Of a stretch of 64,000 nucleotides of DNA, positions 1 through 64,000 are shown one piece after another (within the stretch, counting starts at the first letter, position 1; every line of letters starts with the position of its first letter). Under the pieces are notes generated by a model. That model had not been told where the DNA came from and searched no databases. It was given only the letters and a program-made list of their open reading frames with translations. This DNA is from Candidatus Latescibacterota bacterium. Lineage in GTDB: Bacteria > Latescibacterota > UBA2968. The position numbers and the translations under genes are program-made. The stretch is from positions 5,683,751-5,747,750 of the forward strand of contig OZ242320.1 in assembly GCA_965208125.1 (NCBI GenBank), written 5' to 3'.

Positions 1-2
1 AT

Positions 3-1211
3 GTTTATTTTTTGAAGTTTGACGCAAAAGGTTATGAGGAGTTGGCGACAACTGCCGAGGTTGTATCGACAAAAATTCTGTATGCTGCGGGCTATCATGT
101 GCCGCAAAATTCCGTTGTTTTTTTTCGCGCCGAATGGCTTACCATCGGTCCTGATGCAAAGGTATCTGATGATGAGGGAAGGCGCAGGGACCTGACGGAT
201 ACATACTTGCAAAATGTACTGTCTTCTATTGAGAAGCAAGCCAACGGGTATATCCGGTGCCTGGCAAGCAAGAGATTAACGGGTATTCCTCTCGGTGTTT
301 TTGATTTTCACAGTCGGCGGAAAGACGATCCCAATGATCGCGTGAAACACCAGCATCGAAGGGAGTTACGGGGGTTGCGAGCGATCTCTTCGTGGATCAA
401 TGATGTAGATCGACGTGCAGCCAACACCCTGAATATGTTTGTGACTGATGAACAGGGACGTCACTATATCAAACACTATTTGATCGATATGGACGCGACT
501 TTGGGTAGTAATTCAGTGCGGCCTCACACGCCCAGGTCAGGAAATGAGTATTTTGTCGATTTTCGCTATATTGTCCCATCAGTTTTGGGGCTGGGGCTGT
601 ATCGAAAGGCGTGGGAAGATGCAAAGCCCATACATTTTCCATCAATTGGTTATTTGGAGAGCGATGTATTTTCGCCCAGGCGGTGGGTTACCAATTATCC
701 CAATCCGGCTTTTCAGCGGTGTACAAATCGCGATGGGTACTGGGGAGCAAAAATCGCAATGGCGTTTAGCGATGCGGATTTGGCAGCTATTGTGAAGACG
801 GGGCATTTGAGCGACAAGAAGGCTGAAGAGAGACTCATTCAACTTTTGATTGCACGCCGCGATAAGGTGGGCGATTACTGGTTTCGACGCATAAATCCGC
901 TAGATCGCTTTTGGATTGACAGACGAGGATTGCATTTTGAGGATCTGGCGATTGTGGGAAATCTGGCTACTGAAGCAAAGACCCGGTATTTTTATCAATT
1001 TTTGAGTCGCGATGGAAAGGCGCAGGGTGCTGTGCGTCAACTCGATACGTCAGGGCACATACCCATACCACGCGATTTGCCGGATGGACAATATTACGGG
1101 ATAGAGATTCGGACCGTGAGGTCTGGATGGGCAGATAAATACGTTCGGGTTTATTTTTTTGTTTGGAATGTCGGGCTATATCAGATTGTACGGGTTGATC
1201 GGCAGGAGTAG
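3..1211 (+). CDS. Hypothetical protein with atypical (HipA/CotH/PI3K-like) kinase-fold motifs, 5'-truncated
   Basis: Frame open from the window edge; motifs KFD..ELATTAEVVSTKI, WINDVDRRAANTL (catalytic-loop-like) and YLIDMDATLG (metal-binding-like). Confidence 0.55.
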   Translation, partial: VYFLKFDAKGYEELATTAEVVSTKILYAAGYHVPQNSVVFFRAEWLTIGPDAKVSDDEGRRRDLTDTYLQNVLSSIEKQANGYIRCLASKRLTGIPLGVFDFHSRRKDDPNDRVKHQHRRELRGLRAISSWINDVDRRAANTLNMFVTDEQGRHYIKHYLIDMDATLGSNSVRPHTPRSGNEYFVDFRYIVPSVLGLGLYRKAWEDAKPIHFPSIGYLESDVFSPRRWVTNYPNPAFQRCTNRDGYWGAKIAMAFSDADLAAIVKTGHLSDKKAEERLIQLLIARRDKVGDYWFRRINPLDRFWIDRRGLHFEDLAIVGNLATEAKTRYFYQFLSRDGKAQGAVRQLDTSGHIPIPRDLPDGQYYGIEIRTVRSGWADKYVRVYFFVWNVGLYQIVRVDRQE

Positions 1212-1239
1212 TTTCAATTCTTTCAAAGCCGAGAATCAG

Positions 1240-3480
1240 ATGAGAAACAAAAAGTTATACGCAACAAAATGCGGGATAGTTCAAAGTCTATTTGTTTTTT
1301 TTCTGTGTTTCGGTTTTGTCCTGTTCAGCACGCTTCCTTCTTTTGCAAAACAGAAGCCCCGAGTCGCACTGGTGCTCAGTGGAGGAGGCGCGCGTGGAGG
1401 GGCACATATCGGCGTGCTGCGCGTACTCGAGCGCGAAGGTATTCCCATTGATTTGATCGTGGGCGTGAGTTATGGGGCACTGGTGGGAGGACTGTACGCT
1501 GCCGGATACACTGTTGATAATGTCGAACGCATTATTGTAGGAACAGATTGGTGGGAAATAACCAACAATCACCCCAACCGCCGTCTGTCGAATTTGAATC
1601 GCAAACCAATAGCTGATCGCCAGATGCTTGCATTGCGCCTCGATAAATTCGATCTAAAATTGCCTTATGGAGTTTTTGCCGGGCAAAAAATTCAGCATTT
1701 TCTCAATCAATTGACCCTTGGCGCAATTTATCGGGCGCGAAACGATTTTGATCGGCTGCCAACGCCTTTTCGTGCAATTGCAACAGATATTTTATCTGGC
1801 GAACAGGTCGTGATAAAAAATGGCTCACTCGGCACGGCAATCAGAGCGAGTATTTCTGTTCCCGGGGTGTTTGCCCCGATAAGTACAGAACAAACCCATC
1901 TCGTAGATGGCGGTATTGTCAATAACTTGCCTGTAGATGTCGCATTAGACGCCGGGGCTGATTTGGTTATTGCCGTGGATTGTGCCACACCTTTGCGCAC
2001 TCAAAAGCACGAAGTTGAAGATATTATCGACGTCATCGATCAGGCTGTTAGTTTTCGAATTGAAGAAAAAAAAATTGCAAATCGAAAACGCGCCCATGTG
2101 CTGATCATGCCCGATTTAAAAAAATTTGATGGAGGCAATTTTAATCTGTCGTACACCTTGATTCCAATTGGCGAAAAAGAAGCCGAAAAACATCTGGATG
2201 CGATCTGGAAGGCTCTGCAAAAGCTCGGCATTTCAAAACGCGTTGAAAAGTCGAGACCGTCGATATTGCCAGATAATTTTGATTTCAGAACCTGGGTGGA
2301 TATACCATCGGATATTGTGATTGATCGGGTGCGGATTGAGGGTTTAGAGCGCTATTCACAAGAGAAATTTACATCGCGGTTAGAAAAGTTCATCAACAAG
2401 CCGATATCGTTTCGGAAACTGGAAAACGAATCTGGCCGGTTCTATGCGACCGGATTATTTCAAACAGTAGATTACGAGGTTATCTACCATGAAGACTATA
2501 CCGAATTGGTTTTTCAGGTGCTTGAAAACCCCCCCAGTGAGTTGAAAATAGGACTTCATTACGACAATGATTTTGGGGTTGCAGCACTGACCGAGTTTGC
2601 ACATCAAAATGCTTATGGCCCCGTAGCAGAGTTTTATTTTCGCGGCCTGTTGGGCAATTTGAAGCTCGCTGAAATGGATTTAATTTTTCGCTCATCCAGG
2701 CGCCTGGGTTTCTTCGGGAAGATTCGAGGGTGGAATCAAGACCGGTTGTATTTTCAAAATGGGCAACGCCAGGACACATATAACGAGAAGCGTTTTCGCG
2801 CGCGATTGGGCATGCAGGTTTTGTTCCACAGTTGGGGAGGTTTTAAAGTGGGGTATCAAGTTGAGCATGTCCGCATTCGCGATGCGGACAGTTCAATAGG
2901 CAATGCGTCTAAAGATCTGCCCGCCTTGTGGTTATCTACAGGTATTGACACCCGAGACGATGCGTTTTTGACAAGACATGGCATCTATTTTCAAACGCAA
3001 GCAAAATGGGTTCATCGAACATTTTCACATAAGCAGGTGCAAACACAACTCGCGTACTTCACCAGCCCCCATCCGCAATTGAGTGTGGGCCTCTGGTCTC
3101 ACGGAGGCTATATGACACAGCCTGCACCGATTTATGAACACTTCGCATTAGGTGGTGGAGGACACTTTAGTAACGCAGCATTGCGCGTTGTCGGTCTCAA
3201 ACGCGACAAACTGAGAGCTTTTAGGTTCGTCTCGGCGGGCATTTCTATTTGGAGCCACATGAAATTTTGGGGATCCATACCGCTCAGTGCTGTTGGAATT
3301 TTCTATCAGGGCGGTCTGTACAATAAGTCTTCCAATCCGGATCAGCCCAATACCCGTATCCACGGTTTTGGTATTGGTGGTTATATCAGCACGACGTTTT
3401 TAGGCCCCATTCGCATTGATATTGTGAGCACAGAAGAAAAGGATATCCGGATTTATACCGCAGTCGGATTTGCGTTTTGA
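1240..3480 (+). CDS. Patatin-like phospholipase fused to POTRA and Omp85 beta-barrel (PlpD/type Vd-like)
   Basis: Signal peptide, LSGGGARG oxyanion motif, GVSYG nucleophile, DGG motif, POTRA-like segment, C-terminal barrel ending in F (VGFAF); ATG at 1240. Confidence 0.85.
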   Translation: MRNKKLYATKCGIVQSLFVFFLCFGFVLFSTLPSFAKQKPRVALVLSGGGARGGAHIGVLRVLEREGIPIDLIVGVSYGALVGGLYAAGYTVDNVERIIVGTDWWEITNNHPNRRLSNLNRKPIADRQMLALRLDKFDLKLPYGVFAGQKIQHFLNQLTLGAIYRARNDFDRLPTPFRAIATDILSGEQVVIKNGSLGTAIRASISVPGVFAPISTEQTHLVDGGIVNNLPVDVALDAGADLVIAVDCATPLRTQKHEVEDIIDVIDQAVSFRIEEKKIANRKRAHVLIMPDLKKFDGGNFNLSYTLIPIGEKEAEKHLDAIWKALQKLGISKRVEKSRPSILPDNFDFRTWVDIPSDIVIDRVRIEGLERYSQEKFTSRLEKFINKPISFRKLENESGRFYATGLFQTVDYEVIYHEDYTELVFQVLENPPSELKIGLHYDNDFGVAALTEFAHQNAYGPVAEFYFRGLLGNLKLAEMDLIFRSSRRLGFFGKIRGWNQDRLYFQNGQRQDTYNEKRFRARLGMQVLFHSWGGFKVGYQVEHVRIRDADSSIGNASKDLPALWLSTGIDTRDDAFLTRHGIYFQTQAKWVHRTFSHKQVQTQLAYFTSPHPQLSVGLWSHGGYMTQPAPIYEHFALGGGGHFSNAALRVVGLKRDKLRAFRFVSAGISIWSHMKFWGSIPLSAVGIFYQGGLYNKSSNPDQPNTRIHGFGIGGYISTTFLGPIRIDIVSTEEKDIRIYTAVGFAF

Positions 3481-3529
3481 TGCATATTCATCTGTCTTAT
3501 CCAAATCACCTTGAAACGAAAGGAAAAGC

Positions 3530-6247
3530 ATGATATTTTCCAGATGGAACGCTATTTTATTCTTCCTGGTGCTCGCTTTTTCCGTTCCGATAGAATCCAC
3601 ATCTGAAGAGGATTCCCCTGCTCCAGGATATAGGATTCACCGATCTATTCCTCCACCGGGTGCTAAGACCCACATGGTGGTTCCAGGAGAAAGATTCCGA
3701 GCCAGCGGGTTTAAACGCTGGTTCTACGGCAACAATAACCGGGACCTCTGGACCACTCCTATCGAGGTTGCAGTCCTCGACCTCAACAGCGTAGGAGGTG
3801 GTTTGACGCCGCTTCGCACTGGCGGATTCGGGCAGTCCATCTCGCTTCACTTTACAGGGGAAGACGGCCGCCGCTATACAGTTCGTTCCCTGGATAAAGA
3901 TCCCACCAAAAGAATATGGGACGAACTCAAGGATACCATTGTCGATGACGTCCTTCAGGACTTGATCAGCGCGCTTTTACCAACAGGGGCACTCGTAGCT
4001 GACCCGCTGATGGAAGCCACTGGTATTCTCCATTCCAAACACACGCTCGTAGTTATTCCGGATGATCCGAGACTGGGGGAATACCGCGAAGAGTTTGCCG
4101 GCCTTATCGGAACGCTACAAGAACACCCGTCTGAAGGACCGGACGATACGCCCGGCTTTGCGGGTTCCCGGAGGATCAGCGGAACAGAGAGACTGTGGGA
4201 ACACCTTGAAGAAAGTCCTTGCAACCGCGTCGATGCCCGTGCCTATCTAAAGGCGAAACTAATGGATCTTTTCATCGGCGATAAGGACCGCCATTACGGC
4301 CAGTGGAGATGGGCGCAATTCCCCGATGGCGATTGTTATACATGGCTTCCAATACCCGAGGACCGCGACCAGGCTTTTATCGGCTTCGAGGGATTTGCTA
4401 TGGCAATGGCGCGCAAAAGGCTCCCCAGGCAAATCACGTTTGGAGACAAGTATCCAAGCCTGGTGGGCCTATCGACTACTGGTTGGGAGATGGACCGCGA
4501 GTTTCTGGTCGAACTCAATAAGACCGCGTGGGATTCAGTAGTAACAGCGTTTCGCAGAGACTTACCGGATTCGGTCATTGAGGATGCCGTGCGGAGGCTC
4601 CCACCACCGTATTACAAAATGATTGGGGAAGCTCTTACACAAGCCCTCAAATCAAGGCGGGACGCATTGCCCGATTTTGCCAGTAGATACTATGAATTGA
4701 TTACCCGCCAGGTCGAAATCCAGGCGACCGATAAGGATGAGTACGCCCATTGTGAACACCTGACGAATGGTGACCTCGCAGTTCGTATCGGTCTGATAGA
4801 AGGTCCCGGAGGAGAAAGAAAAACACCCTATTTCCAAAGGACATTCCACCCTCAGGAAACCCGAGAAGTCCGAATATACCTCCGGGGCGGAGATGACCGC
4901 GCGGAAATATCGGGGACAAAGGGACAGATTGTCGTTCGCATTGATGGCGGAGGTGGGGATGACACACTTACAAACGCATCCCAATCTGGCGCCTCAAAAA
5001 CCCGGTTTTATGATTATCGCGGAAAAAATCAGTTCGCCAAAGGCGAGGGGGCGAAAATCGACGAGCGACCCTACAAGCGTCCTCCCGCACGGCTTCTCCG
5101 TGCAAGGTATGCACTGGACTGGGGTGGACAGGCTATTACCGCTCCGATTATCAGGGTAAACCCGGATATGGATGTATTCTTGGGGGCGACCTACCATCGG
5201 CAGCATTTCGGGTATCGAAAAGATCCTTTCTCTTCGCAACATTTTTTCAAGATCGGGCTGGCGAAAGACAATGATCTCAAGGGAATCAAGCCCTTTGCCT
5301 CCTATACCGGCAATTTTCGCGAATTCATGCGCGACTTCGACGCGAGAATCTACTTAAAATACTCCGGATTCCAGACAATCCGGTTTAACGGATTTGGTAA
5401 CAAAACGGAAATTCCTGAGCCGTCTTCCTTCTATAAGGTGGAACAAAGACATTTCGTTTTCGCACCTGCCCTCGAATTTCGAGCGGGAGATCATAAAGAA
5501 GATATGCCTCATGTTGGTATGGGATCGCTCCGCTCGAAATTAACCATTGACTTTGGACCGATTATCAAGTATTCAAACACCCCCCTCAGTTCCAATCGGG
5601 AAAAATATATCGGTTCGCTCGATCAACCACTTTACGGTACGGATTCCTTCGGCCAGGTAGGCGCACTGGGTGAAGTCGTGTACGACACGCGCAACAGTTT
5701 AGGGTATCCCACTCAGGGGGTCAGGGTCAGGGTTGCCGGAGACATCTATCCGGGCGTCTGGGATGTAGAATCGACCTTTGGCAGCATAAATGGGGAAGCC
5801 AGTACTTACCTGACTGCCCCTATACCGACTACCCCGACCCTTGCCTTAAGAGCAGGTGGCAAGAAGGTATGGGGAACCTTTCCCTTTCACGAAAGTGCCT
5901 TTCTGGGCGGGTCCGGTTTTGTCGGTAGTGGCATATCCAGTGGCAATTTGCGTGGTTTCCGGAAAAACAGGTTCGCTGGAGAAACTGCGCTGTATGGAAA
6001 TTCCGAACTGCGACTGGTTCTGACCAAAATCAAGCTTCTGGTATCGGGAGAATTCGGATTGTTCGGTACGGGTGATGCCGGACGGGTAATTTATGACGGA
6101 GATCCGGGCAATGCTGATAAATGGCACACCAGTATCGGAGGTGGATTCTGGCTGTCTTTTCTCAAGCGCCAGCAGACCTTTAGCGCGGCAGTCGTAAAAG
6201 GCGATGACCTGACGGGCGTATATCTGCGCGCTGGTTTTATGTTTTAG
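3530..6247 (+). CDS. BamA/TamA (Omp85) family outer-membrane protein with N-terminal kinase-like domain
   Basis: Signal peptide; GGFGQS, GDKDRHYGQW and PIPEDRDQAF in the N-terminal half; LRGF motif and terminal GFMF of Omp85 barrels. Confidence 0.75.
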   Translation: MIFSRWNAILFFLVLAFSVPIESTSEEDSPAPGYRIHRSIPPPGAKTHMVVPGERFRASGFKRWFYGNNNRDLWTTPIEVAVLDLNSVGGGLTPLRTGGFGQSISLHFTGEDGRRYTVRSLDKDPTKRIWDELKDTIVDDVLQDLISALLPTGALVADPLMEATGILHSKHTLVVIPDDPRLGEYREEFAGLIGTLQEHPSEGPDDTPGFAGSRRISGTERLWEHLEESPCNRVDARAYLKAKLMDLFIGDKDRHYGQWRWAQFPDGDCYTWLPIPEDRDQAFIGFEGFAMAMARKRLPRQITFGDKYPSLVGLSTTGWEMDREFLVELNKTAWDSVVTAFRRDLPDSVIEDAVRRLPPPYYKMIGEALTQALKSRRDALPDFASRYYELITRQVEIQATDKDEYAHCEHLTNGDLAVRIGLIEGPGGERKTPYFQRTFHPQETREVRIYLRGGDDRAEISGTKGQIVVRIDGGGGDDTLTNASQSGASKTRFYDYRGKNQFAKGEGAKIDERPYKRPPARLLRARYALDWGGQAITAPIIRVNPDMDVFLGATYHRQHFGYRKDPFSSQHFFKIGLAKDNDLKGIKPFASYTGNFREFMRDFDARIYLKYSGFQTIRFNGFGNKTEIPEPSSFYKVEQRHFVFAPALEFRAGDHKEDMPHVGMGSLRSKLTIDFGPIIKYSNTPLSSNREKYIGSLDQPLYGTDSFGQVGALGEVVYDTRNSLGYPTQGVRVRVAGDIYPGVWDVESTFGSINGEASTYLTAPIPTTPTLALRAGGKKVWGTFPFHESAFLGGSGFVGSGISSGNLRGFRKNRFAGETALYGNSELRLVLTKIKLLVSGEFGLFGTGDAGRVIYDGDPGNADKWHTSIGGGFWLSFLKRQQTFSAAVVKGDDLTGVYLRAGFMF

Positions 6248-6250
6248 CTC

Positions 6251-7177
6251 ATGAAGGAGGATGCGATGCTCAACAACATCATCATACGTCTCGCCATTTA
6301 CTATATCACCTGGCTTTTGATTCTCAACGCGATTTTTCACATATTCCCCGAAATTCTCTATTACGTCGCCCAGGAGCGCGAACGCATCTTTGTAGGATCA
6401 TCCCTTGACTCCGGGGCCGATCCGCCCATTCCGCTTGGAAACATCCAAGAAGGGGTAAACCGGCTCGCCGATCCGGAACACACGATTCCAGTTGTAGTCG
6501 CTTTGGTACTGGCTTTCGGGGTTACCCTCCCAATTACCTGGGTATATGCCTGGACGCATCCACCCAAGAAATACAGTCAAGCCTTTGTACAAACTCTGCT
6601 CGTGATACCTGTCGCGATCTCACTGGTTGTTTTTTTGGTGAAGGGTAGTCTTGCCCTTGCGTTCAGTCTGGCGGGTATCGTGGCCGCCGTCACCTTTCGG
6701 CTCTCACTCAAATCGACCATAGAGGGCGTGTACATGTTTATGGTCATCGGGATAGGGCTGGCGGCTGGCACCCAGCTTACGACTGTGGCCTACCTCGCAT
6801 CGCTGGCTTTCGTCACCATAACACTGGGCGTGTGGAAAATCAATTATGGCGCGCAGCCACCAGTACTATCCGGCTGGAGAATTGTTTCACCTGATCACTC
6901 GGCCCAGACCTCTGGGACAAAGGCTACTGGGAATTCTTATGATGCCCGGATTGAAGTACACACAACGAAGGTCGAAACAGCTCAAAAAGCAACCGCTCAA
7001 ATCCTGAAATCCGGGACCAAACAGTGGCAAGTAGCAGATGTGATCGAGAAAGAAGATGGAACGGCCATCGTTGTATATGATATTTTGTTAAAACAATCCG
7101 TCGCTCTGCCTATCCTCATCCGGGATATTGAAAAAAGCAAAAAAAGTATCAAAAACGCAACGCTGACAAGAGTTTAA
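6251..7177 (+). CDS. DUF4956-family membrane protein
   Basis: Multiple TM helices with SLALAFSLAGIVAAVTFR and IGIGLAAG motifs. Confidence 0.75.
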   Translation: MKEDAMLNNIIIRLAIYYITWLLILNAIFHIFPEILYYVAQERERIFVGSSLDSGADPPIPLGNIQEGVNRLADPEHTIPVVVALVLAFGVTLPITWVYAWTHPPKKYSQAFVQTLLVIPVAISLVVFLVKGSLALAFSLAGIVAAVTFRLSLKSTIEGVYMFMVIGIGLAAGTQLTTVAYLASLAFVTITLGVWKINYGAQPPVLSGWRIVSPDHSAQTSGTKATGNSYDARIEVHTTKVETAQKATAQILKSGTKQWQVADVIEKEDGTAIVVYDILLKQSVALPILIRDIEKSKKSIKNATLTRV

Positions 7178-7248
7178 AATTGGTATTCTCAAAGCCTCCC
7201 TGTCACCAGAGAGATCAGGTAGGCACACTCATAACGGTATAATTACAA

Positions 7249-8415
7249 ATGAAGAATCACACAGATAAATTTCTGCTGGGCTTTCTTGGTTTTGGCATTT
7301 TTCTCTACCTGTTGTCGATGGGCTATGATCCATCTTCAGATTTTAGTGAAAATTCGTCAAACGCAGATCCAGATACTTCTATTTTAGACACTTCTACCGT
7401 CCTTCCTTTGGCGGACACGACGGCGGTATTAATATCTCCTGAAAGCTATACCCTGAACGAAGAGACCGCTTCAGACACTTCTATCGTCTCCCCTTTGGCG
7501 GATACAATGGCTGTATTAGACTATGAAGAGGATTCATCCTCAGATTTTAGTAGAAATCCGTCAGACACAGTTCCAGATACTCCGACCAACCGCCCTTTGG
7601 CGGATACAATGGCAGCAGTACAAAGGAAAATATCTCTCGAAAGCTATACACTAAACGAAGAGACCGCGACACACTGGAAGCTGTCCGAGCATCTTGAGGA
7701 AATCTCTGGTTTGGCAATGACCAGAGACAACCGGCTCCTGGCGCACAATGATGAAAGAGGGATCATTTTCGAGATCGATTATCAGAATGGATCAATAGCA
7801 AAAGCATTCCAACTGACGGACATGAAGAACCCGGTAGCCAGTGATTTTGAGGGCATTGCAACAATTGACAACCAGATCTATCTGGTCACGAGTTCAGGGC
7901 GACTATACGAGTGTCGTGAGGGAACTACTGGCGAGTCCGTTCTCTTCAATGTCTATACAACTGGCATCGGCAGAGACTGCGAAATTGAGGGCCTGGCATA
8001 CGACGAGAGCAAGCGGGCACTCTTACTGATGTGCAAGGACGCTCGCAGTGCAGACATGGAGGGAAAGTTAGCAGTATATCACTGGTCAATTGACGAGAAA
8101 CAGCTAAGAAAAGATGCACATACTGTAATACCTGTCGTGGAATTCTCCCGACACATCAAAGGGAAAAATTTCCAGCCATCGGGAATCGAGCGACACCCAA
8201 TATCGGGGAATTACTTTATCGTAGCTGCTCGTCAGGGAGCTATCGCGGAGATCACGCCGGGTGGCCAGGTTGTTGCGGTCAGAGAGTTTCCCGCCCAGTG
8301 GCATCGTCAGGCTGAAGGTATTACCTTCGCCGCGGACGGCACGCTAATCGTTTCCGATGAAGGCGCAGGGAAGAGAGCGAGACTAACCCTTTATCCGGTC
8401 TCGGATAGTCAATAA
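7249..8415 (+). CDS. SdiA-regulated/YjiK-like beta-propeller protein with repetitive N-terminal linker
   Basis: LEEISGL, HNDE, DFEGI, EIEGL, PSGI, QAEGITF and IVSDEG blades; N-terminal TM segment. Confidence 0.75.
   Translation: MKNHTDKFLLGFLGFGIFLYLLSMGYDPSSDFSENSSNADPDTSILDTSTVLPLADTTAVLISPESYTLNEETASDTSIVSPLADTMAVLDYEEDSSSDFSRNPSDTVPDTPTNRPLADTMAAVQRKISLESYTLNEETATHWKLSEHLEEISGLAMTRDNRLLAHNDERGIIFEIDYQNGSIAKAFQLTDMKNPVASDFEGIATIDNQIYLVTSSGRLYECREGTTGESVLFNVYTTGIGRDCEIEGLAYDESKRALLLMCKDARSADMEGKLAVYHWSIDEKQLRKDAHTVIPVVEFSRHIKGKNFQPSGIERHPISGNYFIVAARQGAIAEITPGGQVVAVREFPAQWHRQAEGITFAADGTLIVSDEGAGKRARLTLYPVSDSQ
7336..7667 (+). repeat. Imperfect intragenic repeats in the YjiK-like gene linker
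   Basis: CCTTTGGCGGA(C/T)AC three times (PLADT); GAAAGCTATAC..AACGAAGAGACCGC twice (ESYTLNEETA); TCAGATTTTAGT twice. Confidence 0.8.
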
Positions 8416-8467
8416 CAACAGTATAAACCCAACCTATTTCAAAATCGCTAAAAATACAGGACACGCA

Positions 8468-9955
8468 ATGGCACATTCAAAACCCAACCTGCTCTACATT
8501 CACTCCGACCAGCACGACCCTTATGTGACGGGCTGTTATGGCGACAAAGTCGTACAAACCCCCCATCTCGACAGCCTCGCGGCAAATGGCGTTGTATTTG
8601 AAAACTGCTATTGCCCCTCGCCGATATGCGTACCTTCGCGCATGTCCATGCTATCGGGGCGCTATCCCTTTGAAAACGAAGTGTGGACAAACTCCCATAT
8701 TCTCAACTCGAGCATTCCCACATTTGCCCATGCAATGGGCGCGGGAGGTTATGACCCCGTGCTCGTCGGACGCATGCATTCCAATGGACCGGATCAGCTA
8801 CACGGATATGCCCAGCGTCTCGTCGGCGATCACGGGCCCAATCATCCCGGTGGTGGCGGCGTCAACCACGGAATGCTTTCGGGCACAGCAGGTCCCGCCC
8901 GCGTCAGCCTGACGAAATCGGGCATTGGACAAAGCGCGTACCAGGTACACGACGAAGACGTAACCGCAGCAACCGTTGCATACCTCGACCGTATAGGCGT
9001 AAAAAAACGCGCGGGACAACCTTCAGAGCCTTTCTCTCTAACCGTTGGGTATATGCTCCCCCACCAGCCATTTGTCGCGCGCCGCGCCGACTACGAACGT
9101 TACGATGGTCGCGTACCACCCCCAACTGTCTCTATCCCCTTCTCCGACGACCTGCATCCCCACATCAAACAATGGCGCGAACGCTGCGGTATTACAACCG
9201 TCACAGAAGCCGAAATCCACCGCGCGCGCACCGCATACTGGGCACTCGTTGACCGCATGGATTACATGATCGGGCAGATCCTCACAGCCCTCCGTCAAAA
9301 CGATTTGATCAACGACACCCTCGTCATTTACATGTCAGACCACGGCGAACAAGCCGGCGAACACGGCCTGTGGTGGAAACAAACCTTTTACGAACACTCC
9401 GCCAAAGTACCCGCCATACTCTCCTGGCCCGGTCACCTGCCCGAAGGCAAGTGCTTTGACAACGTCATCTCTTCTGTCGATCTCAACGCCACCATGATCA
9501 ACGCCCTGCAATGTCCCGAACTCCCCCACTCTCGCGGACGATCACTCCTGCCGCTTATGCGCGGCGAAAACACATCCTGGGACAACCTCGCCTTCTCCGA
9601 ATTTTGTCAGGACAGAGCAGGCGGTGGCGGACCCTTCTCCGCCGAAGGCGTGTACCAGCGCATGATTCGGCAGGACGAATGGAAATTCAATTACTACCAC
9701 AACCAGCCCTGTCAACTCTTCAACCTGCAAGAAGACCCCAACGAATTGCACGACCGCGCAAACGACCCGTCCTGTCAAAGCCTGATCAAAAATTTCACCG
9801 CCCGCATCCTCGACGGCTGGGATCCCGACGCCATCGCCTCTCAACTCGCCGCCCGAAACAGGGACACCCGCATCCTCTCGGCATGGGCGCGCCACACCAA
9901 ACCCGCAGATACGATCCGCTGGGACTTGCGACCCGAAATGGATTATCTGGAATAG
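8468..9955 (+). CDS. Sulfatase (choline-sulfatase-like)
   Basis: NLLYIHSDQH, CVPSR (CxPxR), SDHGE, LFNLQEDPNE. Confidence 0.9.
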   Translation: MAHSKPNLLYIHSDQHDPYVTGCYGDKVVQTPHLDSLAANGVVFENCYCPSPICVPSRMSMLSGRYPFENEVWTNSHILNSSIPTFAHAMGAGGYDPVLVGRMHSNGPDQLHGYAQRLVGDHGPNHPGGGGVNHGMLSGTAGPARVSLTKSGIGQSAYQVHDEDVTAATVAYLDRIGVKKRAGQPSEPFSLTVGYMLPHQPFVARRADYERYDGRVPPPTVSIPFSDDLHPHIKQWRERCGITTVTEAEIHRARTAYWALVDRMDYMIGQILTALRQNDLINDTLVIYMSDHGEQAGEHGLWWKQTFYEHSAKVPAILSWPGHLPEGKCFDNVISSVDLNATMINALQCPELPHSRGRSLLPLMRGENTSWDNLAFSEFCQDRAGGGGPFSAEGVYQRMIRQDEWKFNYYHNQPCQLFNLQEDPNELHDRANDPSCQSLIKNFTARILDGWDPDAIASQLAARNRDTRILSAWARHTKPADTIRWDLRPEMDYLE

Positions 9956-9968
9956 TTGGCGGACGCCT

Positions 9969-11111
9969 ATGAAAACCGAACTTACCAGACTCGATTTGGC
10001 CTGCTGGGGCGGGTTTATGATGTTTGCCACCAGCGGTGTCGTCACCCCAATATGCCTACCCGAAATATCCAGCGCCCTGTCCATCTCCCTCTCTGAAAGC
10101 GGCGGCCTGGAAACCGCGCGAACATGTCTTTTGCTCGTCGTCTTAATCATGTCCGGCATCCTCGCGCGCAAATGGGGCAAAAAACATTTTGTGACCTGGG
10201 GACAATATCTCCTCGCCATCGGCCTTCTCATGATCAGCTATGCCGATAGCTACCCTGTGCTCATCCTGTCCCTCATGGTCACTGGCATAGGCGGTGGATT
10301 CACCGAAGCACTCATCAATCCCCTCGTCATCGACATTCACCCCAGAGACTCGGGCAAATACCTCAACATCACCAACGCATTTTACCCCGTCGGCGTCCTG
10401 GTCTCCGCGCTCCTCTTTGGCGAACTCTTGACCCTCGGATATTCCTGGCGGCTCGTATTTCGCATTGCCGCAGCGGGCGCGCTTTCCATGGGCATCTTAT
10501 TCCACCTATCGCGCTTTCCCATACCCGTAGCAGATCAGCAATCATCTAAACACCTGATTGCACAAATCCTCAAAACGCCCAAATTTTGGCTCTTTGCCAT
10601 CGCCATATTTTTGGGCGCAGGTATCGAAGCGGCATTCACATTCTGGAGCCGCAGCTATGTGGAAACCTACCTCCAGGACATGCCCCGCGCCGGTGCAATC
10701 GCAGTTGTCCTCTTTGCGATCACAATGGCTCTGGGCCGCTTGCTTTCCGCAAAATTGTCCCAGATAATCAGCCTGAAAACCCTGATGCTCGGTTCCGCTA
10801 TCCTCGGTGTCGTCGTCAGCAGCGGCATTCCCTTCTCCGAAAATCTGATCGGATTTTACATCCTGCTCCTTTTCGCTGGATTTGCAACTGCCTGCTTCTG
10901 GCCCACCATACTCGCCGAAGCCGCGGAACACCTGTCCTTTGACGCCACCATGCTCTTTGTCGTACTCGCCTGCTTTGGCATTGCCGGATTTGGCCTCATC
11001 CCCTGGATCATGGGCGTGATCGGAGATAGCGCTGGCCTGAAAGCGGGTTTCTCTATTATACCCGGTCTCTTTATTGGCTTGATCATCGTACTCGCCATCA
11101 CAAAGCGTTAA
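9969..11111 (+). CDS. MFS transporter (FucP/TsgA-like)
   Basis: About 12 hydrophobic helices, 380 aa, GILARKWGKK loop motif. Confidence 0.85.
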   Translation: MKTELTRLDLACWGGFMMFATSGVVTPICLPEISSALSISLSESGGLETARTCLLLVVLIMSGILARKWGKKHFVTWGQYLLAIGLLMISYADSYPVLILSLMVTGIGGGFTEALINPLVIDIHPRDSGKYLNITNAFYPVGVLVSALLFGELLTLGYSWRLVFRIAAAGALSMGILFHLSRFPIPVADQQSSKHLIAQILKTPKFWLFAIAIFLGAGIEAAFTFWSRSYVETYLQDMPRAGAIAVVLFAITMALGRLLSAKLSQIISLKTLMLGSAILGVVVSSGIPFSENLIGFYILLLFAGFATACFWPTILAEAAEHLSFDATMLFVVLACFGIAGFGLIPWIMGVIGDSAGLKAGFSIIPGLFIGLIIVLAITKR

Positions 11112-12634
11112 TCACCCGGCGGCCAAACCGTCTCTTTCGTATATGCCTCTTTTAAATCGCGCCAATACCGCCTGCCTTTGTGAACCAGATTTGTCGGCGC
11201 AAACCGCTTGTTCAAACCCCTCTCGTGACTCGACCGTCCCGTATCGGTTCGATATTGCAATGTGAACCGCATCAATTGTGCGAGCAAATCAAAGCGCACA
11301 TCTGCATATTCTGGATCGGCCCAAACATTTGCGATCTCGCCCGGGTCATTGCGATGATCGTACAACTCTCCCTCATCCAGACTCCCGTAAAACACCAACC
11401 GAAAATCGCGCGTGCGAATCGCCGACACCTTGCCCCCGGGATTGCCCCAATCCCACTCGCAAAATGCCGCGCCTTTCCCATCTGTCTTGCCATTCACAAC
11501 GGGAACCAGATCGCGCCCATCGCGCCCACTGGGAATGGGAATATCGCAGAGACGGCACAGCGTGGGATACCAATCGACCGATTCGACAATCGCATCACAT
11601 GTCGCGCCCGATGGACCACCCGGATAACGCAATACAAAAGGAATGCGGTGAATCGAATCGTAAATCCCAAAATTCTTGTGAAACAACCCGTGATCACCCG
11701 CAAAATCTCCGTGATCCGCGCAATACAAAACAATCGTATTCTCCAACTCCCCCACATCATCCAGATAATCCAGCACCCGCCCAATCTCGGAATCAATCGC
11801 CGTAATCAGCGCGTAATAACTCGCCAAACAGCGCTTCAGGCGATCGGGATTTGGATCGGCCAGTGGATACCCACACCCATCGGCCAACCGCTCTTGCATA
11901 AACTCGGGCTTGCTGGCAAAACGACACTCAAAATAATCAACCGCACTATCGGGCAAAACCATCTCATCCGGATTGTACATATCAAAATGCTCTGCCGCAG
12001 GCGCAATCGGTGCATGGGGCCTTTGAAAACTCATGTGCAAAAAAAACGGCCGATCATCGTCCCGCTCCTTCAAAAACACCAGCGACTCATTGCCCGTATA
12101 ATGCTCAATCGAATGCTGATATGGCAGTTTGGCTGGCGCACTGCCATCCATCGTATATTCCTGTCCGGGTCTGGCCGAGCCTTCTTCGTAAAAATCCGAC
12201 AACCCCAGATCTTCCAGATACTTAAAATAGTGCGTCTCGGTCGGATCCAAATGCGTCGCATCGCACAAATCCGTATATCGGATACGCTCAAAACCATCCT
12301 CATCCCAGCGCCGAACCATGTGCGCCTTGCCGATCACAGCCGTTTGATATCCGTACCTCCGAAACTGGCACGCCAGCGTATTGGGATTCGCCTCGGGAAT
12401 CTCCGAATGATCATTGCCAAACATTCGATGCGTGTGGCAATACTGCCCGGTCATAAAACAAATCCGCGACGGCGAACAAATCGGATTATTGCAAAAAGCG
12501 CGTGTAAACACCACCCCCTCATCCGCAATGCGGTCCATATTGGGCGTCCTGACATTTGGATGCGCGGCAAATCCCGTGCAATTGGCATTGTGCTGATCCG
12601 ACATCAGCCACAAAACATTGGGTCTTCGCGCCAT
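11108..12634 (-). CDS. Sulfatase
   Basis: NVLWLMSDQH, CSPSR, GKAH, ADHGD, ELYDHRNDPGE. Confidence 0.9.
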   Translation of the reverse strand: MARRPNVLWLMSDQHNANCTGFAAHPNVRTPNMDRIADEGVVFTRAFCNNPICSPSRICFMTGQYCHTHRMFGNDHSEIPEANPNTLACQFRRYGYQTAVIGKAHMVRRWDEDGFERIRYTDLCDATHLDPTETHYFKYLEDLGLSDFYEEGSARPGQEYTMDGSAPAKLPYQHSIEHYTGNESLVFLKERDDDRPFFLHMSFQRPHAPIAPAAEHFDMYNPDEMVLPDSAVDYFECRFASKPEFMQERLADGCGYPLADPNPDRLKRCLASYYALITAIDSEIGRVLDYLDDVGELENTIVLYCADHGDFAGDHGLFHKNFGIYDSIHRIPFVLRYPGGPSGATCDAIVESVDWYPTLCRLCDIPIPSGRDGRDLVPVVNGKTDGKGAAFCEWDWGNPGGKVSAIRTRDFRLVFYGSLDEGELYDHRNDPGEIANVWADPEYADVRFDLLAQLMRFTLQYRTDTGRSSHERGLNKRFAPTNLVHKGRRYWRDLKEAYTKETVWPPGD

Positions 12635-12738
12635 AAATCTCTCCTTTCAAAGTGTATGTGTTTGCAGACTATGGGATAAAGCATTAAATTGTTCCCGTTG
12701 GATCAGAATGAATCGATCTTTTGCAGAGGAAAAACACC

Positions 12739-14088
12739 ATGTTTTTTGATAACATCGCGCTCGGCGTACCCAAAATATTGCTCCCAAATCCCGAAATCGA
12801 TTGCAGCAAATGGGCAGTCATTGCCTGTGACCAGTATGTACACGACATATCGTATTGGGAAGAAGTCAAAAGCATTGTGGGAGACACGCCATCAACCCTG
12901 GACCTCATCTATCCCGAAGTCTATCTCTACGACGACGAACACAAAGAACGCATTGCTCGCGTACACAACAACATGAAACGCTTTGTCACCGATGGCATTT
13001 TCCGCGACGAAATTGAGGGCTTTTTGCTCGTTGACCGCGTTTTGCCTTCTGGAAAATCGCGCAAGGGACTCGTCGTCACCCTTGACCTCGAGCATTACGA
13101 CAGCCGCAGCCAGTCCAAAACCCTCATCCGCACAACCGAGGGCACCTATCCCAAAAACCTCGAAGCGCGTTTTGAAGTTCGGGGCAACGCCTCTCTCGAA
13201 TCACCGCATATTTTAGTTCTCATAGACGACCCCAAAAAGGAAATTATCGAACCCCTCTTTGACGAAAACTATCTCAAGATCGTCGATTTCGAACTCATGA
13301 TGAATGGGGGACAACTCAAATATCACTTGATCAACGAACAAAAAGACATCGCGCGCATTGCCCAAAAACTCGCCAAACGCATTGAACCCGATTACATCCA
13401 TCAGAAGTATGGCGTAGAAAACGAAACACTCCTCTACGCCATGGGCGATGGCAACCACTCATTTGCCGCCGCGCAAAAAGCATGGGAAAAAATTAAAACA
13501 ACTCTCAATAACGGACAACGCGCAGCACGACATCCGGCCAGACACGCCATGGTCGAATTGATCAACCTGCACGACGACGCGATAGATATAGAGCCAATCC
13601 ACAGATTAATCACCCGCATTGATCCACACACCGCCTGCAACATCCTCGTCGCCCTGCTCAATGCATCGGGCACCCGGGCGCGTCTGGAAAAAGTCTCATC
13701 GCCCGACGCGCAACATCAGCGCACCGCAGCCCTATCATCTGCATCCACCCATTGCCTCCCCTATCGCACCGCAGGAGATTTGGGCATACTCGTAATTGAA
13801 AACCCATCTCAAAGAACCATACCCGAAACAATGGAAGCCGCGCTCGACCTGTTCACGCGAGAAAATACCGAAGCCGAAGTCGGATTCATCCACGGCGAAG
13901 ACGTAATCGACGACCTCGGCAACAAACCCGACGCGCTCGGCTTTTACATGCCACCCATTTCAAAGGACAGCGTCTTCGAATCCATTGTCCGCTACGGCGC
14001 CTATCCTCGAAAATCCATATCCATTGGACACGCCGACGAAAAGCGTTACTATATGGAATGCCGAAGCCTTGTCCATACTAAACCATAA
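12739..14088 (+). CDS. DUF1015 family protein
   Basis: KWAVIACDQY, IRTTEGT, YAMGDGNHS, IEPIHR; ATG 12739 preceded by GAGGA. Confidence 0.8.
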   Translation: MFFDNIALGVPKILLPNPEIDCSKWAVIACDQYVHDISYWEEVKSIVGDTPSTLDLIYPEVYLYDDEHKERIARVHNNMKRFVTDGIFRDEIEGFLLVDRVLPSGKSRKGLVVTLDLEHYDSRSQSKTLIRTTEGTYPKNLEARFEVRGNASLESPHILVLIDDPKKEIIEPLFDENYLKIVDFELMMNGGQLKYHLINEQKDIARIAQKLAKRIEPDYIHQKYGVENETLLYAMGDGNHSFAAAQKAWEKIKTTLNNGQRAARHPARHAMVELINLHDDAIDIEPIHRLITRIDPHTACNILVALLNASGTRARLEKVSSPDAQHQRTAALSSASTHCLPYRTAGDLGILVIENPSQRTIPETMEAALDLFTRENTEAEVGFIHGEDVIDDLGNKPDALGFYMPPISKDSVFESIVRYGAYPRKSISIGHADEKRYYMECRSLVHTKP

Positions 14089-14129
14089 TTGATGACGACC
14101 TCAATGGCAATTTAGATATGAGGGGATGT

Positions 14130-15371
14130 ATGACTGAGATATACGACATAATCATTGTTGGCGCGGGGCCAGCAGGCGCGACAGCGGCGTTATATGCCCA
14201 TCGCGCGGGACTCAATGTCTGTCTGGTAGATAAGGCGCGATTTCCTCGGGATAAAATCTGTGGCGACGCGCTATCGGGCAAAGTCGTGTCGATTTTACAC
14301 GAACTCGATTTGTTCGACCGGGTCGCACGATTGCCTGGCGCGACCATTCGAGAAGTCGTATTTGGCAGCCCGAATCACGTGGATGCGCGCGTGGATCTGC
14401 GACGGTATGATCATCAGGATCAGGCCACGGGCAAAATACTGCCAATGGAAGGATTTGTGATCCGGCGCGAAGTACTGGATAAATTTCTCTTTGAAGAAGC
14501 CAAGAAAGTTGCGAGTACCTGTTATGAGGGATTTGCCGTTAAAGACCTGATACGAGAAAACGAGAAAATTGTGGGTGTGCGCGGCGTGGTAGATGGCAGA
14601 GAACGAGAAATACAGGGCCGCGTTGTACTCGGTTGCGATGGTTTTAATTCAATGGTCGCGCGCAAAGCGGGATTATACGCCCATGAATCCGTGCATTGGG
14701 TTGTGGCAATTCGCTGCTATTACGAAAATGTGGCGGAATTGGGGAATCAAATCGAGTTGCATTTTGTGGATGAAGTCTTGCCGGGTTATTTCTGGATTTT
14801 TCCACTGGAAAATGGAACGGCAAATGTGGGCATTGGCATGCGTCACGATGTATTGAAAAAACGAAGGGTGGATTTGAAAGTAGCACTAAACGAAGTAATC
14901 AACCGTTCGCCCTATGCCCATCGGTTCAAAAATGCGCGTCCAACAGAAGACCCGGTGGGATGGAATCTACCTGTTGGGAGTACCCGTCGAAAAAGTTATG
15001 GAAATGGCGTATTGCTCCTGGGCGATGCCGCGGGATTGATCGACCCCTTTACGGGCGAGGGAATTGGCAATGCGTTGTATTCCGCGCGTTTTGCCGTGGA
15101 TGCCGTGCAAGAAGCCATTGCCGCAGACAATTATTCAGCGGCTTTTTTGAAGCGATACGAAGACCGATTATGGGATGCAATAGGCGATGAATTGGCGACA
15201 AGCACGCGAATGCAAAAATTGGGACAATGGCGTCCCCTCCTCAATTTTACCATCCACAAAGCCGCACACAACGACAAAGTACGCGATCTAATCTGCGGCA
15301 TGATGGCCAATGCCGTCCCCAAAAAACAACTCACTAATCCCCTGTTTTATTTGAAGCTATTGTTTAGTTGA
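14130..15371 (+). CDS. Geranylgeranyl reductase family FAD-dependent oxidoreductase
   Basis: GAGPAG, FPRDKICGD, GYFWIFP, LLGDAAGLIDPFTGEGI. Confidence 0.85.
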   Translation: MTEIYDIIIVGAGPAGATAALYAHRAGLNVCLVDKARFPRDKICGDALSGKVVSILHELDLFDRVARLPGATIREVVFGSPNHVDARVDLRRYDHQDQATGKILPMEGFVIRREVLDKFLFEEAKKVASTCYEGFAVKDLIRENEKIVGVRGVVDGREREIQGRVVLGCDGFNSMVARKAGLYAHESVHWVVAIRCYYENVAELGNQIELHFVDEVLPGYFWIFPLENGTANVGIGMRHDVLKKRRVDLKVALNEVINRSPYAHRFKNARPTEDPVGWNLPVGSTRRKSYGNGVLLLGDAAGLIDPFTGEGIGNALYSARFAVDAVQEAIAADNYSAAFLKRYEDRLWDAIGDELATSTRMQKLGQWRPLLNFTIHKAAHNDKVRDLICGMMANAVPKKQLTNPLFYLKLLFS

Positions 15372-15418
15372 AGAAGCAGTAATCAGTAGCCAGTGGTCAG
15401 TCCCCGCCCATTCGCCCC

Positions 15419-15447
15419 ATCTGTGTCCATCTGCGTCATCTGCGGAT
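15419..15447 (+). repeat. 29-bp direct repeat, left copy (island boundary candidate)
   Basis: ATCTGTGTCCATCTGCGTCATCTGCGGAT, 27/29 identical to 25989-26017. Confidence 0.7.
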
Positions 15448-15471
15448 ATGGGTTGGATTGGCTGATCGTTT

Positions 15472-17001
15472 ATGGATTCTAAGACCATGAAACGAATTTT
15501 AATATGCTGGATCGGCAACACAGACTTACAAGCCTGTGAAGGGGAAGATGTAGGTGTGGGGCCTATCGCCCAAGCACTGAACAAGCGCGAATTTGATAAG
15601 GTCTTTTTCATCACCGATTATGAAGATACCCGCGTAAAGCCTTACATCAACTGGATACAAGAAAAAACTCCAACGCCACACCAACTATTTTATAGACATC
15701 TTTCAAGCCCCACCCACTTTGGGGAAATTTACGAGGCTGCTGCAAGCGTCTGCCAGGAAGCTCTGGATCAATATGGCAATCAAACAGAACTAACCTTTCA
15801 TCTCAGCCCCGGCACGCCAGCAATGGCCGCGGTATGGATCATTTTGGCGAAAACGCGCTTTCCCGCTGAATTGATCGAATCCTCAAGAGCGCACGGCGTT
15901 CAAACCGCCTCCGTACCCTTTGATATTTCTGCAGAATTTTTACCCACCCTCCTGCAAAAACCCGATGCAGAACTCCGCTCATTAAACGAAGAAAAACCCA
16001 CAGAACCAGCGAATTTTGAAAACATAATATACAGGAGCCAGGCCATAGCGCGCGTGGTCGAAAAAGCAAAGCGTGCTGCCGTGCGGAATATCCCCGTCTT
16101 ATTCGAAGGAGAATCTGGTACAGGAAAAGAACTCTTTGCGCGCGCTATTCACCAGAACAGCCCGCGAAAAGAAGGGCCATTTATCCCCGTAAACTGCGGC
16201 GCGATTCCTCCCAATCTCGTGGAATCTGAACTGTTTGGGCACAAGGGAGGTGTGTTCACAGGCGCCCCTTATGATCGCAAAGGCCACTTTGAAAAGGCAA
16301 ATAAAGGCACCATCTTTTTGGATGAAATTGGCGAATTGCCCAAAGATATACAGGTAACAATATTGCGCGTCTTACAAGAAGGAGAGGTCGTGCGACTCGG
16401 TGAATCCGAACCCCAAAAAGTAGATGTACGCATTGTTGCGGCGACAAATCGAAATCTCATTGAGGAAGTTAGTGAAGGACGGTTCCGCGAAGACCTGTTC
16501 TATCGGCTTGTAGTAGCCTATCTCAAATTGCCCCCACTGCGCGAACGCACGGGAGATTTGGGGCTGTTAATTGACCATTCGCTCGAACTGATCAATCAGG
16601 AGAATGAAACGCAACCCGGCTACAAACACAAAAAAATTTCCGCTGGCGCAAGAAATCTTCTTCTCAATTACCATTGGCCCGGCAATATACGCGAGTTACA
16701 AAACACGCTCAGACGCGCAATGGTGTGGACAGACGAAGAAACTCTTACAAGACAAGACATTGAAGAAGCTCTCTTACCCGCGTTTGGAAAACAAGACGAA
16801 GATATCCTGAATCGCCCTCTGGATGCGAATTTCAGCTTGCCCGATCTGATTGATGAAGTTGCAAAACACTATCTTAACCGCGCTTTGCAAGAATCTAAAA
16901 CAAAAAAAGAAGCCGCAGAACTCGTGGGATTACCCAGTCCACAGACCTTTACCAACTGGGCAAAAAAGCACGGCGTAGCAATTGATGAAAAAAGAAAATA
17001 G
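15472..17001 (+). CDS. Sigma54-dependent enhancer-binding protein with RtcR/CARF-like N-terminal domain
   Basis: GESGTGKE, ESELFGH, GVFTGA (GAFTGA variant), FLDEIGE, WPGNIREL, C-terminal HTH; N-terminal ILICWIGNTD and FHLSPGTPAM resemble the RtcR CARF-type sensor. Confidence 0.85.
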   Translation: MDSKTMKRILICWIGNTDLQACEGEDVGVGPIAQALNKREFDKVFFITDYEDTRVKPYINWIQEKTPTPHQLFYRHLSSPTHFGEIYEAAASVCQEALDQYGNQTELTFHLSPGTPAMAAVWIILAKTRFPAELIESSRAHGVQTASVPFDISAEFLPTLLQKPDAELRSLNEEKPTEPANFENIIYRSQAIARVVEKAKRAAVRNIPVLFEGESGTGKELFARAIHQNSPRKEGPFIPVNCGAIPPNLVESELFGHKGGVFTGAPYDRKGHFEKANKGTIFLDEIGELPKDIQVTILRVLQEGEVVRLGESEPQKVDVRIVAATNRNLIEEVSEGRFREDLFYRLVVAYLKLPPLRERTGDLGLLIDHSLELINQENETQPGYKHKKISAGARNLLLNYHWPGNIRELQNTLRRAMVWTDEETLTRQDIEEALLPAFGKQDEDILNRPLDANFSLPDLIDEVAKHYLNRALQESKTKKEAAELVGLPSPQTFTNWAKKHGVAIDEKRK

Positions 17002-17038
17002 AGAAATTTTTAAAAAAATATCAAATTTTAGAGTGCAT

Positions 17039-17054
17039 TGGCACGAAATATGCT
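17039..17054 (+). promoter_or_regulatory. Sigma54 -24/-12 promoter 1
   Basis: TGGCACGAAATATGCT, exact GG-N10-GC spacing, directly after the EBP gene. Confidence 0.85.
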
Positions 17055-17091
17055 TGAACAGTGAGCGTGACAGCGACGTGGACTCCCGGCA

Positions 17092-17244
17092 CCTGAAGAA
17101 ATTTCTTGACAAAGCTGCTGTATTAGTGAAAAAATTAGCATGCTGACCCATTCCAAAGTAGAGAAAGTTGGGTATTCCAAAATTTGTCAATCCCAAGCGT
17201 TTCAGACAAACCTGAACGTTTTTTTCACCTTGTGAGAAATCATG
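17092..17244 (+). repeat. Conserved ~150-bp leader, copy 1 (upstream of ATPase 1)
   Basis: Aligns by eye with 21233-21388; contains TTGACAAA...TTTGTCAA inverted repeat, two ATTCCAAA boxes and a CGTTTCAG/CTGAACG hairpin. Confidence 0.8.
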
Positions 17245-19347
17245 GCCAATTTAGATATTAAAAACCTAGTGAAGGAACTATTTCCTAGCAGCGTAAAGGA
17301 CCCGGGGTATCAAAGGTATTTGGAAGGATTCATTGAAGAAGGATTAAAAACTGAAAATTCTTATAAATTTCAACATCTTACATCTATTGTCATTGAAAAT
17401 TTCAAGTGCATCGGCGATGCCGTAACTATTCCCATTCGTCCCATCACATTGTTATTTGGAAAAAATAGTTCGGGTAAATCAACAGTGTTACAGGCACTGC
17501 GTTATGGCTACGAAATGTGGCAAGGTAAATTAGCCAGCCATATATCAATGAGCGGTGGCTTTAATATTGACTTTAGTGATTTTCCCGCCCTGGTACATGG
17601 CCATGATCTGGACCGAAAAATTCGAATTCGCTTCGAATATACCTTTGATTTCGATACCCAATATCCTACTTATGAATTTAGCGAAGTGGTAACAGGTTGG
17701 AAAGATGGACAAGGCAATATCGTGTCATGGTTATGGGGAATGAGCAAGAATAACGAGGAACTGATTCGTTGTTCCTTTGATAGCTTAGAAGCCCACACAC
17801 ATGATACGATATTTGGCTCAAATGGTGAGGAATTGATCCGTTTGAAAGAAAAAAAAGGGTTCCCAAAGTTTTCTCCAGAAATATATGTGAATACTAATAA
17901 TATTCATAAGGATTCTATAGATTTCCAGTTAAATATAATTAGGTATAGATTACTGCATCAGCAAGAACTTACAGAATCCTCTAGCGATATTCAACATTTG
18001 GGACCATTCCGTGAAGTGCCCCAAACGCTTGATAACTCATGGGAAAAAGGAATTGGAGCCTGGAATACTCTCGCTCGTGATCCGGAATTGCTAAAAGAAA
18101 CAAATCGCTATATGAGAGATATTTTGAAACTTGGATACACCATCAGTGATATCACACTTGATAGTCAAGAAAAGTCAAATATCACGCTTGATATGAATAG
18201 TGAAATCATGGAAAAGTTAAAAAAAATTTGCAATTCTGAAGACATAAAAGTTGATGAATTAAAAAAACAGGTTTATGATCCTCTTGTGCTATTATCTCGC
18301 CAACCTGTGATTAAACTTCATGACGAAAATGAGAATATAGAAGTTGGTCTCTCAGATATTGGTGTTGGTATCGCCCAAATTATTCCCGTTGTGGTGGGGA
18401 CATTAGACGATAGCCACGGAATTTTTTTAGTTGAACAGCCAGAGCTTCACATTCATCCTGCTGTTCAGGTGGCTTTGGGCGATGTATTCATTGACAGCAT
18501 AAAAACTAAGCAACTGTTTTTAGATGATTCTCAATTCATACAAGAATGGGCTCATTCTTTTCTAGCCGGAGACGAGACCTATAAGAAATTTTACTCCAAG
18601 TTTATCTCCAAGCTACAAAACAGTCCGGACTTCCTTGAAAAGAAAAAAAATATCAATAACCCTGCTTCTTTTTATAATATTTCCTCTAAGATTAGCGGCC
18701 TCATAATAGACAGCATAAAAATTGGGCAAGAGTGTTTTGATTTTTCTCTATCTTTGCAAGAGGCTTCAGATAAATTTCTCTCCAAAATGGAAAATAGCTT
18801 TGATTTTTCTCTATCTTTGCAAGAGGATTCAGATAAACTTCTCTCCAAGATAGAAAACAGCAAGGAAGACCTACTTGATATTAAAGGACGGACATTTAGA
18901 AAGGAAGATCTACTTGAAAGCGTCAAAAATATCAATGATCCTGCCAATGATCCTGCTTTTTATTATGAGATTATTGACCTCATAAAAGATAGCCATCAGG
19001 ATATTCTAATAGTTGCCGAGGGGTTAAACAAAAAACAGAGAGAATTAGGTAAAAAGCGTATAAAAGATCTCTTAAGTATGGGTAAAAATAGTAATCGCAC
19101 TCTACTCATTGAAACGCATTCAGAGCACCTGTTACTGAGGATTATGAGGCGGATGCGTGAGACGTTTGAAGACAGAATTGAAGAAAATCGATTTCCTGTA
19201 ACCCCCGATGATATTGCCGTGCTATTTGTCGAAAGGCATGATTCGCAAACAATCATACGGGAAATGCCTGTTAATGAACGTGGAGAATTGGTAAAAGCCT
19301 GGCCTGGCGGTTTTTTCGAGGAAGATATAGAAGAGGTATTTGCTTAA
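17242..19347 (+). CDS. ABC-type (AAA_15/AAA_21, DUF3696-like C-terminus) ATPase 1
   Basis: IENFK, Walker A GKNSSGKS, signature-like GVGIAQ, Walker B/D-loop VEQPELHIHP, H-loop IETHSEH, terminal WPGGFF. Confidence 0.85.
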   Translation: MANLDIKNLVKELFPSSVKDPGYQRYLEGFIEEGLKTENSYKFQHLTSIVIENFKCIGDAVTIPIRPITLLFGKNSSGKSTVLQALRYGYEMWQGKLASHISMSGGFNIDFSDFPALVHGHDLDRKIRIRFEYTFDFDTQYPTYEFSEVVTGWKDGQGNIVSWLWGMSKNNEELIRCSFDSLEAHTHDTIFGSNGEELIRLKEKKGFPKFSPEIYVNTNNIHKDSIDFQLNIIRYRLLHQQELTESSSDIQHLGPFREVPQTLDNSWEKGIGAWNTLARDPELLKETNRYMRDILKLGYTISDITLDSQEKSNITLDMNSEIMEKLKKICNSEDIKVDELKKQVYDPLVLLSRQPVIKLHDENENIEVGLSDIGVGIAQIIPVVVGTLDDSHGIFLVEQPELHIHPAVQVALGDVFIDSIKTKQLFLDDSQFIQEWAHSFLAGDETYKKFYSKFISKLQNSPDFLEKKKNINNPASFYNISSKISGLIIDSIKIGQECFDFSLSLQEASDKFLSKMENSFDFSLSLQEDSDKLLSKIENSKEDLLDIKGRTFRKEDLLESVKNINDPANDPAFYYEIIDLIKDSHQDILIVAEGLNKKQRELGKKRIKDLLSMGKNSNRTLLIETHSEHLLLRIMRRMRETFEDRIEENRFPVTPDDIAVLFVERHDSQTIIREMPVNERGELVKAWPGGFFEEDIEEVFA
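18736..18861 (+). repeat. 63-bp tandem duplication inside the ATPase 1 insertion
   Basis: Two units starting at 18736 and 18799, encoding FDFSLSLQEASDKFLSKMENS / FDFSLSLQEDSDKLLSKIENS. Confidence 0.9.
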
Positions 19348-20300
19348 TGGCTTTATTTTCTGAGTATGCTGTAACACCTGATGTGTTTAATGAGAGTTGT
19401 TATGATTCGCCAGCATTGTGTGATGCATATTTTAGACAATTGCTGGAAGTTTTTTTGAGTGAAGGGCTCGTTCGAAATCTTCGCAATGGCGAATGGCAAG
19501 CGTTCTTTTCAATCCCTGCAAGACCCTGGCATTCCCGTATAAAGCATATTTTGAAAAATTTGACAGATGCTGGTCGCTTAGTGCCAGGCGATCCAGCATT
19601 AAGTCATATACCTCAGACTGATCGTGAATGGTGCAACGAGGCACTGGCTTCGCATGACACCACACCTTTGAATGGTATTATAGTGAGTGATGCTATTGAA
19701 AGGACCTATCGCAGAAATCAGTTGGTTGAAAGTGTGAGCAGACTATCGCAATCTACCTGCGCGTGGTGGGAACCCACAAATAGCTCGCTTCGGTTAGAAC
19801 GTACTATCAGTCAGTATATAGACGCTCTTAAGCTGATTCTCAAACATGCTAAATCCATTATGTTTATAGACCCCAATATTGATCCAGCAAAGAGCAACTA
19901 TGCTAATTTTATACAATTGCTTGAAGCAGCAGGTAATAGACCATCACAATCACCCCGGCCACTCGTTGAGATACACCGCAAAAGTCTTCGCGGCTCTGGG
20001 AAAAATGCTCCCCTATGGGATCAACAAGACATGGAAGATACATTTCGAACCGAATTTGGCCCAGTTCTTTCGCAGTCAAACTTAAAAATAGAAGTCTTTA
20101 TATGGGACGATTTTCATGACCGTTATTTGATCAGCAATTTAGGAGGAATACTGGTCCCCTATGGATTTGACACGTCAAGCAAGCCTGATGACTTAACAAC
20201 ATGGTCACGACTTGGACGGTCTGATCGAGATGATGTACAACGCGAATTTGCTCGCGAGAGCAATAAACACAAATTACTGTTTAATTTTACGATACCGTAA
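19347..20300 (+). CDS. ATPase partner 1, hypothetical with PLD-like (HDR) C-terminal domain
   Basis: TAATG overlap with ATPase 1; IMFIDPN and FHDRYLIS..GGILVPYGFD motifs. Confidence 0.6.
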   Translation: MALFSEYAVTPDVFNESCYDSPALCDAYFRQLLEVFLSEGLVRNLRNGEWQAFFSIPARPWHSRIKHILKNLTDAGRLVPGDPALSHIPQTDREWCNEALASHDTTPLNGIIVSDAIERTYRRNQLVESVSRLSQSTCAWWEPTNSSLRLERTISQYIDALKLILKHAKSIMFIDPNIDPAKSNYANFIQLLEAAGNRPSQSPRPLVEIHRKSLRGSGKNAPLWDQQDMEDTFRTEFGPVLSQSNLKIEVFIWDDFHDRYLISNLGGILVPYGFDTSSKPDDLTTWSRLGRSDRDDVQREFARESNKHKLLFNFTIP

Positions 20301-20303
20301 AAT

Positions 20304-20341
20304 ACGGTGAGTGTCGAGAGATACTCACCGTTTTATTTTTT
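20304..20341 (+). terminator. Rho-independent terminator
   Basis: ACGGTGAGTGTC-GAGA-GATACTCACCGT hairpin followed by a T-rich run. Confidence 0.8.
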
Positions 20342-20586
20342 ATGGCGACCAAGATGTGGAGGGAGGGAAAGAAATAGCGATTTCCAAGGTTGTTGATCAA
20401 CGAAAGAATACTCCTAAACAAACATAAAAAAATTTACACTCCCACAATAAATTTTACTCCTACCATCATTTCGGCTTGATTAGCGAATGTGCAGACACCG
20501 CCTTTATCGCGTTTACGGAGTGGAAATTGGTAAAAAATCAAGGAAAAAGAACAAAATTTATCAAAAAATCAAAATTTAGGTCGGAT

Positions 20587-20602
20587 TGGCACGGAATATG
20601 CT
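20587..20602 (+). promoter_or_regulatory. Sigma54 -24/-12 promoter 2
   Basis: TGGCACGGAATATGCT, 15/16 identical to promoter 1, with a similar upstream AAATTT..AAATTT(T)AG tract. Confidence 0.85.
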
Positions 20603-20726
20603 TAAACGATAGGCACGACAGCAATCGGGATGTTAGGAAGTAGGATTAAGGGCAGTAAACAGGTAGAAACGTCAGGTTATTAGCAAAAATTTGTGTGTCC
20701 TGATACACAACTCAGGAGGTATTGCA

Positions 20727-21038
20727 ATGAGTATTTTTCGGAGAGGACGGCCCAGCCGACAAAAACCGCCCAATAGACCTGGGATATACCGGTTTAGAAA
20801 CAAGCTAACAGGAGAAGTTGATTATATCGGCGAAGCTGTAGATATAGCACGCAGGATAGTTACCCATCTTCGATCACCCAAACCCGTATCGCGTGACACC
20901 CACTATGTCGAATGGCAGGCAGCAGACCGCAGAAGCACATCGAGAACTCGCCGAGAACATGAGCGAGCTAAAATTAACAAACACAAGCCGCGGCTGAACA
21001 AGCGAGGCGGCGGTGGCGGCCGAAGAGCCAACCGATAA
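20727..21038 (+). CDS. Small stand-alone GIY-YIG nuclease-family protein
   Basis: PGIYRF...DYIGEA..IARRI..H, conserved E and LN; AGGAGG RBS before ATG 20727. Confidence 0.8.
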   Translation: MSIFRRGRPSRQKPPNRPGIYRFRNKLTGEVDYIGEAVDIARRIVTHLRSPKPVSRDTHYVEWQAADRRSTSRTRREHERAKINKHKPRLNKRGGGGGRRANR

Positions 21039-21098
21039 TCGCATCACGACTGATGCTCCGACACTTTTTGGAAACTTAGACTGAAAGGAGGTGATTCT

Positions 21099-21194
21099 GT
21101 GTTTACATTGCTAAAGATATGCGTGCCTGTCGTGGTTGCGCTGGCTTTCGAGGTGGTCGAAAATTGGTCGGACATCACGAAAGATAAGCGGTAG
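21099..21194 (+). CDS. 31-aa Fst/Ldr-like hydrophobic peptide (putative type I toxin)
   Basis: AAAGGAGGTGA RBS, GTG start; MFTLLKICVPVVVALAFEVVENWSDITKDKR; below the ORF-track cutoff. Confidence 0.6.
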   Translation: MFTLLKICVPVVVALAFEVVENWSDITKDKR

Positions 21195-21202
21195 CGGCAG
21201 TA

Positions 21203-21237
21203 TCAGGGATGGGGAATCTATTTTCCCCGTCCCCTGA
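21203..21237 (+). terminator. GC-rich hairpin after the peptide ORF
   Basis: TCAGGGATGGGGAA-TCTATT-TTCCCCGTCCCCTGA. Confidence 0.6.
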
Positions 21238-21388
21238 AAGAATTTCTTGACAACCTGATGTGTTGTTTGAAAATTTGAAAACAGGCCGACCTATTCCAAA
21301 GTGCAGAAGGTTGGATATTCCAAAAATTTGTCAACTTCAAGCGTTTCAGATGAGCCTGAACGCTTTCACCAACTTATGAGAAAGCATG
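21233..21388 (+). repeat. Conserved ~150-bp leader, copy 2 (upstream of ATPase 2)
   Basis: Aligns with 17092-17244 up to the CATGGC start context. Confidence 0.8.
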
Positions 21389-23203
21389 GCTATTACATCT
21401 ATCACCATCGAAAACTTCAAGGGCATTGGCGATGCCGTGACGGTTCCTATCCGTCCCATCACCTTGTTATTTGGCAAAAACAACGCGGGTAAGTCAACGG
21501 TACTACAGGCGTTGCACTATATGCGCGAAGTATGTGAACATGCAGGAGCCGATCCAGATCGCACACACATGGGTGGAGACTATATTGACCTGGGTGGTTT
21601 TCGTTCTCTGGTGCATCTTCATGAGTTGAATCGGAAAATTCGGATCCGAATTGAATTTGACCTGACATCCGAAGAATCGAAAATTTTGAATCGAATTTTG
21701 GAACATGTGACCAATCCGGATTCCGCGTGGATAGAAGTGGTAACAAGTTGGAATGCAGAAGAACATAATGTTTATACTGAGTCATACGGATATGGACTTA
21801 ATGGAACCGAGTGGTTGTATCTCAGGCTACTAAAAGAAAGACCCGAAGAAAAACCCAGCGATATGATTGTCTTAAATGGTACAGAATGGCAGCGATTAAA
21901 TAATACTGCGTTTCTAAATATTAATCACCCGGACATTAAGGAGACAATAGCAGATGATTATCAAAAAAAAATAAATCCTGACATACTGCGCCGGTTGCCG
22001 GAAATTGCACTCAAAGAATTGCGTAATATACGATATTTGGGACCCATGCGAAAAATTCCCCCACGCGATTATCGCCCGCAACAAACGCCCGAAGAATCGC
22101 TATGGGCAGAGGGATTAGAGGCCTGGAATACACTTGGAAGAGATCCTCAATTGGTGAAAAAAATAAACCGCTATATGCAAGATGTTTTGAAAATGGGATG
22201 TAGTATTAGCCGGCAGGAAATCATCTCGCTTGATGAGGATGGCGAGATCATGAAAAATCTAAAAAAAATTAGCAACTCTAAAGACTTCAATGTTGATGAG
22301 TTAAAAAAACAAGTTTATGATCCACTCGAACAATTACCCCGCCAAATTAGAATGAAACTCTATAATAAAGAAAATGCTATCGACTTGGATTCCGCAGATG
22401 TTGGTCTGGGTATTCCCCAAGTTATTCCAGTTTTGGTGGGTGCTTTGCACAGCGGCCGACCAGATCCTAAGCGGTTTTATTTGACTAAACCACCGGGAGG
22501 TTTTTTTGCGGTTGAACAGCCAGAACTTCACTTGCACCCCGCCGCTCAAGTGGCTTTGGGTGATGTGTTTATAGACTGCATAAAATACAACCGTGATCAT
22601 CCTATTCGAGTGGCTTTAGAAAGGATTATAGAATTTATAGAAAATAGCGATACCGAGATTGTGGCCTTCAAAGAGTTCATTGAGAGTATGGGAGAAAACT
22701 GCGATCATCCGGATATTCAAGAGGAAGCGAATAAGATCATCGCTAATCTAAAAAGCAGCAATTATCCGGATATTCGAGAGGCTTTCGTCAGATTCATTGA
22801 AAGTATAAGAGAGAACCGCGATCATCCGGATATTCAAGCAGCTATCGAAGAATACATGAAAAAAATACAAAATCGTAATCCTGATATTCAAGTAGCTTTT
22901 GAGGAGTTCTCTGATAGTAGAAAAAACAGTAGCTATCGCACCATGCTCATTGAAACACATTCTGAGCACTTGCTATTGCGATTGCTACGACGTGTGCGTG
23001 AAACAACCCGTCGTAGCAGACGCCAGACCACCGAGTTAGAACAGACAGTTCACGAATTGACACCTAATGATCTTTCTGTGGTCTATGTTCGACCCACGCC
23101 AGCAGGAGTTAAATTCACTCCACTCACTGTAACGAATGATGGTGATTTTGATGCACCATGGCCAGAAGGCTTTTTCGAAGAACGTGATTCGGAGTGGTAT
23201 TAA
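21386..23203 (+). CDS. ABC-type (AAA_15/AAA_21, DUF3696-like) ATPase 2, paralog of 17242-19347
   Basis: IENFKGIG, GKNNAGKS, GLGIPQ, VEQPELHLHP, IETHSEH, WPEGFF. Confidence 0.85.
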   Translation: MAITSITIENFKGIGDAVTVPIRPITLLFGKNNAGKSTVLQALHYMREVCEHAGADPDRTHMGGDYIDLGGFRSLVHLHELNRKIRIRIEFDLTSEESKILNRILEHVTNPDSAWIEVVTSWNAEEHNVYTESYGYGLNGTEWLYLRLLKERPEEKPSDMIVLNGTEWQRLNNTAFLNINHPDIKETIADDYQKKINPDILRRLPEIALKELRNIRYLGPMRKIPPRDYRPQQTPEESLWAEGLEAWNTLGRDPQLVKKINRYMQDVLKMGCSISRQEIISLDEDGEIMKNLKKISNSKDFNVDELKKQVYDPLEQLPRQIRMKLYNKENAIDLDSADVGLGIPQVIPVLVGALHSGRPDPKRFYLTKPPGGFFAVEQPELHLHPAAQVALGDVFIDCIKYNRDHPIRVALERIIEFIENSDTEIVAFKEFIESMGENCDHPDIQEEANKIIANLKSSNYPDIREAFVRFIESIRENRDHPDIQAAIEEYMKKIQNRNPDIQVAFEEFSDSRKNSSYRTMLIETHSEHLLLRLLRRVRETTRRSRRQTTELEQTVHELTPNDLSVVYVRPTPAGVKFTPLTVTNDGDFDAPWPEGFFEERDSEWY

Positions 23204-23205
23204 TT

Positions 23206-24213
23206 ATGCTGAGTATTTTTGCTATTGATCCCAAAATATGTGAAAATTTGGAGTGGTTTCGATATTGCACAGAGCACTGCCAGCCATCACAAGGACGTGT
23301 AATTGCAGATTTGCCATCCGGCCAGTGGTATGAAAGTGCAAATGCGATTCTTGATCAACACGTCCAAGAGCTTAATCTTCCCCCCATCAAAGTACGCAGT
23401 TTGAAAAGCTGCCTGAATATGGTGCGAGACCAACTGGTAGATCGACCAGGAACTGAGCAGACGAACTGGTATGATATTTCACAATTTTCTTGGATTACCG
23501 AAGTAGAGAAAGAGCATCAGCGAGAACGTTTTTCTGCTGTCATCAGCCCTGATTACGAGGGAACTGATGACACGGAGCTAAAGTATCATCCTGACGGTCT
23601 CAATAGAAGTGTAGAAGCATGGAATACGCCCAGTGGCATTGCAATCACGCGCAGTCCTGGAGAATTTGTAAATGCCATTTTGCCAATGCTTCGGGTTACA
23701 TCGAATATTCATTTTGTAGATGGATATTTTAACGTGGACGCTAATAGCTTGTTTACCGAAAATTATCAACAGATTATTGAAGACTTAGCCAAACACCGTA
23801 ACACACCAGATTATCCTTTTCCAGAACTGACAATTCATTGCTGCCCAGATCCAGATGAAATGACTGAGAAAGGTAAAAGAAATATTAAAAAGGGCCTTGA
23901 AAAGCATTATGCGGATTTAATACCAAGGGGGAAGTCTGTAACGGTTTTTGCGTGGCAGATAGAGGAAGATGTAGAAATAAAAAAAGGTAACCACCCTTTC
24001 CACAATCGCTATGTGCTGACTAAACATTGCGGCGTAATCGTGGGATATGGTACGGATAGTGCAAAAGCACCAACTGATGCACCAGACATCCTTCAGATTG
24101 TTGACCATGAAATATTTCTGAACTTGTGGAATCAAATTCAGGATGAGGAATTTCCTATGCTCTGCATTAAGAAGGAAAATAAGTTTGTGATTAATGGTAC
24201 TAAAGGTCCATGA
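23206..24213 (+). CDS. ATPase partner 2, hypothetical with PLD-like C-terminal domain
   Basis: FAIDP N-terminus like YAVTP of partner 1; IHFVDGYF and FHNRYVLT..GVIVGYGTD. Confidence 0.6.
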   Translation: MLSIFAIDPKICENLEWFRYCTEHCQPSQGRVIADLPSGQWYESANAILDQHVQELNLPPIKVRSLKSCLNMVRDQLVDRPGTEQTNWYDISQFSWITEVEKEHQRERFSAVISPDYEGTDDTELKYHPDGLNRSVEAWNTPSGIAITRSPGEFVNAILPMLRVTSNIHFVDGYFNVDANSLFTENYQQIIEDLAKHRNTPDYPFPELTIHCCPDPDEMTEKGKRNIKKGLEKHYADLIPRGKSVTVFAWQIEEDVEIKKGNHPFHNRYVLTKHCGVIVGYGTDSAKAPTDAPDILQIVDHEIFLNLWNQIQDEEFPMLCIKKENKFVINGTKGP

Positions 24214-24401
24214 TTAAAGGCGTATAATACGATACCACAAAAAAGAGACTCATCACGAACAATGGGCGGTAAATGTTCGAGGCAAGTCAAAGGTGTTGCA
24301 TGCACTACGCTATTACCACGCAATTTGTAATAACGAATTGTGGCCTTGATCCCGAGGAGGCTCATAGTTAGATTCAATGGTGATTCCCAAGAGGATGAGA
24401 C

Positions 24402-25613
24402 ATGAGCGATAACTACCACAACTATCAGTTGCTATTGGCAAAAGTAGCCCAACTTTACGAGAGGCATGGGATCGGACTTCCGGACCCATTCAATGTCTTC
24501 TCTTCGCTGAAAAATAAAAATGGGTACCTGAACGAGACTCTGCATTCACGGTTTCTTTGTGCACTGTTTGACTATAAGAAGCCGGGATATGAAACCAGAG
24601 AGAATCTGAAGGACTTCTTGCTACATATTGGCGTAAAGGATTTTGAACTATGTGGTGTAAGGGTCGAGCCGGAGTGCGACGGCATCGACATCCGAATCAC
24701 CAACGCTAACAAAAAGGCGCTGGCGATTGAAAACAAAAGCAATCCTAAGCGCGGGGATGAAGATAAGCAACTATGGAGGTGTTATCATACATTGAAAGGT
24801 CAGGGTTACAGAGACATAAAACTGCTGTACCTGACACCTGACGGCCATAAGCCTTCCGACAATAGCGTTGGTAATCTTGACCACAAGCGTATTAAATGCA
24901 TTTCCTACGAGGGTCTTATTCCTTGGTTAGAAAGTTGCCAAGAACGCGACGAAAACGAAACCGCGTTGCAGGATGCAGTCGCGCAATACCTACAGCTTGT
25001 CCGAGAGTTGGCAGGCACAGACGGCAGGGGGAAATATATGAGCGATTTAAAGGAACTTTGTCGGGAGGATAACAACTTTGTTCTTATCCGTGATTTGAGA
25101 GATGCTATACGTGAAGTAGAGAAAGAATTGCGAAAGGAAATATGGGACAAAATAGAATGTGAGCTAAAATCGAAAATTCAATACTTTCCTCCCGATAAAA
25201 AACGATATAAACAGGATAATAAGGGCCTATGCTACCAGTTGAGTGAATCCACCTCGCTCGAGGTTGTAGGCGACCCCACCATCTGGTTCGGGGTCCGTTG
25301 TTCTAAAAAGAAGTATAAAGACAAATATGACACGCTCAAAAATGCACTGGAGGATGTGAATGGTGAAAAACCACACGATGATTATCCTTTTTGGCAAAAG
25401 GTCGATAGATTGGAGGACCTCTCGCTGCTATTGAAAGATGCTGAGCGGCAGAAATATGCAAAAGAAACCGCACAGAAAATCGTCGAAAAAGGTTTGAAAG
25501 AAGTCTGGGAAGTTCTTGAAGACTTAGCTCTGGTGAATGCAATCAAAGAAGGAGAAAAAACAGAGCTTGTCCCCGAAGAACAGATATTTGAGATATTAGA
25601 AAGGATATCTTGA
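24402..25613 (+). CDS. PD-(D/E)XK nuclease family protein (PDDEXK_4-like) with antitoxin-like C-terminal tail
   Basis: FNVF, ETLHSRFL, IDIRI, AIENK, QLWRC, LYLTPDG; tail LEDLALVNAIKEGEKTELVPEEQIFEILE. Confidence 0.75.
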   Translation: MSDNYHNYQLLLAKVAQLYERHGIGLPDPFNVFSSLKNKNGYLNETLHSRFLCALFDYKKPGYETRENLKDFLLHIGVKDFELCGVRVEPECDGIDIRITNANKKALAIENKSNPKRGDEDKQLWRCYHTLKGQGYRDIKLLYLTPDGHKPSDNSVGNLDHKRIKCISYEGLIPWLESCQERDENETALQDAVAQYLQLVRELAGTDGRGKYMSDLKELCREDNNFVLIRDLRDAIREVEKELRKEIWDKIECELKSKIQYFPPDKKRYKQDNKGLCYQLSESTSLEVVGDPTIWFGVRCSKKKYKDKYDTLKNALEDVNGEKPHDDYPFWQKVDRLEDLSLLLKDAERQKYAKETAQKIVEKGLKEVWEVLEDLALVNAIKEGEKTELVPEEQIFEILERIS

Positions 25614-25616
25614 ATT

Positions 25617-25883
25617 TTGAAAGTCCTATTCAGAAACAGTTTTGGAAGAGATCTCAGACGTATCCGAAATCGATCTATTGGAGAGCGCGTCAAGGAAGCG
25701 ATAGAGCAAGTCAAGGAAGCAAGCGATCTTACAGAGATCAGTAATGTCCGAAAACTCCGTGGCGGCAGAAACCATTACCGCGTTCGGACCGGCGACTATA
25801 GGATTGGATTTCAATTCAACGAGGGCACCGTAATTTTCGTACGATGTTTGCCGCGCCGAGATTTTTACCAACACTTTCCCTGA
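25617..25883 (+). CDS. Type II toxin, RelE/ParE family
   Basis: 88 aa, basic; SFGRDLRRI, KLRG, YRVRTGDYRIG, RRDFY. Confidence 0.85.
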   Translation: MKVLFRNSFGRDLRRIRNRSIGERVKEAIEQVKEASDLTEISNVRKLRGGRNHYRVRTGDYRIGFQFNEGTVIFVRCLPRRDFYQHFP

Positions 25884-25986
25884 CCACCTCGCCTACCAAA
25901 TGCTCAAGTTCCTCCTGCATCTATTGCCCGCATCCGTCCCCTTCTATACCAATCCCCACTTCCACTTCTCAATCCATAATCGCCTT

Positions 25987-27519
25987 TTATCTGCGTCCAT
26001 CTGCGTAATCTGCGGATCCAAACGCCTTTTGCAAATACGTCAGATCGAGTTCGGGATAAACCGGGAATCGCTCGAGAAGATTGGCGATCCTCTGTTGGGC
26101 GTCTTCGAGCACACCATCCTGAATCCTGTATTGGACCTTGCTAAACTGGCCCGCACTTCTGCCCTTCGTGAACTTCAATGGCCGTGCATGGGTAAGCACA
26201 TTGCCCATGACTGCGCCGATCTCTCGCATCTCATCTGAACCCATGCCAAGCGTCGTAAGCGCCGGTGTCCCCACCCTGAGACCACTGGTGTACCATGGAC
26301 CGTTGGGATCAAAGGGAATGGTATTTCTATTCAGCGTAATCCCGGCATCGCGAAGCAGGGTTTCGGCCTGGCGACCCGTGAGATTAAAGGGGGTAACGTC
26401 GATTCGAAGCAGGTGATTGTCAGTACCCCCTGTGAGTACCGCGAGACCCGCGTCTATACACGCCTGTGCGAGAACCTGGGCATTATCGACAATACTGGCG
26501 GCATAAGCCCGAAATTCAGGCTTACTCGCCTCCTCAAACGCGACAGCTTTGGCTGCCATCACATGGGGCAGTGGACCACCGAGCACCATTGGGCAGCCTT
26601 TATCGACCTGTTCGGCAAATTCTTCCGTACACAAAACCATACCTCCCCTGGGGCCGCGCAGGGTCTTGTGTGTGGTTGTCGAAACGACATGGGCATGGGC
26701 AACCGGATCAAAATCACCTGCAAAAACTTTACCGGCCACCAATCCGGCAAAATGCGCCATATCCACCATAAAAACAGCCCCCACTTCATCGGCGATTTCC
26801 CGGAAAATGCGGAAATTAATTTTGCGCGGATAAGCACTATAACCCGCTAAAAGAATCAAAGGTTTGACGGTTTTGGCCTGGTCGCGGATTTCATCGTAGT
26901 CGATCAGGCCAGATTCTTTATTTACGGAGTACTCATGCGCCTCAAACATGCGCCCGGACACATTGATGCGATAGCCGTGCGTGAGATGTCCCCCGGATGA
27001 AAGATCCAGTCCCAGAAGCTTTTGATTGCCCAATTGTTTGCGAAGCGCGTCCCATGCTTCAGCCGAGAGATCAAATGGCGATTTTTTCCCCATTTTTTCG
27101 AGTGCAACATCTTGAACGCGCTCCGAAAGAATCGCCCAAAAAGCGACCATATTGGCATCTGCGCCCGAATGGGGTTGAACATAAGCGTGATCTGCACCAA
27201 AGAGATCGCACGCCAGTTTTACAGCCTGACTTTCAATCGCATCTACATTGTCACAACCGGCGTAAAAGCGGTGATCGGGAATCCCCTCGGCGTATTTGTC
27301 AGTCAGCAAATTGCCCATAGCCAGTTGCGTGGGCAAAGAACAATAATTCTCGCTCGCAATCATCTTGAGATTCGAACGCTGGTCGGCCAACTCGCTCACG
27401 ATATTTTTCGCCACATCGGGCGATACGGAGGCAACTTGCTCCAGCGCGGCCAAATAGGCGACAAAACCGGGATTTGGAGTGGGATTTTGAGACAGATAGT
27501 CGGCAAGAGGGCTGGACAT
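25987..27519 (-). CDS. glyA: Serine hydroxymethyltransferase
   Basis: [55 protein letters not shown]. Confidence 0.97.
25989..26017 (+). repeat. 29-bp direct repeat, right copy, within the glyA 3' end
   Basis: ATCTGCGTCCATCTGCGTAATCTGCGGAT; encodes the terminal SADYADGRR of GlyA on the minus strand. Confidence 0.7.
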
Positions 27520-27581
27520 GGGAATTCTCCTCGTGTTTGCCCGATACAAAAATAGCCCGGGCTGTGTGTGGATTTTCATAA

Positions 27582-27660
27582 GCCCAGGCGATCGGCTATC
27601 GGATGAAGAGCACTGCGCTTCCCCGTGGTCGATTCCACGTTTACTCGCCAGTCACGCAGG
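27582..27660 (-). ncRNA. ZMP/ZTP (pfl) riboswitch
   Basis: Minus strand CTGCGTGACTGGCGA..GTGG..CCACGGGGAAGCGCAG-linker-GCCGATCGCCTGGGC fits the pfl consensus; sits upstream of glyA; overlapping hairpin plus T-run at about 27548-27589. Confidence 0.9.
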
Positions 27661-27710
27661 TCCTTGTCGATAATCAATATACAGAATTGCAGACCAAAGT
27701 CAACGGTTTG

Positions 27711-29138
27711 TCAGGACGTGAAAAAACGCCAGCCCCACAGAATAAGGGGATATCCCGCAACAAAAATGACACGCGCAATAATACCCTCTATTGACGTATC
27801 GTGGAGATGCGGAGACAACACCACAAAAACAACCGCCCCCGCAACACATATTTTTCCCAAACGCCCGTACTCGTAGGGAACCGGATAAAACCGACGCACG
27901 ATAAGATAAAGCAAAACCGCCATCAAAACATGCGCGATAAGCGTACTATAAGCAGCGGCAATAAATCCAATTTTGGGCAAAAGCAAAATATTGATAGCGA
28001 TATTCACACACGCACCTGTCCCCACAATAAACGGCAAAGACCCCGCACGACCTTCGGCATATACACCCGCAGTGAGAATGATATAAAGACCGTAAAAGAA
28101 AAATGCCAGCCCCACCAGCGGCACAACCCGTATGCCTTCGAGATAAGCCTGTGCATTGTCGCCAGCAATCAGAACGATAATTTCGCGTGCAAAAGTGGCT
28201 AAAATCAGACAGCCAAAAATGCCGAACAGCGTGAAATACGTGGTGACACGCGCACACATCTGCCGCGTGTCGTCCTCTGTATTTTCATCCTCGGTTTCGT
28301 CGAGCACGGCAGGTGCCCAGGCCGAGCGAAACGCTTTAACCACAAAAAAGATAGGCAGACCGAGTTTATAGGTAATACCGTAAATACCCAGTTCGTCGAG
28401 ATCTAAAAAAAATCGGATTAGAAAGCGGTCAGACAGACTAATGATGAGAAAGGAAAAGGCTGAGGGCACAAACGGCAGGCCAAAACGCAGAAGCTCGCGC
28501 AACGCGCGCACATCAAAAGTCGGATGAATCAAGCGCAGACCTACGGGAAACATGACAATAAGTGCAAAGAGAGAACTGATGAGATTGGCTTCAAAAACCG
28601 CGATTGGCCCGCGTCCGAGAATTGCAATAAAATAAGCGGTAAGACCGAGTTGTAGCGAGTGTTGAATCACCCGCACAATCGCATAGTGAAAGGATCTCTG
28701 ACGAGCGCGACAAAGCGTGAAAAGGGGTTCTGAAAGCGCGTCCAAAAGGACAACGGCGGCAATAAGTTCGAAGATCGCACTGTAATCCGAACTGCCCAAA
28801 AGATGATGTGCGAGACTGCCGGCATTGGTCCAGACCAGACTCGACAGAATAACACCTGTGGCAAACAGCGCCCAAAATGCGGAGCTAAATGCGGCGCGGT
28901 GTTTGCCGAGATCGGTCTTGCCAGATAAGAGGCGGATCAGCGCAGGATTGAGACCGAGAGAATAAAAAACCGCGCTAAATCCGATAAATGCAAATGCCAG
29001 GGACAAAATGCCATTATCAGCAGGCGTGAGATGTCTGGCATAGATGGGTACGAGCAAAATGGACACTGCGCGACCGAGCAGATCGCCCATGCCATAGACT
29101 GCCGTGTGTTGCGCGAGGGATTTGATTCGAGAGAACAT
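27711..29138 (-). CDS. Oligosaccharide flippase (Wzx/MOP family)
   Basis: Polytopic membrane protein; ILLVPIYARHLTP, SDRFLIRFF, GIYGITYK. Confidence 0.85.
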   Translation of the reverse strand: MFSRIKSLAQHTAVYGMGDLLGRAVSILLVPIYARHLTPADNGILSLAFAFIGFSAVFYSLGLNPALIRLLSGKTDLGKHRAAFSSAFWALFATGVILSSLVWTNAGSLAHHLLGSSDYSAIFELIAAVVLLDALSEPLFTLCRARQRSFHYAIVRVIQHSLQLGLTAYFIAILGRGPIAVFEANLISSLFALIVMFPVGLRLIHPTFDVRALRELLRFGLPFVPSAFSFLIISLSDRFLIRFFLDLDELGIYGITYKLGLPIFFVVKAFRSAWAPAVLDETEDENTEDDTRQMCARVTTYFTLFGIFGCLILATFAREIIVLIAGDNAQAYLEGIRVVPLVGLAFFFYGLYIILTAGVYAEGRAGSLPFIVGTGACVNIAINILLLPKIGFIAAAYSTLIAHVLMAVLLYLIVRRFYPVPYEYGRLGKICVAGAVVFVVLSPHLHDTSIEGIIARVIFVAGYPLILWGWRFFTS

Positions 29139-29148
29139 AGTTGATCGC

Positions 29149-31593
29149 TCAAAGCATCGACATCGGATCGACATTGATCGCCAGAGTCACACCGCGAGAT
29201 CGGCGTTTATTGGGAGCAAATTGTGTGGCGGCATTGCGGGCGGCGGCATTGAGATGGTTATGCGAATCGGACTTGAGCAAAACCTGCCAGCGATAAGTGC
29301 CCTGGATGCGTGCAAGAGGGGCCTGTACGGGACCCAGAATTTCGACATCGGGAGATGTTTGTTCGCGCAAAGCCTGAGCGATTATGCCAGCCGCGCGTGC
29401 GACTTCGTGTTCATCTTTGCCCTTAAAGAGCAAAAGCACCACGCGCCCAAAGGGCGGATAACCCAGACTTTGACGCGCACTGAGTTCGCGCTGTGCAAAA
29501 GTTTCAAAATCGTGACACTGCGCGCATTGTACGGCTTCGCCATCGGGCATATAAGTTTGAATAACGACTTCCCCCGGAATCTCACCCCGCCCAGCACGTC
29601 CACTAACCTGAGTCAGCAATTGGAATGTGCGTTCACTGGCGCGAAAATCGGGCAGGTGAATACTCGTATCCGCAGAAATGACGCCCACGAGTGTCACGCC
29701 GGGAAAATCGAGTCCCTTAGCGATCATCTGCGTACCGAGTAAAATATCGGCTTCGCCTCGGGAAAAACGACTGAGTATGCGGTCATGCGCGCCCTTTCGA
29801 CTCGTGGTATCCACATCCATTCGCAAAACGCGCACACCGGGAAATTGCGCTTCAAGAGTCTCTTCAACGCGCTGCGTCCCCACACCGAGAAAATGAAAAT
29901 TGCTGCTATGACACGATGGACACGCCGAGGGTGATGGCTCAATATAACCGCAATAATGACAAAGCATAAGGCGTCGGGTCGCGTGATAGGTCAAAGTAAC
30001 CTGACAGTGATCGCACTGGATACTTTCCCCACAGTCAGCGCATTGAACCGCAGGTGCGTATCCGCGCCGGTTTTGAAGCAAAATGGTGCGTTGACCCTTT
30101 GCAATGCGTTCGCGCATCTTTTCCCGAAGCGGGCGAGAAAACAAGCTACCACCTTCGTGCCGCATATCCACGAGTGTGACAGCGGGCAATGGGCGATTAT
30201 CGATGCGCTCTGGCAATATTAGAGCGTTGAATTTTTGCGTCTGTGCATTGTGATGCGACTCAAGAGAAGGAGTTGCCGATCCCAGCACAATGGGTAGATT
30301 TTGCAGATGGGCGCGCATCACAGCGACATCCCGAGCGTTGTAGCGAGGTGCGGGATCGTCTTGTTTGTACGAACCATCGTGTTCTTCGTCGATGATGATA
30401 AGACCCAGATTTTCAACAGGTGCAAAAATAGCCGATCGCGCACCAATAACAACGGCGCGTTTTCCCCTGCGAACCTCGCGCCAAGCATCGTAGCGTTCTC
30501 CAGGGGACAATGCACTGTGCAAAACCGCGACGCGATCGCCAAAATGGGCGCGAAAGCGGCGGACGGTCTGCGGCGTCAGAGTGATTTCCGGCACCAGAAC
30601 AATTGAGCCTTTTCCAGATGAGAGTGCGTGTGCAACCGCCCGAATATAAACCAATGTTTTCCCGCTACCCGTCACCCCGCGCAAAAGGTGCACCCGAAAG
30701 ATGTTTTCATCAATGCTTTGTCCAATCGCCTGGATAGCCCGCGCTTGATGGGACGTAAGCGTTACATCCTCAGGCGGGGGAAGATCGACATCGGCATAAG
30801 GGTCGCGCACCACTTCGCGATCAATAAAACAGATCAAATTGCGCTTGGCCATTTCTCTCAGTACGCCCGACGAAATCCCTTCTGCGGATAGTTGTGTAGT
30901 CAATAGGGGGCGATTTGCCGAACGCAGACGGCGGATACACTGCGCCTGGCGGGGAGCGCGTTTTTCAAGTGTGGGCAATTCCAGATCAAACCAGCGCGGA
31001 TCACTGGGCACAAGAGCCACTGCACGCTCGGTTTTTGTTCTCACTTTTGGTGCTGACATCTTTTGAAACGCGACCAGAACGCCCCGCCTCAAAAGACTGT
31101 CTATCGCGGACTGTACGCCCTGTTTGCCCAATCGGTTTTGAAGTTGGCGCATCGAGGCCGAACTGAGTTCGCCCAAAGCCGCGACGACCTCGCGCTGGCG
31201 AGGAGAAAGCAGGCGACTGATCGCGTCGTCAAAGTTTTTTTCAAGGGCAAAATGCTGCCCACTATCCAGATGAATGCCCGAGGGAAGGGCCGCAGAGAGG
31301 ACTTCCGAGAGACTGCACAGATAATACGAGGCCATCCACCTGCACAATTCGAGCATCGGCGGTGTCAAAAGTGGATAAGAATCCAAGATTTGGGCAATAG
31401 TCTTGACGCGATGGAGAGGCAGATCGCACGTTTCGCAAAAACCGACGACAATGCCCGTGACCCAGCGTTCTCCAAAAGGAATGAGAACGCGGTAGCCCGT
31501 TTGCAAATCGTCCTGGAGATCGTCGGGAATGCTGTAGGTGAATGTATCGAGGGATGTGCCCAGGGGAACGATTTGTGCGAAAGGATGTGCCAT
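29149..31593 (-). CDS. priA: Primosomal protein N'
   Basis: GVTGSGKT, LVPEITLTPQ, IIDEEHD, four CxxC pairs, GTQMIAKGLDF. Confidence 0.97.
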   Translation of the reverse strand: MAHPFAQIVPLGTSLDTFTYSIPDDLQDDLQTGYRVLIPFGERWVTGIVVGFCETCDLPLHRVKTIAQILDSYPLLTPPMLELCRWMASYYLCSLSEVLSAALPSGIHLDSGQHFALEKNFDDAISRLLSPRQREVVAALGELSSASMRQLQNRLGKQGVQSAIDSLLRRGVLVAFQKMSAPKVRTKTERAVALVPSDPRWFDLELPTLEKRAPRQAQCIRRLRSANRPLLTTQLSAEGISSGVLREMAKRNLICFIDREVVRDPYADVDLPPPEDVTLTSHQARAIQAIGQSIDENIFRVHLLRGVTGSGKTLVYIRAVAHALSSGKGSIVLVPEITLTPQTVRRFRAHFGDRVAVLHSALSPGERYDAWREVRRGKRAVVIGARSAIFAPVENLGLIIIDEEHDGSYKQDDPAPRYNARDVAVMRAHLQNLPIVLGSATPSLESHHNAQTQKFNALILPERIDNRPLPAVTLVDMRHEGGSLFSRPLREKMRERIAKGQRTILLQNRRGYAPAVQCADCGESIQCDHCQVTLTYHATRRLMLCHYCGYIEPSPSACPSCHSSNFHFLGVGTQRVEETLEAQFPGVRVLRMDVDTTSRKGAHDRILSRFSRGEADILLGTQMIAKGLDFPGVTLVGVISADTSIHLPDFRASERTFQLLTQVSGRAGRGEIPGEVVIQTYMPDGEAVQCAQCHDFETFAQRELSARQSLGYPPFGRVVLLLFKGKDEHEVARAAGIIAQALREQTSPDVEILGPVQAPLARIQGTYRWQVLLKSDSHNHLNAAARNAATQFAPNKRRSRGVTLAINVDPMSML

Positions 31594-31598
31594 AAAAA

Positions 31599-32540
31599 CT
31601 ATCGGTCTATCTGCGGATCAGAGGGCGTGTCGCCGAGTTCTTCAACTTTGATGAGAGTGCGATAAATAGTCAGGCGAAGGCCGCGGTCGGGTGGGCTGGC
31701 AAATTCGAGAGGCTGGTCCTGCAGTGAAATCGAACTGCCACGCTGTATCTCCACTTGAAAGCGGTCATAAGCCAGCCAGCGTTGCTGCCGCCCCATGGGA
31801 AGCACACCAGCAAAAACCCCGCGGTCATCGGCAGTAATGGATAGATGGGTGTTTTCCCTTGCAACGCCGGAAAGGATCATGAATTCTCCTTCGGCAATGA
31901 CGCCGGGAATGGACAAATTATATGTGGAGAGCACAGCGAGCGTTGGTTGGGCAGATGGCGTCTCCTGATTTTCCGATAGAGGTTGCGATGGTATAACGGA
32001 CTCTGTATTGTCTCGCAGTTGCATCTCTTGTACGGATTTCGCGCTATCCTGTATTTCAGACGGCATCTCCTCTGCAGAAATGCTTATTTGTTCAGTTGAG
32101 ATAACCGATTCCGTACTATCTGGTATTGGAATTGGTGATGTGGTTATATCGAGCGGCGCGGTGAGCGGTGTTTCTTCACGCGAGTTGAGGATGATAATCA
32201 CCACTGCAATCACCGCGAATGCGAGTAATGAGATAAATATTGCGCTGCGGTTTATCCCGCGTTCTGGAGAGGACGGTACTGGGGGACGCTCACGCGGTAG
32301 CGCAACACTTCTTTCAAAGCGAAACAGGATATCCTGAACGTCGAGGTTGAGTTCTTGGGCATATGTCTTGAGAAACAAACGCGCGTAAGCTACGGGCAAT
32401 AAATTGAATTGTCCCGCTTCGAGCACTTTGATAAACTCGGGATTGATCCGCGTGTGTTCATAAACATCACCGATACTCAAACCCAAATTTTCGCGCTGCG
32501 TTTTGAGTAATTCACCAATGTCTTGTTTTTCATCTGTCAT
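31599..32540 (-). CDS. rodZ: RodZ-like HTH membrane protein
   Basis: IGELLKTQRE HTH, YARLFLKTYA, single TM segment, C-terminal periplasmic domain. Confidence 0.7.
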   Translation of the reverse strand: MTDEKQDIGELLKTQRENLGLSIGDVYEHTRINPEFIKVLEAGQFNLLPVAYARLFLKTYAQELNLDVQDILFRFERSVALPRERPPVPSSPERGINRSAIFISLLAFAVIAVVIIILNSREETPLTAPLDITTSPIPIPDSTESVISTEQISISAEEMPSEIQDSAKSVQEMQLRDNTESVIPSQPLSENQETPSAQPTLAVLSTYNLSIPGVIAEGEFMILSGVARENTHLSITADDRGVFAGVLPMGRQQRWLAYDRFQVEIQRGSSISLQDQPLEFASPPDRGLRLTIYRTLIKVEELGDTPSDPQIDR

Positions 32541-33168
32541 AGATGGTTGTATTCCCGTTATTTGTTAGATCTATTTCGGGTATAATCGCCCAAAGCGATT
32601 GCCCGACCAGACGGTGATAAAGGCTCCAAAAGCGCGCAAGCGGCAAGCCCACCACATTGTAGAAACAACCGGATATAGATTGAATAAAGGCAGATGCACG
32701 CCCCTGAGCGCCATAAGCACCGGCTTTGTCCATAGAATCTCCAGTGGCGACATAGCGCGAAATATCCTCCGATGAGAGCACGCGCATCGTGACGTGGGTA
32801 GTTGCAACATCTGTGAGAGTCTGTCCGGTTTCCGTATCTGTGAGAGCCAGCCCTGTATAGACCTGATGGGTTTTTCCCGAAAGTTGCGCCAGCATGTCTT
32901 TGGCGTGTTTGGCGTCATTCGGTTTCCCGAAAATCGCATTTTCCAATGCCACAACTGTATCGGCTCCCAAAACGAGCGCGTGGTCAAAACGATGGATAAC
33001 CGCCTGTGTTTTGCGCTGCGCGATTTCCCGCACATATTCAGCGGGTGGCAAAATGGTATCCAAAGACTCATTCGCATTGCTCGGCGCAATCTCAAACGGA
33101 ATATCCAACAAACGCAACAAACGCGCACGCCTGGGCGAGGCTGACGCGAGAATCAGTCTCTTCTTCAT
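32530..33168 (-). CDS. maf: Maf family nucleotide pyrophosphatase
   Basis: [28 protein letters not shown]. Confidence 0.95.
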
Positions 33169-33608
33169 ATCTCTGAGTCAATCATCAATGTAACGGGGCC
33201 TGTATTGTGAATTTCGACCTGCATATACGCGCCAAAAACGCCAGTTTCAGTGTGAATGCCAAGCGTGCGGAGATGCTGGACAAATCGCTCGTACATGGAT
33301 TTGGCAATATCTGGTGGCGCAGCCCGATTAAAACTCGGACGGCGGCCTTTGCGGGTGTCGGCGTGCAGGGTAAATTGCGAAACCACCAGCGCCTGCCCCC
33401 CCGTGTCGAGCAGGGACCTGTTCATTTTGCCCTGACTGTCCTCAAAAATTCTCAAATTTGCACATTTCTCAGCAACATATTCCATATCCGGCAGGCCATC
33501 GGTATCGCTAATACCCAGCAGAATCAAAAGACCGCGATCAATTTGTCCAACAATTTGTTCTTCAACGCGAACCGTTGCCCTGCATACCCGCTGAATCAAT
33601 GCCCGCAC
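33165..33608 (-). CDS. dtd: D-aminoacyl-tRNA deacylase
   Basis: RALIQRV, LRIFED, VSQFTL, GPVT; GTG start with GGAGGG RBS. Confidence 0.95.
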
Positions 33609-33641
33609 GCTACCCTCCAATGCTAAAAATGCCTGTACCAT

Positions 33642-33779
33642 TTATAACCTATTTGTGGCATGTGTGCAAGGTGAAAGATATAAGAGACGCGGCAAAACAG
33701 GCTGGCACCATCCCGGCGCAATCGCAAATAACAGGAACATAACGAGCCAAACGGCTTGTCTTTTATTAAAGATATTCAT
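33642..33779 (-). pseudogene. lptD remnant (signal-peptide region joined to lptD downstream flank)
   Basis: 33689-33779 about 80/91 identical to 45127-45217; 33643-33679 30/37 identical to 42816-42852 (manual counts). Confidence 0.8.
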
Positions 33780-33917
33780 ATTTTCGTACAGGTTATCAAT
33801 CGCAATTCTCGACAAAGATTCGCAAAAATGGTAGTCCATGAGAACATCTGGGCCGCCCCGGTTCTACTCGCAGGGCGACTGATGATCCCCATCAGCCTGT
33901 ACTGAAAGAGAAAAGAG

Positions 33918-35114
33918 ATGAGTCGAGGAAAAAGCTTACTCCTGGCCAGTGCCATCCTTCTCATATCCTTGAGTGTTGCCTACCTTATGGTCTGGCTGAA
34001 ACCCGAGCCGGAAATCCGGCCTCTTACTTCTCGGGCACCTTTCGCAGCCACGGCTCCCGCGGTGGTCGGCACTGGTGCAATTCCCGTGTACGGGGCTGGG
34101 ACGGTTCGACCTGTTGCAGAGATAGATGTCGCTGCCGAAATCAATGGTAAGGTTGTTTGGGTAGATCCGGCCTTTCAGAGTGGCGGACGAGTCCGAAAAG
34201 GGCAGGTTCTCTTCCGCATTGATGACGCCGACTACCGCAACAGAGTTCAGCAAGCCCGCGCCAACGTGGCCGCGCAGCATGTCGCACTCCTCCGGGCGAA
34301 TGAAGAAGCTCAGATCGCACGCGCTGAGTACGCGCAATACAGACGTGGCCAAACAGATATAGCTGGGGCCAATCCCCTTGCGCTGTGGGAACCACAACTC
34401 GAGGCAGCCCGCGCCGCGGTGGTCAGAGATAGTGCTGTGCTCGCCGCTGCCGAGTTGGCTTTGGCACGTACAAAAGTCCGCGCGCCTTTCAGAGGCGTCG
34501 TGCAGGCAGAATCGATAGATATGGGGCAGTTCGTAGTGGCTGGTCAGAGTGTGGGGCGAATTTACGCGACCGACGCAGTAGAGGTGGTAGTTCCCCTCTC
34601 CGACGCCAACGCAGTTCTCATTCCCGGCCTATGGGATCTGGAAGCTGGCGACGGAAACAGGCGAGTCGGGGCCCGCATCATTGCTGAATACGGCGACAGA
34701 AGCTACACCTGGGAGGGCTATGTAGATCGAGCGGAAGCATCCCTGGACGAACAGACGCGCACCATCAACGTCATCGTACGCGTCCCAAATCCTTTTACAA
34801 GCGGCACCCGATTCGAAGCGGCAAGCGCGGATCCTGGCCCGCCCCTTCTCGTGGGCAAATTCGCAGAAGTGCGAATTGAGGGAATCATCCCAGACCAGTA
34901 CTTCATCCTGCGGCGATCAGCACTCAGACCGGGCAACGAGGTCTGGGCAGTGCGCGATGACTCATTATTGACCATCGTCCCGGTGCGCGTCCTTCAGCGT
35001 TCCGATGATAAGGTGTTCGTAACCGGCACGCTGAAAACCGGTCAAGCGGTCGTCATAGGCGGGATTCAGGTCGCAACCGAAGGCATGGTGGTGCGGATCG
35101 GAGATGATCCATGA
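33918..35114 (+). CDS. RND efflux periplasmic adaptor (MFP) subunit
   Basis: N-terminal TM, lipoyl halves (VAAEINGKV, VRAPFRGVV) flanking a coiled coil. Confidence 0.9.
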   Translation: MSRGKSLLLASAILLISLSVAYLMVWLKPEPEIRPLTSRAPFAATAPAVVGTGAIPVYGAGTVRPVAEIDVAAEINGKVVWVDPAFQSGGRVRKGQVLFRIDDADYRNRVQQARANVAAQHVALLRANEEAQIARAEYAQYRRGQTDIAGANPLALWEPQLEAARAAVVRDSAVLAAAELALARTKVRAPFRGVVQAESIDMGQFVVAGQSVGRIYATDAVEVVVPLSDANAVLIPGLWDLEAGDGNRRVGARIIAEYGDRSYTWEGYVDRAEASLDEQTRTINVIVRVPNPFTSGTRFEAASADPGPPLLVGKFAEVRIEGIIPDQYFILRRSALRPGNEVWAVRDDSLLTIVPVRVLQRSDDKVFVTGTLKTGQAVVIGGIQVATEGMVVRIGDDP

Positions 35115-38100
35115 ACCGGGAAGAAGGTTCCGCACGGGAACAGCGTGGTCCCATAGCTTATATGGCTGGTAACAGTGTAGCCGCCAATCTACTGATGTGG
35201 GCCATTATCGCCGCCGGGCTGGTGTCGCTGACCGGACTCGACCGGGAAGCGTGGCCCACCACTCCCTTCTACCATATTGAAGTGTCGATGGCCTATCCCG
35301 GCGCCACACCAGAAGAGGTGGAGGAGTCCATCGTCGTCAAGATCGAAGACCAGGTCAGTGGATTGGATGACGTGAAGGCGGTCAAGTCCGTATCGGCCCC
35401 GGGTATGGCATCCGTGCGGGTTCAAATGGATTTCGATACGGACATGGCTCGGGCGTTGAACGATATCGAGTCTGCCGTCAATCGCATACAGTCTTTCCCG
35501 GCCAGTGCCGAACGTCCCAGTTTCAGGGAGATGACCAACCGCATGAGCATGATGCGGCTCATTGTTTATGGCGATGTGCCCGAGCGTGCGCTGAAGGAAT
35601 TGGCGTATCAGATCGAAGATGAACTCACAACACTCCCCTCCGTGTCCCAGGTCGAAGTCAGTGGTATTCGGAAATACGAGATCTCTATCGAGGTACCGCT
35701 TCATCGGCTAAGAGCACTTGGACTCACACTCACCGATATAGCCAACACCATTCGTCGCAGTTCCCTGGACTTATCTGCCGGCAGTATCAATACCCGGGAA
35801 TCCCAGGTGCGGGTCCGGACTCTCGGTCAGAACTACGACCAAAAGGATTTCGAAGAGATCGTCCTTCTCAGTGGTCGTGACGGCACGGTCCTGCGCCTTG
35901 GAGATATCGCCGAGGTTCGCGACGGTTTTCAGGAAGCCGACCTGATCATCCGGCACCAGAACCATCCCGGGGTATTCGTGGAGATCTACCGCGCCGATGG
36001 TGAGCAAGTGATGGATGTCGCCACGACCGTCCGACAGCACCTGGCAAACGAAGTGATCCCTTCCCTGCCGGACGGTGTGGGCGTCACCATGTGGAATGAC
36101 GAATCCCAGGTCTATGAGGAACGCGCCGATCTTCTCCTCAAGAACGGGATCCTGGGCCTGTTGCTGGTGCTGATCGCACTCAGCCTGTTTCTCGAAATCC
36201 GGCTCGCGCTTTGGGTTGCCGTGGGCCTCGCCGTTTCGGGAATCGGCGCCCTCGCCATCATGATGGCATTCGACGTGGCGATCAACACCATCAGCCTGTT
36301 TTCCTTTGTCCTCGCCATAGGAATCATCGTCGACGATGCCATCGTCGTGGCCGAGCACATTCAATACGAACGCAAGCGGGGAACACCCGGGGTCACGGCC
36401 GCGATCCGCGGCGTACGGCGGATCAAGGTGCCGTTGACGTTCGCAGTTCTGACGTCGGTGGTGGCCTTCGTCCCGTTGCTGTTCATTCCCGGCGGCGTCG
36501 GTGAGGTGTGGCGGGCCCTGCCGATCATCATGATCGCCATGCTGCTGGTTTCCCTGGTCGAATCGCTGCTGGTGCTGCCCAACCACCTGTCCCACCTGCA
36601 CGGCCCGGAGTGGGTGCCGGCCAATGCCTTCGACCGGTTCTTCGCGCGGCTCCAGGGGCGCGTTGACGCGCTGCTGAACAGGTTCGTCCAAGGCCCGCTG
36701 GATCGGGCCCTGCAGTTCGCCACCGACCAGCCCGCGGTGACGATGTCGGGGGCAGTGGGAATGCTCGTGCTGAGCATCTCCCTGTTGCCCGCGGGGATCG
36801 TTCCTACCACGCTGGCCGCTGACGTGGAGGGGGATATCGCGACGGTCGTCCTGGAGATGCCCGATGGGGCGACCGCTCCGAGGACGTACGAAGTGGCGCA
36901 GGAACTGGAGGCCGCAGGCCACCGGGTCATCGAACGACTCTCGCGCGGCCGGCCCGGGGATGCGCCACCGCTACTGACCGGCGTAACGGTGACCGTCGGA
37001 CAGGGCTCGAGACTCGCGGGCGGGCTCAATCCGGAGCCGACCCTCAATCCGCAAGCCAACATCGCCACCATTGAGTTCAAACTCCTGGGCGCCCAACAGA
37101 GAGAAATCTCCACCGGAGAGGTCGTGCAGGCATGGCGGGAGGAAGTGGGGGTACTGCCCTACGTACGCGGCATCACCTTCAGCGGCGAGGTCTTCGACTT
37201 GGGCAACCCGGTGGAGGCCGTGTTGTCGCATCCGGACCCGGAGCGCCTTGTCCGGATTGCAGACTCCGTGGTGGATGGACTCCGCGGGGTGGGAGGCGTC
37301 TATGACATACGTTCGGATCACTCCCCGGGCATCCCGGAGGTTCAACTGGAGCTGCGGCCGGAAGCGCGAACCCTCGGTCTCACACTCCACGACCTGGCCG
37401 GGCAGGCACGGGCGGCGTTCTTCGGCGCAGAGGCCGTTCGGGTGCAGCGCGACCGGGAAGAGGTCCGGGTCTATGTGCGCCTGCCCTCCGATGAACGAAA
37501 ATCCATCACCGATGTCGAAGGATACCTGCTCCGTACGCCGGGCGGGGCCGAGGTCCCGGTCATGAGTGTGGCCTCCCTGAACCCGGGGGTGTCGCCGCCG
37601 GCCATTCGGCGGAAGGACGGCCAGCGCGTCGTCACGGTCACTGCGGACGTGGATGCTTCGGTGATTTCAGGCGACGAAGCCAACGACATCCTGGCCAATT
37701 CGATCCTCGCGGATCTGACCGCCCTGCACCCGGACCTGACATACAGCTTCGGAGGGGAACAACAACAGCAGCTCGAATCCCTGGATGCGCTGTATCGCGG
37801 ATTTGCGATTGCCATGCTCCTGATCTTCGCGCTGCTCGCCATCCCCCTCCGATCCTATACAAAGCCGTTCATCATCATGGCCGTCATCCCCTTCGGGTTC
37901 ATCGGAGTGATCCTGGGTCACTGGGTCCTGGGAGTAGCCCTGAGTGCCGTATCTTTCATGGGTATCTTCGGCCTGAGTGGGGTGGTCGTGAACGATTCCC
38001 TGGTCATGATCGATTTCATCGATCAGAGAATCGGGGAAGGCACCTTGGCAAGGACGGCGATCGTGGAGGGCGCCAAGGGGCGCTTTCGTCCGATCATGCT

Positions 38101-38305
38101 CACTTCCGTGACTACGTTCCTCGGCTTCACTCCCCTTATTCTGGAACGTGCCATCCAAGCCCAGTTCCTGATCCCCTTTGCCGCCTCGCTCGGTTGCGGC
38201 ATTCTCTTTACTACGGCTATACTCATGATGATCGTTCCCGCACTTTACACCATCCATCTGCGTCTGATTGCTTCGCGGGGCCGTTCCGGCGCTGGTACCG
38301 GGTAA
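35111..38305 (+). CDS. RND transporter permease (AcrB/AcrD/AcrF family)
   Basis: 1064 aa; YPGATPEEVE, GIIVDDAIVVAE, GVVVNDSLV, RFRPIMLTS. Confidence 0.93.
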   Translation: MNREEGSAREQRGPIAYMAGNSVAANLLMWAIIAAGLVSLTGLDREAWPTTPFYHIEVSMAYPGATPEEVEESIVVKIEDQVSGLDDVKAVKSVSAPGMASVRVQMDFDTDMARALNDIESAVNRIQSFPASAERPSFREMTNRMSMMRLIVYGDVPERALKELAYQIEDELTTLPSVSQVEVSGIRKYEISIEVPLHRLRALGLTLTDIANTIRRSSLDLSAGSINTRESQVRVRTLGQNYDQKDFEEIVLLSGRDGTVLRLGDIAEVRDGFQEADLIIRHQNHPGVFVEIYRADGEQVMDVATTVRQHLANEVIPSLPDGVGVTMWNDESQVYEERADLLLKNGILGLLLVLIALSLFLEIRLALWVAVGLAVSGIGALAIMMAFDVAINTISLFSFVLAIGIIVDDAIVVAEHIQYERKRGTPGVTAAIRGVRRIKVPLTFAVLTSVVAFVPLLFIPGGVGEVWRALPIIMIAMLLVSLVESLLVLPNHLSHLHGPEWVPANAFDRFFARLQGRVDALLNRFVQGPLDRALQFATDQPAVTMSGAVGMLVLSISLLPAGIVPTTLAADVEGDIATVVLEMPDGATAPRTYEVAQELEAAGHRVIERLSRGRPGDAPPLLTGVTVTVGQGSRLAGGLNPEPTLNPQANIATIEFKLLGAQQREISTGEVVQAWREEVGVLPYVRGITFSGEVFDLGNPVEAVLSHPDPERLVRIADSVVDGLRGVGGVYDIRSDHSPGIPEVQLELRPEARTLGLTLHDLAGQARAAFFGAEAVRVQRDREEVRVYVRLPSDERKSITDVEGYLLRTPGGAEVPVMSVASLNPGVSPPAIRRKDGQRVVTVTADVDASVISGDEANDILANSILADLTALHPDLTYSFGGEQQQQLESLDALYRGFAIAMLLIFALLAIPLRSYTKPFIIMAVIPFGFIGVILGHWVLGVALSAVSFMGIFGLSGVVVNDSLVMIDFIDQRIGEGTLARTAIVEGAKGRFRPIMLTSVTTFLGFTPLILERAIQAQFLIPFAASLGCGILFTTAILMMIVPALYTIHLRLIASRGRSGAGTG

Positions 38306-38336
38306 TGCACTTCATGATGCAGGGAGGCAGAAACCG

Positions 38337-40370
38337 ATGGCTAATACTACCGAGGGTTTGACGACCCAATCGCTAAGTCTCACCGAAGAGCTCATCCTGA
38401 TGCTCCTCAACGAGGAGACTGGCTACTTTCACCAGGTACCCGGCTGGCATTTGAACTGCGCCGTGGTCGGTGCCGTGCTCGCAGAGCTTTCACTCAGATC
38501 GCGCATCGACACGGACCTGGAATCCCTATTCCTCGTGGACGAGTCGGAAACGGGAAGACCTACCCTGGACCCCATTCTGAAAGAAATCGCAGCCGAATCT
38601 GTTCAACGGAACGCCCAGTACTGGATCGAACGGCTTGCTCCCCGTGCGGAATCGATCATTGATTCGGTTCTGGACCGCCTGGTTGACCTGAAGATCCTGG
38701 AATATCACGACGGTGAATTCTGGACACTGGCTCCTACCGTCTGGCGTGGGGAACTGTCCAGCAAGTCGGAAGAGGGCACTGCAGGCCAGTTCATAAAAAC
38801 GCGGATCAGCAGGATCATCTTCACCGACGAGATTCCCGATCCGAGAGATGTCATCATTATCTGCCTCGTCAATACCTGCGACGTCTTTCGTTTCATATTC
38901 CAGCTCGACGACGAGGCGGAGGAGCGCATCGAGTTCATCTGCAAGATGGATCTGATCGGCCGCTCCCTGGCCTCTGCGGTCTCTCAGAACCTCGCCGGCC
39001 CAGCCCTTCGACGTCCTGCCCTTGCCAGGAAAATTCCGACGGTTTCGCTGCCCAAGCTGCTGCTGAACCCGCATAGTCGAGACGGCAACCTGAACGCGCT
39101 CTTCGGGAACCTTGCGGAGGAGTACGGTCCGGTGTTCCAGATCCGCCCTCCCTTCTCGAAGCCCATGATCTTCCTGGCCGGACTCGAGACAAACCGCTGG
39201 GTGCACAAGCGCGGGCGCATGTACCTGAGAGCCAGAGACTACTTCAGCGACTTCGAGAAGGTCTACGGCGCGTCCGGCGTCCTGCCCGCCCTGGACGGAG
39301 CCGATCACTTCCGGCTTCGCCAGTCCCTGTCGCCCGCCTATTCTGCCGTGAGGCTGGGAGGGCAGCTAGACCAGCTCTACAATCAGGGGCGCAAATACAT
39401 GGCGAGCTTGACGGTTGGGGACTCATACCGCGCCACGTCCATGTGCCGGGAGATGGTGAACGCCCAGCTCTCCCCACTGTTCATCGGCGTCGATACCCAG
39501 GACCTCATGGACGACCTGATGGCGTACAAGGAACGGGCCCTCAGCGTGCACGTCGCCAAGCTCCTGCCCAGATTCACGCTGAACACCCCGGGCATGAGAC
39601 GTCGGGCGAAAGCCCTGGACACACTGATGCAGCGGGTCCAGGACATCCATACCCCCGCCCAACGGGCGGACAGCCCGCGGGACCTGGTGGACGATTACCT
39701 CAGCCTGCACGCGAGCGACCCGCAGTTTCTCCCGGAGTCCAACCTGCTGTTCTCCTTTTCCGCGGCCTTGATTGCCAGCGTGTACCTCGGCGATACGTTC
39801 AGCCTCGTAGTCTACGCCATGGCGTCGCAGCCCGACCTCTACGCCAGAATCCAGGCCGAAGCAGATGCCCTGTTCGCCAAGGGAGACCCCGAGAGAGAGG
39901 ATTTCACCCCCGCCAACATTGACGTTACCCACCGCTTCCTCATGGAGTGCATGCGCATGTACCCGATCGTCTCCATGTCCATTCGGAACGTGATGAATAC
40001 GTGCGTGGTCGAGGACTACGAGCTGCCCATGGGGGAACGGATCCACATCGCCATGACCGCCACGCATTACATGAGCGAGGTCTTTCCCGACCCCTACAAG
40101 TTCGACATCGACCGCTACCTGCCGTCGCGCCATGAACACCGAAGCCCCGGGTACGCCCCGTACGGGCTGGGCACGCACAAGTGTCTCGGCACCCGGTGGA
40201 TGGAGCTGCACCTGGCGGCCAACTTGCTGATGCTGGCGCACTACTTCACGATTGAGGTGTCGCCAGCGCAGTACAAGCATAAGCTCCGTTTCAGTCCGTT
40301 CCCGTCGCTGAAACCGAGCAAGAAGCTGAAGTTCCGCATCTCCCAGCAGAGACGGGAGCTGTTCACCTGA
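38337..40370 (+). CDS. GPP34/GOLPH3-like domain fused to cytochrome P450
   Basis: N-terminal LSLTEELILMLL..GAVLAEL..RI (GPP34-like); P450 ECMR (ExxR), FDIDRY, YGLGTHKCLG heme Cys; GGGAGG RBS before ATG 38337. Confidence 0.85.
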   Translation: MANTTEGLTTQSLSLTEELILMLLNEETGYFHQVPGWHLNCAVVGAVLAELSLRSRIDTDLESLFLVDESETGRPTLDPILKEIAAESVQRNAQYWIERLAPRAESIIDSVLDRLVDLKILEYHDGEFWTLAPTVWRGELSSKSEEGTAGQFIKTRISRIIFTDEIPDPRDVIIICLVNTCDVFRFIFQLDDEAEERIEFICKMDLIGRSLASAVSQNLAGPALRRPALARKIPTVSLPKLLLNPHSRDGNLNALFGNLAEEYGPVFQIRPPFSKPMIFLAGLETNRWVHKRGRMYLRARDYFSDFEKVYGASGVLPALDGADHFRLRQSLSPAYSAVRLGGQLDQLYNQGRKYMASLTVGDSYRATSMCREMVNAQLSPLFIGVDTQDLMDDLMAYKERALSVHVAKLLPRFTLNTPGMRRRAKALDTLMQRVQDIHTPAQRADSPRDLVDDYLSLHASDPQFLPESNLLFSFSAALIASVYLGDTFSLVVYAMASQPDLYARIQAEADALFAKGDPEREDFTPANIDVTHRFLMECMRMYPIVSMSIRNVMNTCVVEDYELPMGERIHIAMTATHYMSEVFPDPYKFDIDRYLPSRHEHRSPGYAPYGLGTHKCLGTRWMELHLAANLLMLAHYFTIEVSPAQYKHKLRFSPFPSLKPSKKLKFRISQQRRELFT

Positions 40371-40409
40371 CGACTTGCTCCTTGTGGAGCCAGGGGAAAA
40401 CACCACGAA

Positions 40410-41444
40410 ATGCGACTGTGCAAACTGTCAAGAGAGTTGAGAGATGCGTACCGGGGATCGGGCGTCGCACGTCGAGTGCAGCACTTCGACGGCTGGCTCG
40501 ACCGGGCGGTGCTGGAGCCCGGTGGCGCGGGCGGGTACGATCACACGGAAACAGTGAAAGACTATTACGACCTTTGTAGCGGGTTCATGGTGTGGGGCTG
40601 GGGCCAGTCCCTGCACTTCGCACCCCTCACGCCTCATGAGAGTCTGGAGGAGTCCAAGGTCCGGCATCAGCGGCTGATGATTTCCAAGTTGGAGCTGCAA
40701 CAGGGTATGACGGTGGTCGACGTTGGTTGTGGAGTCGGCGCCCCCATGCGCCGCGTCGTCCGTGAGGCTGGTGTCAGGGTTGTAGGAATCAACATCAATG
40801 AGATCCAGTTGGAAGAGGCGAAGAGGTTGAACGCCGAGGCGGGGCTTGATCACATGGTCGATTTCGAGACGTGCAGCTTCATGGACATGAGCACCATTGA
40901 GGACGACACCTTCGACCGGGGTTATGCCATAGAGTCAACGTGCCATGCACCGGACAAGCAACGCGCCTTCGAAGAGGTATTCCGCGTGCTGAAACCCGGT
41001 GCCCTGTTCTGGGGGCAGGAAATGTGTCTGACGGGCAAGTTCGATCCGAAGGACGACCGGCATCGGGCCATCAAGGAGGATCTCAGGCGCGGCATTGCGC
41101 TGAGGGACATCGCCACCTTCGGGGAAGTGAATCACGCGCTCGGAGCCACGGGATTCCAAGTCATGGAAGGGATGGACCGGGCGATCCAGGAAGGACCCTC
41201 CACACCTTGGTATCAACCCATGGAGAGTCGCCATGGGACGGTCGGAAATGCCTTGCGCAGGCTTCCGTGGGGCCGTAAAGCGGTCATCACAGGATCGAAG
41301 CTGGCTGAAGTACTGCGGCTCTTTCCGAAGGGTTCCGCGGAAGTCATCCGACTCCTAGATCGGACCGCGGAGGCTTATATCGCGGGCGGCAAGGCGGGTA
41401 TCTTTACGCCGCTGTACTGTTTCTTGGCTCGCAAGCCTCTTTAG
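40410..41444 (+). CDS. Sterol 24-C-methyltransferase-like SAM-dependent methyltransferase
   Basis: YYD..WGWGQSLHFA (SMT region I), VDVGCGVGAP, YAIESTCHAP, VLKPG, GIFTPLY..ARKP. Confidence 0.85.
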   Translation: MRLCKLSRELRDAYRGSGVARRVQHFDGWLDRAVLEPGGAGGYDHTETVKDYYDLCSGFMVWGWGQSLHFAPLTPHESLEESKVRHQRLMISKLELQQGMTVVDVGCGVGAPMRRVVREAGVRVVGININEIQLEEAKRLNAEAGLDHMVDFETCSFMDMSTIEDDTFDRGYAIESTCHAPDKQRAFEEVFRVLKPGALFWGQEMCLTGKFDPKDDRHRAIKEDLRRGIALRDIATFGEVNHALGATGFQVMEGMDRAIQEGPSTPWYQPMESRHGTVGNALRRLPWGRKAVITGSKLAEVLRLFPKGSAEVIRLLDRTAEAYIAGGKAGIFTPLYCFLARKPL

Positions 41445-41635
41445 GCCCGCTTGGCGCGCCTTCGCGCGGGACCCTCAAGTCAGGGCCTCTCCGGAACCGC
41501 CAGCCGTATATGATGCGCCCGTAATAGTTGAACGAACGCTTTGCTGCGGGATCGTCAAAATGGCCATTCGCCGCGGCATTGTCCCTGTCTCCCTGTTGCT
41601 TTAGCCTCTTATCTTGCGCCCTCATCGGCTACCGC

Positions 41636-42730
41636 CTAATCAGAGATCGAATCCCCACTTCCCTTCGCAATCGTCGGATCGGGATAGAACTGCCGGCAAT
41701 AGCGGCGGTATTTCCCTATAGGTCCGTCTGCCCGACACAGCCGGGGGGGAGTTCGATACCGCTTCTGTTCCCAGATCACCATATCCTGCAGGACATCCCG
41801 TTTCTGTTGTGACATCAAAATGCGATTCATCAGCCTGTGGCGCAGCTTCATCGGCAGAAATCCCAGACCTGAGATGAATCGCCGGGGCCTGCGGATTTCC
41901 CGCAGTTGGCTGACCAGTGCAAGATCGATGAGGGTGCCGTCAATGGGCGTTGCGAGTACCCACAACCTCGCATCCATACCGATCGTCTTCTCGTGGATTT
42001 CGACGAAGGAGTAGCCCAGTCCATAGACATGGGTGATAGCCGAAGGTTCGTACACGAGGTCCTTTACACCCAGGATCCTGCGAACGCGTTTGAAGTCGAA
42101 GCAACTCTTCAAATAAGCACCATCTACCGTTACCGAACCGATCGGAGTCACATTGTCGTAACCATGCACATAGCGCAGGTGTCCCAGATCCACAGAGTTC
42201 TCAGTTGTTTCCTGGGGATGTCCACGGAATCGGAGTATGTTGAATCTCAGTTCACACCACTCTTGTCCAGTGGCAGGCTCAGTCGGCAACTCCCACTGCG
42301 GCGGTCTGCCTCCACTCCCGAACCAGGCGAAGACCATGCCGAGTATCTCTCGCGTCTCATATACTTTCAGTTTCGCGGCTCTGGGTGCCGGAGCATTCGG
42401 AGTCGCAACGCATTGGCCAGTCACATCGTACTCAAACCCGTGAAATGGACAGACGAGGCGACCGTTGCACACCTGGCCGCCGACCTCCGGCCCCATGTGC
42501 GAGCCCAGGTGCGGACATACCGCGTCGGCCACGCAGACGCGACCCGTATCGTCGCACCAGACGACGATTTCCTCGCCCAACCACGTCTTCTCGATCAGTT
42601 TCTCTCGCAGAATGGATTCGCGGCTTGCGACGAAATACCACCCCTCGGGGAACGCTGGTAGCGCATCAGCGCCATTCATGACTGGTCGATCAGTACTTCT
42701 GAGTAAGTCTGCTGATTCCGTAAAAGACAT
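41636..42730 (-). CDS. Rieske [2Fe-2S] oxygenase, Neverland/DAF-36/KshA-like
   Basis: FPEGWY, CPHLG, CPFHG, ENSVDLGHLRYVH, C-terminal DMVIWEQK...DGPIGKYRRYCRQFY. Confidence 0.85.
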   Translation of the reverse strand: MSFTESADLLRSTDRPVMNGADALPAFPEGWYFVASRESILREKLIEKTWLGEEIVVWCDDTGRVCVADAVCPHLGSHMGPEVGGQVCNGRLVCPFHGFEYDVTGQCVATPNAPAPRAAKLKVYETREILGMVFAWFGSGGRPPQWELPTEPATGQEWCELRFNILRFRGHPQETTENSVDLGHLRYVHGYDNVTPIGSVTVDGAYLKSCFDFKRVRRILGVKDLVYEPSAITHVYGLGYSFVEIHEKTIGMDARLWVLATPIDGTLIDLALVSQLREIRRPRRFISGLGFLPMKLRHRLMNRILMSQQKRDVLQDMVIWEQKRYRTPPRLCRADGPIGKYRRYCRQFYPDPTIAKGSGDSISD

Positions 42731-42853
42731 AAAGATCTCATTCCTGGAAGTTTCCCAAAGACGCCCTGAACAGCGCCGATGTCACGAGATATTCCCGTGC
42801 AAAATTACCAAAATCTATAAGCTATTTACTGCAGGTGGACAAGGTGAAAGATT

Positions 42854-45217
42854 TTATATCCCAAACCCTCCGCGTCGGTGCTCAAATTTTATTTGCGGGA
42901 TGTCCTTAATATTGATCTTAAAAAAGAAACCCTTATTAAAACCTGCGGGATACCACGAAAACCGAGCTTCCCAACAGTGGAGATCGCGGTAAAGCGATAG
43001 GCTTTGCGCCGAGATTTTGGCATCGGGCAGAACATCAATATTGATCGAATAGTCAATTCTTATGAATTGGCGAGGATTGATGCCAATATCTGCTTTGATC
43101 CAGGATGTTTTGCTCGTTGTATTGCCGAATCGCCGCATCGCAATATAATGAGAGAGATTGAATCGCCACGGCTGGCTGGCACCGCCAAAATCGCTGTACA
43201 AATCGCGCTCAAAGCCAAAATCTGCGCCATATCCCCCCCTGTATCCACCGCCATATCCAGCATCATATCCAGTATCATACCCAGGATCATATCCATCGGG
43301 AAGAGCGGACTGGATAACCATATTGTCTCGTCCACCTTGACCACCGGAAAAACGAAAATTGGAGGTAATCGTCAGGTTCTGCAGACGCGGATGCAAAAGC
43401 GACCGCTGGCCTGTGCTGTCATAGAGCGTATGGGTCATCGCAATGCGGACATCCACGCGACGATCGGGTTTGAGAGACGCGCTGGCGCGAAGCGGACGCC
43501 ATTTTTGTCTCGGCGCGTCAAAATCGTATCCCGTTGACAGATTGAGCGTCGCCAGAGTAAAACGACGCACATCGTCGTCGCGCTGGGTTTTGAGTTCAAA
43601 AGTATTGCCGATATTAAAATTTATGCTGCGTCTGGCATCATCCCATCTGCGATTGCCCCCAAAACCCATAGTCCCCTGAAATATGCTTCCCGATTGGTTG
43701 TAATTGAAATTCATCCGGGGCTGAAAGCGATGCCGAATGCCGCGTAACCGGCCGATTTGCGGTTGGAAAATGCCGTATAATGTCGTGCCCGAAGTCAGTG
43801 TCGCATTGTAAGACGTGCGTCGGGTTGTCGAATCGGTATCGCTATATATAAACTCTTCGCCAAAATTAAAGCTCGGTGTGAGATTGAGCCACCCCATAGG
43901 ACGGTGTTGGCTGTTGACTGTGACGCGGTTTTGAAGAGAGACGCGCTCCGTATTGGGCGCTGGATCGGGGTTGCGCGCAAAATTATTGGACAGCGTGCTC
44001 GAAAAACCGTAGTAAAAGGCGCGATACCACGGTCCTGTAACAGATGTCATTTCATTGTTGCCAAATATGCGGCGTCTATTTTGTCTAAAGCTGAGACGGG
44101 GAAAACCTTGAAAGCTATTGTTTTTTGTCCTCAGGTCGCGGTAATACGTCAAACTGCCATCAATGCTGCGTCCGGATTCTGTCCAACGTTTGTCAAAAGA
44201 AAAGCTGGACCTCAGTTGCCGATTGAGATAGCGATAAAGATTATTGCTATTGCGTCGGTCAAAGTTAGTACTGGTCGAAAACTGCCCGCTCCCCCTGATA
44301 TTGGTCGTGGCGTTGATGCGTTGCTGATGTTGCAAATTGAAGCGCCAATTGTGGGCAGTACCATCACCTGAAGTGTCGTGGTCGTATCCAATGTCCATTG
44401 AGCCGCTGAACCGATTGCGCCTGGCATAGGCAAATCGCGATTCGAGCAAAAATCCACCGCGCTCGCGCAAAGTGCTCTTAACCGTGGCATCCCAGTATTC
44501 ACTCGGCGCAAAATAATACCCCACATTGTGAACAAAAATGCCATCGCGGCTGTTGCTACCCACGCCCGGCGTGAGCAAGCCCGATTGCCGCCCGCGCTTG
44601 ACTGGAAAAACAAAAAAGGGAACCCAGAAAACGGGAATCGGGCCAATGCGAAAAGTAACAGATCGCCCAATCGCTTTGTCATTTTGCAAAATACGCACAT
44701 TTTTGCACAAAAAATCGTAGTGTACATGGTCGCGGTCACAGGTGCTTAAAGAGAGATCCAGAGCATTCAGCGCTTCTTGACCATCAAGCGCGATGTGGGC
44801 ACCGCGATAGTGCTTGCGCTGGTGTGACGCGCGTCCCTCTCGCACACTACCGCGTTCTGTATCCAGGTTATAAACCATGTACTCACCCAAAATTTTCTCG
44901 CTACCGCGGGTAAATTGGGGCGGTCCCACGATTTGTGCCCCGGTGGAATCGGGCAATGCGCGTGCTGTGACATGCCGGGTATTTTGATCGTACGTAATAT
45001 GACCTGCTTTGAGCTGCAAGTCGCGATAGCGCAAGGAGGCATTGCCGATCAATTCGACGCGCCTGGTCTGTACGTGATAAACGACCTCATCAGCGTCAAA
45101 TGTTATAGAATCGCCAGCGGCTTTCTGCGGCAAAACGGGTTGGCACCATCCCGGCGTAATCGCAAATAACAGGAACAAAACGAGCCACATGGCTTGTGTT
45201 TTATTACAAGTCTTCAT
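42854..45217 (-). CDS. lptD: LPS-assembly protein LptD
   Basis: Signal peptide, OstA-like N-terminal domain, STCD, RQSGLLTP, LYRDLHCWE, beta-barrel. Confidence 0.85.
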   Translation of the reverse strand: MKTCNKTQAMWLVLFLLFAITPGWCQPVLPQKAAGDSITFDADEVVYHVQTRRVELIGNASLRYRDLQLKAGHITYDQNTRHVTARALPDSTGAQIVGPPQFTRGSEKILGEYMVYNLDTERGSVREGRASHQRKHYRGAHIALDGQEALNALDLSLSTCDRDHVHYDFLCKNVRILQNDKAIGRSVTFRIGPIPVFWVPFFVFPVKRGRQSGLLTPGVGSNSRDGIFVHNVGYYFAPSEYWDATVKSTLRERGGFLLESRFAYARRNRFSGSMDIGYDHDTSGDGTAHNWRFNLQHQQRINATTNIRGSGQFSTSTNFDRRNSNNLYRYLNRQLRSSFSFDKRWTESGRSIDGSLTYYRDLRTKNNSFQGFPRLSFRQNRRRIFGNNEMTSVTGPWYRAFYYGFSSTLSNNFARNPDPAPNTERVSLQNRVTVNSQHRPMGWLNLTPSFNFGEEFIYSDTDSTTRRTSYNATLTSGTTLYGIFQPQIGRLRGIRHRFQPRMNFNYNQSGSIFQGTMGFGGNRRWDDARRSINFNIGNTFELKTQRDDDVRRFTLATLNLSTGYDFDAPRQKWRPLRASASLKPDRRVDVRIAMTHTLYDSTGQRSLLHPRLQNLTITSNFRFSGGQGGRDNMVIQSALPDGYDPGYDTGYDAGYGGGYRGGYGADFGFERDLYSDFGGASQPWRFNLSHYIAMRRFGNTTSKTSWIKADIGINPRQFIRIDYSINIDVLPDAKISAQSLSLYRDLHCWEARFSWYPAGFNKGFFFKINIKDIPQIKFEHRRGGFGI

Positions 45218-45450
45218 AATTTTAAAGTGTGTTGTAGATTATGTGGAGTACAAACGTAAATTCGGGATTGGGAAAAGTCAACAGAGGTCCCACAGCGGAA
45301 TCCACTGGATCAATGCTTTGCTTCACGTCCTGTACAAACAAAGGAATATCCCGGTTGTTCCGTTTTATTCTTGATACATTTTGAAGAAACCTATATTTTT
45401 TAACCTCTTGACATATTATGGACAGTCGCACAATTATGAAGCGACTGCGG

Positions 45451-45537
45451 GCGGACGTGGTGGAATTGGCAGACACGCCAGATTTAGGATCTGGTGGGGT
45501 AAAACCCGTGGGGGTTCGAGTCCCCCCGTCCGCACCA
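45451..45537 (+). tRNA. tRNA-Leu(TAG)
   Basis: GCGGACG/CGTCCGC acceptor stem, CCAGA-TTTAGGA-TCTGG anticodon arm, long variable arm, GGTTCGAGTCC, encoded CCA. Confidence 0.96.
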
Positions 45538-45658
45538 AAAACAATCAGACGATTCGAGGCTCCACTCTTCAAATCGCTGGCGCGAAAACTCCCTTTGGGG
45601 AGCTTTTTTATTTTTTTATATATCCAATGACAAAAAACAACATGAAAGTGAGGAATTT

Positions 45659-46930
45659 GTGGCAGCATTTTTGAATGACGATCAAGTCCGAAAAATTCGA
45701 GCGGAATTCGGCTCCCCTGTTTATGTTTACGACCAGCGCACGCTGGAAGCACAGGCCGAGGCTGTGTTAAATTTTCCCAATGCCTTTGGATTGACCGCAC
45801 GCTATGCGATGAAAGCATTGCCCAACAGCACCGTAATTCGCATCTTGACGCAAAAGGGATTGCACATCGACGCCAGCAGTGGATATGAAGCCGAGCGCGC
45901 CATGCGAGCCGGTGTGCCTGGCCCGTACATCATGCTTACGGCACAGCAGATACCCAAAAATCTGAAACACCTGATCGAGCAAGGCGTGATCTTTAACGCG
46001 TGTTCCCTGAATCAACTGCGAACATTTGGCGACATGTTCCCCGGGCGATCCCTCTCCCTGCGTATCAATCCCGGCATGGGATCCGGGCACAGCAAGCGCA
46101 CCAATGTGGGGGGACCTGCGGCGAGTTTTGGTATCTGGCATGAATATATCTCCGACGTCCATAAAATTTGCAAACAGCGCGATTTGACAATAACGACCAT
46201 GCACACGCATATCGGATCGGGCAGCGATCCCGAAGTGTGGGAGCGCGTCGCATTGATGTCATTGAAAATTTGCGTTGGATTTGAAAACACCACCACATTG
46301 AGCCTGGGGGGCGGGTACAAGATCGGGCGCCTGCCGGGCGAAGTATCCACGGATTTGCAGGTGATTGGGCAACACATGGCCGAAGCCTTTGAAATGACCG
46401 CGAGACAAACCGGACGCGCGTTGCGCCTGGAAGTAGAACCCGGCACATATCTCGTCGCAAATGCCGGCGCAATCGTCGCAACGGCAATTGATGTGGTAGA
46501 TACCGGGAAAGACGGGTACAAATTTATCAAAACAGATACCGGAATGACCGAAGTGATTCGCCCGAGCATGTACGGGGCACAACATCCCATCACCGTGGTA
46601 TCTGCCGAAGGAGAAGAACGCGGAGTTGACGAATATATTGTCGTGGGACATTGTTGTGAAAGCGGCGACGTATTAACCCCTGCGCCCGACGATCCCGAAG
46701 GGCTGCTACCCCGGCTATTGACAAAAACAAAAGCAGGAGACGCCGTGGTCATCGGTGGAGCGGGCGCGTATTGTGCGGGCATGTCATCTAAAAATTACAA
46801 CTCCTTTCCCGAAGCGGCCGAAGTATTATTGGACAGAGACGGCGCATTTCACTTAATTCGGAAACGCCAGACATTGGATCAGGTCCTGGAAAATGAAATT
46901 GTACCGGATTTTTTGACCTCTAAGAGCTAA
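45659..46930 (+). CDS. lysA: Diaminopimelate decarboxylase
   Basis: YAMKA, DASS, HTHIGSG, LGGG, EPG, CCESGD, GAY, NYNS. Confidence 0.92.
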   Translation: MAAFLNDDQVRKIRAEFGSPVYVYDQRTLEAQAEAVLNFPNAFGLTARYAMKALPNSTVIRILTQKGLHIDASSGYEAERAMRAGVPGPYIMLTAQQIPKNLKHLIEQGVIFNACSLNQLRTFGDMFPGRSLSLRINPGMGSGHSKRTNVGGPAASFGIWHEYISDVHKICKQRDLTITTMHTHIGSGSDPEVWERVALMSLKICVGFENTTTLSLGGGYKIGRLPGEVSTDLQVIGQHMAEAFEMTARQTGRALRLEVEPGTYLVANAGAIVATAIDVVDTGKDGYKFIKTDTGMTEVIRPSMYGAQHPITVVSAEGEERGVDEYIVVGHCCESGDVLTPAPDDPEGLLPRLLTKTKAGDAVVIGGAGAYCAGMSSKNYNSFPEAAEVLLDRDGAFHLIRKRQTLDQVLENEIVPDFLTSKS

Positions 46931-46933
46931 TCT

Positions 46934-48073
46934 ATGACTTATGACGCAATTGTATTGGGTGCTGGAATCAATGGATGCGGCATTGCGCGTGAACTCTCCG
47001 AGCGCGGGCAACGGGTGCTGGTACTGGACAAAGGCGCGATTGGCGGGGGCACATCGTCCAAATCATCGCGATTGATCCACGGTGGATTGCGCTATTTGGA
47101 AACGCGGCAATTTGGACTGGTGCGAGAGGCTTTGAGTGATCGTCTGGAACTTTTGGGACGCTATCCCGAACTGGTCTCAATGCGACCGTTTTATCTGCCA
47201 ATCTATCGCAAGAGCCCGCGTCCCGTCTGGAGGTTATGGACGGGTATCAAGCTCTACGACGCGCTGGCTGGGCGGCACAATATCTATCGGTCACGCAAGA
47301 TATCTCGAAAGCGATTTGTGCGTGAATTTCCCGCACTAAAGCGAGAAGGGATTCGGGCAGTACTGCGCTATTACGACGGCAAAACAAACGATCTGGCACT
47401 CACAAAGCGCGTGGCAGAAGACGCGCAAGAACTGGGATGTGTATTTCACGAAGGGGTTGACGTACAACACATAGCCTGGGATGAAACCGGGTTTGAGGTA
47501 GTAGTTGGCGAAACAAAATACCACAGTCACACCCTGATCAATGCAACGGGACCGTGGATTGATGAAGTCATAGCGCGCTATCATTTCCCCTCGCGATTTC
47601 AAATTCGCAAAGTGAGCGGCATTCACATTTTTGTAGATGGATTGCTCACACCCCATCCCCTATTTTTACAAACCCAGGGCAAGCGCATCTTTTTTGTTAT
47701 ACCCGAGCCAGAACGCGACCAGACAATAATTGGCACAACCGAGCGCGAGGAGCGAGGACGAGTAGATGACGTGGTGGTTCAAGAGGAAGATATCGATTAT
47801 TTGATTCGGGCAGTAAATGCGTATCTGATTTCAGGCTGCCAACTTCAGCGCACAGATATAACAAATGCCATTGTGGGCGTTCGTCCCCTCGTAGAAAAAA
47901 AAGGCGACGCTACCGCACTCTCGCGGGAATACGAACTGGATCTGCACACGCGCGGGCAAACTCAATTGCTCAATATATTCGGCGGAAAACTGACGACGTA
48001 TCTATCGCTATCACGTCGGGTCGCCAACACACTTGGCATCAAAGAAATAGCGTCAATCGCGTTGCGGGCTTAA
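46934..48073 (+). CDS. glpD: FAD-dependent glycerol-3-phosphate dehydrogenase/oxidase (short form)
   Basis: GAGING, GTSSKSSRLIHGGLRYL, NATGPW, GVRPL, GGKLTTY. Confidence 0.8.
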   Translation: MTYDAIVLGAGINGCGIARELSERGQRVLVLDKGAIGGGTSSKSSRLIHGGLRYLETRQFGLVREALSDRLELLGRYPELVSMRPFYLPIYRKSPRPVWRLWTGIKLYDALAGRHNIYRSRKISRKRFVREFPALKREGIRAVLRYYDGKTNDLALTKRVAEDAQELGCVFHEGVDVQHIAWDETGFEVVVGETKYHSHTLINATGPWIDEVIARYHFPSRFQIRKVSGIHIFVDGLLTPHPLFLQTQGKRIFFVIPEPERDQTIIGTTEREERGRVDDVVVQEEDIDYLIRAVNAYLISGCQLQRTDITNAIVGVRPLVEKKGDATALSREYELDLHTRGQTQLLNIFGGKLTTYLSLSRRVANTLGIKEIASIALRA

Positions 48074-48086
48074 TCGGAGAAAATAG

Positions 48087-49502
48087 ATGCTCAAAAAATT
48101 GGACAATTTCAAAACAGCAGTTATACCCGAGCGCAAATCGGGCTTCTGGCAAATGGCGGGACCGGGTGCCATCCTGGTCGGGCTATCCATAGGCGCAGGT
48201 GAGATCATTGTGTGGCCCCTCGTCGTCGCTGAATATGGGGCGAGCATGATCTGGGCTGCGGTACTCGGTGTATTTTTGCAAATGTGGATCAACTTTGAGG
48301 TCGGGCGATGGACAATTGCCACAGGTGAAACAGTATATACGGGATTTGCGCGCGTGTGGCGTGGCTTTGCACCCCTGTTTATTTTAATCACATTATTCTC
48401 CTGGATCGCCCCGGGATGGGGACGCGCCTCGGGATTGGCTCTCAAAGCACTGCTGGTCGGTCCCCAGGGTTGGGGATCGGACACGTTTTGGACCGTGATT
48501 ACATTTATCGGCGTCGCACTCATTTTGTTTGGGCCCAAGCTCATTTACAATTCAATGGAAAAAGCCGTTGAACTCATGGTGGCGATTGTCACCATAGGAT
48601 TAATTATGGTGGCTTTTGCCGTGGGCACGGCAGAAACGTGGATCGACCTGGGAAAAGGAATCGCAAACATCGGTTACAAAGATCCAAACATGTCGGTAAA
48701 GGCACTATTCATCGCCATCGTCTTTGCCGGAGCTGGGGGAACAGCAAATTTGTTTTACACCTTTTATTTGCGCGATAAACACATCGGCATGGGCGCACAT
48801 GTGCCAATCATGCAAAATCCATTGCGGAGCCGCGTAGAAGCCATACCGTCAACCGGATTTGTATTTGAAGAAACAGAAGAAAACGCGACAAGATTCAAGG
48901 CCTGGTGGGACTATATAAAAAAAGATCAGATGTTGTTTTTTTGGGGATTAAACTCCATTACAATGATGCTGTTCATCTTTGGATCGCTCGCAGTCCTGCA
49001 TCCCCAGGGCATCGTGCCTGCACCCGGCACGCTGATTTGGGACGAAGCCGCTATTCTGGGCGAAATTTGGGGTGACATAGGCCGTGTGATTTTTCTCCTG
49101 GTGGGGCTGGCAACGCTATTTGGCACACAACTCGCCCTCGTAGATGGGGTTGCGCGGTCAATCGCAGACATTGTATATACCAATTTTAAGGGCGCGCAAA
49201 AACGAGAACTGAGCTGGTGGTATCTCCTCGTCGCGGGAATATGGATTGTGGCTGGATGTGTGATCACTTTTGTGATGGAACAATACGGTGTAAGCGAGTT
49301 GGGCTTTCTATTTAATGCGGCCTACATGGGCGGATTTGCCATGGCGATTTACGTCCCGCTGATGCTGTACATTAATTATCGCTACTTGCCAAAAACCGCC
49401 CGGCCGGGCAAAGGATGCACCGCGATGATGGCTATTGCATCGCTGGTCTATGTGGTATTTGCCATCGCCTGTATTCTGTGGGAAGTGGGAATTCTGGCAT
49501 AA
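48087..49502 (+). CDS. Nramp-like (YcsG-type) transporter
   Basis: GPGAILVGLSIGAGE, EVGRWTIATGE, about 11 TM helices. Confidence 0.75.
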   Translation: MLKKLDNFKTAVIPERKSGFWQMAGPGAILVGLSIGAGEIIVWPLVVAEYGASMIWAAVLGVFLQMWINFEVGRWTIATGETVYTGFARVWRGFAPLFILITLFSWIAPGWGRASGLALKALLVGPQGWGSDTFWTVITFIGVALILFGPKLIYNSMEKAVELMVAIVTIGLIMVAFAVGTAETWIDLGKGIANIGYKDPNMSVKALFIAIVFAGAGGTANLFYTFYLRDKHIGMGAHVPIMQNPLRSRVEAIPSTGFVFEETEENATRFKAWWDYIKKDQMLFFWGLNSITMMLFIFGSLAVLHPQGIVPAPGTLIWDEAAILGEIWGDIGRVIFLLVGLATLFGTQLALVDGVARSIADIVYTNFKGAQKRELSWWYLLVAGIWIVAGCVITFVMEQYGVSELGFLFNAAYMGGFAMAIYVPLMLYINYRYLPKTARPGKGCTAMMAIASLVYVVFAIACILWEVGILA

Positions 49503-49517
49503 AAAAGGAAGAGACCA

Positions 49518-50558
49518 ATGGACAGACACAAACGCTTCTTTTCGCCTCATGAAACTGTTTTTGCGTGGATGCAAGCGACAGAGTCCGAGTTGGCATTTGA
49601 TGGACAGACTGTGGATGACTGGCGTCTGTGGCGTCAAAAATTCCGCGCGCAATTGATAAAAAATCTGGGACCAATGCCAGAACGCGTGCCCCTTCAGGCA
49701 GAAGTGCTACGCCGGGACGACATGGGGGATTACGTGCGCGAAAAAGTCGCGTTTGACACAGAGCAGTTTGCCAGCGTCCCCGCATTTGTACTGGTTCCAA
49801 AGGGACTGAAACGCGGCGAAAAGCGTCCGGGGATTCTGGCGGCACACGGTCATGGGATAGGCAAAAATCCACTCGTGGGTTTGGACGCAGATGAAAAGCC
49901 ACACGAGGATTATCAGAAGCTATTAGGTATCCAACTCGTGCGGCGGGGCTATGTGGTCATCGCGCCGGATTGGCGGGGATTTGGCGAGCGGATGAGTCCC
50001 GAGGATTGGGTGCGCCAAACGCGCGACAAGTGCAATGTAAATTACATGGCAGAAGGGTATCGCGGGTATCACTTTTTGGCATTGCAAATCTGGGATGGGT
50101 TTCGCACACTGGATTATTTACAGGCTCGCAGAGAAGTAGATGATAAACGAATTGGGTGTTTGGGCGTGTCATTTGGCGGCACAATGACGACCTATTTAAC
50201 GGCTCTGGATCAGCGGATCAAATGCGCGTGTATCAGCGGGTATCTCAGCACATTGCGAGAAGGCGCAATGCCCGGAAGAGCAAATTTTTGTGGTGCACAA
50301 TATATGCCGGGGTTGATGGCGATCGGCGATATTCCCGATGTTGCGGGTTTGATCGCGCCACGACCTCTGGTCGTGGAGATGGGCGAACGCGATCCGGGCT
50401 TTCAAATCTCAGATGCTGAACGGGCATTTCGCCACCTATCAAAAATCTATCGCGCTGCAGATGCACGCGATCAGTTGGTGAAAGATCGATTTGATGGGGT
50501 CCACGAATTTAGTGGTCACAAGTGTTTGGGTATATTTGACAAATACCTGAAGGGATAA
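49518..50558 (+). CDS. Alpha/beta hydrolase (dienelactone hydrolase/acetyl-xylan esterase-like)
   Basis: HGHG, GFGER, GVSFGG nucleophile, IAPRPL, GVHEF. Confidence 0.8.
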   Translation: MDRHKRFFSPHETVFAWMQATESELAFDGQTVDDWRLWRQKFRAQLIKNLGPMPERVPLQAEVLRRDDMGDYVREKVAFDTEQFASVPAFVLVPKGLKRGEKRPGILAAHGHGIGKNPLVGLDADEKPHEDYQKLLGIQLVRRGYVVIAPDWRGFGERMSPEDWVRQTRDKCNVNYMAEGYRGYHFLALQIWDGFRTLDYLQARREVDDKRIGCLGVSFGGTMTTYLTALDQRIKCACISGYLSTLREGAMPGRANFCGAQYMPGLMAIGDIPDVAGLIAPRPLVVEMGERDPGFQISDAERAFRHLSKIYRAADARDQLVKDRFDGVHEFSGHKCLGIFDKYLKG

Positions 50559-50605
50559 GACAGCGTATCGCGATTTTCTTCCCGATTGATTAGCAGGAGA
50601 TCTTT

Positions 50606-51757
50606 ATGCCCAGAGAGCCAGAAGCATCTTGGGAAAATGGGATTCGCAGCGTGCGCCGCGATGAAATGGGGCGTTTGTGTCAGTTACTCGACAACGTATT
50701 TTTCGAGGGGCTGTCAGATATGCAACCACACGCGTTCAACGACGATAATATGCACAATTTGCGCGTGGTCGTAGAAAACGGCGAAGTCGTATCGCACATC
50801 GGCACAATTCGGCGGAACATATCCATTATGGGATGCACACTCCGAGTGGCCTCTCTGGGAGGGGTGGCGACTTACGAAGCCCATCGGGGCAAGGGCCATG
50901 CCACGGCACTCTTGCGAGATACCATGCACCACTGCCGCAAAGATGGCGTGGATTATATCCTGGTATCGGGATATCGCAACATGTACCACCGATATGGGTG
51001 TCGATATGTGGGACGAGACAGGATATTTCACATCGCGAGCGAGCAAGCGGGCGACTTTGACGATACAGACTGGACAATAACACAGGCATCAAAAGCAGAT
51101 GTCGAAACCATTGGAGCCATTTACCGGCGCGAACCCGTGCGCTGGTTGCGCCCGCCTTCGGACATCGCCTTTGGCATAGATGGATGGGTGCAGAACCGCC
51201 CGGCAAAAACCTATCTGATTCATCGTGGAGACCAACCCGTTGCTTTTGGGGTCATGCAACAGGCACGCGAACGAGATGCAGGACAGATTTACTTGCTCGA
51301 TTACGCGGGTGAGCGGTCTGCAATCGTCGGCGCATTGGGCAAATTTATCGTCAATCAGCATTTGAATCGGCTATCAGTGCACATCAAAGAATTCGACACC
51401 GTATTGCGCGGTCTGCTCAAAGCGCGCGGTTTGACAGGTGAGCCGTCCAATTTTCCCGGCACGACGATGATCATTCATTTCGAGCAGTTACTCGAAAAAA
51501 TGCGCCCCTATTTTGTCGAACGAGTCGGAGAACACGCTGCCTATGGGCTGGTATTTCGGGAATCAGGTGATGAATATCACATCTACTACGGCGGTGACCG
51601 CGTGGTAGCCGAAAGCCGTGGCGCAGCGGCACAACTGATTTTTGGAACGCTGGAAGGGGCTGAGAACGCGATGTTGGATGCAGGCGGACGCGCAGGTGAA
51701 GTCTTGCGCGCCTGCCTGCCAATCCCTGGAGTTTGGTACGGGGTAAATCATCTTTGA
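50606..51757 (+). CDS. GNAT acetyltransferase (Eis-like)
   Basis: LGGVATYEAHRGKGHA, YHRYG. Confidence 0.8.
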   Translation: MPREPEASWENGIRSVRRDEMGRLCQLLDNVFFEGLSDMQPHAFNDDNMHNLRVVVENGEVVSHIGTIRRNISIMGCTLRVASLGGVATYEAHRGKGHATALLRDTMHHCRKDGVDYILVSGYRNMYHRYGCRYVGRDRIFHIASEQAGDFDDTDWTITQASKADVETIGAIYRREPVRWLRPPSDIAFGIDGWVQNRPAKTYLIHRGDQPVAFGVMQQARERDAGQIYLLDYAGERSAIVGALGKFIVNQHLNRLSVHIKEFDTVLRGLLKARGLTGEPSNFPGTTMIIHFEQLLEKMRPYFVERVGEHAAYGLVFRESGDEYHIYYGGDRVVAESRGAAAQLIFGTLEGAENAMLDAGGRAGEVLRACLPIPGVWYGVNHL

Positions 51758-51872
51758 GTACGCCAGACAGATGATCTGCCTTTCAAACTCTATTTTATCT
51801 TGCTATCTATTATTGTGTGCCTTATACTTACGATGCACGTTGGATTCTCACAAATTTGTTAAGGATATTATA

Positions 51873-52286
51873 ATGACAGCTCCAGATGGTGATTCCGCAG
51901 ATATACTTTATGAGCAAGTCCTTGATAATGCGCGTCGGGAAATTGAAGATGCATTGGCTATAATGGAAGAGTTGCGCCAATCGCTTCGCCAGGTAGAAAC
52001 TCGGGTCGAAGCCGCCCAATCGATATATAACGCCGTTACCGCGAGATTGAATCTGGAAGATGAACTGACTGAAGAAATACACCTGGACACCCTGCCCAAT
52101 ATACCGCTAGTTGAGCCACCTGAAGTAGCGTCAGAACCGTCGCCTCCACCCGCGCCGCCCGAACCAGAAGACCCCCTGGCAGACGATGAGGCAGAATCCC
52201 CATCCGAACAAGAGGATGATCCAGTGCTCTCGGAAGCCGAGCGCGCGCTTATCAGTGAGCATCTGCGATCAAAGCGCAAAGGATAA
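51873..52286 (+). CDS. Hypothetical acidic coiled-coil/proline-rich protein
   Basis: Heptad region followed by an E/P/D-rich tail; AAGGA RBS; hairpin terminator at about 52312-52350. Confidence 0.6.
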   Translation: MTAPDGDSADILYEQVLDNARREIEDALAIMEELRQSLRQVETRVEAAQSIYNAVTARLNLEDELTEEIHLDTLPNIPLVEPPEVASEPSPPPAPPEPEDPLADDEAESPSEQEDDPVLSEAERALISEHLRSKRKG

Positions 52287-52405
52287 GCACCTACATATTT
52301 ATCATGTTAACAGAACAGGGCTTCGCATCTTGCAGAAATCCCTGTTCTTTGTATTTTTGGGAATAGATTTTAGAAAATGCAAACACGCCAATCGAAGGAA
52401 TTTTT

Positions 52406-53848
52406 ATGAGCATGTGTGACACGGAGAAATCCGTTGACGAGATGGACGCCCGGGAACGGGCACGCTATATTGACGCTCTGACGCCCAGAGGTGGTTTATA
52501 TACCGAAGTACAGCGTGAGGTGCATCCGCAGTCGAACAGTTCGTGGCGCGTATCGCCCGATCCGTGGTGGCTCCCCCCCCCAGTTCTATCACACCTCGAG
52601 GCTTTAGGGCAACATCTCTACCAGTTTTACAAAGCATTAAATCTATTGTATTCGCAAAGTATAAGGGGTATTCAGCCCACATGGGTTTCGCGGTATTTGG
52701 ACCAGGGGAAGTCGGAAGAAGTAATCAAATTTGGACAAATGAGCCGATTCAAAAGCCATGTGCCCCTCGTGATTCGGCCCGATGTGATACCCACGCGCGC
52801 GGGAATGATTGCCACGGAATTGGATTCCGTACCCGGTGGGATCGGATTTACGGCAAGCCTGGCAGAGCGATATGCCAAACTCGGCGATCAAATTGTGGGC
52901 GGCGCAAACGGGATGGTCACTGGATTTGCACAGATGATCCGTGACGTTGCCAGCACAGACGCGCCTGTTTTGGGCATAGTGGTCTCGGAAGAAGCATCGG
53001 CTTACCGCCCTGAAATGTCGTATCTGGGCGACCGACTGAATGCCACTGGTCTGGAAACTTATGTCATTGGACCCGAAGAACTATCTTTTGTCGAAGATGG
53101 ACTATTTATCGATGGGGTGCATGGTCGCCGACGCATAGACGTGATATACAGATTTTTTGAGTTATTCGATTTGCGGAACCTGCCCCAAATTGATTTGATT
53201 TTATACGCAGTGCGCAAAGGCCTCGTCAAAATCACACCCCCTTTAAAAGCATATCACGAAGAAAAGATGATGATGGCGCTATTCCACCATCCCTTGCTAT
53301 CGAATTTCTGGCATCAACATTTGGGCAAAAAATCCGTGGCCTTTTTGCAACAAACCTTTCCCAAAACGTGGATCTTAGACCCTGCGCCATTGCCACCTCA
53401 GGGCATTATTGCGGGTTTAGAAATTGATGGGCAATCCTTTTCCGATTGGCGTGCACTGGGGCACCTGGGCCAAAAACACCGACAACTGGTCATCAAACCC
53501 TCGGGGTATTCTGAAATGGCCTGGGGCAGTCGCGGTGTAACCATTGGACACGACATGGCCGAGCGAGATTGGCAAGGTGTGATCGACGAGGCACTATGCG
53601 CTTTTAAGCAAACGCCTCATATCGTGCAGGAATTTCACAATGGCGCGACTTTTTCGGTATCGTATTACGATTACGATACCGATCAAATCGAAACATTCAG
53701 GGGACGGGTAAGATTGCAGCCTTATTATTTTATCATTAAAGACAAAGCAGTGCTCTCGGGATTACAAGCGACAGTCTGTCCACCAGACAAAAAAATATTG
53801 CACGGAATGGTGGATGCAGTGGTAATACCTGGCACGGTTAAGAAGTGA
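52406..53848 (+). CDS. Circularly permuted ATP-grasp / glutathionylspermidine-synthase-like ligase
   Basis: IRPD, ELDSVPGG, DVIYRFFE, VIKPS..WGSRGV, IVQEF. Confidence 0.65.
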   Translation: MSMCDTEKSVDEMDARERARYIDALTPRGGLYTEVQREVHPQSNSSWRVSPDPWWLPPPVLSHLEALGQHLYQFYKALNLLYSQSIRGIQPTWVSRYLDQGKSEEVIKFGQMSRFKSHVPLVIRPDVIPTRAGMIATELDSVPGGIGFTASLAERYAKLGDQIVGGANGMVTGFAQMIRDVASTDAPVLGIVVSEEASAYRPEMSYLGDRLNATGLETYVIGPEELSFVEDGLFIDGVHGRRRIDVIYRFFELFDLRNLPQIDLILYAVRKGLVKITPPLKAYHEEKMMMALFHHPLLSNFWHQHLGKKSVAFLQQTFPKTWILDPAPLPPQGIIAGLEIDGQSFSDWRALGHLGQKHRQLVIKPSGYSEMAWGSRGVTIGHDMAERDWQGVIDEALCAFKQTPHIVQEFHNGATFSVSYYDYDTDQIETFRGRVRLQPYYFIIKDKAVLSGLQATVCPPDKKILHGMVDAVVIPGTVKK

Positions 53849-54694
53849 ATGAGGATGAAAAACATGACACTTGATGAAAAACTCACACGGCTGAATGCTT
53901 TACTCAAAGACATGGGCAGTGTGGTCGTGGCATTTTCGGGTGGGGTTGACAGCGCGTTTTTGGCAGCGGCAGCGCATCGGGTTCTGGGCGACCAGGCACT
54001 GGCAGTAACCGCAGTCTCCGCGAGTTATGCGTCTGGTGAACTCGAAAAGGCGCAAGCACTGGCCGAGCAAATTGGCATTCGACTCGACATCGTCTATACC
54101 CGGGAGATGGAAAACCCCGACTACGTAAAAAACGATCCCGATCGGTGTTTTCACTGCAAAAGCGCGCTGGCCGATAAACTGGACGAAGTAATCGAACACT
54201 ATGCAGGAAAGTTCCAGTATTTGCTCTACGGCGCAATAGCCGACGATGTAGGCGATTACCGCCCGGGGATGGCTGCCGCCAAATCCCGGGGTATTCGCGC
54301 ACCAATGGTCGAATTGGGATTCACCAAAGACGATGTCAGAACATTGTCAAAGCAATGGCAACTACCCACCTGGGACATGCCCGCATCGGCGTGTTTGTCT
54401 TCCCGAATACCCTATGGCACAGCCGTCTCAGAGGAAGCATTGCGTAAAATTGACTGCGCCGAGCGATTTTTGAAAGCCCGTGGATTTGTGCAAGTGCGCG
54501 TTCGGCACCACGAAGACATTGCCCGAATTGAAGTTCCGCCTGAGGATCTGGCGCGGTTTTTTCAGGACGGTACAAATGAAGCTGTGGCTCAGGCACTCAA
54601 AAATATCGGGTATCGCTATGTTACCCTGGATCTTCAAGGGTATCGCACGGGCAGCTTGAATGAAGCGTTATTAAAAATAGAGACGAAGGACTAA
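53849..54694 (+). CDS. larE: LarE-family ATP-dependent sulfur transferase
   Basis: AFSGGVDS PP-loop, RCFHCK, DYRPG, ACLSSRIPYG, VRVRHH, GYRTGSLN. Confidence 0.9.
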   Translation: MRMKNMTLDEKLTRLNALLKDMGSVVVAFSGGVDSAFLAAAAHRVLGDQALAVTAVSASYASGELEKAQALAEQIGIRLDIVYTREMENPDYVKNDPDRCFHCKSALADKLDEVIEHYAGKFQYLLYGAIADDVGDYRPGMAAAKSRGIRAPMVELGFTKDDVRTLSKQWQLPTWDMPASACLSSRIPYGTAVSEEALRKIDCAERFLKARGFVQVRVRHHEDIARIEVPPEDLARFFQDGTNEAVAQALKNIGYRYVTLDLQGYRTGSLNEALLKIETKD

Positions 54695-54704
54695 ACTGAT
54701 AAAT

Positions 54705-55241
54705 ATGGCCTTGCTCGAAATAAAAAAATTTGGTTGTCCAACGCTGAGAAAAAAAGCAACTCCCGTTCAAGATGTAACCGATGAAGTGCGGCAACTTGTT
54801 GAAGACATGTTCGAAACAATGTATGAGGCCGAAGGCGTTGGCCTTGCAGCGCAACAGGTGGGCTTTACAGGACGACTTCTGGTAATGGATGTTCGCCCGC
54901 GCGACCCCATGTCGGAACCTCTGGCATTTATCAACCCGGAAATTTTATGGGCGGAGGGTGAATGTGTTGGCGAAGAAGGGTGTCTGAGCCTGCCAGAAAT
55001 TGTCGGAGATGTCAAACGCCCGGCACAGGTACGTGTGCGTGCACTCAACGAAAATGGAAGTGTATTTGAGATGACGTTGGATGGCATTGCCTCCAAAGCA
55101 CTTCAGCACGAAATTGACCACCTGGATGGCGTGCTCATCCTCGAACATTTCAACGCGATCAAGCGCAATTTGTTGCGCGGTCAATTGCGCAAACTACAGC
55201 GCGAAGGCAAAAAACAGGCACCGGGATTGACGTACGTATAG
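54705..55241 (+). CDS. def: Peptide deformylase
   Basis: GVGLAAQQ, EGCLS, QHEIDHLDG. Confidence 0.97.
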   Translation: MALLEIKKFGCPTLRKKATPVQDVTDEVRQLVEDMFETMYEAEGVGLAAQQVGFTGRLLVMDVRPRDPMSEPLAFINPEILWAEGECVGEEGCLSLPEIVGDVKRPAQVRVRALNENGSVFEMTLDGIASKALQHEIDHLDGVLILEHFNAIKRNLLRGQLRKLQREGKKQAPGLTYV

Positions 55242-55261
55242 CACTGACCACTGACTTTTCT

Positions 55262-56083
55262 ATGGCATCTTATATTGATTTGCATCTGCATTCGACGCAA
55301 TCAGATGGCTCTTTCTCCCCCACACAAGTTGTTCAGAGAGCAGCCGAATTGGGACTATCGGCCATCAGTCTGACGGATCACGACTCGGTCGCTGGCGTGC
55401 AAGAAGCTCAGAATGTCGGCCAGAACATCGGTGTAGAAGTAATTCCCGGCATCGAATTGAGCGCACAGGAAGCCGGCATAGACATCCACATTTTGGGCTA
55501 TTTTATCGATCCTGCAAATTCGGATTTACTGGCGTATCTACAGAAATTTCAAGACGCGCGGCGCAACCGCGCAGAAAAAATAGTGGCTCGACTCAATCGT
55601 CTGGGCGTGCGAATCACAATGGCGCAGGTGTTACACAAAGCGGGAGATGCTACTATCGGGCGCCCTCATGTGGCAGACGTGCTGGTCGAAGAGGGATTTG
55701 TGTTTTCCCACGATCACGCATTCCAAAAATATCTGGGATATGGCAAACCAGCGTACCAACCCAAATATGTATTGACGCCGCGCGAAGCGGTAGAAGTCAT
55801 CCACGCGGCTGGTGGATTGGCCAGTCTGGCACATCCCGTCTTGTACCGCCGCGATGCTCTTATTCCCGACCTGATCAAACAGGGATTGGAGGGTATAGAA
55901 GTGATGCATATCAAACACGATCGCGCAGATGTGCGTCGCTATGCGGATATAGCACAACACTATGGCCTGCTCACAACGGGTGGATCAGATTGCCACGGCG
56001 ATGGTCGCGGTCAAGCCGTAATGGGAACTGTTCGGGTTCCTTTGACATTTTTGGATGCAATGAAGAAAAAATTGGCGCAGTAG
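55262..56083 (+). CDS. PHP domain phosphoesterase (TrpH/YciV-like)
   Basis: DLHLHSTQSDG, TDHD, HILGY, GRPH, LAHP, GGSDCHG. Confidence 0.9.
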   Translation: MASYIDLHLHSTQSDGSFSPTQVVQRAAELGLSAISLTDHDSVAGVQEAQNVGQNIGVEVIPGIELSAQEAGIDIHILGYFIDPANSDLLAYLQKFQDARRNRAEKIVARLNRLGVRITMAQVLHKAGDATIGRPHVADVLVEEGFVFSHDHAFQKYLGYGKPAYQPKYVLTPREAVEVIHAAGGLASLAHPVLYRRDALIPDLIKQGLEGIEVMHIKHDRADVRRYADIAQHYGLLTTGGSDCHGDGRGQAVMGTVRVPLTFLDAMKKKLAQ

Positions 56084-56096
56084 AGGCGACGCTTAT

Positions 56097-57098
56097 GTGC
56101 CTGCCCACCCCATATTTTTAGATATGAATGACATCCCATTCCTGGACAGAAACCGGGCAGATCAGTATTTTTTAAATACCCTCGAAGTACTCAAAGCCGA
56201 AAGCCGCAATCCATCGGTGGTTATGGAGGTATTTCCCAATGCCGAAGGCCTTTTGTGCGGCATCCGAGAGGTTGTGGACATTTTGCGTCAGATATTGCCC
56301 GAAGATGCAGAGATCTGGTCACTGGATGAAGGATCGGCAATGGCGAGCAAAGAAGTGGTATTGCGCCTTCACACAGATTACTGCGCCATTGGAATTTTTG
56401 AAACAGCTTTATTGGGCACGCTCGCGCATGGCAGTGGTTGGGCTACTGCGGCGCGCGCCTGTGTAGAAGCCGCAGGCGAGATTCCCGTGATCAGTTTTGG
56501 TGCGCGGCACGTACATCCCGCCGTATCAGACCGCATGGAATACGCCGCATTGATCGGGGGATGTGTTAGCTGTGCAACACCCGCAGGCGCTGCCCTATCC
56601 GATCGAAAAGCATCGGGCACAATGCCACACGCTTTGATATTGATTTACGGCGACACAGTAGCCGCTGCCCAAGCTTTTGATACCCACATGCCCGATTCCG
56701 TGCGGCGTATTGTACTGGTAGATACATTTCGCGACGAAGCTGAAGAAAGCGTGCGCGTTGCGCAGGCAATGGCCGGGCGATTGTGGGGCGTCCGTCTGGA
56801 TACACCCTCGGAATTGGGTGGCGTCACACCCGATCTGGTATGGCGCGTACGCAGAACATTGGATAGCGCGGGCTTTGACGAGGTGGGTATTTTTGTAAGT
56901 GGTGGATTAACGCCCGAGCGGATTTCAGAATTTGTGCGATTGAAGTGTCCGATTGCCGGTTTTGGTGTGGGCAGTGCAATCAGTGGTGCATCGCCAATTG
57001 ATTTTACAGCAGATATTAAGCAAATCGATGGCACATCCATCGCCAAACGCGGTCGCAAAGCGGGCATCCAGGACAACCCGAGACTTAAAAAAAATTAA
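56097..57098 (+). CDS. pncB: Nicotinate phosphoribosyltransferase
   Basis: SFGARH, GTMPHAL, LVDTF, VRLDTP, FVSGG, GFGVG. Confidence 0.85.
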   Translation: MPAHPIFLDMNDIPFLDRNRADQYFLNTLEVLKAESRNPSVVMEVFPNAEGLLCGIREVVDILRQILPEDAEIWSLDEGSAMASKEVVLRLHTDYCAIGIFETALLGTLAHGSGWATAARACVEAAGEIPVISFGARHVHPAVSDRMEYAALIGGCVSCATPAGAALSDRKASGTMPHALILIYGDTVAAAQAFDTHMPDSVRRIVLVDTFRDEAEESVRVAQAMAGRLWGVRLDTPSELGGVTPDLVWRVRRTLDSAGFDEVGIFVSGGLTPERISEFVRLKCPIAGFGVGSAISGASPIDFTADIKQIDGTSIAKRGRKAGIQDNPRLKKN

Positions 57099-57123
57099 AA
57101 AATCGTCTCTTGTGGAGTGGAAA

Positions 57124-57369
57124 TTGAATATCAAAGTGCTCTTTTTTGCATCTTGTCGCGATTTGATTGGCACTGGTGAGCGGGAAATGACACTGCCAGA
57201 TAGTGCGACAGTAACGGATTTGATATCAAAGCTCGCATCGGAACAGACGCGATTTACAGACATGGCACCGAGTTTGATGGTATCGGTCAATCAGGCGTAT
57301 GTGGAACGGGATGCGAAACTTCAAGATGGTGATGAAGTGGCATTTATTCCACCTGTGAGCGGTGGGTAG
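57124..57369 (+). CDS. moaD: Molybdopterin synthase sulfur carrier subunit
   Basis: IKVLFFA...DGDEVAFIPPVSGG; TTG start. Confidence 0.9.
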   Translation: MNIKVLFFASCRDLIGTGEREMTLPDSATVTDLISKLASEQTRFTDMAPSLMVSVNQAYVERDAKLQDGDEVAFIPPVSGG

Positions 57370-57402
57370 GGGCCTACCTGTTCGTCTTTAGAGGAAATTA
57401 TT

Positions 57403-57846
57403 ATGGTTGGTGATATATATAAAATCCAGAACGAAGAGATAAAACCAGATGCGTTATACAATGCGGTACTGGCTGATTCGGACGGCGCAGTAACCACATT
57501 TGCGGGCGTGGTGCGAGACAATACAAAAGGGCGCGGAACCTCTTATCTCGTCTATGATGCGTATAGAGACATGGCTGAAAAGAAAATGCGTGAAATTGGA
57601 GATGAAGTAAAAGAAAAGTGGGAGGTGGATTGCGTGGGAATACTGCACCGCGTAGGCCGGTTGGAAATTGGGGAAATCAGTGTTCTGATCGCGATTTCTT
57701 CCCCGCATCGCAAAGCGTCTTTGGAAGCGTGTCACTACGCGATTGATCGGTTAAAACAGACCGTGCCGATTTGGAAAAAAGAGGTATGGACAGACGGAGG
57801 TGAAGCCTGGATAGAAGGCGACCCATCTGCTCTGGCCTCGCGCTGA
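57403..57846 (+). CDS. moaE: Molybdopterin synthase catalytic subunit
   Basis: GAVTTFAGVVR, HRVGRL, SPHR, VPIWKKE. Confidence 0.95.
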   Translation: MVGDIYKIQNEEIKPDALYNAVLADSDGAVTTFAGVVRDNTKGRGTSYLVYDAYRDMAEKKMREIGDEVKEKWEVDCVGILHRVGRLEIGEISVLIAISSPHRKASLEACHYAIDRLKQTVPIWKKEVWTDGGEAWIEGDPSALASR

Positions 57847-57876
57847 GAAAATAGTGAAAATCTCAAAAAAAACGCG

Positions 57877-57909
57877 AAACGCAGGACGCTCTAAGTCCTG
57901 CGTTTTTTT
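57877..57909. terminator. Bidirectional terminator between convergent genes
   Basis: AAACGCAGGAC-GCTCTAA-GTCCTGCGTTT flanked by A and T runs. Confidence 0.75.
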
Positions 57910-59350
57910 ATGTTTTTTGCAATGCGATGTGGAAGGTCCAGAGACGCCATTGGGCATTGTCGAAATTTGAGAGTTTGATCCGTATTTCAGAAGGCCCAAC
58001 AGGGAGTTCACATGGAATATGGTCAACGGCGAATCCGCTGTCATGTTCCCCTGCGTGAATCTCCTCGCCATTGACCCACACGCGAATCCAGTCGTCATAA
58101 CCGACAGCGAGAGTGTACGCTCCCGCTTCGGGCAGAGTAATTTGTCCTACTGCATAAGCCGAGATATTGGCGGGTTGGGTGCCCACATTGGTGCGTTTGC
58201 GACCGCGAAGGTGCCGTGCGAAATCGCACCAGCCGCGTTCTGAATCCACCTGGATGGGCATTGAAAATGTAGTGGGTGCGTTCTCGCCTATGTAGATATC
58301 AAAATCAGCGGTATGTGTATTGGGCCAATCGGCAATGGGTTTTTCGGCCCATTCGGATTGATTAAAATCTTCGCGGGTGTTGCAGGGAAAAGGCCCCGCG
58401 ATTTGCCATTGGGCTGGCGTGTGAATAGCTGGAGGATCGGCGGGATTGACATAGGCGTAGATGACGCTTTCCAGATCATTCCCACGGGACCCGAAACGAA
58501 TCATGACCGAGTGATCAAACCATATTGGATCGGGACCAAAAAAGCGGTACATCACGCCTTCGTAACCGGAGCCACCCGCCGTGTGTCCAGTACTTCGATG
58601 GATATGCGGCGCACCAACCCAGTCAGTTTGTACCTTCCATATCCCAAAGCTCATATTAAAAATATCTTCACCCCCAATGCCGCGCAGGGCGTGAGGATCG
58701 CTTTCTCCATCGAGCAGCCACAAATCTCCGCCAGTGTGATACCAGCTATCCGCGCGATCCCTTACGACCACACCCTTGACCATGCCCGCGATAAATCCAC
58801 TGCCCGAATAGTCGGCCATCAGCATACTGCCGAGCGATTGGGCGGGGTATTCGCCCCGGTGCTTGACGTGGAGACGCAACGGGGTTAATTCGGTATTGTC
58901 ATACGACGACCAATCGGCCATGAACCAGAGCGGAATAGCGCGACCGCTATTATTTGTAATTTCGAGACGCAGCGATTTGAAAGGGATGGGCAAATAACAA
59001 TTGAGCGCGTTTTTGGGAAGGATCTTGATAGCCGCGCTATCAATGGGATAAATATCGTGTTCGAAGAGAATGGCGAAAAAATGGGCGATGGGGAGATCGA
59101 CAGTGGGATCGTCCTCCCCATCGCAATAGAGGCGGAGTTGCAAATCGTGGATGGGATCGCGCGCATCGCCTTCGCGCTTATACCCATAAGTGAGCCACCA
59201 GTGATGGATGCACCCTGGACTTTCTTCATCAAAAAGAACTGCCGTTTCACCAGGCGCAACATTGGGACGACGGGTAACGCGCTGACTTTTGCCGCGAATG
59301 GGCAATTCGAGCTCTGCGTGAAAAAGGCGATTCATCACTGGAATATTCAA
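57908..59350 (-). CDS. DUF2961 (GH172-like) protein with extra C-terminal beta domain
   Basis: PGCIHHWW, NCYLPIPF, GIGGEDIFN, YRFFGPDPIWF; C-terminal GYDDWIRVWVNG. Confidence 0.7.
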   Translation of the reverse strand: MNIPVMNRLFHAELELPIRGKSQRVTRRPNVAPGETAVLFDEESPGCIHHWWLTYGYKREGDARDPIHDLQLRLYCDGEDDPTVDLPIAHFFAILFEHDIYPIDSAAIKILPKNALNCYLPIPFKSLRLEITNNSGRAIPLWFMADWSSYDNTELTPLRLHVKHRGEYPAQSLGSMLMADYSGSGFIAGMVKGVVVRDRADSWYHTGGDLWLLDGESDPHALRGIGGEDIFNMSFGIWKVQTDWVGAPHIHRSTGHTAGGSGYEGVMYRFFGPDPIWFDHSVMIRFGSRGNDLESVIYAYVNPADPPAIHTPAQWQIAGPFPCNTREDFNQSEWAEKPIADWPNTHTADFDIYIGENAPTTFSMPIQVDSERGWCDFARHLRGRKRTNVGTQPANISAYAVGQITLPEAGAYTLAVGYDDWIRVWVNGEEIHAGEHDSGFAVDHIPCELPVGPSEIRIKLSNFDNAQWRLWTFHIALQKT

Positions 59351-59442
59351 TCTGATTTTTTGTGTTCAGAAGAAATAACAATAAAACCAATAATGAACAG
59401 AGTCACTATAAATGTCATAAATAGAATCATTCCAACAGGCAT
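59347..59442 (-). CDS. 31-aa single-TM small protein
   Basis: AAAAGGAGA RBS; MPVGMILFMTFIVTLFIIGFIVISSEHKKSD; ATGA overlap with the next gene. Confidence 0.55.
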   Translation of the reverse strand: MPVGMILFMTFIVTLFIIGFIVISSEHKKSD

Positions 59443-59479
59443 TGTGTGTCTCCTTTTGATGATAATTATGGAGAATCCA

Positions 59480-61204
59480 TTACGCTGTGAAGAAAGCGAC
59501 GACGGTCCAGCAGATTGCGGCCATGCCAGCGGCAATGGAGGCTTGTGGGATTTGCGTTTTGACGTGATCCATTAAGTCGCAACCCGTACACATAGAACTG
59601 AGAACCGTGGTATCTGAAATGGGCGAGCACTGATCGCCGTAAACACTACCGTCTATGACAGCGGCAAAACACAGCGTCATAAAAAGTTCGGGGTGCGACA
59701 GACCATTTGCCGTGGCAACCGCCCAGGCCAATGGCATAGCCAGTGGGAAAGCCACCGCATACGTGCCCCAACTCGTACCTGTGGAAAAGGCAATCGCCAT
59801 CGTGAGAAGCTGGAGCAAAACCGGCAAAATGAAGTATGGAATGGTATCCCCGAGTTGTTCAACCAAAAAGATGCCCCCGCCCGTTTCCTTGCTGATACCG
59901 CCTATAGTGATGGCGAGCAAGAGAATAACCGAGCCGAGCACCACACCTTTGAGACCATCGTGAAATCCTGAAACGATATCCTTAAGCGACATGCCCTTGG
60001 CAAGAGCCATACCCACGGCTATCAAAAGCGCGATGCCAAAAGCCCATTGCACGTTGGGAGATCCGCTGATGATAAAAGTCCCAATAGCAATGGCGATAAG
60101 CGCGCCCAGAGGCAGGAAAAATTCGAGAACATGCGGCGTATAACCTTCGGGCACATTGCTTCCCTGCAGTTCTTTGGCACTCAAAGGATCGGCATCATCG
60201 GCGTCGAGTTGGCCCGTCTCCCGAGAGCGCTGCATAGCCTCCTTGAGTTGCTTGCCCAAAAAGAGGGGTTTTTCAATACTGAGCAAGAACGTGCCCAACA
60301 CAGCGAAAATGGCGTAGAAGCAGAATGGGACACTCTTAAAGAAGAAGAGAAGGCGGTCGGCTTCGGTAGCTAAAAAACTGACGCCAGCGACAAAGATAAA
60401 TGCCTGAACATAGCCCGGCCAGGCGTTAAAAGCGAGTTGTGAAGCAATTGGTGAAGCGGTCGAATCAACGATGTACGCAAGTTCTTCGTGGCTGATTTTT
60501 TCCTCATCGGCAATGGGTTTGACAGTTGTACCGACCAGCACTGTACTGACAGTGCCGCCCTGGAAGAAGATGACACCGAGCATCCAGGCGACGAGCTTGG
60601 CGCTCTTGGGACCGCGCACAAAACGCACAGTCATAAATTCGGCAAAAGCTTGCGCCGCACCCGTGCGCGACCATATCCCCATAAGCCCACCCAGGAGCCA
60701 CAAATAGAGCAATAAGATACTCGCGGCATTTGTCGTTGATAATGAGGGGATTAAGACCTCGCCCGTAAAGTCATAGCGGGTCAAAATAAGCGCGCCCGAA
60801 ATAATACCACCCAAAAGAGCTGTGACGGGTTCTTTGGTAATCCAGCACAAGAGCACGGCTACCACCGCGGGCAGCAGTGACCAGTAGCCCCAGTGGTGTT
60901 TTGCAAGAAGCTGTTTGTATTTTGTTTCTCCGTTTTCTACGAAGGAGACAAATTCTTCTTTGATGGGAGGCGTTTCGCTGGAGCCGTGTATTCTTGAGGG
61001 ATTGAGTTGGGCTTGTTCAATCGGCACCGCATCGAAGTAGGCGGGTTTACCTCTGTAGATGTAATATAGCTGGCCGCTGTCGTCTGTGAGAACATCTAAA
61101 GTGATTTGCTCAACAGTCCATGTAGGCGGCACAGATGACCCCACGATCCACGATACAATTATGGCGACAACAAAAATGACAAAATTGCGGATACCTGTAG
61201 GCAT
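59480..61204 (-). CDS. Na+/H+ antiporter NhaC-family transporter
   Basis: [50 protein letters not shown]. Confidence 0.85.
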
Positions 61205-61458
61205 AGACTTCCTCCGAAATAAGGGTCTAAAAAACGCGACGAGAAGGCGCACCAAAATAAACCGAGAAAATGCACTTGTCAATTGCTTTGGCACGGGATA
61301 AACACGGGAAAATGGGATAAAACAAGTTGACTTTGTACATAAGTTTGTTACATTATCTTCAAATTTATCCCTTGGCCATGATCACCCCTATTTATGGCCG
61401 AAAGGGTTGTGTGCATGGCGAAATTTTTTTTAAAGACGCCGGTGGAGAGGAGGGTTTT

Positions 61459-61650
61459 ATGGAGCAAGCATTTCCACAGTGTTTGAAGTGCAACACGGGT
61501 ATTTTGATACCGCTGTCGGATTATGGGCGCGATGGGGCATCTATCATGTACAAGGCATGGGTATGCAACAATCCCAACTGCGGATTTAATTTGCGGATTG
61601 ACAACGGTGAAATTAGCACGGGTCGGAATATTACCGAGTCCTACAAGTAG
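61459..61650 (+). CDS. 63-aa zinc-ribbon small protein
   Basis: GAGGAGG RBS; CLKC...CNNPNC; strong downstream terminator. Confidence 0.7.
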   Translation: MEQAFPQCLKCNTGILIPLSDYGRDGASIMYKAWVCNNPNCGFNLRIDNGEISTGRNITESYK

Positions 61651-61655
61651 AGCTA

Positions 61656-61698
61656 CCATTTCGGTGGGGAATACCCCGCCGAAATGGTTGTTTTTTTT
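61656..61698 (+). terminator. Rho-independent terminator
   Basis: ACCATTTCGGTGGGG-AATA-CCCCGCCGAAATGGT followed by a T run. Confidence 0.8.
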
Positions 61699-61811
61699 CT
61701 CACCGGTTTGCCGTTTCACCTTCTCCCAATAAGGGCGGCACCGGTTTCTTTCTCTTTCCCCTTCGTCTGTCGATACACTCCCCTCATTTTCCCAACAGCT
61801 AATACGTACTT

Positions 61812-62861
61812 ATGAGCATTTCTGATCGGCCCATTTTAGGTATTGAAACATCCTGCGACGAAACTGCAGCTGCCGTGGTAGCCGATGGACATATCTATTC
61901 CAACACAATTTTTTCTCAAACAGAACACAGCCTCTACGGTGGCGTAGTGCCCGAATTGGCATCTCGCAACCATATACGAACACTCCTGCCCGTCGTCGAT
62001 CGGGCACTTTCAGAAGCCGACCTGAAACTGGATGACTTAGGTGGTATTGCTGTGACACAGGGACCCGGCCTGGTGGGTTGCCTGCTGGTGGGCATTTCCA
62101 TAGGCAAAGGGCTTGCACTCGGTTCGGGGCTACCCCTTGTGGGTGTGCATCACATCGAAGGACATTTATTTGCAGGCAGTATGGCGCATCCCGACCTGGT
62201 GCCGCCCTTTATGGCACTGGTGGCTTCGGGAGGGCATACGGAATTGATTTATGTCTGTGCATGGGGCAATTACGAGCGCTGGGGGCGCACGCGCGACGAT
62301 GCCGCAGGCGAAGCATTTGATAAAGTGGCTAAAATATTGGGGCTATTGCGCGAGGGAGAGGTCACTATGGGCGGACCGCGTATTTCGATGCTTGCCGAAG
62401 AGGGGAATCCCGACGCCTTTGATTTTCCGCGTGCGTTGATCAACAATCCGGGATTTGATTTTAGTTTTAGCGGGTTAAAAACGTCTGTACTCTATCGGAT
62501 TCGCGATCTCGCCGTAGAAGATATTGAAACTATCCGAGCGAATATTGCGGCGAGTTTTCAGGCGGCTGTAGTAGATGTGCTGGTGGATAAGACAGTCAGA
62601 GCAGCGCGAGAAGCAGGTACAGAGCGTGTATTGCTTTCGGGTGGAGTCGCCGCCAATCGCGCGCTGCGGGCGCAACTCGATGACAAAGCCTCCAAACTCG
62701 GGATGGGTGTATTTTATCCGCCTACGGCCCTGTGTACAGACAATGCGGCGATGATTGCTGGCGCAGGTGCTTTTCGCTTGGCCCGAGGTGAAGTTGCCAG
62801 GGGTAATTTGAATGCGGCCCCGCGGTTGCCGCTGCCTGGGCTGCGCGAGCGGCAGGTATAA
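61812..62861 (+). CDS. tsaD: tRNA N6-threonylcarbamoyladenosine transferase
   Basis: LGIETSCDET, GGVVPELASR, HHIEGH, SGGHT, DDAAGEAFDK, SFSGLKT, TDNAAMI. Confidence 0.97.
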   Translation: MSISDRPILGIETSCDETAAAVVADGHIYSNTIFSQTEHSLYGGVVPELASRNHIRTLLPVVDRALSEADLKLDDLGGIAVTQGPGLVGCLLVGISIGKGLALGSGLPLVGVHHIEGHLFAGSMAHPDLVPPFMALVASGGHTELIYVCAWGNYERWGRTRDDAAGEAFDKVAKILGLLREGEVTMGGPRISMLAEEGNPDAFDFPRALINNPGFDFSFSGLKTSVLYRIRDLAVEDIETIRANIAASFQAAVVDVLVDKTVRAAREAGTERVLLSGGVAANRALRAQLDDKASKLGMGVFYPPTALCTDNAAMIAGAGAFRLARGEVARGNLNAAPRLPLPGLRERQV

Positions 62862-62863
62862 CA

Positions 62864-64000
62864 ATGCTGCGCGATATTGGGTTTTCCCTCTCAGACGGAT
62901 GGCTGCTATTACTCGTTGGCTGCGCCGGAATTTATCTCGCTTTTTTAATGTATCGCTCGCGCCTTACGGGCATACACCAATTGTTGTTGGGCGTACGCGT
63001 CGCGGCACTCGTTTTGTTAATTGGCCTTTTAATGGAGCCGATGCTTTCGCTGACGTTGCACACGCAGCGTTTGCCCTTGGTCGCCGTGCTCATCGACGAC
63101 AGCGAAAGCATGAAAATAGCAGATGGCGATACCGCGCGTTTTGAAGTTGCAAAAGCCGTGCTAACCGATCCCACACTCAAAAATTTGCGTGCTCGCGCAC
63201 GGGTGACGCAGTTTCGGTTTTCCGATGTTTTAACGCCCCTGCGAGATAGTGAAGAACTTACCTGGGCGGGGCGAGCGACTGATCTGGCAGGTGCATTAGA
63301 TGGGTTGCGCGAGCGTACAATGGGTGAAGGGCTTGCTGCTGTGGTGCTCATCTCAGACGGCGGACAAAATTTGGGTGGGCGCCCCGAGCGAGCAGCGGTC
63401 GATCTGGGCGCGCCTGTACTCGCGGTGGGAACAGGGGATCCGATTCCCCCTAAAGATGTGTCCATTGTATCGGTGGTTATAGATCCTCTGGGCTATGTGG
63501 GCAGGTCACTTGTGATGCAAGTCCGCGTGCTTTCTTCCGGATTTGAACGGGTGCGCGAGCAGGTGCGCGTGCTCTTGAATAATCGGGAAGTGAGTGCCCA
63601 AACCATTGCGCTGTCCGATGGCGAACAGACCCTTGAATTTGAGATCAGACCCGAGCGATCCGGGCGGCATGTATTTTCGGTACAGATTGCGGCACAGGCA
63701 GGTGAGCGTACAGTGGGCAACAACCGCGTAGTGGCCTCGACAGATGTGCTCGAAAGCCGCGTGCGAATTTTAATACTTGCGGGCAGTCCGAGTGCCGACC
63801 TGGGCTATTTGCGGCGCGTGCTACAGGAAGATGTCAACCTGGAAGTTGAAGTGCTGGTACGCACGTTGACAGCCGGGTGGCAAAGAGATGTGCATCGCGT
63901 GCTGCGCTCATTGGATGAGCGCGATATTGTCGCGTTGATCAACGCGCCCTACGAAGCACTTGCAGGTATGCCAGAGCAGGCACTTGTCGCCTTTGTGCAA
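62864..64000 (+). CDS. vWA-domain membrane protein, 3'-truncated by the window
   Basis: Manual translation from ATG 62864: two TM helices, LIDDSESM (DxSxS), TDLAGAL, VVLISDG; absent from the ORF track, consistent with running off the edge. Confidence 0.75.
   Translation, partial: MLRDIGFSLSDGWLLLLVGCAGIYLAFLMYRSRLTGIHQLLLGVRVAALVLLIGLLMEPMLSLTLHTQRLPLVAVLIDDSESMKIADGDTARFEVAKAVLTDPTLKNLRARARVTQFRFSDVLTPLRDSEELTWAGRATDLAGALDGLRERTMGEGLAAVVLISDGGQNLGGRPERAAVDLGAPVLAVGTGDPIPPKDVSIVSVVIDPLGYVGRSLVMQVRVLSSGFERVREQVRVLLNNREVSAQTIALSDGEQTLEFEIRPERSGRHVFSVQIAAQAGERTVGNNRVVASTDVLESRVRILILAGSPSADLGYLRRVLQEDVNLEVEVLVRTLTAGWQRDVHRVLRSLDERDIVALINAPYEALAGMPEQALVAFVQ

Follow-up and report, generated by a model that had tools for sequence, protein, structure and literature searches.

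The locus raises the question of what kind of system is encoded by two successive gene pairs, each consisting of an ABC ATPase and a smaller partner, in a 64-kb stretch of Latescibacterota DNA (hereafter the window). A sequence-only reading had proposed a new defence family parallel to Septu and PARIS, with a PLD-fold nuclease as effector and with two specificities. By computation, we examined the homology and predicted fold of the proteins, how the genes are coupled and co-occur, their promoter motifs, and their mosaic evolution. The two modules look like a reduced version of the Menshen anti-phage system, related to it but without a name of their own.

Two coupled gene pairs and their ATPases

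Two coupled pairs are present on the forward strand at 17242-20300 and 21386-24213, as had been described. In pair 1, the ORF of ATPase 1 (17242..19347; 701 aa, NsnB-like, AAA_15 plus DUF3696) shares one base with that of partner 1 (19347..20300; 317 aa) in the sequence TAATG. In pair 2, the stop codon TAA (23201-23203) of ATPase 2 (21386..23203; 605 aa, NsnB-like) is followed two bases on by the ATG (23206) of partner 2 (23206..24213; 335 aa, HNR variant). Because homologues begin with MLxIFAIDP, the true start of partner 2 is probably this ATG and not the GTG at 23194, which would give 339 aa. The ATPases are 38% identical to each other (E 1e-89). The partners, said to be very divergent yet to share motifs, are true but distant homologues, with 23% identity over 171 residues (E 3e-9) and a profile-profile probability of 97.8% (E 8.3e-13, 243 columns).

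ATPase 1 matched Pfam AAA_15 (3.6e-19) and DUF3696 (1.3e-5, 25.7 bits; cut-off 22), and ATPase 2 matched AAA_15 (7.1e-23) and, under the cut-off, DUF3696 (0.012, 16.2 bits). The leading PADLOC models were PDC-M55A (4.3e-43), NsnB (2.2e-37), and HEC-03B (4e-28) for ATPase 1 and NsnB (2.4e-37) and PDC-M55A (3.3e-37) for ATPase 2, with weaker matches to the AriA, PtuA, and GajA models. The nearest solved relatives by sequence were OLD, GajA, the Eco8 OLD nuclease, PtuA, and AriA. Among 40 aligned ATPases, G73, N75, G78-K79-S80, R257, G374-x-G376, E398-Q399-P400-E401, E624, H626-S627-E628, W687-P688, and G690-F691-F692 were invariant. Walker A reads GxNxxGKS, the DE of Walker B is replaced with EQ, the Q-loop glutamine with R, and the SGG signature with GxG; the proteins also carry long variable inserts and a DUF3696 tail at the C-terminus. 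The same departures in Walker B (not DE), Q-loop (Q to R), and signature (SGG to GxG) are described for Menshen NsnB in section 14 of PMC12065111. Judged from their sequences, both ATPases fall within the NsnB (Menshen)/HEC-03 branch.

Across 79 related loci, the ATPase ORF directly precedes the partner ORF in 91 of 97 evaluable cases, the partner starting where the ATPase gene ends, which bears out the expected co-occurrence. The six exceptions are fragments, remnants, or an IS-interrupted copy (L007). At E<=1e-3 the partner superfamily comprises 3,322 cluster representatives, of which 1,334 remain at <=1e-30; of the 150 matches listed, nearly all are ~290-335 aa long and aligned end to end.

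Mosaic evolution was seen among close relatives, which keep the ATPase tail and the partner at ~90% identity but have a different ATPase middle. In L001-L003, L005, L006, and L028, the tail of the ATPase (611-701) is 88-93% identical to that of the window, whereas the core is 39-49% and insert 1 22-27% identical; insert 2, which in ATPase 1 contains a 63-nt tandem repeat (18736-18861), is absent. The corresponding partners in L001-L003 and L005 are 87-96% identical. Pair 2 follows a like pattern, with tail and partner kept and the ATPase middle exchanged. The tails of the window's own two ATPases are only 40% identical. Two specificities are plausible, but the variable part is the ATPase middle and not only the partner.

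A predicted ATPase-partner complex scored 0.58, and the best of three controls scored 0.00. In calibration, 116 of 157 solved complexes reached the mark, as did 2 of 215 mismatched pairs; both of these mismatches scored no higher than 0.60, a range that held only 18 of the 157 solved complexes. The runs shared at least 85% of contacts, with a partner pLDDT of at least 86. The model, built as 1:1 where the native stoichiometry may differ, lends weak support to complex formation.

Motifs and fold of the partners

Every shared motif claimed for the partners was located in both sequences: EYAVTPD / IFAIDP in the N-terminal part, IMFIDP / IHFVDG, and FHDRY-x6-G-x5-G-x-D (F256...D275) in partner 1 or FHNRY-x6-G-x5-G-x-D (F269...D288) in partner 2. 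In an alignment of 35 sequences from three subfamilies, only 14-21% identical to partner 1, residues P11, W50, W95, R152, D175, H257, R259, and G267 were invariant and A8, W141, L165, G273, and D275 nearly so; an acidic residue stands beside P11 in all three subfamilies. Because residues are invariant across three subfamilies at such low identity, the motifs are evidently not due to chance.

Neither partner had a direct match in Pfam, NCBIfam, or PADLOC models. Within the family, MIT_C alone among Pfam families matched several of the members (7 of 36; best 3.6e-4), and the most-matched PADLOC models were NsnC (5 of 35; best 0.0015) and BrxL (2 of 35; best 1.3e-4). The apparent links to MIT_C and NsnC thus come from a minority of members, with weak E-values. 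In the Atlas, residues 136-317 of partner 1 were nearest to MIT_C among named clusters (0.94, 198 shared features).

AF2 models (pLDDT 91.1 for partner 1 and 84.9 for partner 2) predict that both partners fold as an N-terminal alpha/beta domain (~1-135 in partner 1) followed by a C-terminal PLD-like domain (~136-317, MIT_C-type). The N-terminal domain had been overlooked in the earlier reading. In Foldseek, partner 1 matched F13 (2e-6), MITD1 (8.5e-6), Nuc (2.8e-4), and BfiI (5.2e-4), with FAM83/BJ-TSA-9 and TrmBL2 also among the best matches and PLD3 listed too. The PLD-like fold anticipated from Nuc, BfiI, and MITD1 was thus recovered with all three for partner 1; matches of partner 2 were weaker, with three at E<=1e-3, the top two being Argonaute-type and of low probability. 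The label "single-HKD-like" proved misleading, as the partners have neither the lysine nor the aspartate of HxK(x)4D; their domain is of the MIT_C type and reads D...HxR...G...D. In the AF2 model of partner 1, D175 follows strand 170-174, and H257-D258-R259 is followed by strand 260-263, in agreement with the placement given for PB-PLD1/MIT_C in PMC12065111; the available part of that source mentions no enzyme activity for the MIT_C HxR variant.

The PLD-like domain could instead be a non-enzymatic module that binds membrane lipid or nucleic acid, with activity residing in a putative PIN-like N-terminal RNase or in membrane binding, which we regard as unlikely but worth weighing. Several of the best structural matches (MITD1, FAM83/BJ-TSA-9, and TrmBL2) are PLD-like domains not known as enzymes, that of MITD1 being reportedly a non-enzymatic binding module. 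HxR in place of HxK, the unconserved HKD aspartate, and the N-terminal domain's own invariants (P11, W50, W95, and the acidic residue beside P11) point the same way, as does the PIN effector reported for HEC-03 (bioRxiv 10.1101/2024.01.29.577857). However, R152, D175, H257, R259, and G267 do not vary at 14-21% identity, and D275 hardly does, a pattern typical of an active site or specific ligand pocket. Furthermore, PMC12065111 describes the N-terminal PIN-like domains of NsnC as devoid of catalytic residues and assigns the effector role, as a proposal, to the C-terminal domains.

Genomic setting and regulation

The pairs lie in a low-GC island (~16.9-25.8 kb; GC 0.35-0.45 vs about 0.48-0.53 in the flanks), which appears to be a hotspot of variable defence genes, with an RtcR-type (CARF/sigma-54) regulator gene as its anchor. 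This gene (15472..17001, forward strand) encodes a 509-aa enhancer-binding protein (CARF - sigma-54 AAA+ - HTH) that matched Pfam Sigma54_activat (1.6e-68) and PADLOC RtcR_PspF2--CARF_AAA_HTH (4.1e-195, residues 7-502); Pfam RtcR was matched by 8 of 14 aligned homologues (best 3e-10). Of the 79 loci, 34 have a homologue of the regulator no more than about 9 kb away. No RtcR-type gene was found within the locus sequence examined in the other 45, so the regulator is not obligatory.

The island also holds a small GIY-YIG-like ORF (20727..21038, forward strand; 103 aa from an ATG behind AGGAGG), which fell just under the Pfam GIY-YIG cut-off (1.8e-4, 22.2 bits; cut-off 22.6) and had tblastn matches of 71-92% identity in L002, L007, and L008. 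A PD-(D/E)XK protein gene (24402..25613, forward strand; PDDEXK_4 5.8e-19, PADLOC PDC-S26 1.9e-58), overlooked previously, is a third candidate defence gene, as a putative system member only; in L005 and L006, its homologues follow the final pair.

Pairs occur in two settings. Some close a type I R-M operon; others follow an RtcR-type activator, as one, two, or three pairs. In 20 loci, hsdM and/or hsdS lies directly upstream of the pair, with a type I hsdR gene further upstream in 15 of these that were checked. Other neighbours include ABC-3C components, AEP-TOTE, HEPN, OLD-TOPRIM, reverse transcriptase, MazF/Panacea, SIR2, KwaB, and pP_pnuc_1. PMC11090510 describes defence "superoperons" that include type I R-M and are headed by RtcR homologues.

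Two strict matches to TGGCACG-N4-ATGCT, the only ones in the window, lie on the forward strand, one before each module (P1, 17039..17054; P2, 20587..20602). We take these and the related motifs below to be sigma-54-type promoters from the general consensus; like the regulator, they had escaped the sequence-only reading. About 45 nt around and after P2 align with P1, and P2 stands about 800 nt upstream of pair 2, with two small ORFs between. A P1-like motif directly 3' of the regulator gene recurs in related loci from Latescibacterota, Vicinamibacterales, Binatia, and one delta-proteobacterial contig, and second pairs in Vicinamibacterales have upstream motifs of their own. Across 1.25 Mb of loci, the module strand carries 41 near-consensus motifs and the opposite strand 2; in 23 cases the motif follows the regulator gene by no more than 400 nt, and in 25 it precedes an ATPase ORF by no more than 700 nt.

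Directly ahead of each ATPase gene, a ~150-nt leader is duplicated on the forward strand (17093..17241 and 21236..21385), with a TTGACA box, a palindrome TTGGrTATTCCAA, and a hairpin GCGTTTCAG/CTGAACG with a T-run. Among 14 aligned copies from the window and Latescibacterota loci, covariation was low (1 of 18 predicted pairs). In leader 1, a sigma-70-like match begins at 17106. As the TTGACA box is conserved in every leader, sigma-70 transcription may be what matters. An intrinsic-terminator-like hairpin (20304..20341, forward strand; 12-bp stem followed by TTTATTTTTT) follows pair 1.

These elements bear on two further explanations. The modules might serve an RNA-damage response in an RtcR-type regulon rather than anti-phage defence, the PLD domain processing damaged RNA ends like Tdp1 or PLD3/4. 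RtcR is a known activator of the rtcBA RNA-repair operon, as the relevant parts of PMC7790460, PMC9650030, and PMC11090510 describe, in two phyla the modules come directly after the regulator and sigma-54 motifs, and PLD3 appears in the Foldseek list. Nevertheless, we find this improbable: the 2 x 2 neighbours scanned included no RtcB or RtcA gene, more than half of the loci are missing the regulator, and 20 loci lie inside type I R-M operons, with others beside known defence genes. The tandem paralogues, the hypervariable ATPase with its mosaic structure, and the low GC are in keeping with conflict systems, and the relatives NsnB and HEC-03 come from systems presented as phage-validated (PMC12065111; bioRxiv 10.1101/2024.01.29.577857).

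Alternatively, the regulator link could be incidental, the leader's sigma-70-like promoter driving the pairs under a binder of the palindrome or hairpin, while the RtcR-type gene would be no more than the marker of an integration hotspot. The 14 leaders, some of which have no sigma-54 motif just upstream, share a conserved TTGAC box and the conserved palindrome TTGGATATTCCAA; the regulator gene has host-like GC (0.475-0.495) against low-GC cargo, and the cargo between it and the SHMT gene differs among relatives. We give this little credence, given the recurrence of the motif after the regulator in several groups, its presence before the second pairs of Vicinamibacterales, the 41:2 strand bias, and the position of both strict matches before modules.

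Proposed mechanism and relation to known systems

We lean towards the two pairs being paralogous, self-contained modules of the Menshen-core (NsnB plus NsnC-like) or HEC-03 kind, without the DNA sensor NsnA, and acting as follows. Binding, catalysis, trigger, and defence phenotype are inferred, with Septu, PARIS, Gabija, and the published AlphaFold 3 model of NsnB4-NsnC2 as guides. An ATPase oligomer would grip the N-terminal domain of the partner via its DUF3696 tails, and the variable ATPase middle would recognise a phage-derived cue. ATP binding or turnover would then free or switch on the C-terminal MIT_C-type PLD domain, which may cleave phosphodiester bonds in nucleic acid with its conserved D175/H257/R259/D275 cluster and so stop infection. 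The CARF domain of the activator would bind a ligand, possibly an RNA-damage signal as for RtcR, and boost transcription from the two sigma-54-type promoters.

The broad scheme of an ABC ATPase working with an effector, known from Septu and PARIS, still applies. A separate family parallel to these, with a single-HKD nuclease of the Nuc/BfiI kind in two specificities, is very improbable: despite the PLD fold, the Nuc and BfiI matches, the AAA_15 ATPase, and the weaker AriA, PtuA, and GajA matches, the best ATPase matches are NsnB (2e-37), PDC-M55A, and HEC-03B (4e-28) rather than PtuA or AriA, the HKD lysine and aspartate are missing, and this effector type has been described within Menshen (PMC12065111).

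The PLD/MIT_C-type partner is already known, as the "PB-PLD1" effector of Menshen NsnC, reported in 2025 with an "HDR" motif resembling MIT_C (PMC12065111). New are the size of the partner superfamily, its two genomic settings, the paired sigma-54 motifs, and the mosaic ATPase with conserved tail and partner. A defining part of Menshen is the DUF262 sensor NsnA, whose gene was found neither in the window nor in the 79 related loci. HEC-03 is presented as a validated two-gene system of an ABC ATPase and a PIN effector, in which defence needs both genes (bioRxiv 10.1101/2024.01.29.577857).

Coupled gene pairs and their recurrence

Two translationally coupled pairs of an ABC ATPase gene and a smaller partner gene had been proposed by a sequence-only reading, and all four open reading frames were found at the positions proposed, on the + strand. 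In pair 1, ATPase 1 (17242-19347, 701 aa) and partner 1 (19347-20300, 317 aa) overlap in a stop/start TAATG. In pair 2, ATPase 2 (21386-23203, 605 aa) is followed by partner 2, which ends at 24213 and is listed from a GTG at 23194. Because its homologues open with MLxIFAIDP and an ATG lies two bases past the ATPase 2 stop, the true start is probably this ATG, at 23206. The two ATPases are 38% identical (E 1e-89), and the two partners share 23% identity across 171 residues (E 3e-9). Profile-profile comparison also identified the two partner families as homologous (probability 97.8%, E 8.3e-13, 243 columns).

Scanning one genome per species yielded 79 related loci (designated L001 and so on) from many phyla, of which the closest, L001-L006, were from Latescibacterota and 88-92% identical. 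An ATPase ORF ended at the partner start in 91 of the 97 partner ORFs that had room upstream, bearing out the conserved co-occurrence that the earlier reading had asked for; the other six were split ORFs, an IS-interrupted copy (L007), and remnants. One pair was present in 56 loci, two in 13, and three in 3, with 7 loci not evaluable, and tandem arrays were present in Latescibacterota and Vicinamibacterales. In close relatives, the stretch from the regulator gene to the SHMT gene held two or three pairs in varied combinations, sometimes with IS elements. This pairing and the variable number of pairs indicate, at the level of sequence, that each pair is a self-standing, autonomous unit and that the array varies in make-up, the window's duplication being one of the states it can take. 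IS elements with rve, DDE_Tnp_1, or Mutator-type transposases lay in or between the pairs of L005, L007, and L028; in L028 an IS splits the partner gene, and in L007 a transposase separates the ATPase from its partner.

Two genomic contexts recurred. The genes hsdM and/or hsdS lay immediately upstream of the pair in 20 loci, and a type I hsdR with an EcoEI-type C-terminal domain was found further upstream in 15 of the 15 checked, giving the order hsdR-hsdM-hsdS-ATPase-partner. In the second context, seen in the window and in many loci, a sigma-54 activator gene was located just upstream. Other neighbours were typical of defence islands, including ABC-3C components, AEP-TOTE, HEPN, OLD-TOPRIM, and reverse transcriptase, together with MazF/Panacea, SIR2, HerA, KwaB, and pP_pnuc_1. 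These neighbourhoods, and the RtcR-type regulator of the window described below, are the setting in which one of the main rival explanations has to be weighed, namely that the modules act in RNA-damage repair and not in immunity.

In the window, the cargo between ~16.9 and 25.8 kb has a GC content of 0.35-0.45, and the sequence outside it is at about 0.48-0.53. The low-GC cargo terminates with a PD-(D/E)XK gene (24402-25613, + strand) 190 nt past partner 2, whose product matched Pfam PDDEXK_4 and the PADLOC single-gene candidate PDC-S26 (1.9e-58; PADLOC is a set of defence models). Homologues of PDC-S26 also followed the last pair in L005 and L006.

Several further arrangements were observed among the loci. 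Two operons that end in an ATPase/partner pair encode a type I HsdR with an extra N-terminal Peptidase_S24 (LexA-like) domain (L014:426-3164, 5.3e-6; L030:1457-4285, 3.1e-6). A different second AAA_15/AAA_21 ATPase of ~580 aa lay immediately before the NsnB-like ATPase in L021, L031, L034, and L061, preceded in L031 and L034 by a ~1,500-aa protein without a Pfam match, which suggests another recurrent arrangement. In L014, L015, L062, and L069, a pP_pnuc_1 ('predicted pPIWI-associating nuclease') protein (to 8.9e-23) was encoded immediately upstream of the ATPase, and in L015 and L069 it came after a Hypoth_Ymh protein.

ATPases, partners, and their predicted complex

Both ATPases matched Pfam AAA_15 (3.6e-19 for ATPase 1 and 7.1e-23 for ATPase 2), and a C-terminal DUF3696 domain scored over the curated cut-off in ATPase 1 and under it in ATPase 2. 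NCBIfam returned sub-threshold P-loop matches only. The best PADLOC models for ATPase 1 and ATPase 2, respectively, were PDC-M55A (4.3e-43 and 3.3e-37), the Menshen component NsnB (2.2e-37 and 2.4e-37), and HEC-03B (4e-28 and 9e-28), with AriA, GajA, Old, and PtuA far behind. The pairs had been suggested to form a family parallel to Septu and PARIS, and this view was not sustained, as the models of those systems were much weaker (AriA 9e-21 vs. 2e-37 for NsnB; PtuA 1e-7, given for ATPase 1 only). By sequence, the nearest solved structures were OLD, GajA, the Eco8 OLD nuclease, PtuA, AriA, and Rad50/SMC heads. Aligning 40 ATPases, each taken from next to a partner gene, showed the Walker A motif GxNxxGKS, LGPxR, GxG...Q, ETHSE, and the tail motif WPGGFFE to be invariant, as was EQPE at the hhhhDE position of ABC ATPases. 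A 63-nt tandem repeat (18736-18861; 2 copies, 92% matches) lies in insert 2 of ATPase 1 and encodes a repeated 21-residue helical stretch; ATPase 2 carries a different repetitive stretch ('DHPDIQ...') at the equivalent place.

Scans of both partners against Pfam, NCBIfam, and PADLOC gave no direct family match, HNH and TOPRIM included. A Cas11a match for partner 2 in these scans (0.034) was taken as chance, and searching both partner family profiles against PDB sequences returned chance-level rows only (Atg17 0.018, dipeptidyl peptidase 0.48). Length-restricted searches retrieved 663 full-length relatives of partner 1 and 71 of partner 2, which were called 'hypothetical protein' where named and in none of which a Pfam domain was found. 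A profile of the whole superfamily matched 3,322 cluster representatives (counted at 50% identity) at E ≤ 1e-3, 2,552 at ≤ 1e-10, and 1,334 at ≤ 1e-30; among the 150 matches listed, nearly all were 290-335 aa long and aligned end to end.

Confident AlphaFold2 models, each built from the alignment of the respective family, reached a pLDDT of 91.1 and a pTM of 0.88 for partner 1, and 84.9 and 0.82 for partner 2. In Foldseek searches against the PDB, partner 1 had 44 matches at E ≤ 1e-3, almost all of the PLD fold, including vaccinia F13 (2e-6), MITD1 (2ymb/4a5z, 8.5e-6; TM 0.63 on target and rmsd 4.3 for 4a5z_B), Nuc (2.8e-4), and BfiI (5.2e-4). Further matches were BJ-TSA-9/FAM83, TrmBL2, Streptomyces PLD, PLD3, and PPK1, along with one SIWI row of lower probability. 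Partner 2 gave weaker results: three matches at E ≤ 1e-3, the top two being SPARDA and Siwi (probability 0.25-0.28) and the third a Moritella PLD (probability 1.00), followed between 1e-3 and about 1e-2 by TrmB, BJ-TSA-9, PLD, NgoAVII, and BfiI. The PLD-like fold that had been proposed for the partners therefore stands, firmly for partner 1 by Foldseek and through homology for partner 2.

The partner motifs on which that proposal had been based were all present and coincide with invariant columns of each family, and the suggested HKD-like signature failed. HKD enzymes such as Nuc, BfiI, and PLD carry the motif HxK(x)4D(x)6G(S/T)xN. In 35 aligned partner sequences, the K position was R in every one and the aspartate position was N, K, or another residue; HxK(x)4D is thus missing, and the fold alone is shared. 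The partners carry H-(D/N)-R instead, as H-D-R in partner 1 and H-N-R in partner 2. According to the alignment and the model, D175 of partner 1 follows the strand 170-174, and H257-D258-R259 precede the strand 260-263. An alignment of subfamily B1 (partner 1-like), subfamily B2 (partner 2-like), and a third type from the related loci identified P11, W50, W95, R152, D175, H257, R259, and G267 as invariant across all three.

Three lines point to a PLD domain of the MIT_C variant and not of the HKD type. MIT_C (PF16565) was the sole Pfam family matched by several members (7 of 36, best 3.6e-4); the commonest PADLOC models among 35 superfamily members were NsnC (5 of 35, best 0.0015) and BrxL (2 of 35, best 1.3e-4); and in the Atlas, a protein-language-model cluster map, residues 136-317 of partner 1 were closest to MIT_C clusters (0.94, 198 shared features). 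The invariant D175, H257, and R259 bear on a second main rival, in which the PLD-like domain binds only. The PLD-like domain of MITD1 is reported to bind only. In the predicted structure, residues 1-135 of partner 1 form a separate domain of alternating strands and helices. The Atlas score of this region was only 0.79, under any useful level. In NsnC, the 'inactive PIN' domain occupies the equivalent position.

Comparing pair 1 with its relatives in L001, L002, L003, L005, L006, and L028 revealed that the ATPase is a mosaic. Identity was 88-93% in the tail (residues 611-701) and 87-96% in the partner (L001-L003 and L005 only), falling to 68-73% in the head (residues 46-130), 39-49% in the core (residues 251-425), and 22-27% in insert 1; insert 2 (185 aa) was absent from the compared relatives. 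The same pattern was found for pair 2, and within the window the tails of ATPase 1 and ATPase 2 are only 40% identical. As tail and partner are kept while the middle diverges, the tail tracks the partner type and the middle has been replaced wholesale. This pattern fits the published AlphaFold 3 model of Menshen, in which, as the available text of the report describes it, the N-terminal domain of NsnC is gripped by a pair of DUF3696 tails (PMC12065111). The inserts are candidates for a sensing surface.

A complex of partner 1 with residues 46-701 of ATPase 1 was also predicted, using a separate alignment for each protein. It scored 0.58, against 0.00 for the best of three controls. Among reference cases, 116 of 157 solved complexes and 2 of 215 mismatched pairs reached the mark, and only 18 of those 157, together with both passing mismatches, scored 0.60 or below. 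The runs agreed in at least 85% of contacts, with a partner pLDDT of at least 86. The model weakly suggests that ATPase 1 binds partner 1.

The regulator, promoter motifs, and leaders

The gene upstream of pair 1 (15472-17001) encodes a 509-aa regulator that matched the PADLOC model RtcR_PspF2--CARF_AAA_HTH (4.1e-195; residues 7-502, model 1-480 of 481) and Pfam Sigma54_activat (1.6e-68). It has the layout of the RtcR family, with an N-terminal CARF domain, a central sigma-54 interaction domain, and a C-terminal HTH. Removal of the CARF domain makes RtcR constitutively active. The N-terminus of the window regulator itself had no Pfam RtcR match; among 14 aligned homologues, 8 matched Pfam RtcR (best 3e-10) and 5 the Csm6 CARF model. 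By tblastn, a homologue was present in 34 of the 79 loci (29 at 49% identity or more, 5 at 34-40%), and it lay ahead of a pair-terminated R-M operon in L009, L010, L011, L020, L023, L053, and L067. RtcB/RtcA genes between the regulator and the R-M genes were considered and rejected, the intervening gene being hsdR in every case checked.

Sigma-54 promoters have the consensus GG-N10-GC, TGGCAC-N5-TTGCW. In the 64-kb window there are exactly two instances of the strict motif TGGCACG-N4-WTGCT, each on the + strand and each an exact match to TGGCACGNNNNWTGCT. The first (17039..17054) starts 38 nt past the regulator stop and about 200 nt ahead of ATPase 1, and the second (20587..20602) lies ahead of a small GIY-YIG-like ORF and pair 2. 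With one mismatch allowed, the chance expectation in the window is 0.65 and two or more motifs arose in 13 of 100 shuffles; the count alone is not significant, and it is the placement of the motifs and their repeated occurrence that carry the weight. Across 1.25 Mb of loci, near-consensus motifs numbered 41 on the module strand vs. 2 on the other; 23 hits lay no more than 400 nt past the regulator gene, and 25 no more than 700 nt ahead of an ATPase ORF. In Vicinamibacterales, separate motifs were found ahead of second pairs. This strand bias and placement count against a third main rival, according to which the regulator merely marks an insertion hotspot.

An A/T-rich box (AAAAAAT..TCAAA..TTTAG) abuts both window motifs on their upstream side (17013-17033 and 20559-20582). 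It is the only shared upstream candidate site, and IHF or the activator may bind there. Directly behind the second motif lies the GIY-YIG-like ORF (20727-21038, 103 aa), which holds only the GIY...YIG start of the domain (Pfam 1.8e-4, just below the cut-off); in L002, L007, and L008, tblastn placed copies of 71-92% identity ahead of later pairs. Between this ORF and the leader of pair 2 is a tiny ORF (21099-21194) of ~31 codons, with a GTG behind AAGGAGG and a hydrophobic product. It overlaps the sole Rfam match on 16900-25900 (CC2171, 21075-21233), which was taken as chance at 25.8 bits against a gathering threshold of 75.

A conserved leader of ~150 nt precedes every ATPase gene of the Latescibacterota arrays, the window included. 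We aligned 14 copies, comprising 17093-17241 and 21236-21385 in the window and 12 from L001-L007 and L028. All share an invariant TTGAC box along with the palindrome TTGGATATTCCAA; a hairpin, GCGTTTCAG/CTGAACG, is also common to them, and a T-run comes after it in some copies. The consensus fold of the 14 copies contains a hairpin, and we claim no RNA structure because covariation was almost absent (1 of 18 pairs, term -0.54). Searching by eye revealed no sigma-54 motif inside the duplicated leader, and the motifs sit upstream of it. The leader may serve as a sigma-70 promoter equipped with operator and attenuator, an alternative to sigma-54 control.

Proposed function and comparison with known systems

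In our view, each pair is most likely a Menshen-core module that lacks NsnA. Its ATPase would form an oligomer that grips the effector through the tails, the variable middle would sense, and the ATPase would then free or activate a MIT_C-type phosphodiesterase, with the RtcR-type activator boosting expression via the sigma-54 promoters. In this scheme we infer the binding, the catalysis and its substrate, the trigger, the use of the promoters, and any phage phenotype. A more ambitious joint reading, which we consider rather unlikely as a whole, is that of an inducible second-line immunity. Here, the RtcR-type CARF activator would sense RNA damage from infection or from a first-line defence and fire several sigma-54 promoters, each driving an NsnA-less pair; the MIT_C-type 'HxR' PLD domain would be a true phosphodiesterase; and the ATPase middle would be a sensor cassette swapped by recombination, while the leader and head on one side of it and the tail and partner on the other stay constant.

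If the joint reading were true, it would provide the first enzymatic function for a fold common to BrxL and human MITD1. Whether PLD domains of the MIT_C type are enzymes, a question already raised in print for BrxL and MITD1 in the available text of the Menshen report (PMC12065111), could be tested directly on the predicted conserved D/H/R/D pocket. If the pairs defend alone, the Menshen core (NsnB + NsnC) would need no DUF262 sensor, and sensing would fall to the ATPase. A defined function would also supply the first annotation for the large unnamed partner family. The wiring through RtcR and sigma-54, which recurs from pair to pair in two phyla, makes a tractable case of transcriptionally induced defence, and the constant tail and partner vs. 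the replaced ATPase middle lead to a hypothesis on which part docks and which part senses.

The elements have precedents, namely the NsnB-type ATPase, the NsnC-type PLD/MIT_C partner, two-gene ATPase-effector systems, and RtcR-headed defence operons. Their combination was not found in print by a literature search conducted outside the Menshen supplementary tables. Its parts are an unnamed and very large family of pairs lacking NsnA; tandem arrays behind an RtcR-type gene with a sigma-54 motif per pair, in two phyla; and a swapped ATPase middle with a constant head and a constant tail and partner.

Among ABC-ATPase systems, PrrC and RloC are anticodon nucleases encoded inside type I R-M operons. 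They are single polypeptides, and their nuclease domain differs from the partners here. Both are counted among ABC-ATPase defences in the available text of Payne et al. (bioRxiv 10.1101/2024.01.29.577857). Septu (PtuA/PtuB), PARIS (AriA/AriB), and Gabija (GajA/GajB) resemble the pairs in that an OLD-type ABC ATPase governs a nuclease, and the solved structures of their complexes show the effector held by a dimer or oligomer of the ATPase, as summarized in the available Menshen text (PMC12065111). However, their effectors are HNH or TOPRIM nucleases, whereas the partners here are PLD-like, and these systems lack the DUF3696 tail. Neither a PtuB-type HNH partner (no HNH match, PLD-like fold) nor an AriB-type TOPRIM (DUF4435) partner (no TOPRIM match in Pfam or PADLOC) was found here.

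The regulatory layout recalls the CoCoNuT superoperons, in which a CARF-AAA+-HTH RtcR homologue heads, at the 5' end, a series of defence genes that run in one direction, a type I R-M system often intervening before the terminal system, and for which induction by RNA fragments with cyclic phosphate ends has been proposed (available text of Bell et al., eLife 2024, PMC11090510). The CoCoNuT terminal system is of the McrBC type with HEPN nucleases, whereas here one to three ATPase/PLD-like pairs occupy that place, and several pairs have their own sigma-54 motif. The literature search returned no paper joining RtcR and Menshen. MIT_C of eukaryotic MITD1 and of the BrxL C-terminus shares the PLD-like fold and the D...HxR constellation with the partners, but here a different N-terminal domain is fused and an ABC ATPase is coupled; in the available text of PMC12065111, catalytic activity of MIT_C is put forward as a hypothesis only.

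HEC-03 has the same two-gene layout, and the ATPases match HEC-03B. As far as the available text of Payne et al. describes it (bioRxiv 10.1101/2024.01.29.577857), this system of an ABC ATPase and a small effector, both required for defence in E. coli, was discovered embedded in another defence system. Its effector is a VapC-like PIN protein, in contrast to the PLD-like partners here, which had no match to the HEC-03 PADLOC models.

Menshen is among the closest known systems. In the available text of its report (Li et al., NAR 2025, PMC12065111), it consists of NsnA (ParB-DUF262 + ParBDB) followed by NsnB and NsnC, and its 1,997 systems were gathered solely via DUF262 neighbourhoods, so that NsnA-less pairs would lie outside the net of that survey. 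No DUF262 was found in the 15 window proteins around the pairs or, at E ≤ 1e-5, among the neighbours encoded in the related loci (107 proteins upstream and 108 downstream; two genes per side, at least 140 aa, with 11 upstream and 4 downstream candidates left out). We do not file the locus as Menshen because the defining NsnA sensor is missing. The ATPases share with NsnB the AAA_15 + DUF3696 architecture and the same kind of degenerate motifs, reported there as a Walker B other than DE, a Q-loop Q changed to R, and SGG changed to GxG (PMC12065111, available text); the Walker B is EQ here vs. EN in NsnB of S. silvestris (PMC12065111). The downstream protein is again ~300 aa and combines an alpha/beta domain at the N-terminus with an effector at the C-terminus. 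In the 'PB-PLD1' type of NsnC, this effector is PLD-type with D...HDR and resembles the MIT_C of MITD1, also present at the BrxL C-terminus (PMC12065111, available text), and its acidic residue after one strand and H-D-R before a later strand are found in partner 1. The likeness to Menshen extends to a frequent association with type I R-M and to the presence of several variants per genome.

Follow-up and report, generated by a model that had tools for sequence, protein, structure and literature searches.

Why would a bacterium carry genes for tailoring sterols if it has no genes for making them? The locus that raises this question lies in a 64,000-nucleotide stretch (the window) of a Latescibacterota genome assembled as one contig of 5,747,750 bases, with a completeness of 96.4%. 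Domain profiles identified four plus-strand ORFs at 33918-42730, encoding a periplasmic adaptor (MFP), an AcrB-type RND permease, a GPP34-cytochrome P450 fusion and a sterol-methyltransferase (SMT)-like protein, and a convergent minus-strand ORF for a KshA_C Rieske oxygenase. All five were found where a sequence-only reading of this DNA had placed them and with the domains that it had assigned. Its description of a GC-rich block held as well: the cassette has a GC content of ~60% against a background of ~50%, the 1-kb bins of 34001-42000 ranging from 0.56 to 0.65 and the flanks (29-34 kb and 42-48 kb) from 0.48 to 0.54.

The cassette sits in a 9.2-kb block that has been inserted between dtd and lptD, is intact and is under purifying selection, with dN/dS of 0.11-0.32 across all five genes. 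Three of the five cassette-free (SMT-negative) genus-mates examined have empty sites (L089, L090 and L092), in which dtd and lptD are ~40-65 bp apart and which carry a single copy of a 40-nt sequence; relative to these sites the insert spans ~33680-42851. In the window, two direct copies of that sequence (family D2), 80% identical and 9173 bp apart, bracket the insert, the left one (33640-33679) overlapping the start of dtd and the right one (42813-42852) lying immediately before the lptD stop codon. At the left edge, 96 nt (33689-33784; family D1) repeat the 5' end of lptD, being 88% identical to 45127-45222, and both blastn and tblastn match this stretch to lptD residues 5-36. Within the genus the variant SMT is patchy, occurring in 8 of 21 genomes, and one genus-mate (L091) has kept the cassette without it. 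The RND, P450 and SMT genes differ from those on closed Longimicrobiales and Gemmatimonadota chromosomes by an unsaturated dS of 0.45-0.64. Taken together, the GC shift, the empty sites, the repeat, the patchiness and the unsaturated divergence from chromosomes titled as another phylum bear out the earlier proposal of horizontal acquisition, and the import looks recent.

The observation that no squalene epoxidase or oxidosqualene cyclase (OSC) is encoded nearby could be extended to the whole source genome, in which PF13243, PF13249 and PF08491 each returned no match; the same PF13243 search detected OSC-type genes in other carriers. PF01222 was also without a match in this genome, although the control for that search was likewise silent. 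An OSC-like gene was absent from 42 of 46 carriers. Ten carriers had full-length cyclases, 11 in all, and every one of these was a squalene-hopene cyclase. Among 41 relatives, none of the 17 SMT-family carriers had a full-length cyclase. Ircinia sponge MAGs contain ERG24-CYP51-LSS steroid clusters and show SMT1/ERG6 enrichment (Kelly et al., 2022, PMC9531527). As far as the accessible text of that paper describes them, these clusters resemble the present case in coming from sponge-symbiont MAGs, many of the same phyla, and in their horizontal transfer and purifying selection; they constitute a synthesis core (cyclase, CYP51 and reductase), whereas the window holds a tailoring and transport set only. 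We propose that sponge-associated bacteria have acquired the cassette horizontally as a module for lipid tailoring and export, which most likely acts on sterols of which the cell itself is not the maker, and we see about an even chance that this is correct. The link to sterols comes from the Sterol_MT_C and KshA_C domains, the weak CYP51 matches of the P450 and the cyclase-adjacent cassettes in 5 of the 80 best loci.

The SMT-like ORF (40410-41444, plus strand) combines Sterol_MT_C (56.5 bits) with class I SAM-dependent methyltransferase domains and is the sole Sterol_MT_C gene of the source genome. It belongs to a variant clade, 38-41% identical to canonical paralogs, that is characterized by S78, M81-V82-W83 and L89, with A132 added in this lineage. 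Three of 25 residues reported as invariant in functional SMTs are changed (T78S, F89L and G132A), and positions 81-83 read M-V-W where the canonical paralogs have aromatic-E-aromatic. According to the available text of one preprint, deviations at such positions occur in 7 of the 11 SMTs that showed no activity on desmosterol and 24-methylenecholesterol (10.64898/2025.12.19.695621). Because the enzyme departs from the residues of functional SMTs, C-24 alkylation is doubtful, and the suggested relevance for C-24-alkyl sterane biomarkers is weakened accordingly. De novo sterol clusters of uncultured and sponge-symbiont bacteria are the setting in which bacterial SMTs have been described, 13 of 24 being accompanied by an OSC (Brown et al., 2023, PMC10070321; Brown and Welander, 2025, 10.64898/2025.12.19.695621). 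To the extent that the accessible parts of these papers allow comparison, the window's enzyme shares their Pfam architecture, their origin in MAGs (many from sponges) and their bacterial context, but it falls in a separate clade and its cassette mostly occurs without an OSC. A P450, a Rieske protein or a transporter is never named in the main texts of the two papers, as available.

The Rieske ORF (41636-42730, minus strand) scores 59.9 bits for Rieske and 81.1 bits for KshA_C, and keeps its Rieske cluster and D/H/H iron motifs intact. It is the only KshA_C match of the source genome, a result that bears indirectly on the absence of ring-degradation genes. Characterized KshA_C oxygenases are steroid-nucleus enzymes: KshA is a 3-ketosteroid 9-alpha-hydroxylase, Neverland/DAF-36 a cholesterol 7-desaturase and SdmA a C-4 methyl oxidase. 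Like all three, the window protein joins a Rieske domain to a KshA_C catalytic domain; its metal-binding motifs are intact, and its best PDB matches are KshA structures (E 3e-23). The sequence match to KshA is, however, confined to residues 19-189, and neither a KshB-type reductase nor steroid-catabolic genes lie adjacent. The nearest named atlas clusters were automatically named cholesterol 7-desaturase. Identity with SdmA was rejected, since the SdmA model scores 30.6 bits where its cut-off is 600.

The fusion ORF (38268-40370, plus strand) likely starts at the ATG at 38337, after which no obvious signal peptide is seen when the translation is read by eye. Its GPP34 domain (100 bits, residues 38-239) precedes a p450 domain (119 bits, residues 445-687) with intact haem Cys loop (residues 632-641) and ExxR motif (560). 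The best PDB matches of the P450 part are to CYP51 but weak (E 9e-18, 67 bits), and taxadiene hydroxylase and CYP120 match it about equally well; an assignment to CYP51 was rejected, since a real CYP51 gives 1e-100. The source genome has four GPP34 genes, two short forms and two P450 fusions; the latter are its two P450s, and both lie amid tailoring enzymes. In the accessible text of a study of 20 sponge-symbiotic phyla, sponge symbionts show an enrichment of the GPP34 family and are the only bearers of the long form with a P450 (656 of 663 long forms), a fusion with a single origin, and GPP34 proteins, which in eukaryotes bind PI4P, are proposed to bind PI4P and modulate phagosomes (PMC11706023). 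The window's fusion has the domain architecture of this GPP34_L type; the difference is that here it is a single step within a conserved cassette of enzymes and a transporter. The words sterol and methyltransferase do not occur in the main text of that study, as available, and our literature search found no paper linking an SMT with GPP34. As for the claim that the cassette tailors sterols, a sterol-type substrate was supported by the three sterol-linked families and the cyclase-adjacent loci, whereas C-24 alkylation and a CYP51 identity were not.

The MFP (33918-35114, plus strand; HlyD_3 50 bits, HlyD_D23, and TIGR01730 147.9 bits, above its cut-off of 94.9) is 86-89% identical among genus-mates and 54-62% identical outside the genus, with a dS of 2-3 to other clades. 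The AcrB-type (HAE1) permease (35111-38305, plus strand) matches ACR_tran at 530 bits across almost the full profile (positions 9-1019 of 1021) and evolves at a dN/dS of 0.115-0.184. AcrB-type pumps are generalists, and this one has no specific NCBIfam family, its RND_permease_2 score of 426 bits being under the cut-off of 1250. BstA, BstB and BstC of Methylococcus capsulatus provide a bacterial precedent for sterol transport (PMC10942540, accessible text). As in this system and with HpnN, the cassette shows a genetic tie between an RND-superfamily transporter and cyclic-triterpenoid chemistry; the window's pump differs in being AcrB-type with an MFP and not HAE3/MMPL.

Whether these genes travel together was addressed in the best 80 of at least 551 SMT relatives, among 600 pattern-matched stretches listed. 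The SMTs of these loci are 75-97% identical, at least 10 phylum-level groups appear in the titles, and all pairs of variant SMTs are at least 69% identical. The SMT tree shows 17 changes of phylum label, compared with a minimum of 9 and a shuffled mean of 42. The three enzymes occur together in 64 of the 80 best loci (51 of 61 among loci with full flanks), so that co-occurrence elsewhere was borne out; the variant SMT accompanies the fusion in 75/80, and SMT plus Rieske do so in 64/80, with differing gene orders. An AcrB-type RND, 72-96% identical, is present in 38/80, an MMPL/Patched/sterol-sensing transporter in 20/80 and either kind in 60/80; the MMPL-type transporters give NCBIfam matches to HAE3 and to HpnN-like lipid placement, all below cut-offs. 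The enzyme trio thus moves between phyla in the company of an RND-superfamily transporter of one kind or the other. In only five of the 80 (L034, L036, L037, L048 and L050), all titled Nitrospira/Nitrospirales, does a cyclase-like ORF lie next to the cassette. The three that were classified (L037, L048 and L050) are SE-OSC fusions (TIGR03463 720-737 bits against 264-277 bits for SHC), with a squalene-epoxidase part of 79-89 bits in L048 and L050, and L048 additionally encodes a canonical SMT paralog and a CYP51 that matches 6mcw at E 1e-100.

If the cassette does act on foreign sterols, those of the host or of neighbouring sterol-making symbionts would partition into the bacterial membrane, where the GPP34 domain may anchor the P450 at membrane or lipid. 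Hydroxylation or desaturation, of the nucleus or of the side chain, would then fall to the P450 and the KshA-type oxygenase, with redox partners encoded elsewhere. The variant methyltransferase would methylate an olefin that differs from the standard delta-24 substrates, and the MFP/AcrB-type pump would shift the product from the inner membrane to the outer membrane or exterior. It speaks against this route that the window encodes neither a system for sterol uptake nor a redox partner or an outer-membrane factor. Uptake from the host and export of the product, as the sequence-only reading had envisaged, are inferred; candidate purposes are envelope remodelling, a host signal or detoxification.

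An alternative that needs no host lipid is that the substrate is an acyclic isoprenoid of the cell's own making, most plausibly HpnCDE squalene, the SMT-like enzyme methylating a terminal isopropylidene, the two oxygenases oxidizing it and the pump placing the product in the envelope. The remodelled SMT Region I fits an acceptor other than the standard sterols, and SMT-like triterpene methyltransferases of the alga Botryococcus act on squalene. HpnC, HpnD and HpnE exceed their cut-offs in this cyclase-free genome, with 329, 314 and 399 bits, respectively, and an SQS_PSY gene is found in 46/46 carriers, so that an endogenous acyclic triterpene is always available. Yet the distribution of squalene synthesis differs from that of the cassette, since HpnE is above cut-off in 38/41 relatives, including 21/21 genomes of the genus in which 8/21 have the variant SMT, and SQS_PSY also matches in 8/14 control genomes. 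The steroid-nucleus activity of characterized KshA_C oxygenases and the cyclized-sterol chemistry adjoining the cassette, above all in L048, likewise speak against squalene, which we consider an unlikely substrate.

Slightly less likely again is a resistance island that detoxifies host terpenoids or steroids, e.g. sponge defence compounds, by modification and subsequent efflux. Such a role would agree with the pairing of tailoring enzymes with an efflux-type AcrB/MFP pump, with the TolC-like OEP gene in 13/80 best loci, with a cross-phylum and patchy distribution resembling that of resistance islands, and with the reported restriction of the fusion to sponge symbionts (PMC11706023, accessible text). 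C-methylation by an SMT-family enzyme would, however, be an unusual detoxification step, the MMPL/sterol-sensing transporters of 20/80 loci have matches, all below cut-off, to lipid-placement transporters, and de novo sterol synthesis next to the Nitrospira/Nitrospirales cassettes suggests pathway extension. The distribution of GPP34 and the PI4P binding of its eukaryotic members (PMC11706023, accessible text), as well as the four GPP34 genes of the source genome, would also suit a PI4P-binding factor that disturbs host phagosome maturation, with neighbours that are unrelated or loosely connected. We regard this as very improbable: the fusion is too regularly linked to the variant SMT and the Rieske gene, its P450 motifs are intact, a working P450 would require cytoplasmic electron donors, no signal peptide is obvious, and both P450s of the genome are GPP34 fusions among tailoring enzymes.

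As to activity of the cassette, contigs from RNA libraries of four studies, two of them labelled sponge metagenome, cover the MFP, RND, P450 and SMT genes at 93-100% identity and barely cover the Rieske gene; being assembled contigs, they may also reflect DNA carry-over or other carriers in the same communities.

The cassette (window 33918-42730) may be a variant, new in kind, of the known bacterial sterol-modifying systems. Its five open reading frames lie where the sequence-only reading had placed them, and Pfam upholds each of the domain assignments: on the forward strand a HlyD-type adaptor (MFP; 33918-35114), a full-length ACR_tran permease (RND; 35111-38305; 530 bits), a GPP34-P450 fusion of 700 aa (38268-40370; GPP34 100 bits at residues 38-239, p450 119 bits in the C-terminal part) and a methyltransferase resembling sterol methyltransferases (SMT; 40410-41444; Methyltransf_11 64 bits, Sterol_MT_C 56.5 bits), and, convergent on the reverse strand, an oxygenase with Rieske and KshA_C domains (41636-42730; KshA_C 81.1 bits). 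We read these genes as a mobile module for sterol tailoring and export whose substrates are sterols of extracellular origin, an interpretation that we regard as evenly poised between right and wrong.

Horizontal acquisition, as the initial reading had proposed, is borne out by a shift in GC, by empty sites in related genomes and by a flanking 40-nt repeat. GC content is 0.56-0.65 at 34-42 kb versus about 0.48-0.54 on both sides, where housekeeping genes border the cassette (to the left priA, an HTH gene, maf and dtd; to the right lptD). We compared the insertion site in five genus-mates without the SMT; in three of these (L089, L090 and L092) dtd and lptD are about 40-65 bp apart, so that, relative to them, window ~33680-42851 constitutes a 9.2-kb insert, while the dtd-lptD locus is rearranged in L093. 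Two copies of a 40-nt direct repeat, at 33640-33679 and at 42813-42852, bracket the insert (80% identity, spacing 9173 bp), whereas the empty sites carry a single copy, and just inside the left edge of the insert sits a 96-nt direct duplicate of the 5' end of lptD (codons ~5-36; 33689-33784 versus 45127-45222, 88% identical). Together, repeat and duplicate suggest that the insert may have arrived or rearranged along with lptD-flanking DNA. The variant SMT, by which we denote the clade of the cassette's own enzyme, is found in 8 of 21 genomes of the genus, including the genome under study. The make-up of the cassette is variable in the genus: the fifth genus-mate, L091 (in genome G050), possesses the MFP, RND and Rieske genes and a diverged fusion (74% identical), with the SMT absent, and in loci L003 and L006 there is no MFP and dtd lies directly upstream of the RND gene.

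The linkage of the cassette genes is conserved elsewhere. A scan for SMT relatives with one genome per species returned at least 600 pattern-matched stretches, at least 551 of which encode such a relative, and across the best 80 of these the SMT is 75-97% identical. All three enzymes occur together in 64 of the 80 best loci (51 of the 61 with full 10-kb flanks), the Rieske gene in 66, and a GPP34-P450 fusion of at least 60% identity in 63, with a 40-46% subfamily in 12 more. Gene order varies among phyla, and a FAD amine-oxidase-family gene, absent from the window, is added in 30 of the 80. The titles of these loci name Latescibacterota, Gemmatimonadota/Longimicrobiales, Dehalococcoidia/Chloroflexota, Nitrospirales, Nitrospinota, Acidobacteriota, Binatia, Rhodothermales, Opitutales and Actinomycetes, and many of the underlying records are closed chromosomes. 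In a tree of 81 variant SMTs rooted on three canonical paralogs (MAFFT and FastTree, all rows retained), a long stem (0.97) leads to the variant clade, within which the median root-to-tip depth is 0.37; every pair of its members is at least 69% identical. The tree requires 17 changes of phylum label, where 9 is the fewest possible and 500 shuffles gave a mean of 42 and a lowest value of 36. Compared with closed Longimicrobiales and Gemmatimonadota chromosomes, dS is 0.45-0.64 for the RND, P450 and SMT genes, ~1.1-1.2 for the Rieske gene and about 3 for the MFP gene (2-3 across other carriers), which indicates that the cassette is a mosaic of differing histories; for each of the five genes dN/dS lies at 0.11-0.32 in every comparison.

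A link to sterols comes from loci titled Nitrospira or Nitrospirales, to which all five of the 80 best loci with a cyclase-like ORF adjoining the cassette belong (L034, L036, L037, L048 and L050). In the three of them that were classified, the ORF, about 1,150-1,220 aa in length (L037 121-3579; L048 4360-8022; L050 2181-5621), appears to be a fusion of squalene epoxidase and oxidosqualene cyclase (SE-OSC; TIGR03463 720-737 bits versus 264-277 for squalene-hopene cyclase, SHC), although as a mechanical call it may conceal a missed stop or frameshift. The N-terminal half of each matches FAD-hydroxylase models, with PF08491 at 79-89 bits in L048 and L050, the two searched for it. In L048 the order is CYP51, SE-OSC fusion, canonical SMT, Rieske, variant SMT and GPP34-P450 fusion, the CYP51 matching solved CYP51 structures at E 1e-100 and the canonical SMT scoring 80 bits for Sterol_MT_C; a second SMT paralog is found in 8 of the 80 loci. 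Three enzyme families that include sterol-linked proteins move together with lipid transporters, and cyclase-adjoining loci of this kind exist; the cassette thus resembles the tailoring part of a sterol pathway whose synthesis part would be missing from most carriers.

In the window itself no squalene epoxidase or oxidosqualene cyclase (OSC) had been seen, and this absence extends genome-wide: the window is the end of a single contig of 5,747,750 bases, and this one-contig genome gave no match to the cyclase domains PF13243 and PF13249 or to the squalene epoxidase family PF08491. It thereby differs from a de novo bacterial sterol cluster, which needs both enzymes. The ERG4/ERG24 family (PF01222) was silent here and in every control genome alike, so its silence is no evidence of absence, and the 26 matches to 3-beta-HSD (PF01073) are uninformative, as that family matched 14 of 14 control genomes. 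Among the 46 carriers, i.e. genomes bearing the cassette-type SMT, 10 contain a total of 11 full-length cyclases (defined as matches of at least 370 bits, SE-OSC-type frames scoring lower at 185-191 bits), and all 11 are SHCs (TIGR01507 600-791 bits versus 225-293 on the OSC model, cut-off 851); HpnH adjoins both Dehalococcoidia cyclases and HpnC one of them. Frames of about 1,160-1,270 aa with 185-191 bits in the PF13243 search occur in four carriers (G011, G020, G022 and G023), the sole one classified being the SE-OSC fusion of L037 in G020, and 42 of the 46 carriers show no OSC. Of 41 relatives from the window's order, 21 of them from its genus, 17 contain an SMT-family gene, which is of the variant type in 14 and only a 43%-identical paralog in 3. 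All 17 are without a full-length cyclase, the one match (657 aa) sitting in an SMT-less genome. Four genomes of a sister genus (G073, G076, G079 and G081) carry SMT paralogs of the canonical type that share 42-43% identity with the window SMT. As canonical-type SMTs thus occur in relatives without a full-length cyclase, possession of an SMT without sterol synthesis is not confined to the variant clade. If our reading holds, most carriers modify sterols rather than make them, and SMT homologs in metagenomes would count differently when taken to indicate bacterial sterol production or sources of C-24-alkyl steranes.

Which reaction the variant SMT might catalyze is a separate matter. The protein shows the expected domain order, a class I SAM methyltransferase followed by Sterol_MT_C (cut-off 21.7; profile positions 4-65 of 66), and its NCBIfam matches fall far under cut-off, e.g. 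sarcosine N-methyltransferase with 69 bits versus 550. According to a recent preprint, functional SMTs share 25 conserved residues, including T78 and Region I (84-GWGXXFHF-91), and SMTs deviating at conserved residues are poor candidates for C-24 alkylation that may need other sterol substrates (Brown & Welander, 2025; 10.64898/2025.12.19.695621). With residue numbers assigned by offset from motif anchors, and hence an inferred mapping, the window SMT carries T78S, F89L and G132A; Region I departs from the motif while retaining G84, W85, G86, H90 and F91, and G147, Q154, D189, E195, G217, G268, W286, G333, L341, G352, F357 and P359 are likewise kept. The SAM motif 125-DXGXGXXGP-133 is preserved except for G132A, a substitution confined to the window SMT, as G132 is present in the six further variant sequences. 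Positions 81-83 read M-V-W, the signature of the variant clade, versus (Y/F)-E-(Y/F) in five canonical paralogs, to which variant SMTs are 38-41% identical. Judged by these residues, the C-24 alkylation originally envisaged appears doubtful; the observations behind that proposal, and its claims of an acquired, linked gene set without sterol synthesis, stand.

Like the SMT, the remaining enzymes are small, intact and cloneable. The Rieske oxygenase is of the KshA/Neverland type (PF19298) by its Rieske motif, 2-His-1-carboxylate site and KshA_C domain, with the cluster motif (CXH...CXXH, residues 72-97) and the iron site (D181, H184 and H189) intact; SdmA, the bacterial C-4 methyl sterol oxidase, was rejected as its identity (NCBIfam NF052579 30.6 bits versus a cut-off of 600). 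The fusion has the features of GPP34_L, namely an N-terminal GPP34 domain and a C-terminal P450 with haem Cys loop and ExxR. Its P450 is not a CYP51, the best such match being E 9e-18 (67 bits) over residues 420-674 only, compared with E 1e-100 for the true CYP51 of L048; a protein atlas returned only generic 'cytochrome P450' clusters without a family lead, and NCBIfam matches were far under cut-off (e.g. pentalenene oxygenase, 63 bits versus 800). As to transport, of the three components that a tripartite HAE1 RND system (AcrAB-TolC type) would have, the window encodes a full-length ACR_tran permease and an adjacent MFP, and its cassette has no OEP gene; a TolC-like OEP gene lies upstream of the MFP in 13 of the 80 best loci. 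An HpnN/BstA-type (HAE3/MMPL) assignment was discarded for the window's pump, which is of ACR_tran type without MMPL/Patched/sterol-sensing architecture. An AcrB-type pump (72-96% identity) is present in 38 of the 80 loci and is replaced by an MMPL/Patched/sterol-sensing-domain transporter in 20, so that 60 have one or the other.

The cassette might instead tailor endogenous squalene. A complete HpnC-HpnD-HpnE squalene-synthesis operon, all three above cut-offs, is present in the window's own genome (L103 5921-9086; G000:C1 ~1239.9-1243.1 kb), which is without SHC or OSC, and an SQS_PSY gene occurs in 46 of 46 carriers; yet HpnE exceeds its cut-off in 38 of 41 relatives, with the cassette and without it alike, so that the cassette is not tracked by squalene synthesis. 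A full-length cyclase is absent from 40 of these 41 relatives. We consider the squalene explanation unlikely. That the cassette detoxifies host terpenoids strikes us as slightly less plausible still. Least probable is that the fusion acts as a PI4P effector, an idea related to the PI4P-mediated phagosome evasion proposed for GPP34 in a study whose main text never mentions sterols and which reports GPP34+P450 proteins (656/663 long forms) only in sponge symbionts (PMC11706023). Should sterol tailoring be correct, the fusion would gain a concrete biochemical role.

This genome has two P450s, each of them fused to a GPP34 domain. The second, of 655 aa and 35% identical to that of the cassette (L104 6004-12734; G000:C1 ~995.0-1001.7 kb), is directly followed by a sulfotransferase and preceded by a PhyH dioxygenase, a GFO/IDH/MocA oxidoreductase and a class I methyltransferase; these neighbours recur in none of the 80 best SMT loci, marking it as a separate locus. 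Sulfated sponge sterols exist, and under the broader proposal given next this arrangement would extend the module idea to sulfated lipids.

A broader and distinctly tentative proposal is that in sponge bacteria of at least 10 phyla a mobile module turns host- or symbiont-made sterols into exported, unconventional methylated and oxygenated sterols, in which case part of the 'sponge' sterol diversity would be a joint product of host and symbiont. On this proposal, polyhydroxylated sterols or sterols methylated on the side chain elsewhere than at C-24 might be among the products, and the GPP34 'symbiosis factor' would act as an enzyme on sterols instead of as an effector on the phagosome. The cassette unites three separate literatures, on bacterial SMTs and sterane biomarkers, on steroid clusters of sponge microbiomes and on the GPP34 symbiosis factor, in one testable unit. 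Brown et al. (2023; PMC10070321) show bacterial SMTs to be functional and leave P450, Rieske and transporter unmentioned in the main text, and Kelly et al. (2022; PMC9531527) describe, for Ircinia MAGs, ERG24-CYP51-LSS clusters and an enrichment of SMT. In the literature searched no paper joins 'sterol methyltransferase' and 'GPP34', and a further search yielded two unrelated reviews; supplements, which lay outside these searches, may list flanking genes or the assay of a clade member.

Part of the stretch is present in 19 sequencing runs from 6 studies; runs with a share of sampled words below 0.2 whose contigs were not aligned were left out of the habitat reading. Contigs from four RNA-library runs of four studies, two labelled sponge metagenome, cover MFP, RND, P450 and SMT at 93-100% identity (e.g. 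361 nt on the P450 without a difference, and on the SMT 371 nt with 2). They demonstrate presence in RNA libraries, short of proof of transcription, and other carriers may be their source; coverage is thin over dtd and lptD and over the greater part of the Rieske gene, and such contigs cannot show absence. A depth peak in all four runs is explained by a tRNA-Leu gene (anticodon tag) at 45451-45537 on the forward strand, which lies inside a 198-aa ORF (45222-45818) that lacks any Pfam match and is likely to be spurious. Upstream of the cassette, the stretch 17001-26000 is low in GC (0.36-0.44 versus about 0.50).
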